Positions 1 to 64,000 of a stretch of DNA of 64,000 bases are shown piece after piece (the stretch's first letter is position 1; every line of letters begins with the position of its first letter). This stretch comes from Eubacteriales bacterium. Its GTDB lineage: Bacteria > Bacillota > Clostridia > Oscillospirales > CAG-272. The stretch covers positions 27,113 to 91,112 of the forward strand of contig JBGVIN010000104.1 in the NCBI GenBank assembly GCA_045123255.1. Reading direction: 5' to 3'. Below the pieces are notes generated by a model. The model had not been told where the DNA came from. It ran no database searches and saw nothing but the letters and a program-made list of their open reading frames with translations. Position numbers and translations under genes: made by a program.

Positions 1-261
1 GAGCGCACGCGCTTGGTTGATACCTTAAAATCACTTTCGTTTGATATAAAGGGCTTCCGCCCCTTAAACGAGGCAATTGTCACACAGGGCGGAGTAAAAA
101 CAAGCGAAATTAACCCCTCGACTATGGAATCTCGCTTGGTTAAAGGACTTTATTTTGCAGGCGAGGTCATTGACGTAGATGCCTACACAGGCGGCTACAA
201 TTTGCAAATAGCATTTTCAACAGGCGCACTTGCGGGAAAAAGTGCCGCCGAGGCAGAATGA
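1..261 (+). CDS. NAD(P)/FAD-dependent oxidoreductase (HI0933/BaiN-like flavoprotein), C-terminal fragment; 5' end lies outside the window
   Basis: Open frame from base 1. The C-terminal motif LYFAGEVIDVDAYTGGYNLQIAFSTG is typical of the HI0933-like flavoprotein family. Confidence 0.6.
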   Translation, partial: ERTRLVDTLKSLSFDIKGFRPLNEAIVTQGGVKTSEINPSTMESRLVKGLYFAGEVIDVDAYTGGYNLQIAFSTGALAGKSAAEAE

Positions 262-313
262 TAGGGGCTTTCCCTACGAACTTTTCAAAAAATATTCATT
301 TTGGAGGAGAAAT

Positions 314-979
314 ATGAAAATCGCACTTGACGGACCAAGCGGCTCGGGCAAAAGCACGGTTGCAAAGGCACTTGCAAAAAAGCTTGGTATTATTTACGTT
401 GACACGGGCGCACTTTATCGAACGATAGGTCTTTACACTAAGCAAAGAGGGGTTAGCAAGCAGGATACGCCGAATATAATTAAGCTCCTTCCCGAAATCA
501 ATCTTAGTATGGAATTTATAAACGGCGAGCAAATAGTTACCTTAAACGGCGTTAACGTCGGAGATACGATAAGAACGGGTGAGATTGCAATGTACGCATC
601 AAGCGTGTCAGCAATTCCCGAGGTGCGCGCATTCCTTCTCGAAACTCAAAGAAAGATAGCACGCGAAAACAGCGTGGTTATGGACGGACGCGATATCGGC
701 ACGGTTATTTTGCCCGATGCCGAGGTTAAAATTTTTATGTTCGCCTCTCCCGAGTCAAGAGCCGAAAGACGATACAAGGAGCTTATAGCCAAGGGCGAAA
801 ATTGCACGTATGAAAGCGTGCTTAGCGATATAAAGCTTCGCGACCATAATGATTCAACAAGAGAAGCCGCGCCCGCTATCCCGGCAAGCGATGCGGTTCT
901 TCTCGATAATTCCCATCTCGATATAGACGCAACGGTTGATGCCGTTATAGAAATTATTAAATCGAAGGTGCAGCTATGA
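314..979 (+). CDS. cmk: cytidylate kinase
   Basis: MKIALDGPSGSGKST P-loop at the N-terminus. GGAGGAG RBS lies 4-10 nt upstream of the ATG at 314. Stop overlaps the next start (ATGA). The track ORF start at 230 is judged too far upstream. Confidence 0.9.
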   Translation: MKIALDGPSGSGKSTVAKALAKKLGIIYVDTGALYRTIGLYTKQRGVSKQDTPNIIKLLPEINLSMEFINGEQIVTLNGVNVGDTIRTGEIAMYASSVSAIPEVRAFLLETQRKIARENSVVMDGRDIGTVILPDAEVKIFMFASPESRAERRYKELIAKGENCTYESVLSDIKLRDHNDSTREAAPAIPASDAVLLDNSHLDIDATVDAVIEIIKSKVQL

Positions 980-1659
980 AAAGATACAACTTTATAAAGG
1001 CAATTCTCGGATGGCTTTTCAGAATAATATTCCGTATAAAATACGTTAACCGCGAAAAGCAGCCGCCTATGGGCACACCGTATATCGTATGCTCAAATCA
1101 CGCGCATTTCTTTGACGTTGTTCCGATAGGACTTGCCTTGAAGCCGCAAATTCACTTTATGGCAAAAAAAGAGGTATTCAAAACACCGTTTCTTCGCGGT
1201 GTTGCTAAAATTATGGGCGCATATCCCGTCAACCGCGGAGGCAGCGATATTAGTGCTATCAAAAAAACTATTGAAATACTAAAAAGCGGCGAATGCGTCG
1301 GCATTTTCCCGCAGGGCACAAGATGCTCGTATATTGACCCGTCTCTTACTGAGCCAAAGGAGGGCATCGGCGTTATCGCTTCACGCGCAGGCGTTGGCAT
1401 TTTGCCCGTTTGTGTAAGAACGAAGCGCAATAAAATGGGCGTTTTCAGAAAAACCGAGATTGTAATAGGCGACTATATACCGCCAAAGGAGCTTGAATTT
1501 CCCGAGCTTAGCGGTATGGAAAAGCATAAGGCTATAACAAATCTTGCGTTCAGTCAGATTTGTAAAATGAACAACGAGATTGAAAGAAAGCCGCTGCCAC
1601 CCGAGAAAACCGAGAAAATCCTTGACGAAATTAACCGAAAGATGCATAAAACAAAATGA
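976..1659 (+). CDS. plsC: 1-acyl-sn-glycerol-3-phosphate acyltransferase
   Basis: HX4D motif (NHAHFFD) and FPQGTR motif. Translationally coupled to cmk and ispH by 4-nt overlaps. Confidence 0.8.
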   Translation: MKRYNFIKAILGWLFRIIFRIKYVNREKQPPMGTPYIVCSNHAHFFDVVPIGLALKPQIHFMAKKEVFKTPFLRGVAKIMGAYPVNRGGSDISAIKKTIEILKSGECVGIFPQGTRCSYIDPSLTEPKEGIGVIASRAGVGILPVCVRTKRNKMGVFRKTEIVIGDYIPPKELEFPELSGMEKHKAITNLAFSQICKMNNEIERKPLPPEKTEKILDEINRKMHKTK

Positions 1660-3713
1660 TTAGAGTAGCAAAGAATGCAGGTTTCTGCTTCGGTGTGCGC
1701 CGCGCAACCGACACGCTTGAGGGGCTTATAGCAAATAAAACGGAAAACGATATTATTTGCACTCTTGGCAAGCTTATTCACAACGAGCAGTATAGCGAGT
1801 ATTTAAGAAAAAACGGCGTTTTGGAAATAAGCGGCGACCAAATCGACGAGCTTTATAGGACCTCACTTTCGGGCAAGCGCGTTACCGTTGTTATAAGAAC
1901 GCACGGAGTGGTGAGGTCGCTTCAGGACAAGCTCAATTTATGCGCAAAAAATTCACCGAGCTTTTTCGTGGTTGATTCAACCTGTCCGTACGTCAAAAAA
2001 ATCCACAAAATCGCCGAGGAAAATTCATCTGAAAACGAAATTTTCGTGGTTATCGGGCAAAGGGAGCATCCTGAGGTTGAGTCAATTGTCAGCTACGCAA
2101 AGCACAGATGTGAGGTTTTTCCGAACGAAACGGAGCTTGAGGAGTTTTTGAAGGACGCAAATATCGCTCAAAACGGTATAAATATGGCTGCTCAAACCAC
2201 TCAAAAGCTAACAATGTGGGAAAAATGTCAAAAAATTCTCAAAAACTACTGTACAAATGCAAAAATTTTTGATACAATATGTAGTGTTACTGAAAATAGA
2301 CAGGTTGAAGCCGCTTCCTTAGCAAGGGACTCCGACGTCGTTTTCGTTATAGGTGGCAAGGACAGCTCAAACACCTCAAAGCTTGCACAGGTTTGTGCAT
2401 CCTTATGCGAAAGGACGTTTTGGATTCAAACAAAGGACGACATTGAGCTTGATAAAATCGGTGGCGCAAAAAATATTAGTATAACTGCCGGGGCTTCCAC
2501 CCCCGATAGTTTAATCATGGAGGTAAAAGAAACAATGAGCGAAATTATGATGGAAGAAAACTTTGCAGAGCTTTTCGCTAAGGAATGCGAGAACGGAGCA
2601 AAGGTTAAAATATACACAGGAGCAACAGTTACCGGTACAGTTATGTCGATTTCCGAAAACGAAATCCGTCTTGACCTCGGCACCAAGGTTACAGGTGTTA
2701 TCACACGTGACCAAATTACCGACTCAAACGACGAAAAGCTGTCTGACCTTTTCAAAATCGGCGACGCAGTAGACGCATCTGTTGTTAGTGTTAGCGACAG
2801 AGACGGCATCGCAATTCTTTCAAAGAAGAAGATTGACGGTGTTAAGAACTGGGAAAAGATCGTTGCATATCAAGCAAGCAACGAAACAGTTTCAGCAAAG
2901 ATTACAGAAGCAACCAAGGGTGGCGTTGTTGCAGTTATCGACGGCGTTAGAGTATTTATCCCTGCTTCAATGACAGGTATTGCCAAGGACGGCGATATGA
3001 ACGCTTTGGTTGGCACAACTCAAGAGGTTAAGGTTGTTGAAATTAAGGACGATAAGAAGAAGGCTATCGCTTCAATAAAGGCAATCTTGCGCGAAAAGAG
3101 AAAGGCTGAGAAGGAAGCATTCTGGGCAAGCGTTAAAGAGGGTATGGTATTCGAGGGTACTGTTAAGTCCCTTGCAAGCTACGGTGCTTTCGTTGACCTT
3201 GGCGTTGTTGACGGTCTTGTACATATCACAGAGCTTTCATGGAAGCGTCTTAAGCACCCAAGCGAGGTTGTTAGCGTTGGCGACAAGCTTACAGTATTCG
3301 TAAAATCAGTTGATAAGGAAAACGGCAAAATCTCACTCGGTCACAAGACAGACGACCAAAATCCTTGGAACATCTTCAAGTCACAATACGCTGAGGGTGA
3401 CGTTGCTGAGGTTAAGGTTGTTGGCATTACAACATTCGGCGCATTTGCACAGGTTGTTCCGGGCGTTGACGGACTTATCCACATCAGCCAAATCGCAGAC
3501 AAGAAGATTGACTCCGTTGCAAACGTACTCAAGGTTGGCGACGTTTTAGAGGCAAAGATTGTTGGCATCGATGAAGAAAACCACAAGGTTTCACTCTCAT
3601 CACGCGCACTTCTCGAAACAGAAGAGGATGCTGAGGAAGCAGTTGAAGAAGCAGCTGAGGAAGCAGTTGAAGAAGCAGCAGCTGAGGAAGCTACCGAGGA
3701 AACAGCTGAATAA
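1656..3713 (+). CDS. ispH: bifunctional 4-hydroxy-3-methylbut-2-enyl diphosphate reductase / ribosomal protein S1 (IspH-S1 fusion)
   Basis: N-terminal LytB/IspH region (AKNAGFCFGVRRA, TCPYV, SSNT) followed by four S1 repeats (GxV..V..fGaFV). Acidic EEAxEEA tail encoded by a short coding tandem repeat. Confidence 0.9.
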   Translation: MIRVAKNAGFCFGVRRATDTLEGLIANKTENDIICTLGKLIHNEQYSEYLRKNGVLEISGDQIDELYRTSLSGKRVTVVIRTHGVVRSLQDKLNLCAKNSPSFFVVDSTCPYVKKIHKIAEENSSENEIFVVIGQREHPEVESIVSYAKHRCEVFPNETELEEFLKDANIAQNGINMAAQTTQKLTMWEKCQKILKNYCTNAKIFDTICSVTENRQVEAASLARDSDVVFVIGGKDSSNTSKLAQVCASLCERTFWIQTKDDIELDKIGGAKNISITAGASTPDSLIMEVKETMSEIMMEENFAELFAKECENGAKVKIYTGATVTGTVMSISENEIRLDLGTKVTGVITRDQITDSNDEKLSDLFKIGDAVDASVVSVSDRDGIAILSKKKIDGVKNWEKIVAYQASNETVSAKITEATKGGVVAVIDGVRVFIPASMTGIAKDGDMNALVGTTQEVKVVEIKDDKKKAIASIKAILREKRKAEKEAFWASVKEGMVFEGTVKSLASYGAFVDLGVVDGLVHITELSWKRLKHPSEVVSVGDKLTVFVKSVDKENGKISLGHKTDDQNPWNIFKSQYAEGDVAEVKVVGITTFGAFAQVVPGVDGLIHISQIADKKIDSVANVLKVGDVLEAKIVGIDEENHKVSLSSRALLETEEDAEEAVEEAAEEAVEEAAAEEATEETAE

Positions 3714-3729
3714 TTATTATAATTAAAGA

Positions 3730-3765
3730 AAAAACCCACAAACGTTAAAGCTTGTGGGTTTTTTA
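3730..3765 (+). terminator. intrinsic terminator of the cmk-plsC-ispH operon
   Basis: ACCCACAA / TTGTGGGT stem followed by a T-run. Confidence 0.8.
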
Positions 3766-3766
3766 T

Positions 3767-3850
3767 CAAGGGGTCCTCAAACCGAAGAATGAGGTTTGGG
3801 GTTCTCGTCAAGGGGTCCTCAAACCGAAGAATGAGGTTTGGGGTTCTCTT
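3767..3850. repeat. 2 x 42-bp tandem direct repeat (CAAGGGGTCCTCAAACCGAAGAATGAGGTTTGGGGTTCTC); each unit holds a hairpin
   Basis: Two near-identical units start at 3767 and 3809. An inverted third copy lies at 18165-18201. Confidence 0.9.
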
Positions 3851-3879
3851 GCAAAAATGCCTAAGCTACCGAGCTTATA

Positions 3880-3969
3880 TTAGTGGCAGCAGCAACAAAG
3901 CACGATAACTGCAAGGACGATAATCCAAAGAGTTTCGTTCTCGAAAAGATTGCAAAGACAGTTGTTCAT
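3880..3969 (-). CDS. candidate 29-aa hydrophobic Cys-rich peptide (MNNCLCNLFENETLWIIVLAVIVLCCCCH)
   Basis: ATG preceded by GGAGTG about 12 nt upstream. Below the size cutoff of the ORF track. One predicted TM segment and a CCCCH tail. Confidence 0.3.
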   Translation of the reverse strand: MNNCLCNLFENETLWIIVLAVIVLCCCCH

Positions 3970-4065
3970 AGTATTACGGCACTCCATATGAAGTCTTCCT
4001 TTGTTTAGATTTGAGTGGCTTTCGCCCCTCTGCTATATACTATGTCGAAAAACGAAGGATGTTAC

Positions 4066-4101
4066 CGAAAAACAAAAGAAAGCATCAAAAAAGATGCTTT
4101 C
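4066..4101 (-). terminator. intrinsic terminator downstream of the 209-aa Cys-rich protein gene
   Basis: GAAAGCATC / GATGCTTTC stem, followed on the minus strand by TTTTGTTTTT. Confidence 0.75.
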
Positions 4102-4186
4102 TTAAAACCTATTGATTTATTTGAATTTTTTTGTTAATTCTAGTTGCACTTAGCTTGACAATTTATCAAAACATAACAGAAACGTT

Positions 4187-4217
4187 GTAGAAAACGGCGC
4201 CCTCGGCGTCCCGTTTT
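4187..4217. repeat. GTAG-prefixed imperfect palindrome (REP-like element)
   Basis: GTAG + AAAACGGCGCCCTCGGCGTCCCGTTTT. Shares the core ACGGCGCCCTCGRCGTCCCGTTT with 35395-35424. Confidence 0.7.
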
Positions 4218-4226
4218 GCGGTTATA

Positions 4227-4856
4227 TTATTTAAGATGCAATTCAGTCTTGCCCAAAAATTCGTGAGCCGCCTCGCTATCGCGAAGCTCGATTTTCGTGC
4301 TTGCACCGCATTTTTTACATTCCACGCGCACACAGCCATTGTCAACCGTGGCAAGAAATTCACCCTCGCCCTCTTTGCAAAGGCAGAAAATTTTGCCCTC
4401 CTCGCAAAGGTCGCTTATAACGTAGCTGACCATATCAAAAAGTGCAGGGTCGTAGTCGTTTTTTGCTTCACTTTGAAATTCGTCAATGCCTGCCTCGCCA
4501 AGAGATTTCATAATCTCCTCGTTTGAGCGAAGCACCGCATCGGCAACGGCGCGCTCCCCACCGATAAAGCAAATGTCAATGCCCGAAAGGGAGCATGGGA
4601 TTACAAAAATATCGCTTCCAAAAAATACGTTATTTGAAATTATATACGAGTGTGGCTTAGGACAAACCACGCAGGGCACAGTCAAGCGGAGCTTGTCGCC
4701 CTCAATTTTCTCAACCGTTAAAACGCTTTCCCCACAGGAGCATTTTAGCTTGAAAAGATTTCCGCTTAGAGAAAACGCACCAACCATTGACGTCGGCACA
4801 GAGCCACAGTGCGGGCATCTATATGCAAGAGTTGTTTTCTTTTGGTCAATAATCAT
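4227..4856 (-). CDS. hypothetical Cys-rich protein with zinc-ribbon-like CxxC pairs
   Basis: 209-aa ORF with CPHCG, CSCG, CVVCP and CKKCG motifs. No family recognised. Confidence 0.5.
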   Translation of the reverse strand: MIIDQKKTTLAYRCPHCGSVPTSMVGAFSLSGNLFKLKCSCGESVLTVEKIEGDKLRLTVPCVVCPKPHSYIISNNVFFGSDIFVIPCSLSGIDICFIGGERAVADAVLRSNEEIMKSLGEAGIDEFQSEAKNDYDPALFDMVSYVISDLCEEGKIFCLCKEGEGEFLATVDNGCVRVECKKCGASTKIELRDSEAAHEFLGKTELHLK

Positions 4857-4960
4857 AATAACACCTACTCAAATTAAAAGCATTAAATTAAGAAAATTAT
4901 ACAATAAATATATATAAATGTCAATACCGTTGACGTCGATAAAAAGAAAGGAGAAGGAAA

Positions 4961-7339
4961 ATGAAGTGTGTTTACGATATAGAAACGGATGGCGTGTACG
5001 TTAACGTAAACGACCTTGCCGCTTATATCTACCGCGGCGGAGATATAAGCACACGTATGCTTGCGGGCAACAAAAACGGCGGCGCAATAGTCAGCCACCG
5101 TATTCACGAAAAAATTCCGAACATTGTCGATGCCTACACCTTCACAACGCTTGACAGTGGCACGAAAATTACGCTTTATACCTTCTCTGAAAGTGTAAGA
5201 GAGGATGCGCTCGGTTATAGAATTGACTCCGTTCACTCCGTGCCTTACCGTCTTGACGATATAGAAAACGGAGAGCTTGAAATTGCGATAAAATCCGCAC
5301 TTTTGTCCGCCTATATAATGTGCGAAAAATCAAAGCAGACAAGCGTTAAAATAAACGTTAGCTTTTTCCGTGACGGCACAGACGAGGTAAGGGAATTTTC
5401 AAAGGTAGTCACAAGAGAGGAATTAACCCTTGAATTTGAAAGAGCAATAAAGCTCTTTTCACCGTTTGCTAAAATAATTAAGGAAAAAAAGACGAAGCTC
5501 CGTCACGAGCTTGAAGCGCTTTCCTTCCCATTTAAGGGCGGCGCGCGTGACGGTCAGCGCGAGCTTATAGTTGAAGCGTTTAAGTCAATCCACGCGCACA
5601 AAAGATTAGTTGCCGAAGCACCCACAGGCACAGGCAAAACGATGGCAACCTTATACCCCGCCTTAAAATCACTCGGTCAAGGCTACGGGGATAAGATATT
5701 TTATTTCACGGGCAAAACCACAACGGCGCTTTCAGCACTTGGCGCAATTGATATTATGCGTGACCAAATCCCCTCAATGCGCGCAATTCATATCTCCTCA
5801 AAGGACAAATGCTGCGTTAGCTTCCGCCCGGCTGAGCGCCGAAAGTGCGACCCGAAGCATTGTCAGGTAACGCGCGGCTATTACGATAGAATAAACGACG
5901 CTCTTTTGGAGCTTCTTCAAAATTACAGAACGTACACCAAGGAAATTATAGATAAAGTAAGCGAAAAATATGCACTTTGTGCATACGAGCTTTCCTTGGA
6001 GCTTTCCGAATGGTGCGAGCTTGTCGTTTGCGATTATAACTACCTCTTTGACCTAAACGCATATCTTCGCCGCTACTTTGAATTTCCCGACGGCGCAAAG
6101 AATATATTTTTAATTGACGAGGCGCACAACCTGCCCGACAGAGCAAGAGAAATGTACTCCGTCACCCTTTCCCGTTCACAGTTTGTCGCACTTAGCGAGC
6201 GGTACTCGGGCGATAAATTCCTTGGCGAGCCACTCGGTGCGGTTCTCAACCGCTTCGATTTATACTACGAGCTTGCAATGGCGGAAAAACAGGAAATAGA
6301 GGGGGAGGTGTGCGGATTTTACATAAATTCGCAAATTGACGAGGACTTAACCGTGCCCTTTGAAAACCTGATAGCTGGCATAAAAAAGCATTTTAACAGA
6401 GAAACGGACGATGACGAATTATATTCCATCTATATCGACATCAAAAAGCTAATCGCAGTTTCCGAAATTTTCGATAAGCGCTTTACTATGTATATTGAAG
6501 CCATAGGTGATGACGTAAAGCTGCGCTTAATGTGCCTTGACCCATCATATCAGCTTGACGAGAAAATGAAAAAAGGCGTATCAAGCATTCTTTTTTCGGC
6601 AACCTTAACTCCGCTTGAATACTTTGCGGACGTGCTTGGATGTGCAAAATCCCCGACCCTGTCTCTAAAATCGCCTTTTGATAAGAAAAAATTGTGCTTG
6701 GTTGGCGTTAAAACCGTGTCCACTCGCTACGAGGACAGAAAAAAGAGCGCAACAGCCGTGGCAAACGTAATCCGCGCCTCGGTCGAGGGCAAGGCTGGTA
6801 ACTATATTGTGTATTTTCCATCATATGCTTATCTTGAAGAGGTAAAGGAAATTTTTGAGAAAAAGTATCCGAAAATCAACGTTACCTGTCAAAAAAGGAG
6901 TATGTCGGAGCGCTCGAAAATCGAGTTCCTTGATAGCTTTGATGCTAAAAAGGAGGGGACCCTTGTCGGTTTTTGCGTCCTTGGCGGCAGCTTTTCTGAG
7001 GGAATTGACCTTCGCGGAGAGCGACTTATCGGCGCAATAATAGTCGGTGTCGGGCTTCCCACAATTTCAAGCGAGCAAAACATTATAAAGGAATATTACG
7101 ATAAAACCCGTGAAACAGGCTATGCCTACGCCTACACTTACCCCGGTATGATAAAGGTTACGCAGGCGGCAGGCAGAGTAATACGAAGCGAGGACGAAAA
7201 GGGTGTCGTTGTTTTGGTTGACGATCGATTTGCCACACCTGAGTATTTTTCACTGTTTCCCGATTATTGGAAGCACGTAAAATATATCGATAACGCACGC
7301 GAATTACTTAATCAAGTTACTGAATTTTGGAAAAAATAA
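4961..7339 (+). CDS. ATP-dependent DNA helicase, DinG/XPD (Rad3) family, with Fe-S cluster cysteines and an N-terminal extension of about 190 aa
   Basis: Walker A AEAPTGTGKT; DEAH box (IDEAHNL). Cys cluster CCVSF..KCDPKHC..CAYE lies between them. C-terminal helicase motif QAAGRVIRSEDEKG. Confidence 0.8.
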   Translation: MKCVYDIETDGVYVNVNDLAAYIYRGGDISTRMLAGNKNGGAIVSHRIHEKIPNIVDAYTFTTLDSGTKITLYTFSESVREDALGYRIDSVHSVPYRLDDIENGELEIAIKSALLSAYIMCEKSKQTSVKINVSFFRDGTDEVREFSKVVTREELTLEFERAIKLFSPFAKIIKEKKTKLRHELEALSFPFKGGARDGQRELIVEAFKSIHAHKRLVAEAPTGTGKTMATLYPALKSLGQGYGDKIFYFTGKTTTALSALGAIDIMRDQIPSMRAIHISSKDKCCVSFRPAERRKCDPKHCQVTRGYYDRINDALLELLQNYRTYTKEIIDKVSEKYALCAYELSLELSEWCELVVCDYNYLFDLNAYLRRYFEFPDGAKNIFLIDEAHNLPDRAREMYSVTLSRSQFVALSERYSGDKFLGEPLGAVLNRFDLYYELAMAEKQEIEGEVCGFYINSQIDEDLTVPFENLIAGIKKHFNRETDDDELYSIYIDIKKLIAVSEIFDKRFTMYIEAIGDDVKLRLMCLDPSYQLDEKMKKGVSSILFSATLTPLEYFADVLGCAKSPTLSLKSPFDKKKLCLVGVKTVSTRYEDRKKSATAVANVIRASVEGKAGNYIVYFPSYAYLEEVKEIFEKKYPKINVTCQKRSMSERSKIEFLDSFDAKKEGTLVGFCVLGGSFSEGIDLRGERLIGAIIVGVGLPTISSEQNIIKEYYDKTRETGYAYAYTYPGMIKVTQAAGRVIRSEDEKGVVVLVDDRFATPEYFSLFPDYWKHVKYIDNARELLNQVTEFWKK

Positions 7340-7430
7340 CGTAAAACTATTGTAAAACCGAATTTATAGTGATATAATAAAGAATATTTTATTTATTTTG
7401 CGGGCACGCGCTCGCAAGAAAGAGGGAAAA

Positions 7431-8825
7431 ATGTTAAGGACAACTGTAAAAGAGATTTTTCAAAATCCCGAAAAATTTGCAAATAAGGAAATTACCGTTG
7501 CAGGCTGGGCAAGAACCATCCGTTCAAGCAACGCATTCGGCTTTATCGAATTAAATGACGGTAGCTATTTTACAAATCTTCAAGTCGTTTTCGAGGCGGA
7601 ATTTCTTGAAAACTATCAAGAGATTGCTAAGCAAAACGTTGGCGCATCACTTATCGTAAACGGTACTCTCGTGCTTACCCCTGATGCAAAGCAGCCGTTC
7701 GAAATCAAGGCTAAATGTGTCGAGGTTGAGGGTCAGTCAACTCCCGAATACCCACTTCAAAAGAAAAGACACACCCTTGAATACCTTCGTACAATTGCAC
7801 ACCTTCGCCCACGCTCAAACCTTTTCAGCGCAGTTTTCAGAGTGCGCTCCGTGGCGGCGTTTGCAATTCATAAATTCTTTAACGAAAGAAACTTCGTTTA
7901 CGTTCACACACCGATAATAACAGGTAGTGACTGTGAGGGCGCAGGCGAAATGTTCCGCTTAACAACTCTTGACCTTGACAATTTGCCAAGAACAGAGGAC
8001 GGAAAGATAGACTTTTCAAAGGACTTCTTTGGAAAGAGCGTTAACCTTACCGTTTCGGGTCAGTTAAGTGCTGAAACCTACGCTATGGCGTTTGCAAACG
8101 TATATACCTTCGGTCCAACCTTCCGTGCAGAGCGCTCAAACACAGCGCGCCACGCGGCTGAATTCTGGATGATGGAGCCTGAAATTGCATTTGCAGACCT
8201 TAAAGACGATATGCGTCTTGCAGAGGATATGATTAAATACGTTGTTAAGTACGTTATGGAAGAGTGCCCACGCGAGCTTGAATTCTTTAATAAGTTCGTT
8301 GACACAACCTTGCTTGACCGCTTGAACAACTTAATAAACAACGATTTCGGTCACGTTACCTACACCGAGGCAATTGAAATTCTTGAAAAGAGCGGCAAGA
8401 AGTTTGAATATCCCGTTAAATGGGGCATCGACCTTCAAACCGAGCATGAAAGATACATCACCGAGGAGGTATTCGGTAAGCCTGTTTTCGTTACCGATTA
8501 CCCTGCCGACATCAAAGCGTTCTATATGCGCCTAAACGACGACGGAAAGACCGTTGCCGCTATGGATATGTTAGTTCCGGGCGTTGGTGAGCTTATCGGC
8601 GGCTCTCAAAGAGAAGAGCGCCTTGACTACTTACTCAAGGCTATGGAAAAATTCAACTTGAACGAAGAGGACTACTGGTGGTACCTCGAGCTTCGTAAGT
8701 ACGGCGGCACAAAGCATGCAGGCTTCGGTCTTGGCTTCGAGCGTCTTATTATGTATATCACAGGCGTGGCTAACATTCGTGACGTTGAGTCGTATCCGAG
8801 AACAACCGGTTCAGCCGAATTTTGA
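7431..8825 (+). CDS. asnS: asparagine--tRNA ligase
   Basis: Class IIb aaRS. OB-fold N-terminus ([23 protein letters not shown]). Motifs [21 protein letters not shown] and [12 protein letters not shown] at 7431 follows an AGAGGGA RBS. Confidence 0.9.
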
Positions 8826-8990
8826 TTGAGCTCCAATAAGCGTCGTTATACTTCGTTGTGCTTCGTCTTGCGCCTTGACTATGGGGGACATAGCCTTCGG
8901 CACGCGACTCCAGTACGCCTTGTCTAACTTGCTTCTTGAATCTCAAAATTTAGTACACTACCTGGAAAATCCCTTTAGGAAGGAAAACGT

Positions 8991-10280
8991 ATGAAGAAAT
9001 ATAGTGAACTTACAAAAGAAGAGCTTCAAGCGCTCAAAAAGGAACTTGAAGCGAAATACAGAGAATACCAAGCGAAGGATTTGAAGCTCAATATGGCACG
9101 CGGAAAGCCGTGCGTTGAGCAGCTCAACCTTTCAATGGGAATGATGGACGTGCTTTGCGCGGACAGCGACCTCACCTGTGAGGACGGAACTGACTGCCGT
9201 AACTACGGTGTGCTTGACGGTATCAAGGAGGCACAGGAGCTTCTTGCCGATATGATGGAGGTTCCTTATGACCAAATTATTATCTACGGTAACTCAAGCT
9301 TAAACGTAATGTACGATACAATCGCGCGCTCAATGACACACGGCGTTATGGGCTCAACCCCTTGGGCAAAGCTTGATAAGGTTAAATTCCTTTGCCCTGT
9401 TCCGGGTTATGACCGCCACTTCAAAATCACCGAATATTTCGGCATTGAAATGATAAATATTCCAATGACGAAGGACGGCCCCGATATGGATATGGTTGAA
9501 CAGCTCGTTTCAAGCGACGATTCAATCAAGGGTATTTGGTGCGTTCCAAAGTACTCAAACCCACAGGGCTATTCCTATTCTGACCTTACCGTGCGCCGCT
9601 TTGCACGCTTAAAGCCTGCCGCTAAGGATTTCAGAATTTATTGGGACAACGCATATACAATCCACCACCTTTACGACGATGAGCAGGATCACTTGGTTGA
9701 GATTTTGGCAGAATGTAAAAGAGCAGGCAACCCCGACCTCGTTTACAAATTTGCTTCAACCTCAAAGATTAGCTTCCCGGGCTCAGGTATTGCCGCACTT
9801 GCATCATCACATAACAACCTTGACGATATTAAGGAGCAGTTAACCGTTCAAACAATCGGTCACGATAAGGTTAACCAGCTTCGTCACGTTCGCTTCTTCG
9901 GCGATATTCACGGTATGGTAGAGCATATGAAGCGCCACGCGGACATCCTTCGTCCAAAGTTCGAGGCGGTTATCGAAATCCTTAACAGAGAGCTTGGCGA
10001 GCTTGGCATCGGCACGTGGACAGAGCCGAAGGGCGGCTACTTCATTTCCTTTGACTCCCTTGAGGGCTGTGCAAAGGATATCGTTGCAAAATGTAAAAAG
10101 GCAGGCGTTGTTATGACAGGCGCAGGCGCAACCTACCCCTACGGCAAGGACCCAAGCGACTCAAACATCAGAATTGCCCCATCCTACCCACCGCTTTCCG
10201 ACCTTATCACCGCAACCGAGCTTTTCGCCCTCTGCGTTAAGCTTTCAAGCGTGAATAAGTATCTTTCACAAATGAACTAA
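8991..10280 (+). CDS. PLP-dependent aminotransferase (class I/II fold)
   Basis: NMARGKP near the N-terminus. Candidate PLP lysine in FASTSKISFPGSG. Length 429 aa. Confidence 0.7.
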   Translation: MKKYSELTKEELQALKKELEAKYREYQAKDLKLNMARGKPCVEQLNLSMGMMDVLCADSDLTCEDGTDCRNYGVLDGIKEAQELLADMMEVPYDQIIIYGNSSLNVMYDTIARSMTHGVMGSTPWAKLDKVKFLCPVPGYDRHFKITEYFGIEMINIPMTKDGPDMDMVEQLVSSDDSIKGIWCVPKYSNPQGYSYSDLTVRRFARLKPAAKDFRIYWDNAYTIHHLYDDEQDHLVEILAECKRAGNPDLVYKFASTSKISFPGSGIAALASSHNNLDDIKEQLTVQTIGHDKVNQLRHVRFFGDIHGMVEHMKRHADILRPKFEAVIEILNRELGELGIGTWTEPKGGYFISFDSLEGCAKDIVAKCKKAGVVMTGAGATYPYGKDPSDSNIRIAPSYPPLSDLITATELFALCVKLSSVNKYLSQMN

Positions 10281-10296
10281 GAAAAATCATATAATC

Positions 10297-10332
10297 AAAA
10301 AGAGGCGTCGCTAATGCGACAGCCTCTTTTTT
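10297..10332. terminator. bidirectional intrinsic terminator between convergent genes
   Basis: AAAAGAGGCGTCGC / GCGACAGCCTCTTTT stem flanked by an A-run and a T-run. Confidence 0.8.
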
Positions 10333-10375
10333 ATTCAAATTGTTTAATGAGCCGAGCTTTTTCAAGGGTGTGCCT

Positions 10376-11956
10376 TTATTCCGCCGTTTCCGTGCCAAGG
10401 TCAATTTCCGCCGTGTCGACCTCGTCGCCCTCGCCCTCAATAGCGGACGGTATCTCGCTTGTCACCTTTTTCTTTCTTTTCTTAAATATAAATGAACGGA
10501 AAAGAATTAGGTTCATAGCGATAAAGAGAAGTATAAAAATTATAAAGGTTAAAACAGGACGAACGGCAATTACCTTAGCGGATGCAAGAAGCATAATAGG
10601 TAAGCCGAAAACTATTGCGGGAAAGTTTTGGTAAACTAAGTTGTCAGCCGCAGGGGTCTTAAACTTAGGGTCCCACTCACGGAGCAGAATAATACCTGTT
10701 GAAGCAGTTCCCGTGAGCATACCGTACGTGGCAAGGAATTGCTCGTGTCTGTACTTAAAGAACAGCTTCTTTGAAATAAATTTGAGGTAGAAAAACGTTG
10801 CGGTAGCGCCAAGCAATGCCATAACGAGAAGCACGTGCCAATATTTGCCGAGCGTATCGGGGCGTATTGCCGCCATGCCTGCAATAATCATAATATCAAA
10901 GAAGAAGCCTGCAATTCTTTTCATCAAGAACGGATTTATATATTCGTGCTTCATAAGCTTCTTTTTCTTTAAGAACCTTAAAACAAAGCCGACAATTGTT
11001 GCAACCAAAACGCCAATTAAGAAGTTGAAGCCGTAAATAGTTGATTTCATGCCCGGCACGAGCCTGCCAAGAAGGTAGAGTAGACCGTAAGCAATAAAGT
11101 AAGAGCCGAGAATAAATGCAAGCTGCATAGTAATTTTGTCAACGCCCGAGGACTCCATAGGTAATTCCTCTGAGGTTTGCACCTTGTCAAGCGTCATAGT
11201 CTCGCCAAGGTCTGCATTCTTGAATTTCTTTCTCATACGGCGTCTTGTTACGTTTAAGTAAATAACGCCACCGATAGCCGCCGAGATGAAGCCCAGGGAA
11301 GCAATGGAAAGACCAAAGTCCGCGCCGTTAACCAGCGCCTTTGCACCTTTTTCTAAAAGATCTGCGTCTTTGCTAATTGTTTCGTAAATATTGCCGAAGT
11401 TGAGTGCCTGCCCCGTACCCTGACCGAAGCCGAAACAGAGAATAACTCCCGCGTAATTTGTAAGACCCGGGATGAAAAGGCAAGCAATCATTGTAACCGC
11501 AATACCGATAATAGCCTGTAAAAGATAGGTTGAAACGGTTGATACGCCTGCGTTAAATACCTCGGTTGAGCGCTTCTTTGAAAGCTTTTCCTGTGTAGGC
11601 TTAAAGGTTGTTGCAATAAAGCCGAGGGCAAGAGCGTGATAGGTGATAATTTCAAGTAGCTCAAGTCCCGTTTGGGATAAATCCTCCTTGGAAATTAAGC
11701 CTGCCTCAGCCGCTTCAAGCGCAGCCTTTGACGGTGAGCCGAAAAATTCAAGCTCGAAAAGATAGTCACCCTTCGTGGCAATAGTGTAAATTGAAGAAAC
11801 AACTAAAATTATAGCGCCTGCCAAAACAGAGGTAGGAATAAGTGATTTTTTTATAAAGGGAATTCGTCTTTTCATCATATTAGCCAAGATGAGTGCGACG
11901 AGCAAAACCGCAACGACGCTGACAATTCCCCAAGCGTTATAGCCCGATAAATCCAT
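10376..11956 (-). CDS. sodium/glutamate symporter family (GltS-like) membrane transporter
   Basis: Polytopic membrane protein. FIKKSLIPTSVLAG, GFGQGTGQA and GTASTG segments resemble GltS signature regions. Confidence 0.55.
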   Translation of the reverse strand: MDLSGYNAWGIVSVVAVLLVALILANMMKRRIPFIKKSLIPTSVLAGAIILVVSSIYTIATKGDYLFELEFFGSPSKAALEAAEAGLISKEDLSQTGLELLEIITYHALALGFIATTFKPTQEKLSKKRSTEVFNAGVSTVSTYLLQAIIGIAVTMIACLFIPGLTNYAGVILCFGFGQGTGQALNFGNIYETISKDADLLEKGAKALVNGADFGLSIASLGFISAAIGGVIYLNVTRRRMRKKFKNADLGETMTLDKVQTSEELPMESSGVDKITMQLAFILGSYFIAYGLLYLLGRLVPGMKSTIYGFNFLIGVLVATIVGFVLRFLKKKKLMKHEYINPFLMKRIAGFFFDIMIIAGMAAIRPDTLGKYWHVLLVMALLGATATFFYLKFISKKLFFKYRHEQFLATYGMLTGTASTGIILLREWDPKFKTPAADNLVYQNFPAIVFGLPIMLLASAKVIAVRPVLTFIIFILLFIAMNLILFRSFIFKKRKKKVTSEIPSAIEGEGDEVDTAEIDLGTETAE

Positions 11957-13166
11957 TTTCTGTATCTCCTTTCAAAACGTTTTGCGCGTGATAGTAAATA
12001 TTTACGTATTTTAGAGCATTAAAATGCTCGTCGTAACGCACCTGGAAAATTCTTTTTCTTGCGTAAAAATTCATTTTATTTCTGCCAAGCACACCGCTTG
12101 CGGTAATTTCGCTGAAATTAAAGACCTCTTTTTTCTCGCCAAAATCAATTTCAAAGCGATCACCGTACGCCAAAAGCTTAACTCCTTTGCCGAGCGGAAT
12201 TTTCTTTTTGCACGGAATAACCTCTAAAAAGTCTACCGTGTCGCTAAAAATAGGTGTGTCGATATATTTGCTCGTGTCGATTTTACGTAAAAATTCGCAT
12301 TGTGCATCGTACCACTCGCCAATAAAGCGGTAAGGAAACTCGTCCTTAACCCCCCCAATTTCCTTTGTGGCAAGATACTTAATTTCTGTGCCGCATTTTT
12401 CGCACCTTGATATTGTACCTTGGCTTTTCCACGCGCCAAAGTCCTTGCAAAGAGGGCAGTAGTACATCGCCCTTTCAAGGTATTCCGCACTTTTTTTCGA
12501 CGGATATTCAATATCAAGCCTTGCTTCGTCGATATAAAGCTTCTTGCAAATTAAATCGTAAAGCTCGCTGTCGGAAAGATTTTTGTAGTCGTCATATTCA
12601 ATAATTTCAGACACTCCTGCGGTCATTTTGCCACCGCGCGTCTTATCGCTCCATCTTGGCTGAACGCCGTAGCCACCCTTTATGTGATATATAGCGATAG
12701 GAAGCTTCAGAGCCTTTGCAAACGGAGCAATAGTGTCCTTAATAGCGCCCGTTCTGCCGCTGTACGTACGGTTGCCCTCGGGAAAAATGGCAATTGAGCC
12801 ACCCTCCTTGGCAATACGCATGCAGTCCATAACGGCTTTAACGTCCGCCGTACCCTTTTTGATAGGAATTGGCTTAACAAGGAAGCTAATCAGCTTTGAA
12901 ACAAAGCCGTTTGAAAAAATATCGTCGTTGGTTACGTAGTAAAGGTGCTTCTTAAACCCAAGTCCAAGGAAAAATTGGTCAAACGTCGTTTGATGGTTCG
13001 AGATAACGAGAAACTGCCTTTTCTCCTTGCACTTTTCTATCTTTATATGATATTTTATTTTACAAAGAGCCCAAATAAACGGATAGAGAATAAGTCTGAA
13101 AAACGAGTGACGCTTCTTTATCCACTTGGACTTTTTCTTCTTTTTCTTAATATTTTGCTTTTCCAT
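11937..13166 (-). CDS. lysophospholipid (1-acyl-glycerol-3-phosphate) acyltransferase family protein with a C-terminal extension containing a zinc ribbon
   Basis: HX4D (NHQTTFD) and FPEGNRT motifs. CPLC..CEKCG in the C-terminal half. 20-nt overlap with the downstream gene. Confidence 0.7.
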   Translation of the reverse strand: MEKQNIKKKKKKSKWIKKRHSFFRLILYPFIWALCKIKYHIKIEKCKEKRQFLVISNHQTTFDQFFLGLGFKKHLYYVTNDDIFSNGFVSKLISFLVKPIPIKKGTADVKAVMDCMRIAKEGGSIAIFPEGNRTYSGRTGAIKDTIAPFAKALKLPIAIYHIKGGYGVQPRWSDKTRGGKMTAGVSEIIEYDDYKNLSDSELYDLICKKLYIDEARLDIEYPSKKSAEYLERAMYYCPLCKDFGAWKSQGTISRCEKCGTEIKYLATKEIGGVKDEFPYRFIGEWYDAQCEFLRKIDTSKYIDTPIFSDTVDFLEVIPCKKKIPLGKGVKLLAYGDRFEIDFGEKKEVFNFSEITASGVLGRNKMNFYARKRIFQVRYDEHFNALKYVNIYYHAQNVLKGDTENGFIGL

Positions 13167-13452
13167 AATAGTCTTCTTTCAAAAAATAATATGGCGGTAT
13201 AAATATCGCTCAAGGCGCGACCAAAATTACACCGATTATAATTTTACCATATTTTTGCTCATTTTTCAATCAAATAGGCTGAATTAGACTTGCAAAAGGC
13301 CCCTTAATTTACAATTGTGTACATTTATTCACAATTTGTTCACGCAAAACGGCTAAAATGAGAAGAAAGCGAACGGTTTTTCCATTCGCTTTCTAAATTA
13401 AATTTTGATAAAATATTGTATTTAACAACAAAATCTGTGATTTATTGTTTAC

Positions 13453-15549
13453 TTAGTAAACAACCTCTATTTCATCGGGCGCGCTTACCTGTATCTCTTT
13501 TCCCGCCTCGCAAGTAATCTTAATTAAGCCGTATGGCGTTGGAATTTCTACGCTTGCATAGCAAAGGGAGAGAAGTGATGGGTCAAGCTTAATCTTCTTC
13601 ATTCCGCACTCCAAAATTTCAAGACCCAATATAGCTTTTGGGAGTGCATAAAGAGGTGTGCCGCCCCACGCGTGGCTGTAATCAAACTGATAGGTCGGCT
13701 CAGGAGGATAAAATCCCTCGGGCAATCCCTTTTTTGAAACCTTTAATGCATTTTTCCAGCCGTCAAGCAGAGGGAGTGTATATTTTTCGCGCATGCCAGA
13801 TAGGTAAACCGCATCAAGCCAAAAATGCATAAAATACGGTTGAACCTCGCCAAGCTCGTCACATTCGTAAATTTTGTCAAGAAGCCTGCGCGCCGCCTCA
13901 CCCGAAACAAGACCAAAATAGCAGGCGAGGATGTTTGCGTGACGGCGATAATACCGTTTGCTTACGTTTTTCGGCATATACTGATAGAGAAGCTCACTCG
14001 GCGTTTCGGTGTTCAGTCCCTCAAAGAAAAGACCGCGCTCCCCGTCGTATAAATTTTCAAAAATAGCTTTTTTCATGCTTTCCGCCTTCACTTGGCACGC
14101 CTCTGCCATTTCGCCCTCACCCAAAACGCTATAAATTTTCGCTCCGCTTAAAAGTGCGCCGTAGTAGAACATACAAAGACAGCTCTGACCAAGTGCCTTT
14201 GGCGGATGGTGAGTTGAAATTCCGTCAGGGCAAAGCCAATCGATAAACATATAGTCAGGCGGCGTTTCGATAAGACCGTTTTCGCCAATATATTTTTCAA
14301 ATCGCTTGAAAAGCAAATCTATTGCGTGCCTTGTCTTATAAAGCAGATTGATATTTCCCGAGAGCATATAGCATTCGTAAACCATCTTTACAAAAATCAA
14401 GCTATAAGTGGTGTGGAAAAGACGTCCGTCGCGCTCTTGCATAGTAAAAGCAATTCTTTCAAGGTCAAATTCGGTGAGGGACGTGTCGCCGTAGGCAAAA
14501 ACGTTCATCAGCATCTCGATATAGTAATCGCCCACGCAAGCAAGCGGCTCACAGTGAAGCGGACTGTCAAGGTGATGCGCCTGACGGCAATATTTTAAGG
14601 TGTGCTTGCAAATATCGATTATTTCGTTTAGCTCACTGTCCCAAACAACCGTTTTTGCTTGTACGCTAATCGGGAAATACGATTCCTCTAAAATAACATC
14701 AACCTCGCACAGAGTGTCAGCCAAATTTTCAATTTCAATCTCGACCCCACCCGTGCTGAGTAGCTCCAAGGAATAGTACGGTGCATTTTGATCAACCGTT
14801 AAATAATATTCTCTTGTGATTTTTTTAAGCTCGAAGGAGCGCAAGGTAACGCTTGATTTTTTTGTGGAATTAACCTTCAAATAAGCGGCGAAAACACGCT
14901 CGTATTCCACTCTGTGCGTTATTTTCTCGCCTGCTTTAAGTGCGAATTTATGCACCCTTGCATCGTTTAAGGTACAGGGCGGTGTTGGCGCGCATATAAC
15001 GTTCCAAATATCGCTCCTTACCTCGGCAGGCAAAAACTCATCATTTTTAACCTCGGAATTAAAAACAGTGGGATACGTGTACGATTTTTGGTATGAAATC
15101 TCCCAGCTCTCGTCACTTTGAAGAGATATTTTTTCGCCGTTTTTAAGCTCAGCCGTTCCGCGAAGGAGGAAGCCACCGCGACCGCGTGAATATTCGCAAA
15201 GATGGTAAGGCGTCATTCTTACCAATGCATAAAGCTCTATATAATTTTCCTCTACTGAAAGCTCCTTCTTGAAGGAGTAGTAATCACGTCTTGGCTTGTC
15301 GTTGTCCAAAAAGTCACCGCCTGAGTAGGCAGGGCCGCGCAGGACGCTTTTGCCGTTACAAAGGAGCAAAAAGGCAGTATCCGCACTAACCTCAATATTT
15401 ATTTTTGCTCCACCTTCAAGCTCGTATCTTCGTCTGAGCGCGCAAACGATATATTTTTGCTCGGGGTTCAATCTTTCAAGACTGCTAAAATACGTTGCTT
15501 GCTCGTTTGGGTATTTATCGCTTGGCAACCAAATCCAACCGTTTTTCAT
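13453..15549 (-). CDS. (alpha/alpha)6-barrel glycoside hydrolase, GH78 (alpha-L-rhamnosidase)-like
   Basis: 698 aa with no signal peptide. N-terminal NGWIWLP and C-terminal SHAWGGTPLY segments resemble bacterial rhamnosidase-type enzymes. The family assignment is tentative. Confidence 0.4.
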   Translation of the reverse strand: MKNGWIWLPSDKYPNEQATYFSSLERLNPEQKYIVCALRRRYELEGGAKINIEVSADTAFLLLCNGKSVLRGPAYSGGDFLDNDKPRRDYYSFKKELSVEENYIELYALVRMTPYHLCEYSRGRGGFLLRGTAELKNGEKISLQSDESWEISYQKSYTYPTVFNSEVKNDEFLPAEVRSDIWNVICAPTPPCTLNDARVHKFALKAGEKITHRVEYERVFAAYLKVNSTKKSSVTLRSFELKKITREYYLTVDQNAPYYSLELLSTGGVEIEIENLADTLCEVDVILEESYFPISVQAKTVVWDSELNEIIDICKHTLKYCRQAHHLDSPLHCEPLACVGDYYIEMLMNVFAYGDTSLTEFDLERIAFTMQERDGRLFHTTYSLIFVKMVYECYMLSGNINLLYKTRHAIDLLFKRFEKYIGENGLIETPPDYMFIDWLCPDGISTHHPPKALGQSCLCMFYYGALLSGAKIYSVLGEGEMAEACQVKAESMKKAIFENLYDGERGLFFEGLNTETPSELLYQYMPKNVSKRYYRRHANILACYFGLVSGEAARRLLDKIYECDELGEVQPYFMHFWLDAVYLSGMREKYTLPLLDGWKNALKVSKKGLPEGFYPPEPTYQFDYSHAWGGTPLYALPKAILGLEILECGMKKIKLDPSLLSLCYASVEIPTPYGLIKITCEAGKEIQVSAPDEIEVVY

Positions 15550-15640
15550 AAAATCACCGCCTTTTTTAGAATTATATCACAGATATATTAAAAATTTCAA
15601 CTGCTATCAAAAAAAGACCGCGAGGTGAGCCGAAAAATAC

Positions 15641-16222
15641 TCAGTTAACCGCGGTCTTAATTTTATTTTCTTCCTTTTGCTTCATTTTATAGATTTTCAA
15701 AAGCATATGCGAGGTATATCTCAATATGAAAACGGGTGCCATACTGAGTATGTAGTTTACAACCGTAACAGGTATCCATATATAAAACGCATCACAATGC
15801 GGAACGAATAGCACCAAAAATCCCGTATGAGCATTGATAAGATGAATAACCACGCCGTAGTTTATTTCGGTCAAATATCTATTTAAGTACGGTAGGCTGC
15901 TTGCATCACCAAGCTTCTTTTTTGAAAATCCCGTGAAGCAGCCAAGCTCAGGCACCTTGTCCTTCCATTTGCCGATTTTGATTTTTTTGTAAAATTTGAA
16001 TTCGCGCTTGCTGACCACAAAAAGCCTTCTTTCGGGCAAATACCATAGTTTCGGAGTTGCACGGCGAATTAAAAGTGCTTCAAGACCGTCAATTACAATA
16101 ACGCAAAGCGTGCCGAGCAAAAGCGACAAAAGCGTCGAGATTGCGTTGTTAAATGAAAAGGGATCAACAAAAAGAAAATCTAATATACAAATTGAAGCAA
16201 TAGACGCGCTGATAATAATCAA
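15641..16222 (-). CDS. hypothetical membrane protein
   Basis: 193-aa ORF with 4-5 hydrophobic segments. Terminator hairpin (AAGACCGCG/CGCGGTCTT plus T-run) overlaps its 3' end. Confidence 0.45.
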   Translation of the reverse strand: MIIISASIASICILDFLFVDPFSFNNAISTLLSLLLGTLCVIVIDGLEALLIRRATPKLWYLPERRLFVVSKREFKFYKKIKIGKWKDKVPELGCFTGFSKKKLGDASSLPYLNRYLTEINYGVVIHLINAHTGFLVLFVPHCDAFYIWIPVTVVNYILSMAPVFILRYTSHMLLKIYKMKQKEENKIKTAVN

Positions 16223-16373
16223 GTACGTTAGAATATAAATTTCCCCCTTTTAAGACTGATATTTAATATTCTACCATATTCGACACTTTTTTGCAAGTAA
16301 TTAAATTTGTTCTATTGAAATAAAGACCGATATGTGGTATCTTAAATATATCAAGCATCAAAAGGAGAAGAAA

Positions 16374-18113
16374 ATGAAATTCGAAATTGTAAATAATCAA
16401 TTTATGGTGGATTCAAAGCCGACAAAGCTTATCTCGGGCGCGGTTCACTATTTTAGAAATATGAAGGATACGTGGCGCGACGTGTTCAAAAAAATGAAGG
16501 CGATGGGCTTAAACTGTGTTGAAACCTACTGCGCTTGGAATATGCACGAGAAAAAACCGTCTGAGTTTGATTTTTCGGGCAACCTCGATATAAGAGAGTT
16601 TATAAAGACTGCCGAGAGCGAGGGGCTTATGGTTATTGTGCGCCCGGGTCCGTACATTTGCGCTGAGTGGGAGTTTGGCGGTCTTCCGTGGTGGCTTCAG
16701 GAAATGGACGGAATGGAGATTAGATGCTCAAATCCTGTATATATGGAGCGCTTTGAAATTTACCTTGGCAAGCTCTTTGACCAAATCCGTGACCTGCTTT
16801 CAACAAACGGCGGTCCTATCATTATGCTTCAATGCGAAAATGAGTACGGCTACTACGGCGACGATAAGGAATACCTAAAATCACTTTATAATATATACAG
16901 AAAGCACGGAATTGACGTGCCGCTCTTTACCTCCGACGGAACAAGTGAGGAAAATTTGCTTGACGGTACGATTGACGGCTGCTTGCCAACTCTTAACTTT
17001 GGTTCGCGCGTTGAGGAAAATTTCCGCGCACACGATAAGCTTTTCCCAAATAGCCCCAAAATGTGTATGGAAATGTGGAACGGCTGGTTTGACGCGTGGG
17101 GAGACTCGTTCCATCACACCACAAGCGCGGAAAACTACGCAGGTGTTGTAGACGATATGCTCGCGCGTGGCTCACTTAATATGTATATGTTTATCGGTGG
17201 CACTAACTTCGGTTTTACAAGCGGCGCAAACCATTACGAAAAATTTACCCCCGACGTCACCAGCTACGACTACGACGCTATGCTTACCGAGTGCGGAGAT
17301 ATAACAGAAAAGTACATAAAAACGAGAGAGGTTATAAAGAAATACGTTGACGGGGAGCTTCCCGAAATACCTGCTAACCGAGAAAAGCGCGCGTACGGAA
17401 AATTCACGCTTGACAAAAAGGGTGGCTTCTTTAATAACCTTGATAAGCTTTCAAGTCCGATTTTCTCAAACGTGCCAAGATGTATGGAAAGCTACGGTCA
17501 GGGCTACGGCTACATCGCTTATAAAACAAAGCTCAACCGCGACTATATAAACACGTCTATCACCTTTGCCGAGATAGGTGACCGCGCTCACATCTACGTT
17601 AACGATACGCTTCAAGGTATAGTTTACGTAAACGACGACGAGCTTAAAGCAACGATAAACGCCAAGAAGGGCGACACGCTCACAATCCTTGTCGAGAATA
17701 TGGGCAGAGCAAACTTCGGACCTAAAATGATGCGTAAGAAGGGAATAGCGGGCAGATTACTTCTTGGCAACAACATCATTCACTTTAATTGGGACGTTTA
17801 CCCCTTGCCAATGGACAATCTGGATAAGGTTGAGTACGGTCAAATCTTTAACGAGCCATCCTGCTTCTTAAAGGGTAGCTTCACGGTTGATAAAAAGGCT
17901 GATACCTTCCTGTACCTTGACAATTTCAAGAAGGGCTTTGTTGTGATAAACGGCTTCAACCTCGGCAGATACTGGGAGATAGGACCGCAAAGAAGCCTGT
18001 ACGTTCCGTCCTCAATCCTTAACGATGGCGAAAACGAAATAGTTATCTTTGAAGCCGACGGCTTAAAGGGCGAGCCTACCGTCGAATTTAAGGACTTCCC
18101 AACGTTGCAATAA
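16374..18113 (+). CDS. beta-galactosidase, glycoside hydrolase family 35
   Basis: GAVHYFR, RPGPYICAEWEFGGLPWW and QCENEYG motifs are characteristic of GH35. AAGGAGAAG RBS precedes the ATG at 16374. Confidence 0.85.
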   Translation: MKFEIVNNQFMVDSKPTKLISGAVHYFRNMKDTWRDVFKKMKAMGLNCVETYCAWNMHEKKPSEFDFSGNLDIREFIKTAESEGLMVIVRPGPYICAEWEFGGLPWWLQEMDGMEIRCSNPVYMERFEIYLGKLFDQIRDLLSTNGGPIIMLQCENEYGYYGDDKEYLKSLYNIYRKHGIDVPLFTSDGTSEENLLDGTIDGCLPTLNFGSRVEENFRAHDKLFPNSPKMCMEMWNGWFDAWGDSFHHTTSAENYAGVVDDMLARGSLNMYMFIGGTNFGFTSGANHYEKFTPDVTSYDYDAMLTECGDITEKYIKTREVIKKYVDGELPEIPANREKRAYGKFTLDKKGGFFNNLDKLSSPIFSNVPRCMESYGQGYGYIAYKTKLNRDYINTSITFAEIGDRAHIYVNDTLQGIVYVNDDELKATINAKKGDTLTILVENMGRANFGPKMMRKKGIAGRLLLGNNIIHFNWDVYPLPMDNLDKVEYGQIFNEPSCFLKGSFTVDKKADTFLYLDNFKKGFVVINGFNLGRYWEIGPQRSLYVPSSILNDGENEIVIFEADGLKGEPTVEFKDFPTLQ

Positions 18114-18116
18114 AAC

Positions 18117-18147
18117 AAAAGAACCTGACACGTGTCAGGTTCTTTTT
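18117..18147 (+). terminator. intrinsic terminator after the GH35 gene
   Basis: GAACCTGACA / TGTCAGGTTC stem plus a T-run. Confidence 0.85.
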
Positions 18148-18148
18148 T

Positions 18149-18217
18149 GTAGGGCAGGGGCTTCGAGAACCCCAAACCTCAAATTTCGGTTTGAGGACCC
18201 CGGGGCTTGCTCCTGCC
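18149..18217. repeat. composite intergenic repeat: GTAG + GGCAGG...CCTGCC palindrome enclosing an inverted copy of the 3767-3850 unit
   Basis: GTAG at 18149-18152. GAGAACCCCAAACCTCAAATTTCGGTTTGAGGACCCC at 18165-18201 is the reverse complement of the 3767 unit except for the loop. Confidence 0.75.
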
Positions 18218-18227
18218 GCTTGATATA

Positions 18228-19400
18228 TTATGCTTTTTTAATCCCTGCGCGTTTATTAAGCACCTCGAACATTACAATCATAATTACGGTTAAAATAGCT
18301 ATGTAGAGAGGGAAGAGCTTAATTGAAACGTTGTTTGCGATAAGACCGAAAAGAGGCGGCATTAAGCAAGTGCCCGTATATGCGGACGCCATTTGAACAC
18401 CGATGAGCGCCTGCGAGCGCGACTCGCCAAAGCGTGCAGGCGTTGAGTGTATAATAGACGGATATACAGGCGCACTACCAACACCCAAAACAATAAGACC
18501 TATAAGCGAAAATACGTTTGGAAGCGGCAAGAAGAGTAAAATCAAGCCGCCAACCATAAAGCATTCACCAAGGCGCGTCATTTGAACGTCGTTTAGCTTT
18601 ATCGAAATAAAGCCGCATATAGCACGCCCTGCCGTAATTCCAAGCACGTAAAGCGAGCCCCAAAGTGCCGCCGTTTCGGAGTCAATCCCTTTTTCAAGAT
18701 TGAGATACGAGCTTGCCCAAAGTGTAACCGTCACCTCAAGCGCACAGTAGGCAAAAAAAGTCACCATTACCGATTTTACACCGCGTATTTTCAAAATTTC
18801 CTTTAAGGAAAGAGATTTTTCCTTTGTATCTAAATTCTTTTCAGATACCGTTGTCGGCTTTTTCCAAATAGGTAAGGAAATAAAAAGAATTGTGCTTATT
18901 ACAATTTGAATAACGGAAACCAATACGTATCCAAGATGCCAGCTTGCTCCGCCTGTTAGCACCGCACCCATAATGGTTGGACCCACCGCCGCGCCAAGTC
19001 CCCACATACAGTGCAGCCAGTTCATATGCTTGCTTGAAAAATGAAGCGAAACGTAGTTGTTTAGCGCCGCGTCAACGCTTCCTGCACCAAGACCGTACGG
19101 AATTGAAATTAAGCAAAGCTGCCAGAATTTTGTGCTTATACCAAAGCCGAGAAGAGCAAGCGCGGTTATCGCCACGCTAATAGCAGTCGTCTTAGATGCG
19201 CCAAGCTTTCTTGTTATACGGTCACTTGCAAGAGAGGAAAGAATTGTGCCAAACGCAATAATAGCGGAAATTATACCCGCGCCCGAAACAGGCACGTCAA
19301 TTTCGGCAAATATTGTCGGCCACGCCGCTCCAAGCATAGAGTCAGGCAAGCCAAGACCGAAAAACGATAAATAAATTATAGCAATAAGTAAGCCAATCAT
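18228..19400 (-). CDS. MFS transporter
   Basis: 390 aa with about 12 TM segments. DRITRKLG-type loop between TM2 and TM3. Confidence 0.8.
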   Translation of the reverse strand: MIGLLIAIIYLSFFGLGLPDSMLGAAWPTIFAEIDVPVSGAGIISAIIAFGTILSSLASDRITRKLGASKTTAISVAITALALLGFGISTKFWQLCLISIPYGLGAGSVDAALNNYVSLHFSSKHMNWLHCMWGLGAAVGPTIMGAVLTGGASWHLGYVLVSVIQIVISTILFISLPIWKKPTTVSEKNLDTKEKSLSLKEILKIRGVKSVMVTFFAYCALEVTVTLWASSYLNLEKGIDSETAALWGSLYVLGITAGRAICGFISIKLNDVQMTRLGECFMVGGLILLFLPLPNVFSLIGLIVLGVGSAPVYPSIIHSTPARFGESRSQALIGVQMASAYTGTCLMPPLFGLIANNVSIKLFPLYIAILTVIMIVMFEVLNKRAGIKKA

Positions 19401-19407
19401 AAAACCC

Positions 19408-20202
19408 TCATTTTATATATCCATAGTCTAAAGCGCATTTTATAAGTCCGTTTTCAACGCTTGAAAATTCAACTCCGTGTGCGCGTGCCTTTTGACACCT
19501 CATCCATAAATTTTCGCGCGACGGAGCGTCTAAAACAGACACGTCCCTGCCTATTTTAGAAATAAACTCCTTTGTTATTTCATACATTGACTTAGTCGTT
19601 TCACTTCCAAAGTTGTAAGCGCCACCGGGCAGAAGCAAAACGTTTTTCATTTGCTCGCAAACCTCTTTTACGTAGGTTACACCTCTATACTGACGCGAGC
19701 TTGCAAAAACCTCGCCCTCGGCATCTATCATATTCATAAAATAGTTACCCTTTTTAAGATAGTAGTCGTACATTCACTCCGCGCGTAGCATAACGCTATC
19801 GGAACAAATATCAAGCACGCGGTTTTCCATTTCTAATTTATGCACGGAATATAAGTTAGAGGGCTTTACGTCGTCCTCGCAAAAAGGACCACCCTCACCG
19901 TGACCGCTGTATACCTGGTCGGAGCTAAAGCAAACGAGCTTTATTCCGTTTCCCTTTACCGCATTCGCCAAATAAACGGGCAACAAAACGTTGGCGTAAT
20001 ACGAGCCGTCAGGGTCGCGCTCGCACGCGCCAATATCGGAAATCGCCGCCGTGTGAATTATAGCCTCGCAGCCGCATTCAAGCACCAAGCGCCGCACCTC
20101 GTCCTCGCTCATACCTCGTAACGACGGCGCCGCTATAACACCCTCGCACAAATCCATTATCTTCGCACCAACAAACCCACTCGCACCTGTCACAAGTGTC
20201 AT
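19408..20202 (-). pseudogene. RmlD-like (dTDP-4-dehydrorhamnose reductase family) SDR interrupted by one in-frame TGA
   Basis: N-terminal part has TGASGFVG Rossmann and YSVHK (YxxxK) motifs. Reading continues LRAE-TGA-MYDYYLKKGNYF in the same frame. The family normally has a Trp at this position (LRTSWVY..G.NF). Confidence 0.7.
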
Positions 20203-20378
20203 AAAATCACCTACCTTTTATTACAAAAATATAGTATCACAAATCCAAGCACTTTTCAATTATTTTTTGCATTGTATGCTAAATTTTGTATTGCTATTTT
20301 ATAAAAATAATGTTATAATACTATTGTTGAAAATCCAAGGATTTTGGAAAACGAAAAATGATTTTGGAGGAGTATTTA

Positions 20379-21416
20379 ATGAATTATATTGGTTCGAAAT
20401 ATTCATTGATTGATTTTTTAGAAAGATCAATAGATAAAACTTTAAAATTTTACAATGAAAAAAGAACTCCGTCTGAAATGATTTTTGCTGATTTGTTTGC
20501 AGGAACAGGAGTAGTGAGTGGCTCATTCAAAAAACAAGGCTATTCTATTATTGCGAACGATATTCAGTATTATAGCTATGTTATAACAAAACATATGATA
20601 GAAAATAACGGGAATCTTGACAAAGAACGTTGCAACAAACTTATTGAAGAGCTTAATGGTTTGAATGGCGTAGAAGGATTTATATATAAAAACTACTCTT
20701 ATGGTGGAACAGAAGGACAAGAGTTCAGAAGGATGTACTTTTCCGATTATAATGCTAAAAAATGTGATGCTATAAGAATTGCAATAGATAGTTGGTTTAA
20801 CAATGGAAAAATCAATGAAAATGAATATTTCTTTTTGTTAGGATCGCTTATTAACAGCATAGATAAATGTGCAAACACGGCATCGGTTTATGGAGCTTTC
20901 TTGAAACAATTGAAAAAATCGGCTTCAAAGAAAATGGAACTTATTCCACTGCCTATAATGCAAGGAACAGTGTATTGTAAAGTTTATAATAAAGATATTA
21001 GCGAACTAATTAAGAATGTTTCGGGCGATATTTTGTATTTAGATCCACCATATAATGCTCGTCAATATTGTTCAAACTATCATTTGCTTGAAACAATAGC
21101 AAAATATGACAATCCTGTGATTAAGGGAAAAACCGGCTTGCGTAATTATAGTGAGCAAAAAAGCGTTTTTTGTATGAAAGACAAGGTTGCAGAATCCTTT
21201 GCAGAACTTATAAAAAATGCTAAATTCAAATATATATTTTTAAGCTATAACAATGAAGGCTTAATGTCGTTTGAAACGATAGAAAGAATAATGAAAAAGC
21301 ACGGAAAATACAAAGTATATATGCAACAACACAGACGATTCAAAGCGGATAACGCTAGAGATTGCAAGGCAGATTCAACAATTGAATATTTGCATTGTTT
21401 AGTTAAGGATGTATAA
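20379..21416 (+). CDS. DNA adenine methyltransferase, D12 (Dam-like, alpha) class
   Basis: N-terminal MNYIGSKY. AdoMet motif FADLFAGTG. Catalytic YLDPPYN. GGAGGAG RBS precedes the ATG at 20379. Confidence 0.8.
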   Translation: MNYIGSKYSLIDFLERSIDKTLKFYNEKRTPSEMIFADLFAGTGVVSGSFKKQGYSIIANDIQYYSYVITKHMIENNGNLDKERCNKLIEELNGLNGVEGFIYKNYSYGGTEGQEFRRMYFSDYNAKKCDAIRIAIDSWFNNGKINENEYFFLLGSLINSIDKCANTASVYGAFLKQLKKSASKKMELIPLPIMQGTVYCKVYNKDISELIKNVSGDILYLDPPYNARQYCSNYHLLETIAKYDNPVIKGKTGLRNYSEQKSVFCMKDKVAESFAELIKNAKFKYIFLSYNNEGLMSFETIERIMKKHGKYKVYMQQHRRFKADNARDCKADSTIEYLHCLVKDV

Positions 21417-22204
21417 TGAGCAAAATAAACGATCTTGATATGTCAAATTGGAAAGAACTTGATAATGTGTGGTTGGATAGTCTTTGGATAATTCCACAAA
21501 GGGATAATTCAGGGGCACATGACGGTCATTATCACGGTAATTTTGTTCCACAAATACCTCATCAGCTTTTAACACGTTATACCAAAGTAGGGGATTTTGT
21601 TCTAGATCCATTTGCAGGTAGTGGGACAACACTAATAGAAGCACAGAGGATGGGGAGAAATTCTATAGGAATTGAACTACAACCCGATGTCGCAATGGAA
21701 GCTGTTAACAGAATACATTCCGAGCAAAGGGAAGGAATTGTAGCTGATACTTTTGTAGATGATAGTAGAACCTTTGATACCAATAGAATATTGAGCACTT
21801 ATAGTATTAAAAATGTTCAATTTATAATTTATCATCCCCCTTATTGGAATATAATCAAATTTAGTGAAGATGAAAATGATTTATCGAATTCAAAAACGTT
21901 AGAAACGTTTATAGACAGTTTTAGACAAGTTGTAAGAAACACATCAGCTATACTCGAAAAGGGCAGGTATTGTGCTGTAGTTATTGGCGACAAATATGCT
22001 AACAGTCAGTTGGTTCCGTTGGGCTTTTATTGTATGCAAGCAATGCAACAAGAGGGTTTAACATTAAAAGCGACAATTGTTAAGAATTTTGAAGAAACAA
22101 AAGGCAAAGCAAATCAAAAAGCCCTTTGGAGACAAAGAGCTTTACAAAATGGATTGTATTTGTTTAAACACGAATATATTTTCTTATTTAAGAAGGAGAA
22201 GTGA
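21416..22204 (+). CDS. DNA methyltransferase (N6-adenine or N4-cytosine) with permuted motif order and an HPPY catalytic motif
   Basis: GDFVLDPFAGSGTTLIEAQRMGRNSIGIE (motif I) precedes IIYHPPYW (motif IV). Its start overlaps the stop of the upstream methyltransferase (ATAATG). Confidence 0.7.
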   Translation: MSKINDLDMSNWKELDNVWLDSLWIIPQRDNSGAHDGHYHGNFVPQIPHQLLTRYTKVGDFVLDPFAGSGTTLIEAQRMGRNSIGIELQPDVAMEAVNRIHSEQREGIVADTFVDDSRTFDTNRILSTYSIKNVQFIIYHPPYWNIIKFSEDENDLSNSKTLETFIDSFRQVVRNTSAILEKGRYCAVVIGDKYANSQLVPLGFYCMQAMQQEGLTLKATIVKNFEETKGKANQKALWRQRALQNGLYLFKHEYIFLFKKEK

Positions 22205-22221
22205 AAACTTCTCCTTTTTGT

Positions 22222-23355
22222 TTATAAGTATTTGATTAATTCGATATCATTGCCATCAATGCTAAATCCTATATATTCCAAACTAGCAACGTCTACATTT
22301 TCTATGTCAAAACTAAATTTGGAAAAATGGCTTTTTAGGGCGTTGGAAGGCTCACCTTTTGCAATTATGCACGGAATAACGTGGATCTTTTTGTTTAAGT
22401 ACTTGGGAATGAGATAGTATGATAACCATTCTAGATACCAAGGGATTTGAGAGTCAACAATATCACGATAAGGTTCTTCATCCTTTAACTCTATCAATTT
22501 TATGAAAACATCTGTGTCGGTTTCTTGTTTGAACATCAGATCAATTCTTTGCATTCCTACTCCGCACGAAACTTCGTTTCCTATCCAAACCTCTTCGTTA
22601 GATAGCGGTAACAAAATATCTCTATAATAAGTGTTATCGAAATTTTGGGTTAAGTAAGCTTGCAAATGAGTTTCAAAAGCGTTTCCGCGATTGAACTTGT
22701 ATATAAGTCTGTCTTTTACATTTATCTCTAATTGCCTGCCAGAATAAACAAATTCGTCATTGTAAGCTTCGATTTCTTTTGCTTTTGTATTAAAGGTAAA
22801 TCTGTTAGAATTAATAGAAATATTATTGTTTTTTTCTTTTAGTTTTTCTAGCAAATCATTGAATTCGTAATCCATTATCATTGTACAGCCACGATTTGCT
22901 TTAAGTTTCCTATAAATTAAGCTCCAACAAAGATCAGCAGGATGTTTTTTGCCTCTTAATGAATCAAGGTATTCATGTTCGGTGATTCCTTTAGGATAAA
23001 CATTTTCTCCTGAAATCAATATCCTAAAGGATAAACCCTTGTATAACTTATTAACTAAATAATTTTGATCGTTATTTTCATCAAAAAAAGGAAGAGATTC
23101 TGCTTTAAATACGCCAAAAAACATACCAGGAGTGTCTTTTGACGCTTGTAGATAGAATATTATATTATCACCTATTCGTATCCTTGAAATATCGGCAATC
23201 ATTCCTACCAACATTCTTTCGGTAGTTGCATTGAAAGAAATATTAGAATCAAGTAAGAAAGTTGATAGTTTATCCTTAGCACCTGTTCCTGCAAACATAT
23301 ATTCCAAATGATATTTGAATGTATTTATATCAACGACAAAAACGTGTGTAGTCAT
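22222..23355 (-). CDS. putative nuclease: PUA/EVE-like N-terminal domain fused to a PD-(D/E)XK-like C-terminal domain
   Basis: N-terminal IRIGDNIIFYLQ....GMFFGVFKAESLPFFD resembles the EVE/PUA core. The C-terminal half has GMQRIDLMF ... IKLIELKDEE (D...ExK). Domain calls are by eye only. Confidence 0.45.
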   Translation of the reverse strand: MTTHVFVVDINTFKYHLEYMFAGTGAKDKLSTFLLDSNISFNATTERMLVGMIADISRIRIGDNIIFYLQASKDTPGMFFGVFKAESLPFFDENNDQNYLVNKLYKGLSFRILISGENVYPKGITEHEYLDSLRGKKHPADLCWSLIYRKLKANRGCTMIMDYEFNDLLEKLKEKNNNISINSNRFTFNTKAKEIEAYNDEFVYSGRQLEINVKDRLIYKFNRGNAFETHLQAYLTQNFDNTYYRDILLPLSNEEVWIGNEVSCGVGMQRIDLMFKQETDTDVFIKLIELKDEEPYRDIVDSQIPWYLEWLSYYLIPKYLNKKIHVIPCIIAKGEPSNALKSHFSKFSFDIENVDVASLEYIGFSIDGNDIELIKYL

Positions 23356-23356
23356 T

Positions 23357-23968
23357 TTATTTTTTCTCCTGCAAATGTTTCTTAAATTCTATTGGGTCGT
23401 ACCAATAACAACCCTCACAGGCATTTTCCTCGTTGTTGTGTTTTGCACCACCCTTATAGTAAGACATAGGATAACCTAGTTGCTTGGCATCATAACGAAT
23501 TCCTGTTTGGCGACATTCTTTACAATATTGGCGTTTTGCATCGTTTGCCGCTTTGCTCAGTGGTTGAAAATCTTCATATCTTTGGTCTTCATTCAGCATT
23601 ACACGACCTTCGTTTTTTAGACCGTTTTTGTGATCAACCTCTGGATTGGATGTCCCAAGCACAACACATCTTTTCGCTTGAATTCTACGTTTTATGTTAG
23701 GATCTATGTAAGCAGAATAAGGGTCTCCTGTATTAAAACCACAAGTTCTAATCGCATCTGTTCTATTGCCTGGAGTTATGCTTTTGTCCCTTTCTATAAT
23801 ATATTTTTTACCAAAAGGGCCGTCGTCTCTGGACCATCCAGCGCCATTAAGAAGCTGTAATCCTTGATATTCACCTACAAACTCATCAACGCTAACCCAT
23901 CTACTGAATCCGTTTTCGTCTACTTGTGATAATTCTTCAAACAATTCTATTTTTGTCTTTCTAGGCAT
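23357..23968 (-). CDS. HNH (beta-beta-alpha-Me) restriction endonuclease with C-terminal Cys4 zinc site
   Basis: EVDHKNGLKN...N...FQPLSKAANDAKR and CKEC...CEGC. The stop lies 1 nt from the start of the next gene. Confidence 0.6.
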   Translation of the reverse strand: MPRKTKIELFEELSQVDENGFSRWVSVDEFVGEYQGLQLLNGAGWSRDDGPFGKKYIIERDKSITPGNRTDAIRTCGFNTGDPYSAYIDPNIKRRIQAKRCVVLGTSNPEVDHKNGLKNEGRVMLNEDQRYEDFQPLSKAANDAKRQYCKECRQTGIRYDAKQLGYPMSYYKGGAKHNNEENACEGCYWYDPIEFKKHLQEKK

Positions 23969-23985
23969 TTCAATAAACCTCCTTA

Positions 23986-24192
23986 TTAAAAATTGAAAAA
24001 CTCAGAGAGTGAGACATTTAAAGCCTTTGCAATTTTTTCAATATTTACAATTGAAATATTACGTTTACCACATTCAACACTTGTTATGTATGTTCTATCA
24101 AGATCTACCATATCGGCAAATTCTTCTTGGCTAACACCTAATTTATTGCGTAATTCTCGTATACGTTTTCCAACAGTTTGTTTTATATCCAT
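23986..24192 (-). CDS. controller (C) protein, XRE-family helix-turn-helix regulator
   Basis: 68 aa starting MDIKQTVGKRIRELRNKLGVSQEEFA. First gene of the nuclease operon, with C-boxes immediately upstream. The track start at 24237 is judged too long. Confidence 0.75.
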   Translation of the reverse strand: MDIKQTVGKRIRELRNKLGVSQEEFADMVDLDRTYITSVECGKRNISIVNIEKIAKALNVSLSEFFNF

Positions 24193-24240
24193 AATAAAAA
24201 CCTTTCTCGTTAAAATTCGACAAAATAAGTATAACAAAAA

Positions 24241-24271
24241 GTGACTTTTATCTCAACGGACTTTAAGTCAC
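24241..24271 (-). promoter_or_regulatory. C-box operator pair upstream of the C gene
   Basis: GACTTTAAGTC (GACT-N3-AGTC) at 24259-24269 and a degenerate GACTTTTATCTC at 24243-24254. These are embedded in the GTGACTT...AAGTCAC inverted repeat. Confidence 0.6.
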
Positions 24272-24320
24272 AAAAATGAATGTATCAAAAATTGTCAAAT
24301 AATGAAATGATTTTTCGATA

Positions 24321-24350
24321 ACAAAAACGCACCGCCATTCAAGGCGGTGC
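24321..24350 (-). terminator. intrinsic terminator of the aldo/keto reductase gene; right edge of the island
   Basis: GCACCGCC / GGCGGTGC stem followed on the minus strand by GTTTTTGTT. Confidence 0.75.
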
Positions 24351-24359
24351 TATTATAAA

Positions 24360-25367
24360 CTATTTTCCCATAACGTTCGCCGCTTTTTTGAGCATTTCGC
24401 GGATAGGAAGATTATACGGGCAACGCGCTTCACACGCGCCGCACTCAATACAGTCCGAGGCAAATTTGCCGAGTGCAGAGTAGCGCACCTGTGCCCAATC
24501 CTTTAGGTCGTAGCGGCTGAAATAGCCCTCCAAAAGAAAGACCGACGGGATGTTAATTCCAACGGTGCAGGGTGCACAGTAGTTACATCTGCGGCAGAAA
24601 TTCGTGCCTAAGCTTTCCCTTATTTTGGCAATTTTTTCTTCCTCGTCGCGTAAGAGCGGGGAAGTGTCGGAAATTGATTTTGCATTTTCCTCAATTTCCT
24701 TTTCATTTGCCATACCGGGAATAACCACGTCAACGCTTGGGTTAGACGCGATAAAGCGCATAGCAACGCGTGAATTATCAATTGCACCGCCCGCAAGCGG
24801 CTTCATACAAATAAAGCCGACGTTCTTTTCCTTGCAAAGCGCAATCAGCTCCTCGCCCTGTGTTTCCACAATATTGTAAGGGAACATAATGCTCTCCACC
24901 CAATCAAGCTCAAGCGCACGCTCAAATAGCTCAACGGAGTGAAGTGTAATTCCGATATGACCTATCTTGCCTGATGCCCTCGCCTCAATTAACGCTTCAA
25001 GCGCACCGCCCTTTTCCATTACCGCCTCAAAATCCTTCGGACTTGGGTTATGTATTTGGTATAGGTCAATATAATCCGTTTGTAGCTTTTCAAGGCTCGT
25101 TTCAATATCCTTTGCCATACTGTCTTTTGTGCGCGCCATGCTCTTTGTCGCAAGCACAAATTTTTCACGCACACCGCTTAGCGCGTAGCCAAGATATTCC
25201 TCACTCACCGTGTATGCACGCGCCGTATCGATAAAATTCACACCCTTGTTTATTAGCTCTAAAATAAGCTCGCGCGTTTTTTCCTTTGTAGTTTTTTGAA
25301 TAGGAATTCCGCCAAAGCCAAGGCGCGAAATTTCAAGTCCTGTTTTTCCTAAAATTCTATATTCCAT
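24360..25367 (-). CDS. aldo/keto reductase with C-terminal 4Fe-4S ferredoxin-type domain
   Basis: GFGGIPIQ and IDTARAY at the N-terminus. C-terminal CRRCNYCAPC and CIECGACEARCPY. Confidence 0.8.
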   Translation of the reverse strand: MEYRILGKTGLEISRLGFGGIPIQKTTKEKTRELILELINKGVNFIDTARAYTVSEEYLGYALSGVREKFVLATKSMARTKDSMAKDIETSLEKLQTDYIDLYQIHNPSPKDFEAVMEKGGALEALIEARASGKIGHIGITLHSVELFERALELDWVESIMFPYNIVETQGEELIALCKEKNVGFICMKPLAGGAIDNSRVAMRFIASNPSVDVVIPGMANEKEIEENAKSISDTSPLLRDEEEKIAKIRESLGTNFCRRCNYCAPCTVGINIPSVFLLEGYFSRYDLKDWAQVRYSALGKFASDCIECGACEARCPYNLPIREMLKKAANVMGK

Positions 25368-25375
25368 TTTTCTCC

Positions 25376-26272
25376 TTAATCAAAGTAGGTCAGCGCCCAC
25401 GTGTTATCGCTTGAATACTCAATTTCCTCTGAAATAATACTTGCTAATTTAGACACGTCCCCGAGTGTTTTCGCACCCGCTTTACAAATTAGCGAAGCAA
25501 GCAGCCGCTCGCAAAAGAGAGAAAAGGAAAGGCGCGAGCAAAAATCCTCACCGTCCTCTGCTTCCGTTGCGTGGCGGTAGATAAGATACGCCAAAAACCT
25601 TTCAAGGTATTTGTTTGTTTCCTCGTCCTTTGGGCGTTTTGCGGATGAATAATTCATAAAAAGCGTTTTATGCTCGGAGTTAAGATATTCTAAAGTGTCA
25701 AGTATTTCAAGATACCTTGTATCATTGTAAGCGTCTATTTGAAACTCCTTGTAAATTTTTTCAAGATGTGCTAAGTAATCAGTTGATGTGTCACCAAGCA
25801 TTTTGTATATTTCTTCGCGCACGCCACGGGCGTCAAAGCAAACGTCGTCGGCTATGGCGTCAACCTCGCCAATTTCCTCTATAACCGCGTAGTCGGGAGA
25901 GGAGAGAATAACGCGCGCCGCCTCGGGGCACGATGCACCGATACCCACCTCGCATACGTCCGTGAAATTATAAAACCTCGGATGTTCTCGGCAAATATCG
26001 CAAAGGTATTCCTCACCTAAATTGCAAATTATCTTGCAAAGTCCGTTTCCGTTTAGATGTGGGCATCTTTCGCCTGTGGCAAGCTTAAAGTGCGGCGCTT
26101 CATCCATGCAAACGGTATCCATTATGGTTGCACCGTAGCCGTGTTTCAACGATTTGTATTTTTCAAGGGTGATTTCGTCAACGTCGATTTCCCAACCGAT
26201 ACAGCAGCTATGCTCGCACTCGCCCGCAATGCACTTAAAATCCTTATAATATTTTGGAGCGTAAAGCTTCAT
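25376..26272 (-). CDS. Cys-rich FliB-family (flagellin lysine-N-methylase-like) protein
   Basis: N-terminal YYKDFKCIAGECEHSCCIGWEIDVD signature. The family call is tentative. Confidence 0.45.
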   Translation of the reverse strand: MKLYAPKYYKDFKCIAGECEHSCCIGWEIDVDEITLEKYKSLKHGYGATIMDTVCMDEAPHFKLATGERCPHLNGNGLCKIICNLGEEYLCDICREHPRFYNFTDVCEVGIGASCPEAARVILSSPDYAVIEEIGEVDAIADDVCFDARGVREEIYKMLGDTSTDYLAHLEKIYKEFQIDAYNDTRYLEILDTLEYLNSEHKTLFMNYSSAKRPKDEETNKYLERFLAYLIYRHATEAEDGEDFCSRLSFSLFCERLLASLICKAGAKTLGDVSKLASIISEEIEYSSDNTWALTYFD

Positions 26273-26284
26273 TTTCTTTTCCTT

Positions 26285-27040
26285 TTAATATAGCTTAATG
26301 CTTTTTAGATATTCTTCCTCAATTGCATAAAAATCCGAGGTGTGGAGATATTCGCACATATCGGGGTGATACTCAATCGAGCGCTTAAAATTGTTTTCGT
26401 CAAGACTGATTAAGGCGAGCAAGCAGCCGTATTCCCTTATCGCGTCAATATCATCCCTGCATGTGTCCCAAGTATAACAAAAGCATCTTTTTGAGCGCTC
26501 AGGGAAGTCCTTGACGGTTTTTGCAAAGCCCGCACCGCGGTCAATAAAGCGCGCATCGGGGTCAACTGATAAAATTGTATTTATTCCGTCCATGCCTGAG
26601 CCGTTTAAGGCGTAAACAACCTTGCCTATCATGCCGCATTTTAGTACTAATTTAGACACTCCCTCGGCAATTTTCAGTCCGTTCTTCAAATCTATGTTCA
26701 CGTACATGCCCGTGTGGTACGCCAAATTGAGCACCTCTTCAAGCGTCGGCACTCTTTGTACGCCACACTTTTCATCACTTGATAAAATCACGGAGCGTAA
26801 CACCTCGCTTGACGTTTCCTCCACCTTGTACGTTACCGCCTCGCCCTTATCGTTAAAGCCGCGCACCGTATCGTCGTGATTTACGATAAACACGCCGTCC
26901 TTTGATAAGCGCGCATCGGTTTCAATCATTTCCGCACCGCGCAAGAACGCGTTATAGTAAGCTGCCAAGCAGTTTTCCTTCAAGTCCCCCTCAACAAATC
27001 CCCTGTGAGCAGAAGTTATCCAAAATTTTTTGTGATTCAT
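26285..27040 (-). CDS. glycerophosphodiester phosphodiesterase family protein
   Basis: AHRG..ENCLAAY and IETDARLSKDGVFIVNHDDTV motifs. Confidence 0.8.
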   Translation of the reverse strand: MNHKKFWITSAHRGFVEGDLKENCLAAYYNAFLRGAEMIETDARLSKDGVFIVNHDDTVRGFNDKGEAVTYKVEETSSEVLRSVILSSDEKCGVQRVPTLEEVLNLAYHTGMYVNIDLKNGLKIAEGVSKLVLKCGMIGKVVYALNGSGMDGINTILSVDPDARFIDRGAGFAKTVKDFPERSKRCFCYTWDTCRDDIDAIREYGCLLALISLDENNFKRSIEYHPDMCEYLHTSDFYAIEEEYLKSIKLY

Positions 27041-27133
27041 TTTCGTTCCCTCCCGAGAAATATCTATATCATAATTGTAGCATAAAAGCAGTCGCTTTTC
27101 AACCTAAAAGCAAAAATGGCATTTCTTTGCAAT

Positions 27134-27170
27134 GAATAAAAAATTCGACAAGCCGAAGCTTGTCGAATTT
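27134..27170 (-). terminator. intrinsic terminator directly after the tRNA-like structured element
   Basis: 13-bp stem AAATTCGACAAGC / GCTTGTCGAATTT with a TTCG loop (minus strand), followed by TTTTTTATT. Confidence 0.8.
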
Positions 27171-27171
27171 T

Positions 27172-27275
27172 TGGCAGGGGCGCAAGGACTCCTTTGCCTG
27201 CGGGCAAAGCCTTTCCGCGGATCTGACAGTCCACAGGACTGTCATTCAACACCGCTTCCCCTTCGAGTCTTGCGC
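27172..27275 (-). other. 104-nt structured element ending in a copy of the tRNA-Trp 3' end (possible att scar or ncRNA/leader)
   Basis: Closing helix GCGCAAGACTC / GAGTCcTTGCGC. Internal hairpins GACAGTCC-TGT-GGACTGTC and CTTTGCC-CGCA-GGCAAAG. The 3' end is ...GCGCCCCTGCCA. Confidence 0.35.
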
Positions 27276-27287
27276 TTTGTTCTCATT

Positions 27288-27317
27288 AAAACAAAAAAGG
27301 TACGACAAGCGTACCTT
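27288..27317 (-). terminator. intrinsic terminator after tRNA-Trp
   Basis: AAGGTACG / CGTACCTT stem followed by TTTTGTTTT on the minus strand. Confidence 0.8.
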
Positions 27318-27325
27318 CTTTGTTT

Positions 27326-27401
27326 TGGCAGGGGCGCAAGGACTCGAACCCTGGACACCCAGTTTTGGAGACTGGTGTTCTACCGACTGAACTACACCCC
27401 T
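27326..27401 (-). tRNA. trnW: tRNA-Trp (anticodon CCA), CCA encoded
   Basis: 76-nt cloverleaf folded by hand. Acceptor AGGGGTG/CGCCCCT, D arm GTTC/GAAC, anticodon loop CTCCAAA, T loop TTCGAGT. Confidence 0.9.
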
Positions 27402-27419
27402 ATTTGTTTTGACTATAAG

Positions 27420-27448
27420 ATTATAGCATATGTTTTTTAGAATTGCAA
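27420..27448 (-). promoter_or_regulatory. sigma-A-type promoter for tRNA-Trp
   Basis: TTGCAA - 17 nt - TATAAT on the minus strand, about 20 nt upstream of the tRNA 5' end. Confidence 0.6.
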
Positions 27449-27554
27449 GTATTTTTTTGAAATATATGAAAAAGTTGAATATTTTTCTTTTTGCGCGTGT
27501 ATAATGTATTAACCGCCATAAAAAATATTTGAAATAAATTTTATAAAAAAACTC

Positions 27555-27583
27555 TTGACAAGTAATATTATGTGTGATATACT
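27555..27583 (+). promoter_or_regulatory. sigma-A-type promoter for the tRNA-Leu/tRNA-fMet pair
   Basis: TTGACA - 17 nt - TATACT, 15 nt upstream of tRNA-Leu. Confidence 0.65.
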
Positions 27584-27597
27584 TATTAGGCAAATAA

Positions 27598-27686
27598 GCC
27601 GATGTGGCGGAATCGGTAGACGCCACGGACTTAAAATCCGTTGGGAAGAAATTCCCGTGCCGGTTCGAGTCCGGCTATCGGCACCA
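27598..27686 (+). tRNA. trnL: tRNA-Leu (anticodon TAA), class II with long variable arm, CCA encoded
   Basis: Acceptor GCCGATG/TATCGGC, anticodon loop CTTAAAA, variable arm TGGGAAGAAATTCCCGTG, T loop TTCGAGT. Confidence 0.9.
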
Positions 27687-27693
27687 TAAATAT

Positions 27694-27771
<78 letters not shown>

Positions 27772-27779
27772 ATTAAAGA

Positions 27780-27841
27780 AAACACACCCATTGGAGGTGT
27801 GTTTTTCTTTTATTTCGTGTATGGGTGCTCGGGATTTAACC
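27780..27841 (+). repeat. copy A of the terminator-plus-TCGGGATNTAAC module (also the tRNA operon terminator)
   Basis: Hairpin ACACACC/GGTGTGT plus T-run, then GTGCTCGGGATTTAACC at 27825-27841. Confidence 0.6.
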
Positions 27842-28002
27842 AAGCGACCGACGGAGGAGGTCGGGGGTGAGCGCACCAAAAACGATTGAGTATCGTTTTT
27901 GGAAGCGTGTAACTAAAATAGGAAGTCCCCGAAGCAATTTATAATTGCGACACAGGACGACCATATTTTAGGAAGGGCAATGAAAAATCTCATCTCTAAT
28001 TT

Positions 28003-28551
28003 TCACAATAAAGGTATAGATTTATTCTTTAAAGTGTTTTTTATGGATACAAATAAAAAGCTTGAATTACTGCTTGATTTTATGTACTTTAACTCTTGAG
28101 GCACTGTATAATGATTTTCATAATTTAAACTATATTTATAACAACAGTACGCTGTTTTATAGTCCTTTTCTTCAATTGAGATGAATCCTAGTCTGCGATA
28201 GAATCTTGCTTTATTAGTATGGGATTCTAAATATTCTTTCATATCCAATAGTGTTTTTTTGGCTAATTCAAATTGTTTAGTACAAATATAACACTCAACC
28301 AATTCAAAGCGAGCACTTATTCCTACAGGATTCAACTTTAAACATTCATTTAAAGTTTCAATTGCCTTTTCAAATTTTTTTTGCTCGAAAAGTTCAATTC
28401 CTGACATAAACATATCTTTATAATTATTACCAGATAAATAAACAACTTCTGTCTTGGGTTTGTTTACTTTAACATACAAAGCAAATTCCGTAAAATTTTC
28501 AAAATAATATCCTTCTCCAACGGAATCAGATAAAACTACTTTTTCATTCAT
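28003..28551 (-). CDS. tetratricopeptide-repeat protein (AT-rich accessory gene)
   Basis: 182 aa with TPR-like repeats (FEKAIETLNECLKLNP..., ARFYRRLGFISIEEKDYKTAYCCYKYSLNYE). Confidence 0.55.
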   Translation of the reverse strand: MNEKVVLSDSVGEGYYFENFTEFALYVKVNKPKTEVVYLSGNNYKDMFMSGIELFEQKKFEKAIETLNECLKLNPVGISARFELVECYICTKQFELAKKTLLDMKEYLESHTNKARFYRRLGFISIEEKDYKTAYCCYKYSLNYENHYTVPQELKYIKSSSNSSFLFVSIKNTLKNKSIPLL

Positions 28552-28788
28552 AATTAATCTCCTTCTAGTTATTGATTACATTATATACTTATTTTTTATT
28601 ATTGTCAATGCTTTATAATACAACTTCTTTTTAGTGCATTGTTTTAATATTTTGCAGTTTAGATTTACAACTTCACTTTTATTATTGAATTTTTCATAAT
28701 AAAATGATATAATTAGTATAGATAATTCTAATTTCACTACAAAAAATAATAATCAAATCATCTTTAGAAATGATTAGGCAAATATTAA

Positions 28789-29229
28789 TTGGATATAATT
28801 GATGAAAAATTAAGAAACGAGTTAGTAGAAAACAAAATGGCAGAAGATGTTAATTTAGTTGTTTCATTTGTGAAAAATTCAACTTGGAGTGGTTTTTTAG
28901 GTAGTTTAGGATCTGTCATTGCAGAAGAAAGTAGTAGATATTATTTGTCAATTTATCAAGAAAAACTTTTTATTTTTAAAGTAAAAAATTTTTTCAAATA
29001 CAACGGAATTGACGAAAAAACAATCGTTGAAATAAATATAAATGATTTAAAAGAATTTACTATAAATGGCAAAAAAGATTGCTTGACGGAGAAGAAAATA
29101 AAGAACATCAATCCGAAAATACTTATTAAATATGCTGAGAAAAAAATAGTTGGTATTATAGATATATTTGAATACAAGCAAAATGCAAACTTAATATTAA
29201 AGAAAATTTATAATAATATTATATCATAG
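28789..29229 (+). CDS. hypothetical protein (possibly bacterial PH-domain-like)
   Basis: AT-rich ORF. The start is uncertain (TTG at 28789 or ATG at 28837). No family recognised with confidence. Confidence 0.35.
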   Translation: MDIIDEKLRNELVENKMAEDVNLVVSFVKNSTWSGFLGSLGSVIAEESSRYYLSIYQEKLFIFKVKNFFKYNGIDEKTIVEININDLKEFTINGKKDCLTEKKIKNINPKILIKYAEKKIVGIIDIFEYKQNANLILKKIYNNIIS

Positions 29230-29277
29230 AAATTATGCTGATATAAAGATTCGACTCCCCCCACCACATCCCACAAC

Positions 29278-29332
29278 AAAGGACACCATTTCGGTGTCCT
29301 TTTTTCGTTAAATTAGTGTTCGGGATGTAACC
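29278..29332 (+). repeat. copy B of the terminator-plus-TCGGGATNTAAC module
   Basis: AAAGGACACCATTTCGGTGTCCTTTTTT followed by GTGTTCGGGATGTAACC at 29316-29332. Confidence 0.6.
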
Positions 29333-29495
29333 GTTTTCTATTTACAAAAGTAATATTATATGTTATACTATGGTATAATTTCCCTATTTTGTGGGGCGGT
29401 AGTATGAAAATTCAAGGTTTTATATATGATTCAATGGCGAATTGAATAAATTTCTATTCATAGTGATTTATTAGCCGTTAAAAGGAGATATATTT

Positions 29496-30047
29496 ATGGC
29501 AATTCTATTTATCAATGCCTGCGTTCGTGAAAATTCAAGAACGCTTGTTTTGGCAAAAAATATTTTAAGTGGGATGTCGGGCGAGGTTATAGAGGTAAAC
29601 TTAAATCAGGAAAATATTGCGCCGTTGAACCGCGTGGTTTTATAAAAGCGCTAAAATTTGATAAGCTTAAAAAATAAGAACGACCCTATGTTTTATTATG
29701 CAAAGCAATTTGCAGAAGCGGATGAGATTGTTATAGCCGCTCCTTTTTGGGACCTTTCATTTCCTGCAATTCTAAAAGCATATATGGAGCAGATTACAGT
29801 TTCGGGAATCACCTTTGAATATGTAAGCGGCAGACCCCACGGACTATGCAAAGCAAAAAGCTTAACCTACGTTACAACCTCAGGCGGACCCATATTTGCT
29901 GATTTCGGTTATGAATATATTAAGACGCTTGCTAAAAGCTTTTACGGTATAGAAAAAACAAAAGCGTATAGAGCTATGAATCTTGACGTTGATATGATAA
30001 CTGCGGAAGAGCTATTAACAAAAGCAAGCATTACCGTAATTGAGTGA
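29496..30047 (+). pseudogene. flavodoxin-like FMN-dependent NAD(P)H oxidoreductase (AzoR/ACP phosphodiesterase-like) with two in-frame TAA codons
   Basis: MAILFINACVRENSRT... continues in the same frame through ...PLNRVVL-TAA-KR-TAA-NLISLKNKNDPMFYYAKQFAEADEIVIAAPFWDLSFPA. AAGGAG RBS precedes the ATG at 29496. Confidence 0.65.
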
Positions 30048-30079
30048 GAACCTCTAAATCGTCGTAGCTAAAACAACTC

Positions 30080-30126
30080 AAAGGACACCGTTTCGGTGTC
30101 CTTTTTTGCGCAGGATTTAACACCGT
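30080..30126 (+). repeat. copy C of the terminator-plus-GGATTTAAC module
   Basis: AAAGGACACCGTTTCGGTGTCCTTTTTT followed by CAGGATTTAACACCGTT. Confidence 0.6.
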
Positions 30127-30251
30127 TCGGTATTTGCGCTACTTTTTCAAAGAAGAAATGGGCGCATTTTTGCTTTGCGGTTGAAAAAGAAAACGCTTTA
30201 TGATATAATTGAATACATCAAGAAAAAGGCGGTGGATTTGCCGTAAAAGGG

Positions 30252-31265
30252 ATGTTAAATATGAAATCAGCTTACGAATATAACAAGGAATTACTACAAA
30301 ACGTTGTCCCGTCGATGTCTTACGACGGTGGAGATTTTCAAAAATGGAAGGCGGAGGCAAGAAAAAAGCTTAGCGAGCTTCTCGGTATGGACAAGTTTGA
30401 AAGGGTAGACCCCGAGGTCGAAATTGAATACCAAAGGAAAATAGATGGGGCAAGTGAAATTCGCTTTACCTATCAAAGCGAGGCGGGCTACCGTGTGCCG
30501 TGCCACTTGTTGCTTCCCGATGGGATTGAAAAGCCGCCGCTTATGATTTGTCTTCAAGGTCATTCTAAGGGAATGCACATTTCCTTGGGCAGACCTAAAT
30601 TTGAGGGGGACGAAAAATCAATAAGCGAGGGCGACCGAGATTTTTGCGTAAGAGCCTTAAAGGAAGGCTTTGCGGCGATATCGCTTGAGCAGAGAAACTT
30701 TGGCGAATGCGGAGGTGACGAAAACGGCCCGAGGTGCTATGAGTCTACTATGACTGCGCTTTTAATGGGAAGAACAACCGTAGGTGAACGCGTTTGGGAC
30801 GTTTCAAGACTTATCGACGTTATTGAAGCCGAGTTTAGAGATAAAATTGACACAAAGAATATTTGCTGTATGGGAAACTCGGGCGGCGGCACTGCTACTG
30901 CATACGTTGCGGCTCTTGAGGACAGAATTGTTTTAGCTATGCCCTCGTGCGCTATGTGCACCTTTAAGGATTCCATTGGTGCTATGACCCATTGCTCCTG
31001 CAATTACGTACCGAAAATATCCGAATATTTTGATATGAACGACATAATGGCAATGGCATATCCAAAGTATTTTGTTCAGGTCTCGGGAAATAAAGATCCG
31101 ATTTTTCCATTTTTTGGCGCAAAAGAGGTCTTTTTGAAGGGAAAGCGTGCTTACGACTCGCTCGGTATGGGTTCCCGTTGCTCTTTCGTCGAAGGAAACG
31201 GCGGTCACCGTTTTTATGCCGATGATGCTTGGCCCGTGGTACACAAATATCTTTTTAATGAGTAA
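30252..31265 (+). CDS. alpha/beta hydrolase (carbohydrate esterase-like)
   Basis: Nucleophile elbow CMGNSGGG. Conserved H near the C-terminus (GGHRF). TTGAAA-17-TATAAT promoter at 30180-30208. Confidence 0.65.
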   Translation: MLNMKSAYEYNKELLQNVVPSMSYDGGDFQKWKAEARKKLSELLGMDKFERVDPEVEIEYQRKIDGASEIRFTYQSEAGYRVPCHLLLPDGIEKPPLMICLQGHSKGMHISLGRPKFEGDEKSISEGDRDFCVRALKEGFAAISLEQRNFGECGGDENGPRCYESTMTALLMGRTTVGERVWDVSRLIDVIEAEFRDKIDTKNICCMGNSGGGTATAYVAALEDRIVLAMPSCAMCTFKDSIGAMTHCSCNYVPKISEYFDMNDIMAMAYPKYFVQVSGNKDPIFPFFGAKEVFLKGKRAYDSLGMGSRCSFVEGNGGHRFYADDAWPVVHKYLFNE

Positions 31266-31296
31266 TTCCGATTTTATGAAAAGTAGGAGAAAATAC

Positions 31297-32205
31297 ATGG
31301 ACAACAATTTCAAAAATCCCATAATGAAAGGGGCAGATCCATTCGTTCTTTTTTATGAGGGAAAATATTATATGTACTCAACTACTGAAAGCGCTCGGAC
31401 GTTGGTTGGAGCTAACGATTTTGCAACGGATACGCCCGAGGGTGACGGAATTTTCGTTTACGTATCGAATGACTTAAAAAGCTGGGAAAAGCACGGATAC
31501 GCTCTAAAGAAGGGTGACTCCATCGGAGAAAAATGGTTTTGGGCGCCCGAGGTTTTGGAGTATCGCGGCGAATTTTATATGGTTTACGCCGCAAACGAGC
31601 ATATTGCAATTGCAAAGGCCTCTCATCCTTTAGGTCCGTTTAAGCAGGAAAACAAGCGTTGGTTGCGCGACGGAATGGCTATTGACGGAAGCTTTTTGGT
31701 TGATGACGACGGCACGGTTTATCTTTACTACGCGCGCTTAGGCGGTGGAAACAGAATTTTCGTTGCGAAAATGAAGGACGACCTTTCAGGCATAGAGGAG
31801 AAATACGAAAATTGCTTAATAGAGGCGGAAGCACCTTGGGAAACGCTTGACTGTCTTATTGCCGAGGGGCCGTTTGCTATAAAGCATAAGGATCTTTACT
31901 ACCTGACCTATTCCTGTAATCATACGCGCTGCATCGATTATGCTGTTGGCTACGCGGTATCCAAAAGTCCGCTCGGTCCATTTGAAAGATTTCATGGAAA
32001 TCCAATTTTGAAAAGGAACGGAAATCTTATAGGCGTTGGACACCATAGCTTCTTCCACGCCGAGGACGGCACTCTCCTCTGCGCTTACCATTGCCACAGC
32101 ATAGGCACGGAAAATTTCAAGCCGAGATTGTCCTGTATAAACACAGCGGAGTTTGTCGAGGACGAAAACGGAATTGATAAGCTCGTTATAAACGGTCCTA
32201 AATAA
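31297..32205 (+). CDS. glycoside hydrolase family 43 (beta-xylosidase/alpha-L-arabinofuranosidase-like)
   Basis: NPIMKGADPFVLFYEGKYYMYST N-terminus and WAPEV, EGPF motifs. AGGAGA RBS precedes the ATG at 31297. The track ORF starts upstream inside the preceding gene. Confidence 0.8.
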   Translation: MDNNFKNPIMKGADPFVLFYEGKYYMYSTTESARTLVGANDFATDTPEGDGIFVYVSNDLKSWEKHGYALKKGDSIGEKWFWAPEVLEYRGEFYMVYAANEHIAIAKASHPLGPFKQENKRWLRDGMAIDGSFLVDDDGTVYLYYARLGGGNRIFVAKMKDDLSGIEEKYENCLIEAEAPWETLDCLIAEGPFAIKHKDLYYLTYSCNHTRCIDYAVGYAVSKSPLGPFERFHGNPILKRNGNLIGVGHHSFFHAEDGTLLCAYHCHSIGTENFKPRLSCINTAEFVEDENGIDKLVINGPK

Positions 32206-32310
32206 AAAATAAGTGTGGCTTGACGCCTCAATTTAGCTATTAACTATCAACGTATTGCATGGACATAGCAAATGATGTTCCGTATTATTTACAGATTGAA
32301 TGGTGATAAA

Positions 32311-33348
32311 ATGGATATTTCAAACATTGACAAAAATTTCAAAATTGAAACAAAGATAAACAAGGGCGATATTGAGTTTTATTCTGCCTTGAGTGAACCG
32401 TTTTCCGTTCACGGGCTTATTTACACAAACGGTAAGTTTAGGCGAATGGACGAGGACGTAGCAAAGCGCGTCAGTCCCGGCGTTTACAGCTTGCACGCCA
32501 ACACCGCAGGTGGCAGAGTCCGCTTTAATACCGACAGCTCTTACGTTGCAATTTACGCCAAAATGGAAAACGTAGGCAAAATGCCGCACTTTGCATTAAG
32601 CGGCTCGGCGGGCTTTGATTTGTACGTCTTCAAAAAGTATCACGCGACGTTTATGCCTCCGTACGAAATGACAAACGGCTACGAGGCGGTGTGCGAGCTT
32701 GGTGAAAGAAAAATGCGAGAAATTACAATAAATTTCCCACTTTACAGTGACGTTTGCGAGCTATATATAGGCGTGAGCGATAGCGCACGTATCTTACCCG
32801 CTCGCGAGTATAAAATCAAGAAGCCTATCGTCTTTTACGGCTCCTCAATTACGCAAGGCGGCTGTGCATCTCGCCCGGGTGCTTCATACGAAGCAATAGC
32901 TTCACGCACACTTGACGCGGAATATCTAAACCTTGGCTTCTCAGGTAACGCGCGTGCGGAGGACGAAATGATAAATTATATAAAGACGCTTGATATGTCC
33001 GCATTTGTTTACGACTACGACCACAATGCGCCCACGCGCGAGCATTTGGAGGCAACACACGAAAAAATGTTTTTGAAAATAAGAGAAGCACATCCGAAAA
33101 TTCCTATTCTTATTTTGCCACGCCCCAAATATTACCTAAGCGAGGACGAGAAAAAGCGACTTGAAATCATAAAAAGGACGTATCACAATGCGCTTTTGCG
33201 AGGTGACAAAAACGTTTATTTCATTGACGGAAAGGGACTGCTTGGCTCCGTGCGCGACGAGGGTACGGTTGACGGCTGCCACCCAACCGACCTTGGCTTT
33301 TACCAAATGGCACAGGCGGTGAACGGTCTTCTTAAAAAAATACTGTAA
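32311..33348 (+). CDS. SGNH/GDSL hydrolase with N-terminal beta-sandwich domain
   Basis: FYGSSITQG (block I Ser) and DGCHPTDLG (DxxH block V). The start may be 32272 or 32311. Confidence 0.7.
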   Translation: MDISNIDKNFKIETKINKGDIEFYSALSEPFSVHGLIYTNGKFRRMDEDVAKRVSPGVYSLHANTAGGRVRFNTDSSYVAIYAKMENVGKMPHFALSGSAGFDLYVFKKYHATFMPPYEMTNGYEAVCELGERKMREITINFPLYSDVCELYIGVSDSARILPAREYKIKKPIVFYGSSITQGGCASRPGASYEAIASRTLDAEYLNLGFSGNARAEDEMINYIKTLDMSAFVYDYDHNAPTREHLEATHEKMFLKIREAHPKIPILILPRPKYYLSEDEKKRLEIIKRTYHNALLRGDKNVYFIDGKGLLGSVRDEGTVDGCHPTDLGFYQMAQAVNGLLKKIL

Positions 33349-33474
33349 CGAAAAGCACACCCACGCGGTGTGTTTTTTTGCTTTTATATAAATTAAACAG
33401 TTGATTTTATGTCTATAATATGTTAAAATATATCGAAACATATTTAGCAACAAATTATATTTTCGAGGTGTAAT

Positions 33475-35265
33475 ATGAACGTTACAAAGGATATTAAATA
33501 CATTGGAGTTAACGACCACAAGATAGATTTGTTTGAGGGACAGTACGTTGTGCCAAACGGTATGGCATACAATTCCTATCTCATTTTCGACGAGAAGATT
33601 GCCATTATGGATACGGTGGACGCTTCCTTCACTCACGAGTGGCTTGACAATCTCGAGTCCGCGCTTGAGGGAAGAAATCCCGATTACTTAGTGGTTCAGC
33701 ATATGGAGCCTGACCACTCCGCGAATATTGCAAATTTTGTTAAAGCGTATCCAAACGCGAAAATCGTTTCCTCGCAAAAGGCGTTTAATATGATGAAGCA
33801 ATTCTTCGGCACAGCCTTTGAGGATAAGCAAATTGTGGTTTCAGAGGGCGACACGCTATCTCTTGGCAAGCACACATTAACCTTCGTTGGCGCGCCTATG
33901 GTGCATTGGCCCGAGGTTATCGTAACCTACGATTCATACGATAAGGTGCTTTTCTCGGCAGACGGCTTCGGTAAATTCGGCGCACTTGACGTAAGCGAGG
34001 ATTGGGCTTGCGAGGCGCGCAGATACTATTTCGGAATAGTTGGAAAGTACGGCGCACAGGTTCAAAACCTTCTTAAAAAGGCAAGCGGCTTGGAGATTGA
34101 AAAAATTTGTCCGCTTCACGGCCCTGTGCTTGAAGAAAATCTCGGCTACTACCTTGATTTATATAACACATGGTCAAGCTATCAGCCTGAGAGCGAGGGC
34201 ATTGTAATTGCATATACGTCCGTTTACGGCAACACCAAAAGGGCGGTTATTCAATTTGCCGAAAAGCTTCGCGCATCGGGATGCCCTAAGGTTGTTTTGC
34301 ACGACCTTGCAAGAACGGATATGGCAGAGGCGGTTGAGGACGCGTTCAGATATAATAAGCTCGTTTTGGCAACCACAACCTACAATGCGGAAATTTTCCC
34401 GTTTATGCGTGAGTTTATTAACCACCTAACCGAAAGAAACTACCAAAAGAGAACGGTTGCACTTATCGAAAACGGTAGCTGGGCGCCAAGCGCGGCAAAG
34501 GTAATGAGGGAGCTTTTTGAAAAGAGCAAAAATATAACCTTTACCGAAACAACCGTTAGAATTATGTCCGCGCTTAACGACGAAAGCGCAGCACAGCTCG
34601 ACGCGCTCACTAAGGAGCTTTGCATGGAATACCGCGCGCAAAACGACGAGCTTGCAAACAAAAACGACCTAACCGCGCTCTTTAATATCGGCTACGGTCT
34701 TTACGTTGTTACCTCAAACGACGGCAAAAAGGATAACGGACTTATAGTAAACACCGTTACGCAAATTACCAACTCTCCAAACAGAGTAGCGGTAGCAATA
34801 AACAAGGAAAACTATTCGCACCACGTAATTAAGCAAACGGGAAAAATGAACGTTAACTGTCTAACTACAGAGGCGCCGTTTGCGGTGTTTGAATCCTTTG
34901 GATTTAGAAGCGGCAGAAACGTAAATAAGTTTGAAAACTGCGAGCCGCTCCGTTCCGATAACGGACTTGTTTTCTTGCCGAGATATATAAATTCGTTTAT
35001 GTCCTTGCAGGTTGAAAGCTACGTCGATTGCGACACCCACGGTCTTTTCATTTGCACAGTTACCGAGGCGCGCGTGCTTTCCGACAAGGAAACGATGACC
35101 TATACCTACTATTTTGAAAACGTAAAGCCAAAGCCCCAGACCGAGGGCAAGGTTGGCTACGTGTGCAAAATCTGCGGCTACATCCACGAGGGCGAAATTG
35201 ATGAAAGCTTTATTTGCCCGCTTTGTAAGCATGGATATGCTGATTTTGAAAAAATAGAAGCGTAG
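33475..35265 (+). CDS. multidomain flavodiiron protein: diiron MBL-like + flavodoxin-like + flavin-reductase-like + rubredoxin
   Basis: HMEPDH diiron motif. IAYTSVYGNTK flavodoxin loop. GLYVVTSNDGKKDNGLIVNTV flavin-reductase-like segment. C-terminal CKICG...CPLCKHG. Confidence 0.8.
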   Translation: MNVTKDIKYIGVNDHKIDLFEGQYVVPNGMAYNSYLIFDEKIAIMDTVDASFTHEWLDNLESALEGRNPDYLVVQHMEPDHSANIANFVKAYPNAKIVSSQKAFNMMKQFFGTAFEDKQIVVSEGDTLSLGKHTLTFVGAPMVHWPEVIVTYDSYDKVLFSADGFGKFGALDVSEDWACEARRYYFGIVGKYGAQVQNLLKKASGLEIEKICPLHGPVLEENLGYYLDLYNTWSSYQPESEGIVIAYTSVYGNTKRAVIQFAEKLRASGCPKVVLHDLARTDMAEAVEDAFRYNKLVLATTTYNAEIFPFMREFINHLTERNYQKRTVALIENGSWAPSAAKVMRELFEKSKNITFTETTVRIMSALNDESAAQLDALTKELCMEYRAQNDELANKNDLTALFNIGYGLYVVTSNDGKKDNGLIVNTVTQITNSPNRVAVAINKENYSHHVIKQTGKMNVNCLTTEAPFAVFESFGFRSGRNVNKFENCEPLRSDNGLVFLPRYINSFMSLQVESYVDCDTHGLFICTVTEARVLSDKETMTYTYYFENVKPKPQTEGKVGYVCKICGYIHEGEIDESFICPLCKHGYADFEKIEA

Positions 35266-35278
35266 GACTGACACATTA

Positions 35279-35390
35279 AAATGCAACCTACGGTTGATGA
35301 TATACACACTTCGTGTGGTGATATACACGCAAATTGCGTGATGATATGCAATGCGTTGCATTGATGATATACAACGCTACGCGTTGATTT
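35279..35390 (+). repeat. 5-unit tandem array (period about 22 nt) of TGATGATAT-linked hairpins
   Basis: Stems CAACC/GGTTG, CACAC/GTGTG, CACGCA/TGCGTG, CAATGC/GCATTG and CAACGC/GCGTTG, separated by (T/G)GATGATAT(A/G). Confidence 0.85.
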
Positions 35391-35394
35391 AACT

Positions 35395-35424
35395 GTAGGG
35401 GACGGCGCCCTCGACGTCCCGTTT
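35395..35424. repeat. GTAG-prefixed imperfect palindrome (REP-like element)
   Basis: GTAG + GGGACGGCGCCCTCGACGTCCCGTTT. Homologous to 4187-4217. Confidence 0.7.
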
Positions 35425-35486
35425 CTAACGGTGCGCGCTCAACAATGGTGGGTCGTTTACGCAAACGATACCGTGTTAAAAGAAAA

Positions 35487-35526
35487 CCCTGTGTCGATTT
35501 CAGACACAGGGTGCTTTGTTTTTTTA
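35487..35526 (+). terminator. intrinsic terminator of the flavodiiron gene
   Basis: CCCTGTGTC / GACACAGGG stem followed by TGCTTTGTTTTTTT. Confidence 0.8.
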
Positions 35527-36090
35527 ATTTAACAAGGGATGATTGCCGCGAGATTCATATCGCGCGTTTTTCTTTGCAAGCAAGATTGTGATTATTGTGT
35601 AAAGGGAAACCACAATTAAAATAATACCGAAAACAACTGCGGCAACCTTTGCCCAGGATTTAATAAACATAAGGCAGAAGCCGAGTGCGGTAAACGATGT
35701 GCCGACAATCAAGGCGATGATGAAAACAGCAAGCGAGTTGTATCTTGCAAAGCGCGAAAGAAACGCTTCAACAAACATAATAATGCCGATAGCAATCATA
35801 AGGTAAGGCACGAAGTCGAGAAGCACTTGTGCAAGCTGCTTAACAACAAACATAACGCCGAACGCAATTGCAACCGCACCTAAAATGCCGTCAAGCGTAA
35901 GGAGCGATTTTGTCTGTATAATAGAGTTGATAACGCACAAAATTCCCGCAAAGCAAAGTGAGCCGCCAATGAGCCAGCTAAGCCCGTCGGCAAACGTAAG
36001 CGAGCAACAGAACAAAACTCCGATAACAAGAGTAATGCAAGCAACAATAATAGTGCGCGTCTGATTTTTCTTTAAGTCGTTAGGTAACAA
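35524..36090 (-). CDS. hypothetical polytopic membrane protein (HdeD/DUF308-like)
   Basis: 188 aa with about 6 TM segments. TTG start preceded by an AAGGAGGG RBS. Confidence 0.5.
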   Translation of the reverse strand: MLPNDLKKNQTRTIIVACITLVIGVLFCCSLTFADGLSWLIGGSLCFAGILCVINSIIQTKSLLTLDGILGAVAIAFGVMFVVKQLAQVLLDFVPYLMIAIGIIMFVEAFLSRFARYNSLAVFIIALIVGTSFTALGFCLMFIKSWAKVAAVVFGIILIVVSLYTIITILLAKKNARYESRGNHPLLN

Positions 36091-36202
36091 AAAAGCACCC
36101 TCCTTTTGACAAAATTCGATTTATTTAATTATATCATACACAATTTAGTATTTCAATAAACTAAGAAATATTTATTCAAAAAACAAAGAAAAAATGAATT
36201 CG

Positions 36203-36229
36203 TAAAAACGGCGCTTCAAACGAAGCGCC
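36203..36229 (-). terminator. intrinsic terminator after trxB
   Basis: GGCGCTTC / GAAGCGCC stem followed on the minus strand by GTTTTT. Confidence 0.75.
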
Positions 36230-36237
36230 ATTTAGTG

Positions 36238-37140
36238 TTATAAAGAATCAACGTAGTCGCAAGCGGCGATGGCGGCAACGGCGCCGTCGGCACACGCGGT
36301 TGCAACCTGGCGTATGCGCTTGGAGCGGCAGTCACCTGCGGCAAAAATGCCTGCTTTATTTGTCGTGCAGCCTTCGCCCGCATCAACGTAGCCCCATTGA
36401 TTAAGTGTTACAAGGTCCTCGACAATCTCGTTTTGCGGAATTAAGCCGATGGCAATAAACATTCCGTCGATAAGAAGCGTTTTTCGCTCCTCACCGCTCT
36501 TAATAACAATTCCGTTGAGCGCACCGTCGCCCATCAAGGACTCAACCGTTGTCCCGAGAATAATCTCTACGTTTTTCTTTTGCATAAGTAACTCTTGAAG
36601 CTTTTGTTCGCCTGTTAAGCGTTCGAGGTTTTGAACAACGTAAACCTTAGCGGCAAGGTCGGAGAGCATAAGTGCCTCTTGAAGTGCGGAGTTGCCGCCA
36701 CCAATAACCGCAACCGTTTTGCCTGCATAGAATGCACCGTCACAAACGGCACAGAAGGAAATTCCCTCGCCGACAAAATCCTGTTCGCGCTCAAGCCCGA
36801 GCATACGGTGCTTAGCACCCGTTGCGACAATAACGCTTTTGCCCGAAAAGTCACCCGAGTCGGTTTTAACGGTTTTAATTTCTCCGTCGATAACCTCGCT
36901 TACCTCGGCAACCTCAACGTCCGCGCCCTGCTCCATCACCTGTTCAATCATTTTCTCGGCAAACTCGTTACCCGAGAGGGCAACAAATCCGGGAATATTT
37001 TCAACCTTTGGCGAATAAGTAATTTGTCCGCCAAACGTACCCTTTTCAATAACCAACGCGGTTTTGTTTGCGCGGCGCGCATATATAGCAGCAGTAAGAC
37101 CAGCAGGGCCACCGCCGATAATAATTACATCATAAATCAT
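36238..37140 (-). CDS. trxB: thioredoxin-disulfide reductase
   Basis: MIYDVIIIGGGPAG FAD motif. Redox-active CAVCDG. GGGNSA NADPH motif. AAGDC near the C-terminus. Confidence 0.9.
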   Translation of the reverse strand: MIYDVIIIGGGPAGLTAAIYARRANKTALVIEKGTFGGQITYSPKVENIPGFVALSGNEFAEKMIEQVMEQGADVEVAEVSEVIDGEIKTVKTDSGDFSGKSVIVATGAKHRMLGLEREQDFVGEGISFCAVCDGAFYAGKTVAVIGGGNSALQEALMLSDLAAKVYVVQNLERLTGEQKLQELLMQKKNVEIILGTTVESLMGDGALNGIVIKSGEERKTLLIDGMFIAIGLIPQNEIVEDLVTLNQWGYVDAGEGCTTNKAGIFAAGDCRSKRIRQVATACADGAVAAIAACDYVDSL

Positions 37141-37266
37141 TGTTACTCCTTTTGGGGGTGTCGCAACGAGTTGGAACAAAAAAGAAAAATATCTATCCTC
37201 GTTTCGCTATCCCCTAATTTAGTATTACAATAGGGTGCTTTATCAGCACCCTATTTAATTTTTTTA

Positions 37267-39633
37267 TTATGCACCGAGATATTTCTTAATATCTGAAACG
37301 CCTGTGTACTTTGAAACACTTCCGTTTTCAACTACAACGAGTGTGGGCGCAGCCTTAATACCAAGCTCCTCTACAAGCTCCTTGTTTTCGTTTGCCAAAA
37401 GCTTTGTGTAGTTAACTCCTGCCTTGTCAAGGAACGAGCAAGCAATTTTGCAGTTAGGGCAGGTAGCTGTTGTGAAGAGGTAGATGCCGTTTTCTGCGCT
37501 CGCCTTGCACTCGCAAGCCTCTTCCTTTTCTACCTTTGCATCTGCCTTTTTAAGCTGTGAGGTTTCAATGTTGTAAACAAGACGGTCCTTGTATTCCTGG
37601 CTCTTTCCGTCGTTCCAGTTTTGAACAGGACGGTAGTAGCCTGTTATACGGCTGTAAACCTCGGTCTTTGTCTTACATTCAGGGCAAGAATAATGCTCGC
37701 CTGCGATGTAGCCGTGGTTTTTACATACTGAATAGGTTGGGGACATTGTATAGTAAGGAAGCTTGTAGTTTTCGGCAATCTTGCGTACAAGCTCAGCCGC
37801 CGCCTTCCAGCTTGGCAATTTCTCACCGAGGAATGCGTGGAATACTGTACCTGATGTGTAAAGTGTTTGAAGCTCATCTTGAATATCAAGAGCGGTGAAG
37901 ATATCGTCTGTGTAGCCAACAGGGAGGTGTGAGGAGTTGGTGTAGTAAGGTGAATCGTCCTCGCTCTTTGCCGCTGTGATGATATCGGGGAAACGCTTTT
38001 TGTCGTGCTTTGCAAGACGGAATGAGGTTGACTCCGCAGGAGTTGCCTCAAGGTTGTAAAGGTCGCCATACTTTTCTTGGTAGTCTGAGAGCTTTTCTCT
38101 CATATGGTTAAGAACGTCCTTTGTAAATGCTTGTGCCTTTTCCTGTGTGAGGTTCTGTCTTACCCACTTAGCATTTAAGCAAGCCTCGTTCATACCAACA
38201 AGACCGATGGTTGAGAAGTGGTTTGCAAAAGTGCCGAGGTATCTCTTTGTGTATGGGTATAGACCATTATCAAGAAGTCTTGTAATTACAGTACGCTTAA
38301 CCTTAAGTGAGCGTGCAGCAATATCCATAAGTCTGTCAAGACGCGCATAGAAGTCCTCCTCGTCAGTAGCAAGGTAAGCAATTCTCGGCATATTGATAGT
38401 AACAACGCCAACAGAGCCTGTTGATTCACCGCTACCGAAGAAGCCGCCTGACTTCTTACGAAGCTCACGGAGGTCAAGACGAAGTCTGCAGCACATTGAA
38501 CGAACGTCGCTTGGCTCCATATCACTGTTGATGTAGTTGGAGAAGTAAGGTGTACCGTACTTCGCTGTCATTTCAAAGAGGAACTTGTTGTTTTCTGTTT
38601 CGCTCCAGTCAAAGTCGCTTGTAATTGAGTAGGTTGGAATTGGATATTGGAAGCCGCGTCCGTTTGCGTCGCCCTCAATCATAATTTCGATAAACGCCTT
38701 GTTTACCATATCCATTTCCTTTTTACAGTCCTTGTACTTGAAGTCAACCTCCTTGCCGCCAACGATACAGTTAAGCTCGGCAAGGTCGTTTGGAACTGTC
38801 CAGTCAAGTGTGATATTTGAAAACGGTGCTTGTGTACCCCAACGTGAAGGTGTGTTTACACCGTAAACGAAGGATTGGATGCACTGCTTAACCTCTTTAT
38901 ATGAAAGATTATCAATTTTAACGAACGGAGCAAGATAAGTGTCAAAGGAGGAGAATGCCTGTGCGCCTGCCCACTCGTTTTGCATAATACCAAGGAAGTT
39001 AACCATTTGGTTGCAAAGCGTTGAAAGGTGAGATGCAGGAGCAGAGGTAATCTTACCAACTACGCCGCCAAGCCCTTCCTTAATGAGCTGCTTAAGTGAC
39101 CAGCCTGCACAGTAGCCTGTGAGCATTGAAAGGTCGTGGATGTGAAGGTCGGCGTTACGGTGTGCGTTGCCGATTTCATCATCGTAAATTTCAGAAAGCC
39201 AGTAGTTAGCTGTAACCGCGCCTGAGTTTGAAAGGATAAGACCGCCAACAGAGTAGGTTACGGTTGAGTTTTCCTTAACACGCCAATCGTTAATGTTAAG
39301 ATAGTTGTCAATTATTGCCTTGTAGTCAACCATTGTTGCGCCAATGTTACGAATTTTTTCTCTTTGACGGCGGTAAATGATGTACGCCTTCGCAACGTCG
39401 TCGTAGCCTGCCTTGATAAGAACAGACTCAACGGAGTCCTGAATGTTTTCAACGGAAATCTTTCCGTTTTCTATTTTAGGCTCGAACTCGGCTGTCACCT
39501 TGAGTGCGAGGAAATCAATTACGTCTTCATTGAAATTTTTTTGGCAAGCGTCAAATGCTTGCTTAATTGCTTCACTGATTTTCTTGATATTAAAATCAAC
39601 GATTTTGCCATCACGTTTAACTACGTTATACAT
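37267..39633 (-). CDS. nrdD: anaerobic ribonucleoside-triphosphate reductase (class III) with N-terminal ATP-cone and C-terminal fused glutaredoxin/NrdH-like domain
   Basis: ATP-cone VVKRDGKIVDF. Zn site CKNHG..CPEC. Glycyl-radical motif SRITGYYRPV. An extra 90-aa tail carries TATCPNCK. GAAGGAGAAGGAG RBS precedes the ATG at 39633. Confidence 0.9.
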   Translation of the reverse strand: MYNVVKRDGKIVDFNIKKISEAIKQAFDACQKNFNEDVIDFLALKVTAEFEPKIENGKISVENIQDSVESVLIKAGYDDVAKAYIIYRRQREKIRNIGATMVDYKAIIDNYLNINDWRVKENSTVTYSVGGLILSNSGAVTANYWLSEIYDDEIGNAHRNADLHIHDLSMLTGYCAGWSLKQLIKEGLGGVVGKITSAPASHLSTLCNQMVNFLGIMQNEWAGAQAFSSFDTYLAPFVKIDNLSYKEVKQCIQSFVYGVNTPSRWGTQAPFSNITLDWTVPNDLAELNCIVGGKEVDFKYKDCKKEMDMVNKAFIEIMIEGDANGRGFQYPIPTYSITSDFDWSETENNKFLFEMTAKYGTPYFSNYINSDMEPSDVRSMCCRLRLDLRELRKKSGGFFGSGESTGSVGVVTINMPRIAYLATDEEDFYARLDRLMDIAARSLKVKRTVITRLLDNGLYPYTKRYLGTFANHFSTIGLVGMNEACLNAKWVRQNLTQEKAQAFTKDVLNHMREKLSDYQEKYGDLYNLEATPAESTSFRLAKHDKKRFPDIITAAKSEDDSPYYTNSSHLPVGYTDDIFTALDIQDELQTLYTSGTVFHAFLGEKLPSWKAAAELVRKIAENYKLPYYTMSPTYSVCKNHGYIAGEHYSCPECKTKTEVYSRITGYYRPVQNWNDGKSQEYKDRLVYNIETSQLKKADAKVEKEEACECKASAENGIYLFTTATCPNCKIACSFLDKAGVNYTKLLANENKELVEELGIKAAPTLVVVENGSVSKYTGVSDIKKYLGA

Positions 39634-39674
39634 GCTTTTTTCTCCTTCTCCTTCAAAATTCTTTATTTTTATTA

Positions 39675-39690
39675 ACACAATATATAGTAT
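39675..39690. promoter_or_regulatory. NrdR box (proximal)
   Basis: ACACAATATATAGTAT matches the 16-bp consensus acaCwAtATaTwGtgt at 15 of 16 positions. Confidence 0.6.
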
Positions 39691-39723
39691 TGCCCATTGT
39701 TTGCTTAAAAAGCATTTAGGGCG

Positions 39724-39780
39724 CAAAAAAACACCAAGACTTTTGCCTTCATCTCACAAGTCCTTTATTTACAGGTGTTT
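39724..39780 (-). promoter_or_regulatory. terminator-like hairpin plus U-run inside the nrdD leader
   Basis: Minus strand: AAACACC...AGGACTT..AAGTCTT GGTGTTTTTTTGCG. It lies between the upstream promoter and the proximal NrdR box. Confidence 0.45.
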
Positions 39781-39830
39781 TCGACCAAAAAAGAAAAAAT
39801 GTGACATAATCGGTTCCGGTGTCGAAATCA

Positions 39831-39883
39831 ATTATATCACATATATAGTATTATGTCAATAGGAAAATTACAATATATAGTGT
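39831..39883 (-). promoter_or_regulatory. nrdD promoter with two NrdR-box-like sites
   Basis: TTGACA (39854-39859) - 17 nt - TATAAT (39831-39836) on the minus strand. Box TTACAATATATAGTGT at 39868-39883 matches 14 of 16 positions. A degenerate 15-nt box at 39837-39852 fills the spacer. Box centres are about 31 bp apart. Confidence 0.55.
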
Positions 39884-39889
39884 TTTTTA

Positions 39890-40582
39890 TCAAATTCCGC
39901 GAATTTCGGTATTTGTCACAAAAGCGCTTGCCAAATCCCTTGCTTTTTTCATATTCTCGGGTGAAAATGCACAAAAGCCGCTTGATATTAAATCGCCCGA
40001 GTCAACAAAAGACTGTAAAAAATATCTTTTTGCGCCCGAAATCGTTTTTGCTATCTCCACAATATCTTGTGTTTCGTGAATTCCCTTAACAACCGTGGTT
40101 CTGAATTCGTAATCAACTCTACCGCTAAGCAAAAATTCAACCGTTTTCTTAAACGGAGTGGTATCGACACTTTCTATTCCTGTGGCAAGGGAGTACTTTT
40201 CGTAAGTGCTCTTGAAGTCAACCGCAACGTAGTCAACAAGTCCCTTATTTACAAGTGGAATTAGCTTTTCGGGGAAAAAACCGTTCGTGTCGAGCTTTAC
40301 CGAATAGCCAAGAGATTTAACCTCTGAAATGAAGCCTTCTATTTCTGCGTGCAAAAGCGGCTCGCCGCCCGAAATGCAAACGCCGTCTAAAATCCCCTGT
40401 CTTTTTTTGAGGTACGCAAGAATTTCTTCCTTTTTATATATATTTGAATTATCTATATGTGTCACCAAACTCGCATTGTGGCAAAACGGGCATCTTAAAT
40501 TGCAGCCCGACGTAAAAAGCGTGCAAGCCACCTTGCCCGGATAGTCAAGCAGCGTTAGCTTTTGAAAGCCTGAAAAATTCAT
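39890..40582 (-). CDS. nrdG: anaerobic ribonucleoside-triphosphate reductase activating protein (radical SAM)
   Basis: CNLRCPFCHN cluster motif, GGEPLL, and DYPGKVA near the N-terminus. Confidence 0.9.
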   Translation of the reverse strand: MNFSGFQKLTLLDYPGKVACTLFTSGCNLRCPFCHNASLVTHIDNSNIYKKEEILAYLKKRQGILDGVCISGGEPLLHAEIEGFISEVKSLGYSVKLDTNGFFPEKLIPLVNKGLVDYVAVDFKSTYEKYSLATGIESVDTTPFKKTVEFLLSGRVDYEFRTTVVKGIHETQDIVEIAKTISGAKRYFLQSFVDSGDLISSGFCAFSPENMKKARDLASAFVTNTEIRGI

Positions 40583-40630
40583 AAAAGCACCCCCTTTAAG
40601 ATTTAATTATATTGTATCATATTTTGATGT

Positions 40631-40664
40631 AAAAAACAAGGAGCTGTATAAAAACAGCCCCTTG
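40631..40664 (-). terminator. intrinsic terminator after the clan GH-A hydrolase gene
   Basis: CAAGGGGCTGT / ACAGCTCCTTG stem plus TTTTTT on the minus strand. Confidence 0.75.
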
Positions 40665-40673
40665 AATATTCAA

Positions 40674-42638
40674 TTATTTTTCAAGAATAAATACAGGCAT
40701 TTCGGAAGCACAGAAGGTAACGTTTCCTTTGTTGTTTTTAAGCTCGCTACGCTTGCCGTTATACTTTTCAAATGCAAGCTCGGCAAGGATAAATTCGCCC
40801 TCGCCAACGTTAAGCTTAAAGCGCTTAACCTGCGTTGAGTTTGAGGATGGGCACCAAACGGCGTATCTTGCCTTGCCCTCCTTGTTTTCGTACTTGAATA
40901 CTCTTACCTTTGGATTAGGTGATTCAACCTCGCAAACAAAGCGTGTATCCTGCAAGATTTCCTTTGTTGTATATACGTAATAGAATGAATCCTTCTTGTT
41001 ACCTTGAACAACGTTTGTTGGGTTAATTTCAATAGGGAAGCGAACAAGACCGCTTGAACCGTACTTACCAACCGCAGTTTCCTCAGGTCCGCAGTCGCGC
41101 GACATATACATCGCCGCACGCTCAACGCCTATTGAGGAGAGAAGGAGGTATTCACGAACGAGCCACATACCCTGAACCTGTCTGCCCGTGAATTCGCCGT
41201 ATGCGTGTGCAGAGGTTGACGTGTCGTAGGATTGGTTAGTGTCCCAACCAAACTCAGTGAGCCAAATTTCCATCTCGGGATAGTATCTGTCACGCCAGTC
41301 CATAATAGTGGAGAATGCTCCAACGATATCGCCCTCGTCAGGTGAAATGCCAACGTAAGCCATTTGCTTTTGCTCGCCGCGGTCAGCAATATTAACGTCA
41401 ACGTTCTTTGTCTTACCTGTCTTTAAGTTTATGCGCTTACCGCAGTATCTGTGTGCGTTGATAACGTCAAACGGAAGCTTTTTGTCGGTACGGTTGTATT
41501 CGCACCAGAATTGCATAGCCTTAAGTCTGCCAAGGTGAAGTCCTGCACCGCCCGACATTGACATAATGAAGTTCGGGTCAGCTTGCTTAACGCCTACGTT
41601 TTTGTATCTGCCCTCGTGTCCGTCGTAGCACATGCTGAGGAAAGCCGCCATTTCAAACGGCGAGAAGTATGGGTCGCGTCCGAGCCAAGTTCCGTCAGGC
41701 TCGTTGAGCGGTTCAACCGCGTTTAAGTAGCCAAGACCGATTTTCTTTTCCTGTCCATCTGCAACCTTAATAAGGTCAGGGTCGATGTTTTTGTTGCTGC
41801 CGTAGCGCGCAACGAATTGGAAAAGCATAGCCGCATATGAGGTATAGTTTGCAGGATCGCAGGAGTCGTGTGTGTGATCCTTAGGGCAACGCTTTGAGTG
41901 CGTTGAGATTGTAGGCGCGCAGTCAATTCCCCAATCGTGAAGCTTTTTGTAATATGAGTCAAAATCCCAAGGGCCTGCATGGCTTGGATTCATTTCAATT
42001 GTTGTGTCCATTCCGTTTGGCGAGCATGACCAAAGCCATGGGTGATATTCACGAATATATGAGCAAGCGCGCAAAATATCGTCGCCGTCGTTGATAAATG
42101 CGTTCATACCAACGAATTTTGAAAGGTCGCTGAATTTATGCTCCTTTCTTTCGGGGATTGAAAGGTCAACGTCCTCAACCTTGTAGCCGTAAATTAAAAT
42201 TTCACTCGGCGCTTGGTTGTTGTTGAAGGAAAAGTTAATGTAGCGTGTCTTAAAGCTTGTTTCAAAGCCTGTCCATTTCCTTTGCTCGGGGGCAAGCTCC
42301 TCGTTATATTCCCAGCTAAACGGAGTACCCATCTTAACCTTAACCTTACGTACGCCGTAGTCGTGCTTGTCTTGCTCGGGCTTGTATGCGTCGTAGTCGT
42401 TATAAATATACATATTGGTAATTTGATAAATAGCGCCCAAATCAACCGTGAAGGCAAGGTCGGTCATACCAACCCACCAGTGGTCGTGTCTTGGATGAAC
42501 CTGAGGAATAGCACCCTCGACGCCGTTTAACGGGTCACCGTCGTTATCAAATTCGCAAAAAAAGTTTTCAATTCTTTCAATGCCCATATCGTTAATGAGC
42601 ATTTCGGGAGTAACCCTGATTTTTTGTGGTTTGTTCAT
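40674..42638 (-). CDS. cytoplasmic clan GH-A (TIM-barrel) glycoside hydrolase with N-terminal discoidin-like domain
   Basis: Acid/base-type VEPLNEPDG and nucleophile-type IWLTEFGWD motifs. AAGGAG RBS precedes the ATG at 42638. The family number is not assignable by eye. Confidence 0.55.
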   Translation of the reverse strand: MNKPQKIRVTPEMLINDMGIERIENFFCEFDNDGDPLNGVEGAIPQVHPRHDHWWVGMTDLAFTVDLGAIYQITNMYIYNDYDAYKPEQDKHDYGVRKVKVKMGTPFSWEYNEELAPEQRKWTGFETSFKTRYINFSFNNNQAPSEILIYGYKVEDVDLSIPERKEHKFSDLSKFVGMNAFINDGDDILRACSYIREYHPWLWSCSPNGMDTTIEMNPSHAGPWDFDSYYKKLHDWGIDCAPTISTHSKRCPKDHTHDSCDPANYTSYAAMLFQFVARYGSNKNIDPDLIKVADGQEKKIGLGYLNAVEPLNEPDGTWLGRDPYFSPFEMAAFLSMCYDGHEGRYKNVGVKQADPNFIMSMSGGAGLHLGRLKAMQFWCEYNRTDKKLPFDVINAHRYCGKRINLKTGKTKNVDVNIADRGEQKQMAYVGISPDEGDIVGAFSTIMDWRDRYYPEMEIWLTEFGWDTNQSYDTSTSAHAYGEFTGRQVQGMWLVREYLLLSSIGVERAAMYMSRDCGPEETAVGKYGSSGLVRFPIEINPTNVVQGNKKDSFYYVYTTKEILQDTRFVCEVESPNPKVRVFKYENKEGKARYAVWCPSSNSTQVKRFKLNVGEGEFILAELAFEKYNGKRSELKNNKGNVTFCASEMPVFILEK

Positions 42639-42838
42639 TTTTAATCTCCTTGTAACAGAACAAAGTACTTTTGTGCAATTTTCATAAAATGAAATAAAAA
42701 AACGCACTGTCAATAGTATAATATAAATGAAAGCAAAAGTCAATTGAATATTGATATTTTTTAGATATTTTTTCATTGACAAAGGTAGCTTCTATATGTA
42801 TAATATGAAATAGTGAAAAAATAAGGAATGGAAAAGAA

Positions 42839-44080
42839 ATGAAGCTAAGTATTATTGTTTGTATTCATAACACTAATGAAGAATATTTTGAGCTTTGCCT
42901 TAAATCAATTCGCCAAAACACCCTAAAAAATGACGAGTATGAAATTTTGGTAATTGATGACGGGTCAACAAAGGATTATAGCGAAATTATAAAAAAGTAC
43001 GACCCTGTGTACGTAAAAACGGAAAACAGAGGTCTTTTGGCAGCTCGACTTTTTGGAATTATGATAGCCAAGGGCGAGTACGTTGCGTTTTGTGATGCCG
43101 ACGATAGCGTATCGTTCAACTACTACCGTCCTATGCTTAAAAAAGCAGAGGAGTGCGGCGCTGATATCGTTATTAACGATTGGGCGTTTGATACCGAGGC
43201 TACAAAATACGCCTGCGGAGATGATATAACGGTAAAAGAGGATATTTCCCTTGAGGGCGATGATATTTTGAAATTTTTCGCATCGGGCAAGGGTCGCTTA
43301 CATTCCTACTTCGTTCAGTGGAATAAGATTTTCAAAAAATCGCTCCTTAAAAAAGCAAAGCTGGAGCTTGAAAAAACAGAAGCGGTTTCGAACAAAAAAT
43401 TCACCTTTTCCGAGGATGCCGTTTCCAACTTTTTCGTGTTCAAAAATGCAAAAAAACTCGTAAATACGCACACAGGGTACTACTTTTACCGCGTTCACGA
43501 TATGCAAACCGTGTCCACAAAGGGTAGGGAAGGCTTAAAAAATGAGATAGACCAAATGGCTCTTTCCCTTAACATTATGCTTGAAAATATTCCTAAAAAT
43601 CAATATAGCACACAAATCAGTGCTGATATTTCCGAGTGGCAAGCCTTGATGGCAAGAAAGCATTATTCGTTTGCGAAGCACGAGGGATACAGCGACCTAT
43701 ATACATATATTAAGGAAAAGTACAATCAAAGCGAGCTAAGCGAATCAAGGGTTAAGGACTCAACCGCCTACATCGGCACACTTTTGCTTGGCGACAATTT
43801 CCTTGAAATCGACAGAGAGCTTCGCCGCGTTTATAAATCAAGCGAGCCGCTCAACGTTGTTTATAGCGCACGTGACGAATACGTGGTTAGAACTCTTGAT
43901 TACTTAGTAAAATATGAAAATAAGGTTATCGACAAGGATGCGAAGGGCATAGTTATCGTGCCTAAGCGCAAAATTAAAGCTAAGCATAAAATTGTACACG
44001 CAAAGCCTGTTTATTTACTTGGTCTATATATGTTCAAAAAAGGCTCTAAGGTGCGCGCTTATTTGAAGAGCAAGCTTTGA
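42839..44080 (+). CDS. glycosyltransferase family 2
   Basis: LSIIVCIHN...VIDDGS...CDADD (DxD) motifs. Confidence 0.8.
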   Translation: MKLSIIVCIHNTNEEYFELCLKSIRQNTLKNDEYEILVIDDGSTKDYSEIIKKYDPVYVKTENRGLLAARLFGIMIAKGEYVAFCDADDSVSFNYYRPMLKKAEECGADIVINDWAFDTEATKYACGDDITVKEDISLEGDDILKFFASGKGRLHSYFVQWNKIFKKSLLKKAKLELEKTEAVSNKKFTFSEDAVSNFFVFKNAKKLVNTHTGYYFYRVHDMQTVSTKGREGLKNEIDQMALSLNIMLENIPKNQYSTQISADISEWQALMARKHYSFAKHEGYSDLYTYIKEKYNQSELSESRVKDSTAYIGTLLLGDNFLEIDRELRRVYKSSEPLNVVYSARDEYVVRTLDYLVKYENKVIDKDAKGIVIVPKRKIKAKHKIVHAKPVYLLGLYMFKKGSKVRAYLKSKL

Positions 44081-44120
44081 TTTACCACCTATATTTTTGA
44101 AAGCAAAACGAAATAAATCA

Positions 44121-44157
44121 AATGAGGATTTTCCAGATGGAATTTCCTCATTTTTTG
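44121..44157 (+). terminator. intrinsic terminator after the GT2 gene
   Basis: AATGAGGA / TCCTCATT stem plus TTTTTTGTTT. Confidence 0.7.
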
Positions 44158-44316
44158 TTTATAAAAGCGTAAAAGGGCGCAAAAAACCTCGGAAACAATG
44201 CTTGAATTTTGTTAAATTTTAATGAATTTTAATAAAAAATACCCCAAAAAACGTACACTCCCCGCCACTTTTTTGTGAAACGAGGCAAATTTGGCTTTAA
44301 CATTTTATCGCTTTAG

Positions 44317-44345
44317 TTGACAAAAGTATACGTATATGATATAAT
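44317..44345 (+). promoter_or_regulatory. sigma-A-type promoter of the lipoprotein operon
   Basis: TTGACA - 17 nt - TATAAT, 45 nt upstream of the start codon at 44390. Confidence 0.65.
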
Positions 44346-44389
44346 ATTAGCGCATTAAATTCTTAATTATTATATAGGAGTAATAAATT

Positions 44390-47300
44390 ATGGCAAACAA
44401 AAAAAGAATTTTATCCTTTGTTTTGGCTCTTGTTATGGTTTTGGGTGTGGTTATGCAGCTTGTTGCGTGCGGACCTAACAGCACCGACACGGGCACGGGC
44501 GGAGGAACAAACACGGATACCGGCTCAACAGACACGAGCACAGGTGGCGGTAACCAAAACGTTGACAAGGTTGGCTATACCGTAAACGTTAAATCAATCG
44601 GCGGTATGGCACTTGAGGGTGTTAAGGTTTACGTGGCTGATGCAGAGGGCAACATCAAAAAGGAAGGCATCGGCACAACTAACCATTTGGGTAGCGTTAC
44701 GCTCAATCTTCCACGTGCAAGCGGCTACACAATCTCTCTTGAGGACTATCCCGAGGGATATATAGTTGAGGACAGCTACGATATGGGCACGACAGGCGCA
44801 ACCATTACGCTTACCTCTGCACCTATTAAGGGTGACGCGGCGGGTGCGCGCTACGAGCTTGGCGATATCATTCACGATTACAAGATTACAGTTGACGGCG
44901 TTACATATACCTTCTCTGAAATTTTGAAGGAGAAGAAGGCTATCGTTCTTAACTTCTGGTTCACAACGTGTAACTACTGTATTGAGGAATTCCCCGATAT
45001 GGAGGCTTCATATGCTAAGTATGCTGATACAGTTGCGCTCTTCGCGCTTAACGGCAAGCTCGGCGGCGACTCCGTTTCCGAGGTTGATAGCTTCCGTACA
45101 AGCTTCCACTATGCATATAACGACTTCACATCACTCCGCGCAGCTCTTGTTGCAAACGAGCTTACGAATGCAATAGGAAAGGGTATTTCATACGAGGTTC
45201 TCAGTCAGCAAAAGATTGACGAGGGCTTTGATAACACCTTGCTCCTTATTCTTGAGGCTGACGACAAGAGTGCTAAGGCAAACGAAATTGCAGACGCAAT
45301 CGTGGAGGCTCTTTACAAAGAGGACAGCTCAAATCTCAAGGCAGCACTTCTTGCATTTGCTGACGAGCTTAAGATAGCTGACGTAGCAAACGAGGATGCA
45401 CTTGGTGAAATTTTTGCAAACGCAAAGAAGAATATTTACAATTCATTTGCACTCAACCTTCCTATGGTTAAGGATGCAAACGATATCGAGTCTTGCTTTG
45501 GTATTACAGGTAACCCTGTAACGATAGTTATCGACCGTTACGGTATGATTTCATTTATGCACCAGGGCGGAATTCCAAACGAAAAGTATTTTGACTCACT
45601 CTTTAACTATTTCACAATCAGAGATTACGAGCAAAACCTCTTTAACGGTATTGGCGAGCTTTCACCAACAGTAAAGCCTGACCAATCTAAGGTTCCATCA
45701 AGCGAGGAATATACAGACGCTCTTAACAAAAACGGCGCAGATATCGAGTTCTATCCCGAAACCGAAACGGGCGACTGGGAATACTCATGGCCATTCGTTA
45801 TCACAACAAAGGACGGCGTAACAGGCGTTAAGCCGTCAAACTACGACCAGGATACTTCCTTTGCAACACTCCACGCAAAGGTTAAATTGAATGCAGGCGA
45901 GGCAATTATGTTTGATTACCTCACCTCAACACAGTACGGCTACGACGTTATGTACGTTTTGGTTGACGGCAAGGACATCTACACAATTTCGGGTGAAACC
46001 GAGGCTTGGAAGGGTTGTTGCCCTTGGGTTGCTAAGGAGGACTGTGAAATCGACCTTGCATTCGTTTATACAAAGGACTACGCAGACTACGAGGGTGACG
46101 ACGCGGTTTATCTTTCAAACTTCCGCGTTGTATCCGCAGAGGAAATCGACGTTGCAACCTATATTCCGCGTGATGCCGCAACTAACTTGAACGAGTACGG
46201 CAGTGACTACGAAAATTACGTTGAGGTGTTCCTCGGAAGCGACGGATACTATCACGTTGGCTCGGAAACAGGTCCTATCCTTCTTGCAAACCTTATCGGA
46301 TATACAAACTTCTCAGGCGATTACAGCGTTACGCTTGACATCACCGAAACCAAGGAATTTATAGTAAACGGCGTTAACTGCTACAGCGACTTAATTAAGT
46401 ACTGTAACTATGCTTCTAACTCACAAATTTACAATCTTTGCTCAGTTACTCCTAAGCTAAGAGAATATCTTGAAGCATTCGTTGACCAAAAGATCGGCGT
46501 TGGCGAGGGCAATCCTAACCAATGGCTCACGCTCTGCTCATACTACGATGCATACGGCACGGACGGCGTTCAGCTCGAGGACCCAATCAAGGGACTTGCT
46601 TCATTCAGCGCATATGAGGTTAAGGAGGATTCACCTAACCTCGTTGAATACAATAGAGTAATTATGCCAAGAGGACTTCTTTATAAGTTCGTTCCTACAA
46701 AGGACGGCGTTTACCGCTTCACCACGAACAGTGAATACGAGGTAAACGGTTGGATCTTTATCGGTGACCATGACACTTGGCTTGAAACAGGTGACAGAAT
46801 TCTTTATACCGACTCCGACGTTGGAGAAAGATTCTGTACAGAGCTTCTTGTTGACCCCGACGGCGACGGCACTTACGAGCGTGACTATACAAACGCATCG
46901 TTGGTTGCTTATATGGAGGCAGGCAAGGAGTACTACATCGACTTTGCTTACTATGACCAATATCAATTCGGCAAATTTACCTTTGACGTAAAATATCTTG
47001 GCGAAACGTATGACCACTTTATCGCAGCTTCCCCTGGAGTATTTACATACGAGGAGGGAATTGGCGGCGCAATGGGTGATACCATCGCGGGCGGCATTGA
47101 CGTAAAGCTTGGTGACGACGGCTTATATCACCACTTGAAGAAGGACGGCACACTCGGTTCAATACTTTATGCTGACTTCTCACACACAACCTCAATCTTC
47201 ACCTCACAGTCAATTAAGATGCTTTGTGAAGCAGGTGCGTTCAACTTTGCAATTACCGAGGTTGACCAGCTCGCAATTGCTTACCTTGAAAGATACGGCG

Positions 47301-47704
47301 TGGACGGACTCCGCGACGCGTGGGGCGATGACTACGAGCATAACTATCAATATTACCAAATGGACGATATCATAAACGGTATCTACCACGGCTACTACGT
47401 TGACGGTGTATATAAGTCATTCGGATACGTTTACGTTGATGATGAAACAACGGGTGAAACCACAATGGTTCTTCAAACACCTCCAAAGAATGCGGTGCCT
47501 GCACCTGACTATACGGCTCTTATCGAGAAATATTACGGTATGATTCATAACAGCGACACTGAGTACGTTGAGCGCCAGGGCTGCGTTGCCGTAACTAAGG
47601 AGCTTGCAGACGCGCTTCAAATGCTTATGGATAAGTTCACGTTTGAGGGTGTTGAGCATTCTTGGACAAAGCTTTGCTATTACTACAACTATCTCGGACA
47701 GTAA
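44390..47704 (+). CDS. large surface lipoprotein with Ig-like (carboxypeptidase-regulatory-like) domain, embedded TlpA/ResA-like thioredoxin fold, and two copies of an uncharacterised module
   Basis: Lipobox LVAC. T/D/G-rich linker. KAIVLNFWFTTCNYCIEEFP (CxxC) and GNPVTIVIDRYGMI. Repeated DGYYHVG..GPILLA / DGLYHHL...GSILYA modules. Confidence 0.7.
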   Translation: MANKKRILSFVLALVMVLGVVMQLVACGPNSTDTGTGGGTNTDTGSTDTSTGGGNQNVDKVGYTVNVKSIGGMALEGVKVYVADAEGNIKKEGIGTTNHLGSVTLNLPRASGYTISLEDYPEGYIVEDSYDMGTTGATITLTSAPIKGDAAGARYELGDIIHDYKITVDGVTYTFSEILKEKKAIVLNFWFTTCNYCIEEFPDMEASYAKYADTVALFALNGKLGGDSVSEVDSFRTSFHYAYNDFTSLRAALVANELTNAIGKGISYEVLSQQKIDEGFDNTLLLILEADDKSAKANEIADAIVEALYKEDSSNLKAALLAFADELKIADVANEDALGEIFANAKKNIYNSFALNLPMVKDANDIESCFGITGNPVTIVIDRYGMISFMHQGGIPNEKYFDSLFNYFTIRDYEQNLFNGIGELSPTVKPDQSKVPSSEEYTDALNKNGADIEFYPETETGDWEYSWPFVITTKDGVTGVKPSNYDQDTSFATLHAKVKLNAGEAIMFDYLTSTQYGYDVMYVLVDGKDIYTISGETEAWKGCCPWVAKEDCEIDLAFVYTKDYADYEGDDAVYLSNFRVVSAEEIDVATYIPRDAATNLNEYGSDYENYVEVFLGSDGYYHVGSETGPILLANLIGYTNFSGDYSVTLDITETKEFIVNGVNCYSDLIKYCNYASNSQIYNLCSVTPKLREYLEAFVDQKIGVGEGNPNQWLTLCSYYDAYGTDGVQLEDPIKGLASFSAYEVKEDSPNLVEYNRVIMPRGLLYKFVPTKDGVYRFTTNSEYEVNGWIFIGDHDTWLETGDRILYTDSDVGERFCTELLVDPDGDGTYERDYTNASLVAYMEAGKEYYIDFAYYDQYQFGKFTFDVKYLGETYDHFIAASPGVFTYEEGIGGAMGDTIAGGIDVKLGDDGLYHHLKKDGTLGSILYADFSHTTSIFTSQSIKMLCEAGAFNFAITEVDQLAIAYLERYGVDGLRDAWGDDYEHNYQYYQMDDIINGIYHGYYVDGVYKSFGYVYVDDETTGETTMVLQTPPKNAVPAPDYTALIEKYYGMIHNSDTEYVERQGCVAVTKELADALQMLMDKFTFEGVEHSWTKLCYYYNYLGQ

Positions 47705-47779
47705 TTAAACGATATTAAAATAAAAACCCAAGAAGGAGCTGTCGCAAAAGCGGCGCTCCTTTTGGGAATAGTGAGAAAT

Positions 47780-49396
47780 ATGAAAAGAAAAATATTTATT
47801 GCGCTTCTTTTAGTGTTAACGCTTGCATTTGCGCTCGTTCTTGCTTCCTGCGGTGGCGATAGCAATACGGATACTGATACAAGCGCTGATACGAATACCG
47901 ACACAGGGTCAAGCGAAATTACCTACACCGTTAAGGTTGTGGATTACACAGGCGCGCCTATTACCTCAGGACTTTTCGTTCAGATGTATAAGGACGGAGA
48001 AGAGCTTGGCTCAATGAAAAAATCTAACAAAAACGGTGAGGCAAGCTTCACTCTTGAAAAGGGCGAATATACCTTTGAGCTTGTTTTGACCGACGATACG
48101 GTTACATATGACAAATCAAGCTGCGTTCTTACAGAAAAAGCTCCAAGCAAGGAAATTATGCTTTATAGCGAGCTTGGCAACCGTGAATTTGTGATGTACC
48201 CGTACGATAGCGAGCTTGGCGAAAGATACGAATATCGCGCTAAGTTTATAAACGAGGGTGCAACCCTTGTTCCGATAGAGGGCATGACGTACTACGTTTT
48301 CGAGCCTACCCGCGGCGGTATATATAAGTTTAGCTACATTAGTGACGTTGCCTTGACAATAGGCTACTTTGGCGGAAGCGAGCATTTCGTTTTCGAGGAA
48401 AGCAGTATAGAGGTTAAGGACAGAGCATTTACTATTGAGGTTAAGGATTCGGGCGTTTCAAGCGAGCATACGGGCACAACGCGAATTATTATCGGTGTGC
48501 GCTCACTCGTGGTTGACTCCTGCGTTATGACAATAGAGCGTATCTCCGACCCCGTGGCTGAAATACCGAGAATTGACTATCTCCCAATTGAATATCCAAG
48601 TGAGGTATGCTCTTATTCTTACCTCAACGCAACCTTAGTTGACGTTGACGTTTTAGATAAGAATTTATCTATTGTATATAACGCCGAGGACGGCTTTTTC
48701 CACCACGGCGATGAAAACGGACCTATCGTTCTTGTAAGAATTACAAGTGCAAGCAAATACCTTGCTTCATTCTCAAAAATTTGCGAAACCGCGGCACTTT
48801 ACGGCTCAATTTACGATGATAGCGGAAAGCTCCTTCGCACAGAAATTTATAACAATATGATTGCAGTATATGCAGAAAAATGCGACGATAGCGGCGTTGT
48901 TCCGCTTACACGCGAGCTTTTGTATGCGGTTACAAATATGGGTAACCACAGCGGATGGTTCGAGGGAGAGCAATCAATTTTCAGAATAGGTCAAGGCGGC
49001 GAGGAGGACGGCACGGTTATTGAGGGCACGCTACTCGAGGTTCCTCTTGAAAACGCACCGTATTTTGCATGCTGCTACCCTGTTCCAAATGATTTCGGCT
49101 CATCAGAGGACAAGAGAATTACTATAACCGATACAACGGAGCCAAAGCAAATGCTTGCCGCGTTAGGTGCGGGCGAAACGCTTTACTTTAAGGGCGCGCG
49201 CCTTACAAAAACAACGCTTAAAATCACCGACGCACAAGGCTTAAAGGTTATCTTTAACGGAGAGGAATATACTCCAAGCGAAAACGGAATTATAGAAATC
49301 AGCTTTGATGCTACCTCGCCTATTGAATTCCAAATTGTAAACGAGAATGAAATAAGCAAGGATGCAAAAATCACTTACACAACGTTTATCGCATAA
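47780..49396 (+). CDS. surface lipoprotein, paralogous module shared with the upstream gene
   Basis: Signal peptide with lipobox LASC. DTDTSADTNTDTG linker. Ig-like domain. DGFFHHGDENGPIVLV module. Confidence 0.65.
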   Translation: MKRKIFIALLLVLTLAFALVLASCGGDSNTDTDTSADTNTDTGSSEITYTVKVVDYTGAPITSGLFVQMYKDGEELGSMKKSNKNGEASFTLEKGEYTFELVLTDDTVTYDKSSCVLTEKAPSKEIMLYSELGNREFVMYPYDSELGERYEYRAKFINEGATLVPIEGMTYYVFEPTRGGIYKFSYISDVALTIGYFGGSEHFVFEESSIEVKDRAFTIEVKDSGVSSEHTGTTRIIIGVRSLVVDSCVMTIERISDPVAEIPRIDYLPIEYPSEVCSYSYLNATLVDVDVLDKNLSIVYNAEDGFFHHGDENGPIVLVRITSASKYLASFSKICETAALYGSIYDDSGKLLRTEIYNNMIAVYAEKCDDSGVVPLTRELLYAVTNMGNHSGWFEGEQSIFRIGQGGEEDGTVIEGTLLEVPLENAPYFACCYPVPNDFGSSEDKRITITDTTEPKQMLAALGAGETLYFKGARLTKTTLKITDAQGLKVIFNGEEYTPSENGIIEISFDATSPIEFQIVNENEISKDAKITYTTFIA

Positions 49397-49421
49397 CCTT
49401 CATTTATAAAGGAGAAAAACT

Positions 49422-51554
49422 ATGACAAGAAAAATTTTAGCGCTTGCTCTTGTTTTGCTTACCGTTCTTGCTTGCACGTTCGTGTTCGCTTCCTGTGGTG
49501 GTAGCAACGGCACTGATAGGGATACAAGCACGGGCACGGGCGGTCAAACTGACACAAGCACGAATACAGGCAATCAAACAGACACAAGCACAGGCGGAAA
49601 TACGGACGGTGAGCCGGTAACCTATACGGTTTACTTCCAAAATCAAAACGGTCAACCGATTGAGGGCATCAATGCACAGGTTTGCCTCCCGGGCGGCTTC
49701 TGCTTACCGCCAAGAACGTCCGATGCCGAGGGCGTTTGCAAGTTCCAATATACTGAAATTGCAGCTCTTGAAATCCAAGTTAACTCAGTTCCAAACGGCT
49801 TTATCAAGCCTGAGGGCTACATTCCGTTCCCTGATGGAAGAACGTCAGCGGTTGTTACCGTTCAACAAAACGAAACGTATACGGTTACAGCAACCGACCT
49901 TCACGGCAACCGTCTTTCAAACATTTTAGTCGAGCTTTATTTGGAAGCAGGTGACGAGCTTGCCCAAAGCGCGGTTACAGAGTCAAACGGCCGCGTTAGC
50001 TTCGTTGTTAGCCCTGATAAATATTACGCAAAGGTTAGCCACGCCTACGGCAACGGCGCATTCACCTTCCTTAACGAAACTGATACCGTTACGTTTGAAA
50101 ACGGTAAAAATGCACAAATTCAGTTCGTTGTCCTCGGCACTCCCATTGATTATACAGCTATAATCAAGGATGAGGGCGGCAACAAGGTTTCGGGTGCTAC
50201 CGTTAAATTCTATAACGAAGAATTTGATATGGTTTACGAGGGTACTACCGATGAAAACGGCGAGGCTAAGGCTTCACTCAGAAACGGCAGCTACTACGTA
50301 TGCGCCTACCTTGACGGTAAGTACGTGAAGGCTGAGACCGTTCAAAGAAACGGAAGAGTTACTCTTGAAATGACTTGTCAAGACGTAACTCCGGGATGTG
50401 ACAGAGACCATCCTATTATGATTCTCGGCGATCTTGACGTTAAACAAGCAGGCGGCACACAGCTTTGGTATAGCGTGCCAAACGCAAAGGGCAAAACCGT
50501 TGAAATTGCATCAAGCGACGTTGAGGTGCTTTACGGCGGAAAAACCCACAAGGCAGAAAACGGCAAGATTGAATTCATCTTGAAGGAAACGGGCGAGGCT
50601 ACATTTAGAATTAAATGCACCGAGGGCGAAGATACACAAATCACAGGCAAAATATATAAGCGCGGCTCAATTAAAACACCTGAAGAAATTGAGGTTGAGA
50701 GCGAATATACCTTCAAGGACGTTAATATCGGCGAGGGCGAAAAATACTACTTCTCATTCGTTGCAAGCACAAGCGGCACAGTTAAGGTTACAACAGATAC
50801 TGAAAATGCGGTTATCTCCATTAACGGCGTTAGATTCAAAAAGTCCGTTGAAGCAGGTGACTTGGTTGTTATTTGCTTCTTTACTGAAAAGATTTCAGGC
50901 GATAGCGTATTAAGCCCTGAGGCTCAAATTTCCGCATCACTCACGTTTGGCGAGTCAAGCGCGCAATATTCCGCAACAGTTAAGGTTGAAAACGAAAATA
51001 AAGCAGGCGTAAGTGCAGAGCTTTACTACCTAAGCGGCGAAGAATATCAGCTTATGGGTAGCTACGTGAGCGATGAAAACGGAGTTATTTCATTCGGTGA
51101 GCTTACCGAAACAGCTAAGTATTACATCAAGGCAAGCTACGGCGAGGATTACGAGGCTGTTGACGAGTACATTCCGTTCGGTGACGAAAACGACGTTATC
51201 GTATATATCACACACAAGCGTGACGGTAGTATGCTTTACCCATTCTTGGTTGACGCTGATAGCGAAACCAACTCAACTGAGGTAACGGTTGGTGATGGAG
51301 GTGAGGTATGGTACACACTCTTCTATATCACAGGCTCGACTATTTCAATTGATAGTAGCTTTGCAACCGCTGAAATTTATACACAGTCAGGCGACGGTGC
51401 GCCATCACTTCAAGCAACGTTGTCGGCAGAAAGCCTTTCATACGTGCTTGAATCCGACTACGGCACGACAACCAGAGTTCTTATTAAGATTACCTGCCAA
51501 GGCGGCGGCTCACTTAACCTCACTTACGTTACACCACAAATTGAGAAAGAATGA
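49422..51554 (+). CDS. surface lipoprotein with multiple carboxypeptidase-regulatory-like (Ig-fold) repeats
   Basis: Lipobox FASC. TGTGGQTDTSTNTGNQTDTSTGG linker. At least four repeats of the Y.V.V.D..G.P..G..V pattern. Confidence 0.65.
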   Translation: MTRKILALALVLLTVLACTFVFASCGGSNGTDRDTSTGTGGQTDTSTNTGNQTDTSTGGNTDGEPVTYTVYFQNQNGQPIEGINAQVCLPGGFCLPPRTSDAEGVCKFQYTEIAALEIQVNSVPNGFIKPEGYIPFPDGRTSAVVTVQQNETYTVTATDLHGNRLSNILVELYLEAGDELAQSAVTESNGRVSFVVSPDKYYAKVSHAYGNGAFTFLNETDTVTFENGKNAQIQFVVLGTPIDYTAIIKDEGGNKVSGATVKFYNEEFDMVYEGTTDENGEAKASLRNGSYYVCAYLDGKYVKAETVQRNGRVTLEMTCQDVTPGCDRDHPIMILGDLDVKQAGGTQLWYSVPNAKGKTVEIASSDVEVLYGGKTHKAENGKIEFILKETGEATFRIKCTEGEDTQITGKIYKRGSIKTPEEIEVESEYTFKDVNIGEGEKYYFSFVASTSGTVKVTTDTENAVISINGVRFKKSVEAGDLVVICFFTEKISGDSVLSPEAQISASLTFGESSAQYSATVKVENENKAGVSAELYYLSGEEYQLMGSYVSDENGVISFGELTETAKYYIKASYGEDYEAVDEYIPFGDENDVIVYITHKRDGSMLYPFLVDADSETNSTEVTVGDGGEVWYTLFYITGSTISIDSSFATAEIYTQSGDGAPSLQATLSAESLSYVLESDYGTTTRVLIKITCQGGGSLNLTYVTPQIEKE

Positions 51555-51573
51555 TTTACATTAAATAAAATAA

Positions 51574-51607
51574 ATAGACTGCTGAATTTATCGGCAGTCT
51601 ATTTTTC
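51574..51607 (+). terminator. intrinsic terminator of the lipoprotein operon
   Basis: ATAGACTGC / GCAGTCTAT stem plus TTTTT. Confidence 0.8.
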
Positions 51608-51670
51608 ATATCTGGCTTATATACGGCAAGCCAAAAACCTTGATTTTATACACAGGGTCGCTTAAAATAC

Positions 51671-51697
51671 AAAAAATGGCAGGAAAACCTGCCATTT
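51671..51697 (-). terminator. intrinsic terminator of the polyferredoxin operon
   Basis: AATGGCAGG / CCTGCCATT stem followed on the minus strand by TTTTTTG. Confidence 0.8.
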
Positions 51698-51702
51698 TTA
51701 CA

Positions 51703-53487
51703 TTAGTTGTTCATAGCCTTTTGAATTTCTGCAATTAACGTGCTTTCATCGATTGCAGAGTAGTTTGAATAGGTAATTACTCCGTTTTCATCAAGCACGA
51801 TTGTCCACGGGTACATTGGGAAGCTCTTGCCTGTTACAAGCTTGAAGTAATTATCTACGGGGGCATCCTCGCTTTGTCTGGTGTCCTTTAAGAAAACGAG
51901 CGCGGAGTCCTTGTGATTTTCCAAAACGTGCTGCGGTGCGGTGTCAAAGCCGTCAACGGAGTGAACGGCGTAAATTACAACCGAGTCACCGTATTCGCTT
52001 GCAACCTTGCCGAAGTGCGGAAGCTCTGCAACGCATGGCGGACACCAAGTGCCCCAGAAGTTGATAACTGTAACCTTGCCGCTTCCTGCTGTGACAGGGT
52101 CGACAAATTCGCCCGAAAGACCGTTTTCGTCGAAGATTTCAAGTGATGAGCTTGGAAGCATATTTCCGATATTTGTGCCAACGGTTGCGCCTGAGCCTCC
52201 GCTCGTGTCCGTATCGGTTGTGGCAGGTGGGTTATCGCCAAACAAATCGCGTACGTTATCCCAAAGCTGCTCATTTTTGATTACGTTAAAGTAGAAAAGC
52301 ACCGAAACGAGAACAACACCCATAAGGGAGCCGATAATTATCTTTCTTGTTCTGTTCTTTTTCTTGATTTTTGCATTTTCAATTTCGCCCTGTGCAATAA
52401 TTTCTGCACGCTCTTCATCGCTTGCGCCATTTGGCACCTTGATTTCGTTAGGTGCTAAGAAAATCTTAGGACCCTTAAAGGAAATAGCCTTCGTTGGGCA
52501 AACGTCGATACATTCACCGCAGCTGATACATTCCTGGTCGCCAACGTGCTTGATATCAAGCTTACATTTCTGTACACATTTACCGCATTTCGTACACTTG
52601 TCGCGGTTTAATTTAATTCCAAAGAATGAAAAACGGTTGAAAAGACTGTAAATTGCGCCGAGCGGACAAATGAAACGGCAGAACGCACGGTATGCAAAAA
52701 TACAGAAAACAACAATGGAAACGAATAAAACAAATTTCCAAGTAAAGAGTGAGCCGATACCGCCAAGCAAGCTTGTGTCAAGCGGCAAAATACCGAACGC
52801 GCCCTCTAAAATACCTGCCGGACATATGTATTTGCAGAACGCAGGGAAAATTCCAAAGCCTGCAAGAATGAAAACGAAAACCGCTAAAATTACGTATTTA
52901 AGATAGGAAAGAGCGCGGGTAACGCCGCTTTTCTTTAATTTAGGCGTTTTGATTTTGTAAATTAAATCCTGGAAAAGACCGAATGGGCAAAGCCAACCGC
53001 AAATTGTTCTGCCAAGCATTAAGCCGTAAAGGAACAAAATTCCGAGAATATAAAACGGCATACGCTTGTTTCCAAGCTCATTTTGAAGTGCGCCGAGGGG
53101 ACATGTGCCGATAGCGCCGGGGCAGGAGTAGCAGTTTATACCGGGGGAGCAAATGAATTTGCTTTTTCCAACGAACATATTTCCTTGAACGTAGCCCTTT
53201 AGGTTTGCATTGAAAAGAAGTGCAAAATAAAGCTGAGCAATTCGCCTTTTTGTTGGAATTATGCTGCAAAGCCACGACTTAAAGGAACGCTTTTTCTTTG
53301 GCTTTTCAAGAGGCTGCGCACCACTTGAATTATCGATGTTTTGCGCACCCTGTGTCGCAAATTTAGCACTGAATGCCTCATCCTCGCCGCCTATTAAGTC
53401 GGCAAGCGTTGCTTCTTTTGGCTCAGTGTCAATCATTTCTGTCGCTTCGTTAAGCGAGGTGTTTTCTAAAAGCTCTTTTTCTTCCAT
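51703..53487 (-). CDS. membrane polyferredoxin (NapH/MauN-type 4Fe-4S protein) fused to a C-terminal extracytoplasmic TlpA-like thioredoxin domain
   Basis: CYSCPGAIGTCP, CGWLCPFG, CKYICPAG and CRFICPLG in TM regions. Two ferredoxin motifs, CTKCGKCVQKC and CISCGECIDVCP. A further TM helix, a TTDTDTSGGSG linker, then VINFWGTWCPPCVAELP. Confidence 0.75.
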   Translation of the reverse strand: MEEKELLENTSLNEATEMIDTEPKEATLADLIGGEDEAFSAKFATQGAQNIDNSSGAQPLEKPKKKRSFKSWLCSIIPTKRRIAQLYFALLFNANLKGYVQGNMFVGKSKFICSPGINCYSCPGAIGTCPLGALQNELGNKRMPFYILGILFLYGLMLGRTICGWLCPFGLFQDLIYKIKTPKLKKSGVTRALSYLKYVILAVFVFILAGFGIFPAFCKYICPAGILEGAFGILPLDTSLLGGIGSLFTWKFVLFVSIVVFCIFAYRAFCRFICPLGAIYSLFNRFSFFGIKLNRDKCTKCGKCVQKCKLDIKHVGDQECISCGECIDVCPTKAISFKGPKIFLAPNEIKVPNGASDEERAEIIAQGEIENAKIKKKNRTRKIIIGSLMGVVLVSVLFYFNVIKNEQLWDNVRDLFGDNPPATTDTDTSGGSGATVGTNIGNMLPSSSLEIFDENGLSGEFVDPVTAGSGKVTVINFWGTWCPPCVAELPHFGKVASEYGDSVVIYAVHSVDGFDTAPQHVLENHKDSALVFLKDTRQSEDAPVDNYFKLVTGKSFPMYPWTIVLDENGVITYSNYSAIDESTLIAEIQKAMNN

Positions 53488-53498
53488 ATTCTACCTCC

Positions 53499-54311
53499 TT
53501 AACCAAGACCGATACAGCCTGTGCAAATGTTGTTTGCATACGTTAAAACGTTTTTGATATCACCCGTTGCCATACCTACTATGATAAATATAGCGGCAAG
53601 AGTGCCGAGTGCAATTTGAAGTGCCAAAATAAATTTTTTAGAGTGCTTTTTTATAAAGCAAGGCTTCTTTTCCTCGGGTAAGGAAATTTCGCCCTTCTTT
53701 ATTTTCTTTGCTTGCTTTTCCATAATGGCGCGCACCGCTTCAAGCACTTTTTCGTAGGTGAAATTAGCAAAAATGTCGTAAACGACAGCAACAAAGAATG
53801 GGATAACTGCGTAAGCCATAATCTTTGCAATAACAGGCAAAATTTCGTTAAGCTTACCTGCGTCAACCTCGCTAAGATTGCTCTTTGTGAAGATGAAAAT
53901 GAGCGCAGAAACGAAATTTATAACCCCGTTGACTATAGTAATGATAAAAAATGCACGTCTAAAGCCACTTTGGCTTTTGATAACCGCCTTTAAGTCCGCA
54001 GGTGCTTCGTCGAGATTTATTCTCTTGTAAAGGTTTTTGAGCAAATCCTTATTCGAAATGGAAGCTGTTATTTTTTCCTCTTCAGATGGGAAAACCGCGT
54101 GCAAAACTATACCGCCAATAATTGATGCGATACAGAGAAGCACAGGGGCAAGTATCCACAAAAAGTGTGATTTTATGGCGTCGGTCGTGAATTTTCCCGC
54201 ATTGTTTATATCAACGCAGCTGACAATAAAGCAAATGCCGACTGCAAAAATCAAAACGGAAAGCACAATACCGTATATAAGGTGCAAAATTTTCGTTTTT
54301 TTCTCTTGCAT
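53499..54311 (-). CDS. polytopic membrane protein ending in a CxxC tail (…NNICTGCIGLG)
   Basis: 270 aa with about 6 TM segments. AAAGGAG RBS. 11-nt gap to the polyferredoxin gene, which has its own AAGGAGG RBS, so the two are probably co-transcribed. Confidence 0.5.
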   Translation of the reverse strand: MQEKKTKILHLIYGIVLSVLIFAVGICFIVSCVDINNAGKFTTDAIKSHFLWILAPVLLCIASIIGGIVLHAVFPSEEEKITASISNKDLLKNLYKRINLDEAPADLKAVIKSQSGFRRAFFIITIVNGVINFVSALIFIFTKSNLSEVDAGKLNEILPVIAKIMAYAVIPFFVAVVYDIFANFTYEKVLEAVRAIMEKQAKKIKKGEISLPEEKKPCFIKKHSKKFILALQIALGTLAAIFIIVGMATGDIKNVLTYANNICTGCIGLG

Positions 54312-54543
54312 ATATACTCCTTTATAATGATTTATAAAATATTAGCACAAATATTGTAACACATAAAGAATAGTATGTCAAGCAAAAAATAGGCGCGCGT
54401 GCGCCAAGAGCAGAGAATAACGAGGGGAACGACACGAAAAAGACATAAAAATCCACCCGAGCAGGCTTGGGACAAGCACACATCTTTAACTCAGGGATTT
54501 TAGGCAAAAAAGTGCCAAAATCAGACACTCCCCGAGGGATTTT

Positions 54544-54786
54544 TATGCAACCTCGCGGTTGATGATATACAACCTTGCGGTTGATGATATGCACACATTC
54601 GTGTGGTGATATACAATGCGATGCATTGATGATATACACGCTAAACCGTGATGATATGCAACCTTGCGGTTGATGATATGCAACCTTGCGGTTGATGATA
54701 TGCAACCTTGCGGTTGATGATATGCAACCTCTCGGTTGATGATATGCAACCTTGCGGTTGGTGATATACAACCTTGCGGTTGATTT
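54544..54786 (+). repeat. 11-unit tandem array (period 22-23 nt) of TGATGATAT-linked hairpins
   Basis: Units start at 54544, 54566, 54588, 54610, 54633, 54655, 54677, 54699, 54721, 54743 and 54765. Stems are CAACC/GGTTG (8 units), CACAC/GTGTG, CAATGC/GCATTG and CACG/CGTG. Confidence 0.9.
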
Positions 54787-55092
54787 TATTCACGGCGCAA
54801 AGCGCCAATCTAAATTGTAAATTTTTTTTGAAATCCGTGTGTCGAAAAAATAATTTTTCCGTAGCTTTTTGGCAAATAAAAAAGCCCGAAACCCCTTTAT
54901 CTGTTTAGCGTTTTAACACTTTTTCTCTTTATCACGGTGAAACGGTTTTCTTCGTTTTTTATTTGAATTTTCTTATTTATTATATATAATCTATATTTTT
55001 TGCTTGCATTTTTAATTGTATTGTGCTAAAATACTACCGTATATATTTTTTATTATATATTATCACGCAATAATAAAGAAAGGCAAAAAACA

Positions 55093-58000
55093 ATGAAAAG
55101 AAAGAATTTAGCAAGAATAGCAGTCTTGGTAGTATCTGTGATACTGTTGCTCTCGACCGCGCTTTCCCTGACCTCCTGCACCATAGCAAATGCAGCTGAT
55201 GCAGTTGACACTCAAACGTTTGAGGGATTATTTAGAGAGCTTTCCGACGTAATTATTGACAAGACTCAGTACTACTCAGGCACGTCTATTCAAAAGCTCC
55301 CCTCCACAGTTAAGGACAGTGACGAAATTTCCGTTATTGTTCAGCTTAACACAAAAACGCTCCTTGACGCGTATAACGAAAAGGATAGGGAAATTTCCTT
55401 TGCGGAATTTATTTTGACTGACGAGGCAGCCGATATTGAGGCGGGCATGAATCAAGCAAAGAAGGAAATTACCGCTAAGCTTGACAAAAAGGGCATAAGC
55501 TACGAATTGGGTGCTGATTATTCAGTGCTTCTTTCAGGCTTTGAAATCGTTATCAACGCGCGCGATTTCGAGACGAGCGCAAAATCCCTCCCAAGCTACG
55601 CAACCGCACTTGTAAGCGAGGTGTATAACGTCAGCGACGCTAAGCCTGTTGAAAATATCGTCAACGTTCACGAATCAACGGGTATTTTTAATAGCAAGGG
55701 CTACGCTTATGACGGCTCGGGAATGGTTGTTGCAGTTCTTGACACAGGTCTTGACTACACACACTCCGCGTTTTCTATGAAAAAATTCACGTCTACCAAG
55801 CTCGGTCTTACAAGAGATATGGTTGCAGCCTGCCTTGCAAGAACAAAGGCAACGACAATGGTTAACGGCTTAACGGTTAACGACGTTTACTTAAACGATA
55901 AGGTTCCTTTCTCGTTCGACTATGCAGACAGAGATGCAGACGTTTATTCATTACATAACAACCACGGTACACACGTTTCGGGTGTAATCGTTGGTAACGA
56001 CGATACGATTACGGGCGTTGCACCAAACGCGCAGCTCGTTTCAATGAAGATTTTCTCCGATGTTCAGGATTCTGCAAAGGCATCTTGGATTCTTGACGCA
56101 CTTGAGGATTGCGTGGTTCTCAACGTTGACGTTATCAATATGTCACTCGGTACAGCCTGTGGCTTTAGCCGCGAGTCAGACAGAGAAATGATGAGCGGTG
56201 TTTACGATAGCATTCGTGAACAGGGCATTAGTATGATAGTTGCCGCATCAAACAGCTTCTCCTCGGCATACGGCTCAGAGAAGAACGGTAACTTGGGTCT
56301 TACCTCAAATCCCGATACCTCGACGGTAGGCTCACCTTCAACCTATGAGGGTGCTATGTCCGTTGCTTCAATAAACGGTGTTAAGACTCCGTATATGCTC
56401 CATAACGGCAAAATCATTTACTTTATAGAATCAAATAATGCGGGCGCTGAGGAAAGAGATTTCGTTGAGGATTTGCTTCCTGATGGCGTTGACGAAAAGA
56501 AATACGAGTTCGTTCTTATCCCGGGTGCGGGACGTGATGCCGACTATACGGGTATGGACGTAACAGGTAAGATAGTTCTCGTTGAGCGTGGCTCAAATAC
56601 GTTCGAGGAAAAAGCTAACGTAGCACAAAAGAAGGGCGCTGCGGGTATCATCATTTTCAATAACGTATCAGGTGATATCAAAATGAACGTTGGTCTTACA
56701 ACCGTTGCGGTTTGCTCAATTTCGCAAAACGACGGTAAGGAGCTTGCAGCCGCAGGTAAGGGCGAAATCACCATTAGCCGCTTACAAAAGGCAGGTCCGT
56801 TTATGTCCGACTTCTCCTCGTGGGGACCTTCACCGACACTCGGCATTAAGCCTGAAATCACCGCACACGGCGGTAACATTCTTTCTGCAATAACAGGTGG
56901 CGGCTACGACCGTCTTTCGGGTACGTCAATGGCGTGTCCAAACCTTGCAGGCTTTACAATCCTTTTGCGTCAATACGTGGAAACCAACTATGATAAGCTT
57001 ATTGGCGACGGCGAAACAAACGAATATAAGCGTAGCGTAAATATCAACGCTATGGTTAACCGCTTGATGATGTCAACCGCTGACATCGTGCTTAACAAAA
57101 ACGGCTTGCCATATGCGGTAAGAAAGCAGGGCGCAGGTCTTGCAAACCTTATTGCGGCAACTGAAACAGAGGCGTACATCCAAACCTATAAGAAGGATGG
57201 CACCGCTATGGACAAGACCAAGCTTGAGCTTGGCGACGATGTAAAGAAAACAGGCGTATATACACTTAACTTCGACGTTGTAAACTTTGGCACAAGCGAG
57301 CTTTCATACGTTCTTGATGCATCGGTTATGACTGAGGGCGTGAGCGACGTTTTGACACACCAGGGTGAAACAACCGTTACTGAGGAGGGCTACCTTCTTG
57401 AGGGTGCAACCGTTGAATTTACAGTTTCAGGCGGTGGCAAAAGGGTTGGCGATGAGGTTAGAGTTAATGCAGGCTCAACCGCTAAGGTTACAGTTACAAT
57501 AAAGCTTACCGATGAAAACAAGGCTTACCTTGATAAATCCTTTGAAAACGGTATGTACATCGAGGGCTTCGTTTCTCTTTACAGCCAAAACGAAAACGGC
57601 ATAGACTTAAACGTTCCGTACCTCGCATTCTATGGCAACTGGGCACAGGCTCCGCTCTTCGATATGGATTATTTCGAAACAAACCGCGACGAGCTTGACG
57701 ATACAATCCCAACGCTTGATAAAACACTTCCCGATGCATATGCGACACGTCCTATCGGCGGCATTGAGGAGGACTACGTTAGCTATCTCGGCTCGTACTA
57801 CTTCTTGCAAAATCCAAGCGACAGAATTATCGCGGCAGACCGTGATTACATCGCACTTTCAAATATGAACGGCACAATCCACTCCATAAGATTTATCTGG
57901 ATGGGTATGCTCCGTAATGCAAGCGAAATTAAGGTTACCATCACCGACTCGACAACGGGTGAGGTGGTTTACGAAACGGTTGAAAAGCTCGTTCGTAAGT

Positions 58001-61000
58001 CCTACGGTGACGGTGGCTCATACCTATACCCCGCAAACGTTGACGTTGAATTCGACGTTGGCGAGCATAACCTCAAAAACAACACGGAATATTACGTTAA
58101 GTGCGAGGGCTTGCTCGACTATGAAAACGACGGCAAGGAAGATAATCTAAATAACACCTTCGAGTTCCCATTCGTTACCGACTTTGAAGCGCCAACCTTG
58201 ACAGGCTGCGAATTCTATACAGAGTACGATAAGGAGCTTGAGCGCGACCGTCTTTATGTCAGAATGGCGGTTTACGATAACCACTACTCAATGTCTGCAC
58301 AGCTTGGCTACGTTGATAAGGCAAGCTACGAGTTCATTTCATTCAGCCAATATATGACACCTATTTACTCAGTGAAAAACGGTGTTTCATACGTTGAATA
58401 CGAGCTTACAGACCATATTTACGCAATTAAGAACAACGCGGCAAATCCGAATTCGATAGTTTGTGCAACGTATGACTACGCGCTTAACGACGCAACCTAC
58501 GAAATTGATTTACCGGATGCATATCAGGACTTCTATTTTGAGGAAAAAACAGTTACCCTCAGTCCTAATGAGCTTTATAACATCAAGCCACTTATCCGTC
58601 CCGGCACGGAGTGGGGCGAGCTTCTTACATACTTCTCAACAAACCAAAAGGTTGTAAGAGTTGTAAACAACAAATTAGTTGCAGTTGCTCCGGGTAAGGC
58701 ACTTATCTGGGCGCAAGACCCCGAAACAGGTAAGCAAACGTCATTTGCCGTTACGGTTCTTTCAGAAAATGACGAGGGCTTTGAATATTTCGATAAGCCT
58801 GTTGCAGATAGCTTTGTTTTGACAGGCTACGATACAATAAGAGCTTACTATATGGTAGATAGCTCAGACCGCGACATCGGCGCAGACGGCGATAAGCGCG
58901 TATTCTCAAACGGCAACTACTTCCTTTCAATGTATCCGTCTGAGTCCGTTCAGCTCAAATATAAGCTCGATGCTTATTTCAGCGGCACAACGGTTGAATT
59001 TGAAACAAGCGACGACAGTATTGTAAAAATCGACCAAAACGGCGTTATCGTCGCAGAGGCAGAGGGCTTCTCCTCAGTTACGGTAAGAGTATTGCTCGAC
59101 GGAAAGAGCACGTACTATTCACAAACCGTTTCAATCGAGGTTAAGGACCCATTCGTTACACAGTCACCAAACCTTACACACTACTACGGTAAGGGCGGAA
59201 TTGTTGAAATTCCCGAGGAGCTTTTGCTCGTTGAAATTGCACAGTTTGCATTCTCAAACAGCCAATATATTCCTAAGGAGTCCTGGGAGCTTGACCCTGA
59301 GGACCCAAGCACATCAAAGATTTGGTATATCGGTGACAACACGATAACTAAGGTAATAATTCCTGAGGGTGTTAAGAAGATTAACGCATATGCGTTTGCA
59401 AATCTTACAGCCCTTGAAACAGTAGTTCTTCCTTCAACACTTGAAGCAATTGAGTACGGCGCGTTCTACGGCTGCTCAAAGCTTTCGAAGGTAGAGGGAC
59501 TTGAATACGTTCAGCTCATCAATAAGGAAGCGTTCGACGGATGTAACCTTAAGGGCACAATCTCACTTGACAATGCTTGTGCAATAGGCGACTACGCATT
59601 TGCAAACAACGGTCAGTGGGTTGATACAAACGGTGACGGAACTCCCGACACCAAAAACTCATTCCTTGAAGAAATCATTCTTCCAAAGAAGCTTCAGTCA
59701 ATCGGTGCATATGCATTCTACGGCAATAGCGCACTTAAAACAGTAACGGTTAACGCCGAAAAGGTTAAGTACGGTCCGTACGTATTCTCAGGCTGCCGTT
59801 CACTTGAGAGCGTTTCAATCAACGCAGACGTTATTCCTGAGGGCGCATTCTACGGCTGCTCCAAGCTTAATACCGTTACAATAGGCAAGGACGTTAACAC
59901 AATAGGCGCGGTTGCATTTGCAAAAACATCTATTTCAGAAATCAATATTGACAGCGCAAATAAATCTTATAAGCTTTCAAGCGATAAAAATTACGTTCTT
60001 TCAAGCGACGGCAAAACGCTTGCAATGGTTCTGCCAACCGTATCAGGCACGTTTACCTTGAACGATCCTAACGTAACTACGATAGGCACGGGCGCATTTG
60101 CATATACCTCAAAGATTACAGAGGTTAATATCCCAAGCGTAACAATAGTTGAGGACAACGCATTTGAAAGCTGTACGTCACTTAAAAAGGTAACTCTCGG
60201 CAACCTTGAAAAAATCGGCAAGTACGCATTCTTCAAGACGTCGATAAATGAATTACCTACATTAAATAATATAAAAGAAATCGGCGCGTACGCATTTGCA
60301 TACACCGACCTTGTCGAGGTTGAAATTCCTGCGGGCATGAAGGTTGGCGAGGGTGCATTCTGCGAGTGCAAGTATCTTGAAACAGTCGTTATCGGAAACG
60401 GCGTAGAGCTCGGCATGGGCGCATTTATGCTCTCAAGAGGCGAGAATAGTGAGCTTGTTCGTGACGAAACCGTAACAGATAAGAAGATATACTACTACAA
60501 GTACACATCAAGCTTGACAAGCCTTGAAATCGGCAACGACGTTAAAGTTGGCGAAAGCGCATTTATGGGCGCGGCTATGCTTGAAAGGGTTACAATGGGT
60601 ACGTCAATTACCCTTGGTGACCAAGCATTCTACAGCGCTTGCAGCTTGAAGGAAATTGACCTCTCAGGCGTTATCTCAATAGGTAAGGGCGCATTCGGCG
60701 GTGATATTCTTTATACCTACACCGACGCAAACGGAAACTCTGTGCTCGTTGAGGACAACTACTACGTTTACCGCTACTACACACCTAAGCTTGAAAAGGT
60801 TGACCTTTCATCACTTGAATACCTTGGCAAAGAAGCATTTATCAACTGCTTTGAGCTTAAGGAGGTTGTACTTGGCGAGAAGCTTAAGGAAATTTCAGAC
60901 CATGCGTTTGAAAACTGCACAGGCTTGACACTTATTAACCTTGAAAACGTAGAGGTTATCGGTATTCAAGCATTTGCGGAAACGTCACTCATTTCAGCTA

Positions 61001-62448
61001 ACCTTAGCGATGCAATCTACGTTGACAATTACGCATTTGTAAACAACCACAATCTCATTATGGTTATCTTAAATACCGAGGGCACCGACATCGGAGAGGG
61101 CGCATTTGCTTACTGCGAGGGACTTGGTAAGGTAGAAAACCTTGAATTTACAGAAAAAATCAAATCATACGCATTTGCATACTCGGGCATTAACAAGGCT
61201 AACCTTGCAGGCGCACAAGAAATCGGCGACTTTGCCTTTATGAAGGAAAACGTAACCGAATTTGAGGTAACACTCGGCGAAAATCTCACCGTCCTTGGCG
61301 ATAACCCGTTTGCAATGTGCAAGCTCGCTCCGTTCTCAACCGAGGTAACTGAGGAGTTTAACGGAATAGCCTACACAAAAACAGTATACACCTTCGATAT
61401 CAGCGAAGCAGTTAAGGTTATAGACGGCTCACTCTATGCAGTTGTGCCAAATGGCTATGAGCTTATTACGTTCTGCAATATGAACGAGAAAATGGTTAGC
61501 GTTGCAGAGGGTACTGTAAGAATTACCGCTATGGCATTTGCAGGCAACGACGTTGTTAGAGTTACTCTCCCACATTCACTCGACGCGATAGGACACAAGG
61601 CGTTCTACGAATGTAAGAAGCTTGTAACGGTTGTATTCAAGAGCTATGAAGCACCTATTTTAGAGGAAGAATTCGACACGGCTTACTACGAGTCGTTTGA
61701 AAACCTTCCCGCAACGGGCGAATATGAGTTTACCGACTACGAGGGCAACGTTATTAAGCACTCAGGTCTTGGAATTGTTCCTTTCTATATGTGGAACGTT
61801 TCAGACGGTAAATATTCAAACGCTTACTACGGTGCAAACTTTGTAAACCGCATAGGCCACGGCAACCCCGAGCTTATTATGGTTAGACCTTCAAACGGTC
61901 AGTATTACGAAACCTTTATTTATTCACAATATTTCACAATGATTATCGACGGCGCAGTTGCAATGGACGATATCACCCTTGAAGCAATTGAAAAGATTAG
62001 CTCACTTCCCGAAAAGGTTCAGCTTACTCACGAAGCACTTGTTATCGCGGCAAGAGAGGCTTATAACAGAATTGCAACGAAGGAGCAACAGGCGCTTGTT
62101 ACCAACTACTCCTCACTCGTTTCAGCAGAGAACAGAATTTTGGCATTAAAGAGCCAGAATATGACACCCGAAACACCAAACGAGCCTGATGACAATACTC
62201 CTGACGGCGACACTGACGTTAAGGATAAGTCAAACAGAGGCTACGTGGTAGCTATTGTAATTCTTTCAATTACAACAGTTGTTAATCTTCTGGCATTCTG
62301 CGTGGCAGTTGCGTTCATCGCCTTCATTCTCGTTAAGAGATTTGTCGGAGGCAGCTCGGAGAAAATTGCTGAGCCAAAGGATGCGCCGACAAGCGATGAA
62401 GCAGAAGATATCAAAGAGAATACGGCAGACACCGAGGAAAATAAATAA
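55093..62448 (+). CDS. giant cell-surface subtilisin-like (S8) serine protease with PA domain, Ig-like (Big_2-type) domains, a long BspA-type leucine-rich-repeat region and a C-terminal TM anchor
   Basis: Catalytic D (VAVLDTGLD), H (HGTHVSG) and S (SGTSMACP). PA insert GKIVLVERGSNTFEEK. More than 20 LRR units of the type I..IG..AF..C..L..V.IP. Signal peptide with LTSC. C-terminal hydrophobic helix plus a charged tail. Confidence 0.85.
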   Translation: MKRKNLARIAVLVVSVILLLSTALSLTSCTIANAADAVDTQTFEGLFRELSDVIIDKTQYYSGTSIQKLPSTVKDSDEISVIVQLNTKTLLDAYNEKDREISFAEFILTDEAADIEAGMNQAKKEITAKLDKKGISYELGADYSVLLSGFEIVINARDFETSAKSLPSYATALVSEVYNVSDAKPVENIVNVHESTGIFNSKGYAYDGSGMVVAVLDTGLDYTHSAFSMKKFTSTKLGLTRDMVAACLARTKATTMVNGLTVNDVYLNDKVPFSFDYADRDADVYSLHNNHGTHVSGVIVGNDDTITGVAPNAQLVSMKIFSDVQDSAKASWILDALEDCVVLNVDVINMSLGTACGFSRESDREMMSGVYDSIREQGISMIVAASNSFSSAYGSEKNGNLGLTSNPDTSTVGSPSTYEGAMSVASINGVKTPYMLHNGKIIYFIESNNAGAEERDFVEDLLPDGVDEKKYEFVLIPGAGRDADYTGMDVTGKIVLVERGSNTFEEKANVAQKKGAAGIIIFNNVSGDIKMNVGLTTVAVCSISQNDGKELAAAGKGEITISRLQKAGPFMSDFSSWGPSPTLGIKPEITAHGGNILSAITGGGYDRLSGTSMACPNLAGFTILLRQYVETNYDKLIGDGETNEYKRSVNINAMVNRLMMSTADIVLNKNGLPYAVRKQGAGLANLIAATETEAYIQTYKKDGTAMDKTKLELGDDVKKTGVYTLNFDVVNFGTSELSYVLDASVMTEGVSDVLTHQGETTVTEEGYLLEGATVEFTVSGGGKRVGDEVRVNAGSTAKVTVTIKLTDENKAYLDKSFENGMYIEGFVSLYSQNENGIDLNVPYLAFYGNWAQAPLFDMDYFETNRDELDDTIPTLDKTLPDAYATRPIGGIEEDYVSYLGSYYFLQNPSDRIIAADRDYIALSNMNGTIHSIRFIWMGMLRNASEIKVTITDSTTGEVVYETVEKLVRKSYGDGGSYLYPANVDVEFDVGEHNLKNNTEYYVKCEGLLDYENDGKEDNLNNTFEFPFVTDFEAPTLTGCEFYTEYDKELERDRLYVRMAVYDNHYSMSAQLGYVDKASYEFISFSQYMTPIYSVKNGVSYVEYELTDHIYAIKNNAANPNSIVCATYDYALNDATYEIDLPDAYQDFYFEEKTVTLSPNELYNIKPLIRPGTEWGELLTYFSTNQKVVRVVNNKLVAVAPGKALIWAQDPETGKQTSFAVTVLSENDEGFEYFDKPVADSFVLTGYDTIRAYYMVDSSDRDIGADGDKRVFSNGNYFLSMYPSESVQLKYKLDAYFSGTTVEFETSDDSIVKIDQNGVIVAEAEGFSSVTVRVLLDGKSTYYSQTVSIEVKDPFVTQSPNLTHYYGKGGIVEIPEELLLVEIAQFAFSNSQYIPKESWELDPEDPSTSKIWYIGDNTITKVIIPEGVKKINAYAFANLTALETVVLPSTLEAIEYGAFYGCSKLSKVEGLEYVQLINKEAFDGCNLKGTISLDNACAIGDYAFANNGQWVDTNGDGTPDTKNSFLEEIILPKKLQSIGAYAFYGNSALKTVTVNAEKVKYGPYVFSGCRSLESVSINADVIPEGAFYGCSKLNTVTIGKDVNTIGAVAFAKTSISEINIDSANKSYKLSSDKNYVLSSDGKTLAMVLPTVSGTFTLNDPNVTTIGTGAFAYTSKITEVNIPSVTIVEDNAFESCTSLKKVTLGNLEKIGKYAFFKTSINELPTLNNIKEIGAYAFAYTDLVEVEIPAGMKVGEGAFCECKYLETVVIGNGVELGMGAFMLSRGENSELVRDETVTDKKIYYYKYTSSLTSLEIGNDVKVGESAFMGAAMLERVTMGTSITLGDQAFYSACSLKEIDLSGVISIGKGAFGGDILYTYTDANGNSVLVEDNYYVYRYYTPKLEKVDLSSLEYLGKEAFINCFELKEVVLGEKLKEISDHAFENCTGLTLINLENVEVIGIQAFAETSLISANLSDAIYVDNYAFVNNHNLIMVILNTEGTDIGEGAFAYCEGLGKVENLEFTEKIKSYAFAYSGINKANLAGAQEIGDFAFMKENVTEFEVTLGENLTVLGDNPFAMCKLAPFSTEVTEEFNGIAYTKTVYTFDISEAVKVIDGSLYAVVPNGYELITFCNMNEKMVSVAEGTVRITAMAFAGNDVVRVTLPHSLDAIGHKAFYECKKLVTVVFKSYEAPILEEEFDTAYYESFENLPATGEYEFTDYEGNVIKHSGLGIVPFYMWNVSDGKYSNAYYGANFVNRIGHGNPELIMVRPSNGQYYETFIYSQYFTMIIDGAVAMDDITLEAIEKISSLPEKVQLTHEALVIAAREAYNRIATKEQQALVTNYSSLVSAENRILALKSQNMTPETPNEPDDNTPDGDTDVKDKSNRGYVVAIVILSITTVVNLLAFCVAVAFIAFILVKRFVGGSSEKIAEPKDAPTSDEAEDIKENTADTEENK

Positions 62449-62518
62449 GGACAGTAATTAAATGCTAACGTCAAAGCGCCCACGTGGCGCTTGGCGTGGC
62501 TAAGAAAAAGAGGAAACA

Positions 62519-63967
62519 ATGAACAAGAAAATTAAGATTTTAATGGTTACTTGTCTTGTCCTTCTTGTATGCGCGATATTTGCTTCGTGCTCAGGCAATA
62601 CATACGATGAGTACGACAAGGCGGGCTACAATATAACGGTAAAATACGATGCAAACGGAAGCTATTTCGGAAACGCAGGTCAGCTTTACGTTACCGACAC
62701 GTACAGTCAGGAAAGCTTAAAGGTAAACGAGGACGGCAAGCTTGAATTGCCGCTTGTAAACCCCGAGGACGACGTACGCGGTAAGGAAAACGCACCTGAG
62801 GTTGCGCGCTCCGCTATGCCTGGCTACTCATTTGCAGGCTGGTACTCAAAAAGAGAAGCCTTGAAGGATGCAAGCGGAAATATCGTTAAGGACGACAAGG
62901 GCAACACGGTTTATACCTACGGCGGTAAATGGAATTTCGACGGCAATTACCTCCTTGACGTAAAGGATTATTCGGCGAGTGAGCCTGCAATTACCTTCTA
63001 CGCCGCTTGGGTTAGAAATCCGTCAGTTGAAATTTACGACGGCGAAAATCTTGTTGCAACGTACGAGATTAAAAACCCAATGCTCGGCAAAAACAGCATC
63101 ATCTCAGCACCGTATCTCGACCTAAAGAAGGGCGAATATAACTTCGGCACCTTGAAGGATGCACTTGTGGTAGGCACAAACACAAAATATTCTTGGAATG
63201 AAAGATTTGTTACGTACGAAAACGGAGCGGTTACAAGCTTCTTTGACGGTCTTTACCTTGACAGTGCGTGCCAAAGCCCAATCTCGGCTGAGCAAAGACA
63301 TACCTACACTTACGACGAAGCAACTGCAACCATCGGCAACCTCACAATGAAGCTCTATATTAACTATGAGCAAAAGGACGGCGAATGGTACAGAGTTTAT
63401 TCTGCAAAGCAATTCGTTAATAATGCAAAAGCAGACGGCAATTACGAAATTATGGCTGATATTGAGTTTGACGAGCTTACCGCTTGGCCAAACATATTCA
63501 AAAACAACGATTTCAGTGGCACAATTTCAGGCGGTGGCTTCAAAATTTCGGGCATCGTGCTTGAAAGCTCATCATCAAAAACCTTCGGTATGTTCAAATC
63601 ACTTACCAAGGATGCAAAAATCGAAAACGTTGTGTTTGACGGCGTTAGCGCATTGATTGAAAGAGCAGACAGAACCCCGGGTGCAAGATACGCGCTTGTT
63701 GCCGCTTCAATTGAAGAGGGCTTTGCATTTGAAAACGTTGAATTTACGGATGCTGTTTTGAAAATTTCAGCCTCATCCCCAATTCAATATTCACCCGAAT
63801 ATGAAATCGGTCTTGTATGTGCAGACGGCTATACAGACAACCTCGGCATTTCCCTTGACGGCTTTAGCTACGAGGTTGTAACAAGTGAGCTTGATACGTC
63901 AATACTCACTATTACTCAAAACGGCAATAGCTTGGAGCTACTCTTTGAAGCTAAGCCGCAGGAATAA
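62519..63967 (+). CDS. surface lipoprotein with Listeria/Bacteroides-type repeat (GYSFAGWY)
   Basis: Lipobox FASC. The PGYSFAGWY motif is typical of the Flg_new/InlB B-repeat family. Confidence 0.55.
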   Translation: MNKKIKILMVTCLVLLVCAIFASCSGNTYDEYDKAGYNITVKYDANGSYFGNAGQLYVTDTYSQESLKVNEDGKLELPLVNPEDDVRGKENAPEVARSAMPGYSFAGWYSKREALKDASGNIVKDDKGNTVYTYGGKWNFDGNYLLDVKDYSASEPAITFYAAWVRNPSVEIYDGENLVATYEIKNPMLGKNSIISAPYLDLKKGEYNFGTLKDALVVGTNTKYSWNERFVTYENGAVTSFFDGLYLDSACQSPISAEQRHTYTYDEATATIGNLTMKLYINYEQKDGEWYRVYSAKQFVNNAKADGNYEIMADIEFDELTAWPNIFKNNDFSGTISGGGFKISGIVLESSSSKTFGMFKSLTKDAKIENVVFDGVSALIERADRTPGARYALVAASIEEGFAFENVEFTDAVLKISASSPIQYSPEYEIGLVCADGYTDNLGISLDGFSYEVVTSELDTSILTITQNGNSLELLFEAKPQE

Positions 63968-64000
63968 TTCGCTTATTAAAATTTCATACATATAAAAGGA

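Follow-up and report, generated by a model that had tools for sequence, protein, structure and literature searches.

How electrons from cytoplasmic iron-sulfur clusters might reach cysteines at the cell surface is the question raised by two adjacent genes in a 64-kb stretch of DNA, here called the window, from a bacterium judged to be a strict anaerobe because the window also encodes NrdD and a flavodiiron protein. A preceding sequence-only reading had suggested such an electron path and knew of no demonstration of it; likewise, the literature yielded no publication on a NapH-thioredoxin fusion operon and no description of such a route. The observation on which that reading was built is confirmed and its interpretation is partly supported: judging from its gene products, the operon looks like an undescribed route of reducing power to cell-surface cysteines. 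If true, it would constitute a ferredoxin- or Fe-S-fed transmembrane thiol reductase analogous to DsbD/CcdA in gut Clostridia.

Organization of the two-gene operon

Both reading frames were verified at the coordinates on which the sequence-only reading had been based. The upstream gene was also found as claimed, at a distance of 11 nt and with CTGCIGLG as the last encoded residues.

51703 to 53487, minus strand: open reading frame of the 594-aa fusion protein
53499 to 54311, minus strand: partner gene, 270 aa
53488 to 53498, minus strand: 11-nt gap between both genes, GGAGGTAGAAT, with a GGAGG ribosome-binding site
54353 to 54381, minus strand: promoter-like site, TTGACA, 17 nt and TG-extended TACAAT (consensus match only)
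51672 to 51699, minus strand: intrinsic-terminator-like hairpin, a 12-bp stem followed by a T-run

The promoter-like site agrees with the consensus at 11 of 12 positions, yields the top score of the region and is followed, 42 nt further on, by the ATG at 54311, while the terminator-like hairpin begins 4 nt past the stop codon of the 594-aa gene. In related loci the genes of the NapH-like protein and of the partner abut or overlap as well, with spacings of -38 to +68 nt after gene-start correction and L075 (277 nt) as the exception.

Domain architecture of the fusion protein

The 594-aa protein comprises, in this order, a variable acidic N-terminus, a NapH-like membrane core, two [4Fe-4S] motifs, a transmembrane (TM) anchor, a T/D/G-rich linker and a ResA/TlpA-like thioredoxin domain. 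Translation bore out the motifs described by the sequence-only reading, namely CSPGINCYSCPGAIGTCP, CGWLCP, CKYICP, CRFICP, CTKCGKCVQKC...CISCGECIDVCP, the TM helix KIIIGSLMGVVLVSVLFYFNVI and WCPPC. The corresponding domains were recovered by Pfam (Fer4_5, 56 bits; Fer4, 37 bits; Redoxin, 40.5 bits; AhpC-TSA, 35 bits) as well as by NCBIfam, which assigned residues 149-338 to NapH/MauN (TIGR02163, 87 bits) and gave weak matches to ResA, TlpA and StoA at residues 466-569.

52618 to 53256, minus strand: NapH-like membrane core, residues 78-290, helices H0, A, B and C (Fer4_5 twice, TIGR02163)
53098 to 53151, minus strand: four-cysteine loop CSPGINCYSCPGAIGTCP with C113, C119, C122 and C129, predicted on the outer face
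52984 to 53001, minus strand: CX3CP#1, CGWLCP, predicted on the inner face; invariant, aligns with NapH CSWVCP
52819 to 52836, minus strand: CX3CP#2, CKYICP, predicted on the outer face; invariant, family-specific
52663 to 52680, minus strand: CX3CP#3, CRFICP, predicted on the inner face; aligns with NapH CGHICP
52495 to 52596, minus strand: two [4Fe-4S] ferredoxin motifs, CTKCGKCVQKC ... CISCGECIDVCP, predicted to be cytoplasmic
52279 to 52344, minus strand: TM-D, predicted signal-anchor helix and exporter of the thioredoxin domain (hydropathy 2.2)
51706 to 52167, minus strand: ResA/TlpA-type thioredoxin domain (Redoxin, 40.5 bits), WCPPC at 52033-52047 within C-x-x-C-x-x-E-L-P

Throughout 91 homologues of 46-87% identity, the ten cysteines of the membrane core, the eight of the ferredoxin motifs and the two of the thioredoxin are invariant or, as for C270 of CX3CP#3, kept in more than 90% of sequences (its neighbour C274 is invariant), and hence the arrangement of motifs is a conserved design rather than a product of chance. 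W478, E488 and P490 of the thioredoxin are invariant along with C482 and C485. The ferredoxin motifs match Fer4, Fer4_7 and related Pfam models and align with those of NapH.

The core shares 23% identity with E. coli NapH (b2204), including a four-helix layout in which the first helix carries RRxxQ and helices 2 and 4 are each followed by a CX3CP motif (CX3CP#1 and CX3CP#3), as well as two C-terminal [4Fe-4S] motifs. On the contrary, alignment revealed that both the Cx5Cx2Cx6CP loop, invariant in all 91 sequences, and CX3CP#2 are missing from E. coli NapH, so that the six extra invariant cysteines of the 594-aa family, all of which reside on predicted outer loops, are precisely the ones expected to point towards the thioredoxin. 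Alternatively, the four-cysteine loop might serve as a binding site for a metal or for an Fe-S cluster. The family further differs from NapH by its additional TM helix, the fused thioredoxin and an obligate CxxC-tail partner.

This relationship invites the view of an ordinary NapH-type quinol dehydrogenase, in which menaquinol would serve as donor and the cytoplasmic Fe-S domain would fulfil a structural or side role. Most gut Clostridia such as Oscillospiraceae and Christensenellales are not known to have quinones, though, and the 80 retrieved carriers are nearly all metagenome-assembled genomes (MAGs) of gut or rumen Clostridia, including members of these two groups. NapH/MauN is the top curated match, and NapH itself is viewed as a quinol-oxidising subunit (PMC5928378, PMC8238504); nevertheless, the 87 bits obtained fall far short of the 213 bits that the family cut-off demands, the gene context is neither of the Nap nor of the Mau type, and by Pfam the 64-kb window is free of nap, nos and cytochrome genes. 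In addition, the eight invariant ferredoxin cysteines argue for a working cytoplasmic entry point, and a quinol dehydrogenase is accordingly considered highly improbable.

Membrane topology and the thioredoxin domain

The charge pattern over the 91 sequences fits four core TM helices with the N-terminus inside. Segments predicted to lie inside hold on average 6.4 Lys and Arg per 17 residues (N-terminal flank), 5.3 per 28 (the Lys-rich loop 2, which comes after CX3CP#1) and 6.0 per 17 (ahead of TM-D); those predicted to lie outside hold 2.5 in about 40 residues of loop 1 with its four cysteines, 1.7 against 2.3 Asp and Glu in the net acidic loop 3 of CX3CP#2, and 2.8 against 8.8 in the stretch after TM-D. 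NapH has a four-helix topology, and because helix H0 is weakly hydrophobic (mean 0.67), the placement of the four-cysteine loop outside leans on NapH by analogy. AF2 modelled the core of the 594-aa protein with low confidence (pLDDT 45-75, below 50 at the four-cysteine loop), and the thioredoxin domain from residue ~440 onwards with a pLDDT of mostly 87-97. For the latter, Foldseek returned ResA (1su9, TM-score 0.86) within a range of 0.83-0.86 for ResA, Etrx2 and CcmG, and SdbA was matched as well.

Natural gene splits in five to six loci occur just ahead of TM-D, the last TM helix, and thus the thioredoxin owns its signal anchor. Owing to the charge distribution among the homologues, these split-gene anchors and a fold resembling that of the extracytoplasmic ResA, Etrx and CcmG, the thioredoxin domain is predicted to be located outside the membrane, which is where topology rules had put it in the sequence-only reading.

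The CxxC-tail partner

The partner had been described as a protein with six TM helices, which does not hold: hydropathy reveals five TM cores (residues 15-33, 51-69, 122-140, 160-178 and 227-245), and the AF2 model (mean pLDDT 76) displays five long helices plus a short C-terminal one at 251-267. Lys/Arg-rich loops alternate, with 9 and 13 such residues on the predicted inner loops and none in the tail. The partner is therefore predicted to feature five TM helices with the N-terminus inside, and, given the odd helix number, its CxxC tail would emerge on the outside, next to the thioredoxin, and not on the cytoplasmic side. All 158 homologues are unnamed 'hypothetical' proteins.

53502 to 53639, minus strand: C-terminal module of the partner, last TM helix and tail ...NNICTGCIGLG, CxxC at 53514-53525

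The last ~38 residues of the partner correspond to the curated domain NF040920, 'CD1871A family CXXC motif-containing protein', an entry that consists of a name only, while older records label members of ~47 aa as 'thioredoxin'. Orthologues and mini-proteins attain 34.7-49.4 bits, compared to a cut-off of 32 bits and 23.5 bits for the tail encoded in the window. The latter is a divergent CD1871A-type member with CTGC where others have CTEC. Unlike the short CD1871A members, the module is here appended to a 5-TM carrier. It occupies the extreme C-terminus in 150 of the 150 best representatives, and its carriers cluster at one, three or five TM helices, the number being odd in 223 of 251 by a crude count, which implies that the tail-outside orientation is preserved.

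An ORF ending in C-x-x-C-[IV]-G-L-G-stop abuts the gene of the NapH-like protein in 83 of 84 related loci, a co-occurrence far stronger than the sequence-only reading could tell. Moreover, mini-versions of the partner with 46-51 aa were encoded directly upstream of a Fer4_5 protein in all six cases examined, each with a Redoxin domain either fused to this protein or following it. Such pairing marks the CxxC-tail protein as an obligate partner of the NapH-like protein.

A putative outward thiol reductase

The best reading, with chances judged about even, is that the operon encodes a transmembrane thiol-reducing machine that would accomplish the task of DsbD/CcdA with different parts and would be fed by ferredoxin or Fe-S clusters. 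Its donor, its clients and the course and direction that electrons would take over the membrane are inferred as follows. A low-potential cytoplasmic donor, probably reduced ferredoxin, would load the two cytoplasmic [4Fe-4S] clusters, from which electrons would proceed to CX3CP#1 and CX3CP#3 on the inner face, the pair common to NapH, NosR and RdhC. Subsequently, they would traverse the four-helix core towards the outer cysteines, i.e. the Cx5Cx2Cx6CP loop, CX3CP#2 and the CxxC tail of the partner, and thiol-disulfide exchange would then reduce WCPPC of the fused thioredoxin. The latter may finally serve exported clients, for which the CNYC lipoprotein, the C-x4-C beta-sandwich lipoproteins and a cysteine-rich surface protease encoded nearby are candidates. 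About 30 Å of membrane would have to be crossed without an embedded cofactor, which counts against a reductase.

Ferredoxin:thioredoxin reductase and the heterodisulfide reductases HdrB/HdrD employ the chemistry invoked here, in that a [4Fe-4S] cluster gives single electrons to an adjacent disulfide; these enzymes are soluble or face the cytoplasm, and none is known to work across a membrane. They share no sequence similarity with the operon proteins. In the mau cluster, MauN/MauM are paired with MauD/MauE, thus combining a NapH-like membrane protein with a TlpA/DsbE-like periplasmic protein, but as separate proteins of methylotrophic Proteobacteria, with neither a fusion nor a CxxC-tail partner. 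The proposed job equals that of DsbD, CcdA or ScsB, which keep an extracytoplasmic ResA/TlpA-type thioredoxin (ResA, TlpA, CcmG or Etrx) reduced. However, the operon proteins are unrelated to them in sequence, with no match to DsbD (PF02683) in Pfam and NCBIfam searches, and their proposed entry is Fe-S/ferredoxin instead of a thioredoxin reducing a membrane cysteine pair.

NosR, RdhC (PceC) and other NapH-like proteins with an FMN-binding domain likewise combine the core with an outward redox carrier (Méheust et al. 2021, PMC8238504; Buttet et al. 2018, PMC5928378) and are proposed to supply extracytosolic redox partners with electrons conveyed over the membrane. Their carrier is an N-terminal, ApbE-flavinylated FMN domain, whereas that of the operon is a C-terminal CxxC thioredoxin; only the 594-aa family has the additional cysteines on the outer face and the CxxC partner, and no FMN_bind or ApbE genes were seen in the related-locus contexts examined. 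No function has been assigned to the CX3CP motifs, for which a thiol/disulfide role was judged likelier than Fe-S binding because NosR contains only ~8 Fe (PMC5928378).

Since the architecture alone is compatible with flow in either direction, the same parts might operate in reverse, as a DsbB/VKOR-like disulfide-forming system of a quinone-less anaerobe, in which the thioredoxin would oxidise exported cysteines and electrons would run inwards via the cysteine relay and the Fe-S clusters to a cytoplasmic acceptor. The exported proteins encoded nearby contain 1.0-1.6% cysteine, which is high among secreted proteins of Firmicutes and could signify structural disulfides, and the active-site dipeptide varies within the family (PP, GP, GG, NP, SC and others). 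Yet the domain belongs to the ResA/TlpA/CcmG type, has an invariant C-x-x-C-x-x-E-x-P, the signature of this reducing class, and often contains WCGPC, equally a reducing signature as opposed to the CPHC of DsbA. Furthermore, ferredoxin-type [4Fe-4S] clusters usually are of low potential and thus a poor sink for electrons from thiol oxidation, and the accessory thioredoxin proteins of the operon score best to ResA and StoA (MauD weakly, 32 bits). Disulfide formation is hence deemed quite unlikely.

Distribution and genomic neighbourhood

A rival to the outward reductase is conventional reduction of the thioredoxin by a CcdA. The earlier statement that no CcdA is encoded here holds for the 64-kb window: Pfam DsbD/CcdA models matched none of 37 of the 42 ORFs of at least 150 aa, the other five of which largely or wholly overlap longer scanned ORFs. 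As this search covered the window, a CcdA encoded elsewhere in the genome may reduce the thioredoxin, in which case the fusion would merely co-localise the thioredoxin with a NapH-like core that, together with the CxxC partner, performs an unrelated job such as sensing or regulation; NosR, too, was first taken for a regulator (PMC5928378). This is rated very unlikely, as core, thioredoxin and CxxC partner stay fused or adjacent in at least 588 species genomes, down to ~40% identity, and the family-specific cysteines share one predicted face with the thioredoxin. The ±10-kb flanks of related loci, compared without a DsbD model, contained no further recurrent family.

The neighbouring genes on the opposite strand encode large exported proteins:

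44390 to 47704, plus strand: 1104-aa lipoprotein (lipobox LVAC) with a thioredoxin-like region, CNYC at 44969-44980
47762 to 49396, plus strand: 544-aa lipoprotein starting with a cysteine-less beta-sandwich copy
49422 to 51554, plus strand: 710-aa lipoprotein with three CarboxypepD_reg/Big_1-like beta-sandwich domains (Big_1, 64 bits)
55093 to 62448, plus strand: 2451-aa S8 peptidase with PA, fn3_5 and BspA-type LRR domains (Pfam) and 25 cysteines, divergent from the operon

The thioredoxin fold claimed for the convergent 1104-aa lipoprotein was corroborated (AhpC-TSA, 27.8 bits; ResA, 43.8 bits). It is a recurrent neighbour: a similar lipoprotein (thioredoxin-like or C-terminal part) is encoded convergently downstream in 24 of the 49 loci whose flank spans 8 kb or more. 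It is a candidate downstream partner of the operon.

The first beta-sandwich of the 710-aa lipoprotein (~49629-49883) holds a conserved cysteine pair, VCLPGGFC; of 84 domain copies, 54 and 46 have a cysteine at its two positions. An HMM from beta-sandwich copies encoded within the operon matches this lipoprotein three times (E = 4.7e-28), and a C-x4-C beta-sandwich occurs within ~10 kb in 58 of 94 sequences (93 loci and the window). In L043, L047 and L081 this domain is fused to the NapH-thioredoxin protein itself, and at related loci the operon also codes for exported ResA-like proteins that combine WCPPC with a beta-sandwich domain.

The C-x4-C beta-sandwich domains and the thioredoxin folds may alternatively be metal-binding or metal-reducing elements of a system that, instead of repairing protein thiols, supplies electrons or reduced metal-binding thiols so that iron or another metal can be reduced or captured outside the cell. 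The fusion protein weakly matches the related family CcoG (TIGR02745, 29 bits), a cupric reductase, and the 710-aa lipoprotein weakly matches NikL, a nickel/cobalt ECF transporter subunit; both scores are far below the cut-offs. Thioredoxin-like proteins are also present in P19/FTR1 iron-uptake clusters (PMC8238504), and at L089 and L090, feoAB and a gene for a 113-aa lipoprotein consisting of the C-x4-C beta-sandwich alone immediately precede the operon. This Feo linkage is nevertheless confined to one lineage, represented by two near-identical loci among ~90, and no metal transporter adjoins the operon in the window. A role in metal handling is considered unlikely; it partly overlaps with thiol reduction, given that its membrane part would likewise act as an outward reductase.

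As to clients of such a reductase, the S8 peptidase is a possible one by a putative functional link. A recurrent neighbour as well, it is encoded divergently upstream in 17 of the 52 loci whose flank spans 6 kb or more, and the arrangement found in the window is repeated in L001, L003 and L004.

The NapH-thioredoxin gene pair

The ORF table confirms both genes on which the sequence-only reading was built, one for a 594-aa protein joining a NapH-like core to a thioredoxin (the fusion), the other for a 270-aa membrane protein directly upstream (the partner). The 11-nt gap noted between them (GGAGGTAGAAT) is likewise present and includes a ribosome-binding site.

54381-54353, minus strand: near-consensus promoter (TTGACA, 17 nt, TG-TACAAT), 5' of the first gene
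53499-54311, minus strand: partner ORF, 270 aa, first gene
51703-53487, minus strand: fusion ORF, 594 aa, second gene
51699-51672, minus strand: 12-bp hairpin followed by a T-run, 3' of the second gene

Owing to the short gap with its ribosome-binding site, the promoter and the hairpin, the pair looks like a self-contained two-gene operon. Every motif that had been quoted for the fusion is found, namely CSPGINCYSCPGAIGTCP, the three CX3CP motifs CGWLCP (CX3CP#1), CKYICP (CX3CP#2) and CRFICP (CX3CP#3), both CxxCxxCxxxC(P) ferredoxin motifs, the following TM helix (TM-D), a T/D/G-rich linker and WCPPC. The corresponding Pfam matches comprise Fer4_5 (56 bits, in two stretches), Fer4, Fer4_7, Redoxin, AhpC-TSA and Thioredoxin; the top NCBIfam match is the NapH/MauN model TIGR02163 (residues 149-338), in addition to weak matches of ResA, TlpA and StoA across residues 466-569.

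The fusion is a conserved family and not a one-off. A protein search yielded 5,415 matches among 8,000 scored candidates, and both Fer4_5 and Redoxin/AhpC-TSA are kept in all but one of the 120 best, the exception being a 400-aa sequence with a query coverage of 52%. These 120 relatives are named solely 'MAG: 4Fe-4S binding protein' or 'redoxin family protein', apart from one generic JGI description ('thiol-disulfide isomerase/thioredoxin/ferredoxin'), and some family members feature tandem thioredoxin domains, two per protein. In an alignment of 91 homologues with 46-87% identity, the cysteines C113, C119, C122, C129, C163, C167, C218, C222, C274, C482 and C485 as well as all eight ferredoxin cysteines are invariant and C270 is more than 90% conserved; W478, E488 and P490 around the thioredoxin active site are also invariant. 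When GTDB was scanned with each species represented by a single genome, at least 588 genomes proved to encode a relative. The 80 carrier genomes fetched are nearly all gut or rumen Clostridia MAGs, and their taxa include Oscillospiraceae, Faecousia, Acutalibacteraceae, Christensenellales and Lachnospiraceae.

The partner and its CxxC tail

It is the tail that makes the 270-aa protein an obligate partner of the fusion. In 83 of 84 loci, the NapH-like gene is immediately preceded by an ORF ending in C-x-x-C-[IVLM]-G-[LIM]-[GF]-stop, the sole other locus (L078) beginning inside the gene; this ORF abuts or overlaps the start of the NapH-like gene save in L075, where it is about 277 nt away. The partner itself has 158 homologues, all unnamed, and its C-terminal end C-x-x-C-I-G-L-G is invariant.

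The conserved unit is limited to the last TM helix and the tail N-G-G-x-x-D-V-L-x-K-A-x-x-I-C-T-E-C-I-G-L-G, and constitutes the curated NCBIfam domain NF040920 ('CD1871A family CXXC motif-containing protein'), which is defined by a TM helix and K-A-x-x-I-C-x-E-C-[IV]-G-L-G at the C-terminus with a cut-off of 32 bits. The partner in the window is divergent, scoring 23.5 bits against this cut-off of 32, and departs from the pattern by Y for K and by G for E, the latter giving CTGC in place of CTEC. Full-length orthologues in the related loci L003 and L004 score 34.7 and 40.6 bits, and mini-proteins consisting of little but the module 39.9-49.4 bits; full-length homology and synteny support the orthology of the window's partner. 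An exhaustive profile search found the module in 2,911 representative clusters at 50% identity, and it occupies the extreme C-terminus in 150 of the 150 best of these representatives. Moreover, for each of the six mini-proteins examined (46-51 aa), the next gene downstream encodes a Fer4_5 protein, with a Redoxin domain either fused to it or following it.

Predicted membrane topology

Judged by hydropathy and charge bias, the partner spans the membrane with five helices from an N-terminus on the inside, its inner loops carrying 9 and 13 K+R and its tail none. The AF2 model agrees, with five long helices and a short terminal helix that bears the CxxC, so that the six helices counted in the sequence-only reading have to be corrected to five; with five instead of six, the CxxC tail is predicted to lie outside. 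Proteins with the tail module fall into size classes of about 48, 150 and 257 aa, equivalent to 1, 3 and 5 TM helices, and by a crude count the number of helices is odd in 223 of 251 carriers, which places the tail on the side opposite to the positively charged N-terminus.

Charge profile of the fusion (means over 91 sequences) and predicted side of the membrane
N-terminal flank: 6.4 K+R in 17 residues; inside
Loop 1 (four-cysteine motif): 2.5 K+R in 40; outside
Loop 2 (CX3CP#1): 5.3 K+R in 28; inside
Loop 3 (CX3CP#2): 1.7 K+R, 2.3 D+E; outside
CX3CP#3 and ferredoxin domain: no charge figure; inside
Stretch before TM-D: 6.0 K+R in 17; inside
Stretch after TM-D: 2.8 K+R, 8.8 D+E; outside

A caveat to this profile is that H0, the first helix of the fusion, is only weakly hydrophobic and is counted as a TM helix by analogy with NapH, whose topology comprises four helices. 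From the charge bias, the thioredoxin domain is predicted to reside outside the cytoplasmic membrane. Independent support for its export comes from natural gene splits: in L093, L070, L072, L075, L083 and L084 the gene is cut exactly between the ferredoxin domain and TM-D, and the separate thioredoxin protein begins with its own signal anchor. Dual Sec-Tat export of the ferredoxin domain was rejected, given that neither TM-C nor TM-D is preceded by a twin-arginine motif and that charge bias puts this domain inside.

Comparison with NapH and other known systems

The fusion is related to NapH/MauN but scores well under the respective thresholds, with 87.4 bits on TIGR02163 (cut-off 213) and 69.4 bits on the NapH equivalog NF007013 (cut-off 234). 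E. coli NapH and the fusion core, at 23% identity, have RRxxQ, CX3CP#1, CX3CP#3 and both ferredoxin motifs in common, CGWLCP and CRFICP aligning with CSWVCP and CGHICP of NapH. All four cysteines of loop 1 as well as CX3CP#2 are missing from E. coli NapH. Hence, the six family-specific cysteines are exactly those predicted on the outer face, which is also the predicted side of the partner's CxxC and of the thioredoxin WCxxC. One rival explanation is a quinol-fed role as in NapH. Genes of napAGBC or mau clusters were found neither in the window nor in the locus contexts examined. The flavinylated NapH-like systems (NosR, RdhC and relatives) differ in that they feature an extracytosolic FMN_bind domain with [S/T]GA[S/T] and ApbE nearby, and the Pfam models of FMN_bind and ApbE match neither the fusion nor its neighbours. 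Among solved structures, neither a sequence search nor Foldseek against the PDB found a NapH-like core, the matches being confined to the thioredoxin and ferredoxin parts.

In bacteria, extracytoplasmic thiol chemistry draws its reducing power via proteins of the DsbD/CcdA family, which are fed by cytoplasmic thioredoxin. Conventional reduction of the fused thioredoxin by a CcdA encoded elsewhere is a further rival. The DsbD transmembrane domain (PF02683) matches neither the fusion nor the partner, nor any other scanned ORF of the 64-kb window, the scan covering 37 of the 42 ORFs listed with 150 aa or more.

The thioredoxin domain

The AF2 model of the thioredoxin domain is confident (pLDDT mostly 87-97), and its Foldseek matches are ResA (1su9, TM-score 0.86), Etrx1, Etrx2, CcmG, DsbF and SdbA. 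The Pfam model Redoxin is matched with 40.5 bits (cut-off 26.6), and the domain features an invariant C-x-x-C-x-x-E-x-P (C482, C485, E488, P490), which matches the signature of ResA, TlpA and CcmG; on the equivalog models of ResA, TlpA and StoA the scores stay below the cut-offs (about 36 bits versus 170-230). Judged by fold and active site, the domain is predicted to belong to the ResA/TlpA/CcmG class of thiol-disulfide oxidoreductases, which is of the reducing, extracytoplasmic type. An oxidative, DsbB-like role of the NapH-thioredoxin system is another rival explanation.

Lipoproteins and other neighbours

The NapH-thioredoxin operon is flanked by a convergent lipoprotein operon and by a divergent protease gene.

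44390-47704, plus strand: lipo1104, lipoprotein with a thioredoxin-like region (CNYC)
47762-49396, plus strand: lipo544, lipoprotein
49422-51554, plus strand: lipo710, lipoprotein
55093-62448, plus strand: S8/LRR protease, 2451 aa

Both the lipoprotein operon and the giant protease recur, and L001 and L004 retain the entire layout, with an identity of about 55%. Among the loci with enough flank, a lipoprotein similar to lipo1104 (in the thioredoxin-like or the C-terminal part) is encoded convergently downstream in 24 of 49, and an S8/LRR gene divergently upstream in 17 of 52. When neighbour ORFs from 84 loci were clustered without bias, nothing recurrent emerged apart from the partner, generic ABC transporters, the S8/LRR proteins and the thioredoxin/lipoprotein group.

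Each of the three lipoproteins has a lipobox at its start, then a linker rich in T, D and G, then a CarboxypepD_reg-like beta-sandwich. This beta-sandwich is cysteine-less in lipo544 and lipo1104, and lipo710 has three copies of it, the first with a cysteine pair. In some lineages, the NapH-thioredoxin operon gains an exported ResA-like protein (WCPPC) with such a beta-sandwich at the C-terminus, in others a lipoprotein of 113-116 aa made solely of this domain, and in L043, L047 and L081 the NapH-thioredoxin protein itself carries the beta-sandwich as a C-terminal fusion. An HMM of the domain, trained on the in-operon copies, matches 58 of the 94 sequences searched (93 loci and the window). 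The pair V-[QN]-F-C-x4-C, conserved in 54 and 46 of 84 copies, is carried by copies inside the operon or fused to the NapH-thioredoxin protein (L085, L087, L089, L091-L093, L043, L047 and L081), and the C-x4-C beta-sandwich may be a so far unrecognised module that is redox-active or binds metal. It is through such fusions, and through its membership of the NapH-thioredoxin operon, that this domain links the lipoprotein operon functionally to the NapH-thioredoxin system.

In the single lineage of L089 and L090 (about 2300-6550 in L089), feoAB is followed, in this order, by a 113-aa C-x4-C beta-sandwich lipoprotein, the CxxC mini-protein and the NapH-thioredoxin gene, which hints at a link to ferrous-iron uptake. 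It is this adjacency that speaks for another rival, a metal-related role of the system. In the lineage of L085, L087 and L091, the operon comprises the ResA-like gene, the CxxC mini-protein and the NapH-thioredoxin gene, succeeded by a TM1266-like gene, hydF (encoding the [FeFe]-hydrogenase maturase) and two radical-SAM genes, possibly hydE and hydG; this neighbourhood may be coincidental.

A possible Fe-S-fed route to surface thiols

For NapH-like cores that are joined to an outward FMN domain, transfer of electrons through the membrane has been proposed (PMC8238504). Published work assigns no function to the CX3CP motifs of NapH, NosR and RdhC (PMC8238504, PMC5928378), and a thiol/disulfide role was deemed likelier than binding of Fe-S, since the Fe content of NosR is only about 8 (PMC5928378). 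Once this work is combined with the topology, the comparison with NapH, the type of thioredoxin and the neighbourhood, the most economical model is a chain from a cytoplasmic donor to exported clients. The donor would give electrons to the two [4Fe-4S] clusters, from which the inner CX3CP pair would take them; the outer cysteine set and the partner's CxxC would follow, then the fused thioredoxin and, finally, the exported clients. The data establish no more than which parts are present, how conserved they are and on which side they are predicted to lie; we infer the direction of electron flow, the donor and the transmembrane step. We tentatively suggest, as a possible rather than a probable reading, that the system represents a new class of transmembrane disulfide reductase, in which cytoplasmic ferredoxin-type Fe-S clusters instead of thioredoxin power a cysteine relay of the NapH-like core and the CxxC mini-subunit to surface thioredoxins, which functionally replaces DsbD/CcdA in many gut Clostridia, and in which the CX3CP motifs serve as thiol/disulfide relay.

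The NapH-like core, the ResA-like thioredoxin and the curated CxxC family are each of an already-known kind; the way they are combined here, and the Fe-S-fed path to thiols at the surface that this implies, are undescribed. Literature searches retrieved no account of a fusion between a NapH-like protein and a thioredoxin, nor of what the CD1871A family does, and for C. difficile 'CD1871' locus tags unrelated tables only. The finding connects unnamed beta-sandwich lipoproteins with two families that have had generic names only, '4Fe-4S binding protein / redoxin family protein' and 'CD1871A family CXXC motif-containing protein'. If true, the Fe-S-fed reductase would add a second route to extracytoplasmic thiol reduction beside DsbD/CcdA, tie surface thiol upkeep directly to the ferredoxin pool of strict anaerobes, and provide the first functional assignment for the CX3CP motifs of NapH, NosR and RdhC, namely as a thiol/disulfide relay. 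For the function of these motifs, the fused thioredoxin offers a tractable handle, since it is a built-in and easily assayed electron acceptor. Moreover, it could be through this system that cysteine-rich proteases and lipoproteins on the surface of the abundant, uncultured Clostridia of the gut stay functional under oxidative exposure.

Further observations in the window

Between the divergent S8-peptidase gene and the operon promoter, a 22-bp unit is repeated in tandem, and other features lie farther away.

54544-54784: 22-bp unit, 10.9 tandem copies (79% matches), each with the palindrome CAACCTTGCGGTTG
39890-40582, minus strand: radical-SAM activase
37267-39726, minus strand: NrdD, 819 aa, with a C-terminal glutaredoxin domain
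36238-37179, minus strand: TrxB-like flavoprotein
33475-35265: flavodiiron-type protein, 596 aa

Eight copies of the 22-bp repeat occur at up to 2 mismatches, where 0 are expected by chance, and the array may be a set of binding sites for a regulator. As none was found in the 93 related loci, it was rejected as a component of the system; a 149-aa ORF at 54322-54771 on the minus strand is a mere translation of the array.

The genes at 36238-40582 seem to encode a ribonucleotide reductase of class III that is coupled to a thiol reductant instead of formate. The flavodiiron-type protein combines metallo-beta-lactamase/ODP, flavodoxin, flavin reductase and C-terminal rubredoxin-like domains, which fits oxygen or NO detoxification in a strict anaerobe. 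Two islands are low in GC relative to about 0.44 elsewhere in the window: the one at 28000-30000 (0.285) holds a TPR protein, and the one at 20000-24000 (0.34) is likely an acquired restriction-modification system, given its D12-class adenine methyltransferase, N6/N4 methyltransferase and IceA-like endonuclease. Finally, genes for a DEAD_2 helicase, a class II aminoacyl-tRNA synthetase (tRNA-synt_2) and an aspartate aminotransferase lie at 4961-10280, about 40 kb from the operon, and directly adjoin it in L003 (10386-15812), which indicates rearrangement between related genomes.

Follow-up and report, generated by a model that had tools for sequence, protein, structure and literature searches.

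REP and BIME sequences are extragenic palindromes of Enterobacteria, associated with the RAYT transposase and with binding of gyrase and IHF, and they have no known tie to tRNA genes. Integron attC sites are 57-141 nt long, occur once per gene cassette and lie beside an integrase gene. In type III antitoxin RNA arrays (ToxI), units of 34-45 nt are followed by a toxin endoribonuclease gene (PMC3401426). Mini-hairpin DNA of the form d(GCGNAGC) or d(GCGNNAGC) is found in the phage G4 origin, in ssiA of RSF1010 and in the N4 hairpin promoters (PMC13037366, PMC3201870). The Gut-1 motif (Rfam RF01706), rated as RNA by Weinberg et al. (2010), was presented as a set of three hairpins and was reported from the human gut only, in 43 metagenomic examples with neither a host nor a function (PMC2864571). 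This orphan motif is the nearest catalogued relative of the repeats described here.

The window, i.e., the whole 64,000-nt stretch of DNA that was analyzed, contains two tandem arrays of hairpins separated by a conserved linker, and both arrays that an earlier sequence-only reading had proposed were recovered (Table 1). The 22-nt period and 11 units claimed for array 1 were reproduced by TRF (54544-54784, period 22, 10.9 copies, score 285) and by counting hairpins, and every one of the six stem types listed in that reading was present; for array 2, TRF returned 35284-35388 with a period of 23 and 4.7 copies. The linker TGRTGATATRCA (at most one mismatch) has 14 matches in the window, all on the plus strand and all within the two arrays, while shuffled sequences yielded 0.78 +/- 0.84 matches and none of 100 shuffles reached 14. 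A variant linker closes each array, TGATTTTAT at 54781-54789 in array 1 and TGATTTAAC at 35385-35393 in array 2. Seven of the 11 units of array 1 are identical (CAACCTTGCGGTTG), so part of this array is a recent duplication and does not constitute independent evidence. The z-score of the array 1 fold is -2.69 on the plus strand and -5.51 on the minus strand, where GNRA loops are found in nine of the 11 units (GCAA in seven, GCGA and GAGA in one each).

Table 1. Coordinates of the arrays and neighboring features in the window.
Feature	Coordinates	Strand	Description
Array 1	54548..54789	+	11 hairpins (CA-stem-loop-stem-TG), 10 linkers TG(A/G)TGATAT(A/G)
Array 2	35284..35393	+	5 hairpins, 4 linkers
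REP-like hairpin of another kind	35395..35420	+	GTAG-GGGACG...CGTCCC; directly behind array 2
Bidirectional intrinsic terminator	35486..35512		Common to convergent 33475..35265(+) and 35524..36090(-)
Terminator-like hairpin	54392..54405	-	GGCGCACGCGCGCC, then T run
Promoter-like site	54353..54381	-	TTGACA, 17 nt, TACAAT, with TG; for minus-strand operon
Perfect 11-nt inverted repeat	54444..54547		CATAAAAATCC / GGATTTTTATG; right arm abuts first array 1 hairpin
Array-less remnant of canonical module	27117..27173	-	Degenerate terminal 'A4' hairpin 27117-27135 and terminator 27137-27173
tRNA 3' end copy, about 20 nt	27174..27197	-	From tRNA gene 27329-27401, cut within T-loop
Remnant-module promoter	27074..27102	-	TTGAAA, 17 nt, TACAAT; read directly from sequence

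The two arrays differ in their surroundings. Array 2 begins 19 nt past the stop codon of the gene at 33475..35265, ahead of the terminator that bounds the transcript bearing it, and is thus located within the 3' UTR of that gene; the next gene downstream encodes a convergent membrane protein. In another genome, the orthologous gene has no array after it. Hairpins resembling the REP-like one behind array 2 also come after arrays at two other loci (L097 and L112). Array 1 was described in the sequence-only reading as part of a divergent regulatory region, and the distances given there were correct, as the start at 54311 lies 233 nt away and that at 55093 lies 307 nt away. This description holds for array 1 itself, but the context of the family shows no tie to these operons. 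On the minus-strand side, the operon encodes a protein with a weak EI24/CysZ match followed by a polyferredoxin-redoxin protein, and downstream of the array lies a gene for an S8 peptidase. The terminator-like hairpin, which follows array 1 by 140 nt on the minus strand and immediately precedes the promoter-like site of 53499..54311, would end any minus-strand transcript across the array. Promoter scans found no site within array 2 and one weak site within array 1, and promoters within the arrays were rejected given that the spacing of -35-like and -10-like sequences between successive linkers is unsuitable. GC skew across the window was too noisy for a leading-strand assignment. The ORFs at 54322..54771(-) and 54543..54749(-) overlie the repeat and are most simply explained as translations of it, as had been proposed. 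For the flavoprotein, the sole exact match was a 4.6-kb contig that ends inside array 2; such arrays break short-read assemblies and yield spurious ORFs. A database look-up found no record of a protein neighboring the window arrays, the left flank of array 1 had no match among metagenome contigs, and the closest fetched locus shared 74% identity with the window's genome over one gene, none being near.

Selection on the fold was assessed on 60 distinct 15-nt units, in which 96.1% of cells are paired (71.2% in shuffles) and the covariation score is 0.612, against 0.123 for shuffled units, none of 500 shuffles reaching the observed value; slid registers gave scores of 0.09 or less. Changes among these units were double-sided in 93 cases and single-sided in two, with 14 unpaired cells, a compensatory excess in line with the covariation check that had been suggested together with the sequence-only reading. 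Compensation is thus borne out for the family, but the claim made there that both arms always change together goes slightly too far, since unit 5 of array 1 (CACGCTAAACCGTG) is best read as the family-common CACGC-TAAA-GCGTG with one uncompensated G-to-C change. A unit has a stem of 4-10 bp that opens C-A...T-G and closes C-G (the closing pair in about 90%), followed by a single-stranded linker of 8-9 nt. Watson-Crick pairs occupy 2773 of 2830 stem positions, and 78 distinct stem arms were counted. The fold and the linker sequence are under selection, as had been argued from the window, and the stem sequence is not. The scarcity of G-U pairs was considered as evidence for DNA and dropped after a control, because true terminators of the same loci are 98% Watson-Crick too. 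A stack of four-way junctions formed by pairing of ATATCATCA with TGATGATAT linkers was also rejected, since compensation is lacking between the common variants ATATCACCA and TGATGAGAT.

Both window arrays belong to a large, little-described family of intergenic hairpins with a fixed linker in uncultured gut and rumen Clostridia, and a family profile matched both of them in nhmmer searches. The scan of related genomes that the sequence-only reading had recommended revealed at least 119 loci in species-representative genomes, all of them MAGs and, with few exceptions, labelled as Clostridia (Acutalibacteraceae, Oscillospiraceae). The hosts are mostly Clostridia of ruminant and other animal guts, and arrays reach 11-14 hairpins. 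Family-wide, linkers are spaced 19-31 nt apart, with a conserved part of 9-12 nt and variable parts that are palindromes of 11-23 nt. These dimensions, together with the lack of a recurrent neighboring protein family, exclude a CRISPR array, as had been concluded from the window; plasmid-type iterons were rejected on the period, the lack of a plasmid match and the lack of a rep gene. Unit blocks are duplicated in the window and at L047, L050, L078, L100, and L113, and arrays grow by such duplication. The presence or absence of arrays varies at orthologous genes. Six viral contigs carry the family, of which three represent one identical phage locus with a 3' UTR array, situated like array 2 between a stop codon and a terminator, and the rest resemble host tRNA flanks. 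As plasmids gave no match either, a phage or plasmid origin of the family was rejected. Clustering of 524 neighboring ORFs brought up just glycerate kinase at 16 loci, an XRE-type protein at 10, and a family of roughly 150 aa at nine, which most simply reflect orthologous neighborhoods. These ORFs included no recurrent transposase, and no RAYT-type or other candidate gene was found near arrays in the 8-kb loci and the one 64-kb window. A literature search with the linker sequence returned primers and miRNAs only, and no matching description was found in literature on tandem hairpins or on intergenic repeats near tRNA genes.

The usual form of the family is a two-part element of 130-160 bp with three units per strand, at the center of which the outermost hairpin is repeated in inverted form; both window arrays are one-orientation variants, of 11 and five units. 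Two-part elements typically occupy the stretch that runs from a tRNA or tmRNA gene terminator to the promoter that follows. Among the loci listed, the 3' end of a tRNA or tmRNA adjoins 37 of 67 elements and a fragment of one adjoins 10 more, an upstream terminator and an inverted second array are present in 66 of 67, and a promoter is fused to the other end in 23 of 73, such that the B half ends in the -35. At least 13 tRNA identities are represented, in addition to tmRNA. In 10 of 30 further loci, compared with none of 30 controls, a tRNA fragment truncated in the T-loop lies beside the terminator, and at L063 the whole element is located between two copies of a tRNA-Gln 3' end. An invertible segment as an explanation of the J/A4 inverted repeat was rejected, the flipped state being found in none of 77 two-part elements. 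The window also carries an array-less remnant of this module, which matches profile positions 207-266 (nhmmer E = 1.9e-4) and whose terminator shares its sequence family with the terminators beside two-part elements. The adjoining copy of a tRNA 3' end is the footprint of a small insertion at that end, by which the remnant module was displaced away from the tRNA. In its spacer, the remnant's promoter is similar to the one joined to the B end of two-part elements.

The unit has a fixed polarity. On the ATATCATCA strand, 51 of 109 triloops are GNA (three on the other strand) and 46 of 71 tetraloops are GNNA (none on the other strand). Wobble pairs lie mostly on the same strand, which also forms the more stable hairpin in 97 units vs. 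27 with RNA parameters and 102 vs. 16 with DNA parameters. By these three independent signals, the folded strand is opposite to that carrying UGAUGA. GNRA tetraloops, again on one strand, make up 27 of the 71 family-wide, while 19 of the 46 GNNA loops are GNYA, UNCG loops are absent and triloops outnumber tetraloops. An excess of triloops, GNYA loops and a lack of UNCG are unusual for RNA, and these loop statistics lean toward folded DNA without settling the matter. In one-orientation arrays the TGATGATAT strand is the sense strand of the flanking genes, and some of these arrays are certainly co-transcribed in that orientation.

We interpret array 1 as a tandem expansion of a polar extragenic-palindrome unit that is read single-stranded by a trans-acting protein, an interpretation that we hold tentatively, at a probability of roughly 45%. 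The unit would work in single-stranded form as a module of structure plus short sequence, and a protein acting in trans may read it much as RAYT and gyrase read REP/BIME and integrases read attC. The family would persist at the boundaries of transcription units, and its transcribed copies, such as array 2 in its 3' UTR, could have a secondary role in blocking 3' exonucleases or in insulation, by analogy with REPs. A period that ranges between 19 and 31 nt speaks against helical phasing of duplex DNA. Several observations count against this interpretation. The strand with the good loops is antisense to the orientation that is certainly transcribed, the well-folding strand switches at the center of the two-part element, Gut-1 elements have the reverse polarity with respect to the tRNA, the stems vary within an array, unlike REP stems within a genome, and no RAYT-type or other candidate gene was found in the neighborhood of the arrays. 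A more specific and rather improbable version holds that the family consists of chromosomal, structure-specific signals in single-stranded DNA, in which a hyper-stable C-GNA-G or C-GNNA-G mini-hairpin and the fixed linker are read by a host protein. Dyad-symmetric elements of 130-160 bp immediately downstream of the untranslated operons with the heaviest transcription (tRNA, tmRNA) would then manage supercoiling or replication-transcription traffic there; candidate readers would be a topoisomerase, a replication-restart or priming factor, or an HUH nuclease, and the 11-unit array of the window would be an expanded derivative. If this version were true, the Gut-1 'RNA' of Rfam would represent this DNA signal too, with the wrong strand modelled. 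With the strand polarity known, the question of DNA or RNA is directly testable.

A dedicated structured RNA in the sense of Gut-1, possible but doubtful in our view, would consist of transcribed arrays, alone or in UTRs, that display many copies of the single-stranded linker. Like CsrB for CsrA or ToxI for ToxN, such an RNA might serve an RNA-binding protein or RNase as a processing substrate, sponge or multivalent platform. The strong covariation and the GNRA loops common on one strand agree with such an RNA, as do the minus-strand z-score of array 1, with a terminator-like site following it and no ORF between, the array 2, phage and intercistronic copies, which must be transcribed, and the rating of Gut-1 as RNA by Weinberg et al. 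(2010); moreover, the conserved U-G pair that the Gut-1 consensus draws from the linker ends works on the modelled strand only. However, the commonest site of the family, between a terminator and the next promoter, is one where little transcription is expected, and no promoter was seen in the element. The antisense orientation of the good-loop strand and the triloop, GNYA and UNCG counts also speak against RNA, and no toxin or partner gene is nearby. The sequence-only reading had further pointed, as a speculation, to a box C/D-like kink-turn RNA, in which an L7Ae-type protein would bind the linker UGAUGA as its C box. UGAUGA is indeed present in every linker and archaeal C/D sRNAs gave weak Rfam matches (E = 0.57-2.9), but sR42, sR10, and sR1 scored 10-14 bits against cutoffs of 38-45, there is neither a CUGA D box nor a guide arrangement, and the related linkers GUGAAAU and ATTCCATA lack UGAUGA. 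As loops, wobble pairs and hairpin energy all fall on the strand opposite UGAUGA, the idea fails, and it is close to refuted.

Binding sites on duplex DNA, arrayed like operators or iterons and regulating the flanking operons, would account for the invariant 9-12 bp motif, for the position of array 1 between divergent promoters and for the B halves that end in a promoter -35. We regard them as quite unlikely, given that the linkers are not phased, that the covarying palindromes and polar loops go unexplained, that flanking genes are unrelated across loci and that many copies lie in 3' UTRs or behind terminators. The close association with tRNA and tmRNA 3' ends, the T-loop-truncated fragments at other loci and in the window, and the duplicated tRNA-Gln end at L063 could instead point to remnants left at tRNA genes by site-specific integration, in which the two inverted sets of three sites of about 9 bp, which resemble attP arms, would be the arm-type integrase sites of a decayed or miniature attP with a tRNA 3' end as its core. 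This is very unlikely. A second repeat accompanies just one (L063) of the 37 elements beside a full tRNA, and a mini integrative element of the attP/att type, which would have the tRNA 3' end repeated directly on either side, was rejected on that count; in addition, the tRNA identities are too many for one integrase, the covarying palindromic spacers are left unexplained, and no tRNA is near the one-orientation arrays of 3' UTRs and operons, among them the two in the window. A neutral minisatellite, in which a palindromic unit is amplified by slippage without selection, is highly improbable as an account of the family. Runs of identical units in array 1, L047, L050, L078, and L100 look like slippage, but the 78 distinct stem arms, paired at 96-98% in hundreds of units from many genera, and the conservation of a higher-order architecture do not. 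The covariation contradicts this explanation, which is valid solely as a mechanism of unit gain in array 1; the earlier dismissal of simple slippage is supported.

Among the known systems, the interpretation of array 1 as an expanded extragenic palindrome read single-stranded can be placed as follows. Like ToxI, the family forms tandem direct repeats of a short structured unit beside a terminator, but no toxin endoribonuclease gene lies beside any array and the neighbors vary across loci. Integron attC sites share with it the strand-specific recognition of a folded single strand, the short conserved flanks and the compensatory freedom of the stem, whereas there are neither cassettes nor an integrase here. 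Mini-hairpin DNA shares the C-GNA-G and C-GNNA-G loops on one strand, the short GC-rich stems and a conserved single-stranded flank, but is known from single sites in phage and plasmid origins and promoters rather than from tandem chromosomal arrays.

The likeness to Gut-1 is closer. Both come from gut metagenomes and have short, covarying hairpins of variable stem with loops of the CUUCG or UUGC type and a fixed linker between them, GUGAAAU or GUGAUAU in Gut-1 and here the 2 nt longer UGAUGAUAU (usual) or UGGUGAUAU, a variant that contains GUGAUAU. The published Gut-1 loci also follow the same order as the family: a terminator comes after a gene stop or a tRNA, and behind it lie an array, a center with complementarity to the first hairpin, and an array in inverted orientation. 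They differ in that the stems here open CA...TG and that the polarity of the linker relative to the upstream tRNA is reversed in Gut-1. The Gut-1 covariance model scored 23.4 and 22.0 bits on array 1 (E = 0.019 and 0.044), compared with a gathering score of 50; there were no hits at that score in the window or in 18 loci with two-part elements, and none at E <= 1 in L090. At gathering threshold, Rfam returned only tRNA, tmRNA, 5S, 6S, and LSU from the window and these 18 loci. The family represents a sister family, much larger than Gut-1 and tied to named clades (Acutalibacteraceae, Oscillospiraceae, and related Clostridia), with a higher-order architecture and a specific address in the first bases past tRNA and tmRNA terminators.

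The element most resembles extragenic palindromes of the REP/BIME type, which here would be read single-stranded. Both are extragenic, multi-copy, hairpin-forming and clustered at the ends of transcription units; both form inverted doublets as well as tandem clusters interspersed with conserved linker motifs, vary in their presence between orthologous sites, and have transcribed copies in 3' UTRs. The roles of the parts are exchanged, as REPs have a conserved palindrome and variable linkers and the reverse is true here. REP stems are conserved within a genome and the stems here differ between units; the imperfect palindrome that defines REPs, about 35 bp long with GTAG at its 5' end and identical from copy to copy in a genome, was not seen, and the units contain no GTAG. 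If a protein does read any hairpin that carries the linker, this would be a second natural case, after attC, of recognition of structure over stem sequence, and the family would be a Gram-positive candidate counterpart to the REP/RAYT/gyrase system.

The hairpin-linker arrays of the window are real and non-random, and their structure is under selection. The sequence-only reading had described variable stems joined by a near-invariant linker at 54544-54786 and 35279-35390; the sequence matches that description, and all six of the stem types it listed are found there. The 12-mer TGRTGATATRCA, allowing at most one mismatch, has 14 matches in the 64-kb window (0.78 in shuffles), all 14 on the plus strand and within the two arrays, which hold 11 hairpins and 10 linkers (array 1) and 5 hairpins and 4 linkers (array 2). 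Across 460 inter-linker hairpins of the family, Watson-Crick pairing holds at 2773 of the 2830 stem positions, with 78 distinct stem arms and a C-G closing pair in about 90%. In a set of 60 distinct equal-length units, pairing held in 96.1% of cells (71.2% when shuffled) and the covariation score was 0.612 vs. 0.123, a value reached by none of 500 shuffles, while slid registers gave at most 0.09. Changes in these stems were double-sided in 93 cases and single-sided in 2, so that compensatory changes show the excess over single-arm ones whose lack would have counted against the sequence-only reading, and the proposed pattern of selected structure plus linker proves correct.

In array 1, unit 5 (CACGCTAAACCGTG) is the family-common CACGC-TAAA-GCGTG with a single uncompensated change, and 7 of the 11 units are identical, indicating that the array is in part a recent duplication. 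Its neighbors, previously given as an operon for a polytopic CxxC protein and a polyferredoxin and a divergent gene for a 2451-aa protease, were borne out by the domain content of the products. Short-read assemblies are broken by such arrays: the only public contig encoding the window's exact flavoprotein (L120, a Logan contig of 4580 nt) terminates about 126 nt past the flavoprotein stop codon, within array 2.

Features of the window, with Tandem Repeats Finder values for the two arrays
Feature	Position	Strand	Description
Array 1	54544-54784		Period 22, 10.9 copies, score 285
Array 1 flank		minus	Protein with weak EI24/CysZ match; polyferredoxin-redoxin protein
Array 1 flank		plus	2451-aa S8 peptidase with PA and BspA-type LRR domains
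Match to Gut-1 model (RF01706)	54560-54728	TGATGATAT strand
Array 2	35284-35388		Period 23, 4.7 copies
GTAG-type repeat	35395-35420; 4187-4212		Second, unrelated REP-type repeat: GTAG plus hairpin GGGACG...CGTCCC
tRNA gene	27329-27401
Copy of tRNA 3′ end	27174-27197		About 20 nt duplicated (GGCAGGGGCGCAAGGACTC)
Copy of tRNA 3′ end plus insert between copies	27174-27328		Insert of about 130 nt with own terminator and two hairpins, without linkers
Tandem duplicate	3766-3848		Perfect, 42 nt, 2.0 copies; unrelated to the hairpin-linker arrays
GAAGAAGC-type repeats	3630-3706		12/24/27 nt, near the 42-nt duplicate; unrelated to the hairpin-linker arrays

Copies of the linker in other genomes, which the sequence-only reading had proposed to count, proved widespread: with each species represented by a single genome, searching for linker pairs separated by 8-14 nt gave at least 119 loci. 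Among the matches listed, all were from metagenome-assembled genomes, nearly all labeled Clostridia, Eubacteriales, Acutalibacteraceae, Oscillospiraceae, Ruminococcaceae or 'Christensenella sp. UBA' (one contig carried a Kiritimatiellia label), and ruminant guts were the main source according to the MAG names. Only six viral contigs carried the family, and no carrier was found among the plasmids searched. The window's genome is close to none of the compared loci (L-numbers below).

Most clusters are two-part elements rather than one-orientation arrays, in which three ATATCATCA linkers precede three TGATGATAT linkers; this exact 3+3 layout occurs in 49 cases among the loci listed, and many variants are off by one unit. 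The A end comprises a CC...GG hairpin (A4), then ATAAAAAAA and a strong bidirectional terminator, directly after which a convergent tRNA or tmRNA CCA end lies in 37 of the 67 elements whose flanks are long enough, with at least 13 tRNA identities and a distance of 54-64 nt to the last linker. Ten of the remaining 30 have a tRNA/tmRNA 3′-end fragment of at least 14 nt after the terminator (control, 0/30); read by eye, these fragments start inside the T-loop, and they are what subsequent insertions at the tRNA left behind. Inserts of 230-540 nt separate the full tRNA from the element-side fragment in L011, L022, L025, L042, and L059. In the window, an array-less remnant of the two-part module (family profile match, E = 1.9e-4) adjoins the tRNA gene and retains a tRNA 3′ fragment, a same-family terminator, a degenerate A4 hairpin and a TTGAAA-17-TACAAT promoter; the insert there resembles a very small insertion within the T-loop of this tRNA gene. 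Directly past the terminator, the sequences GGGTAGTTTGAACTTAATGACACGAA and GTGTTTACAG... recur in the A-end flanks of L059 (second element), L073 (two elements), L045, L058, and L061, in which no tRNA was found; stable RNA genes of other kinds, so far unannotated, may have their 3′ ends there.

Over 10-13 nt, the center, J, is identical to the reverse complement of the 5′ arm and loop of A4, and it covaries with A4 in at least eight sequence classes. The B end closes with hairpin-TGATTT and in 23 of 73 loci provides the -35 of a TTGAYN-N16-18-TANAWT promoter whose spacer and leader are conserved and whose downstream genes differ. In L016, L020, L036, L043, L057, L058, and L061 this promoter drives a small protein (MSKNYLL.YSEQLATDIELLCQNIKA...), which we presume to resemble the four-helix-bundle '23S rRNA intervening sequence protein' family. 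A B-end subfamily (L010, L011, L026, L041, L046, L053, L064; L039, L042, L072) has a T-arm-like hairpin, e.g., GGTACG-TGAGTTCAAGTC-CGTAC, plus AAAATATCTTTTTT, and past the B end of L072 lie a tRNA-like stretch (about 66 nt, with a CCA end) and a terminator; ARAGORN called neither the hairpin nor this stretch. Only L063 (2280-2600) has the same tRNA-Gln 3′ end on both sides of its two-part element (18 nt identical, the outer copy 41 nt past the B end and followed by a second terminator), and this element could have arrived along with a replacement tRNA end.

One-orientation arrays in other loci have 4-13 linkers, with block duplications of one to three units in L047, L050, L078, L084, L100, and L113. 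They lie between stop codon and terminator (array 2 and one phage locus on three contigs), between cistrons (L044, L050, L084), after terminators (L078, L098, L101) or between divergent genes (array 1, L052, L112), and in nearly all of them the TGATGATAT strand is the sense of a neighboring gene. Array 2 is lineage-specific, given that in L109 a rubredoxin gene and a terminator, but no array, come after the orthologous flavoprotein gene. The GTAG-type repeat (3 matches in the window, 0.12 expected) is frequent directly behind hairpin-linker arrays; it also occurs past those of L097 and L112, with a shorter GTAGGGGCGACC stretch in L098.

Loops, wobbles and hairpin stability all place the folded strand opposite the one on which a UGAUGA C-box/kink-turn had been proposed. 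The ATATCATCA strand has GNA in 51 of 109 triloops (3 on the other strand) and GNNA in 46 of 71 tetraloops (27 GNRA and 19 GNYA; 0 on the other). Non-Watson-Crick positions are mainly A-C on the TGATGATAT strand, i.e., G-T wobble on the ATATCATCA strand (raw count 32 vs. 7); with duplicates and parsing artefacts removed, 11 vs. 2 remain in A halves and 6 vs. 1 in B halves, and A4 hairpins give 5 vs. 1 by our own reading. The linker variant CGATGATAT accounts for part of this excess. The more stable hairpin is on the ATATCATCA strand by RNA parameters (97 vs. 27) and DNA parameters (102 vs. 16), and fold z-scores for array 1 are -5.51 on the minus and -2.69 on the plus strand. Moreover, the D box is absent and C/D models reach only 10-14 bits in a permissive Rfam scan. 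Together with the wrong strand, this all but rules out a C/D kink-turn RNA.

The best-supported reading, to which we assign a probability of roughly 0.45, is a structure-plus-linker module that would be read in single-stranded form by a putative trans-acting protein, persist at transcription-unit boundaries, gain and lose units via block duplication and, where transcribed, have a secondary role as an RNA 3′-end barrier; no recurrent protein was found among the genes next to arrays. The motifs C-GNA-G and C-GNNA-G are known as 'mini-hairpin DNA' (PMC13037366, PMC3201870), and triloop dominance, frequent GNYA tetraloops and the absence of UNCG loops from both strands in our loop survey lean towards DNA. 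The scarcity of G-U does not discriminate, since in true terminators next to the elements Watson-Crick positions likewise make up 98% (484 WC, 5 A-C, 2 G-T); several of these terminators have UUCG loops in the tRNA sense by our own reading. The strands also pose a paradox: many one-orientation arrays must be transcribed in the sense opposite to the well-folding strand, and this strand changes over at the center of two-part elements. A dedicated noncoding RNA or protein sponge is possible, if unlikely. Operator or iteron sites on the duplex seem improbable, as linker-to-linker distances of 19-31 nt (modes 23, 25, and 22) leave such sites without phasing. Slightly less credible are remnants of att arms, with flanking tRNA repeats in only 1 of 37 cases, and we give very little weight to a neutral minisatellite.

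Among known RNAs, Gut-1 (RF01706) gave two matches in array 1 in the permissive Rfam scan, at 23.4 and 22.0 bits, below its gathering score of 50 bits. Its consensus has three variable hairpins with GUGAAAU between them. Its published alignment, which includes the flanks, runs from a tRNA or gene stop through a terminator, a GUGAUAU-linker array and a center complementary to the 5′ side of the first hairpin to an inverted AUAUCAC-linker array (PMC2864571, supplementary file 95). This layout is the same as that of the two-part element, with linker polarity relative to the tRNA reversed. In L044 (about 2415-2580), the TGATGATAT array runs into one of the same design with linker ATTCCATA / ATGCCATA / ATTACATA, and such a switch points to a superfamily in which linkers come in several types. 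Given the shared layout, sub-threshold scores and this third linker type, we place the window's arrays in a Gut-1-like superfamily as a new variant and not among Gut-1 members. The stable-loop and wobble signals lie on the strand opposite to that of the Gut-1 model here, and the Gut-1 strand assignment may therefore deserve another look, although the Gut-1 consensus contains a conserved U-G pair that favors the modeled strand. The only statement made about Gut-1 is its occurrence in human gut sequences (PMC2864571). As far as our literature searches show, the tRNA/tmRNA-terminator address, two-part architecture and strand polarity are undescribed. In behavior, the nearest analogue is REP/BIME, likewise extragenic and multi-copy, found at unit boundaries as inverted doublets or tandem clusters, and variable in presence at orthologous sites. 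Compared with REP/BIME, however, the hairpin-linker family exchanges which part is conserved and which varies.
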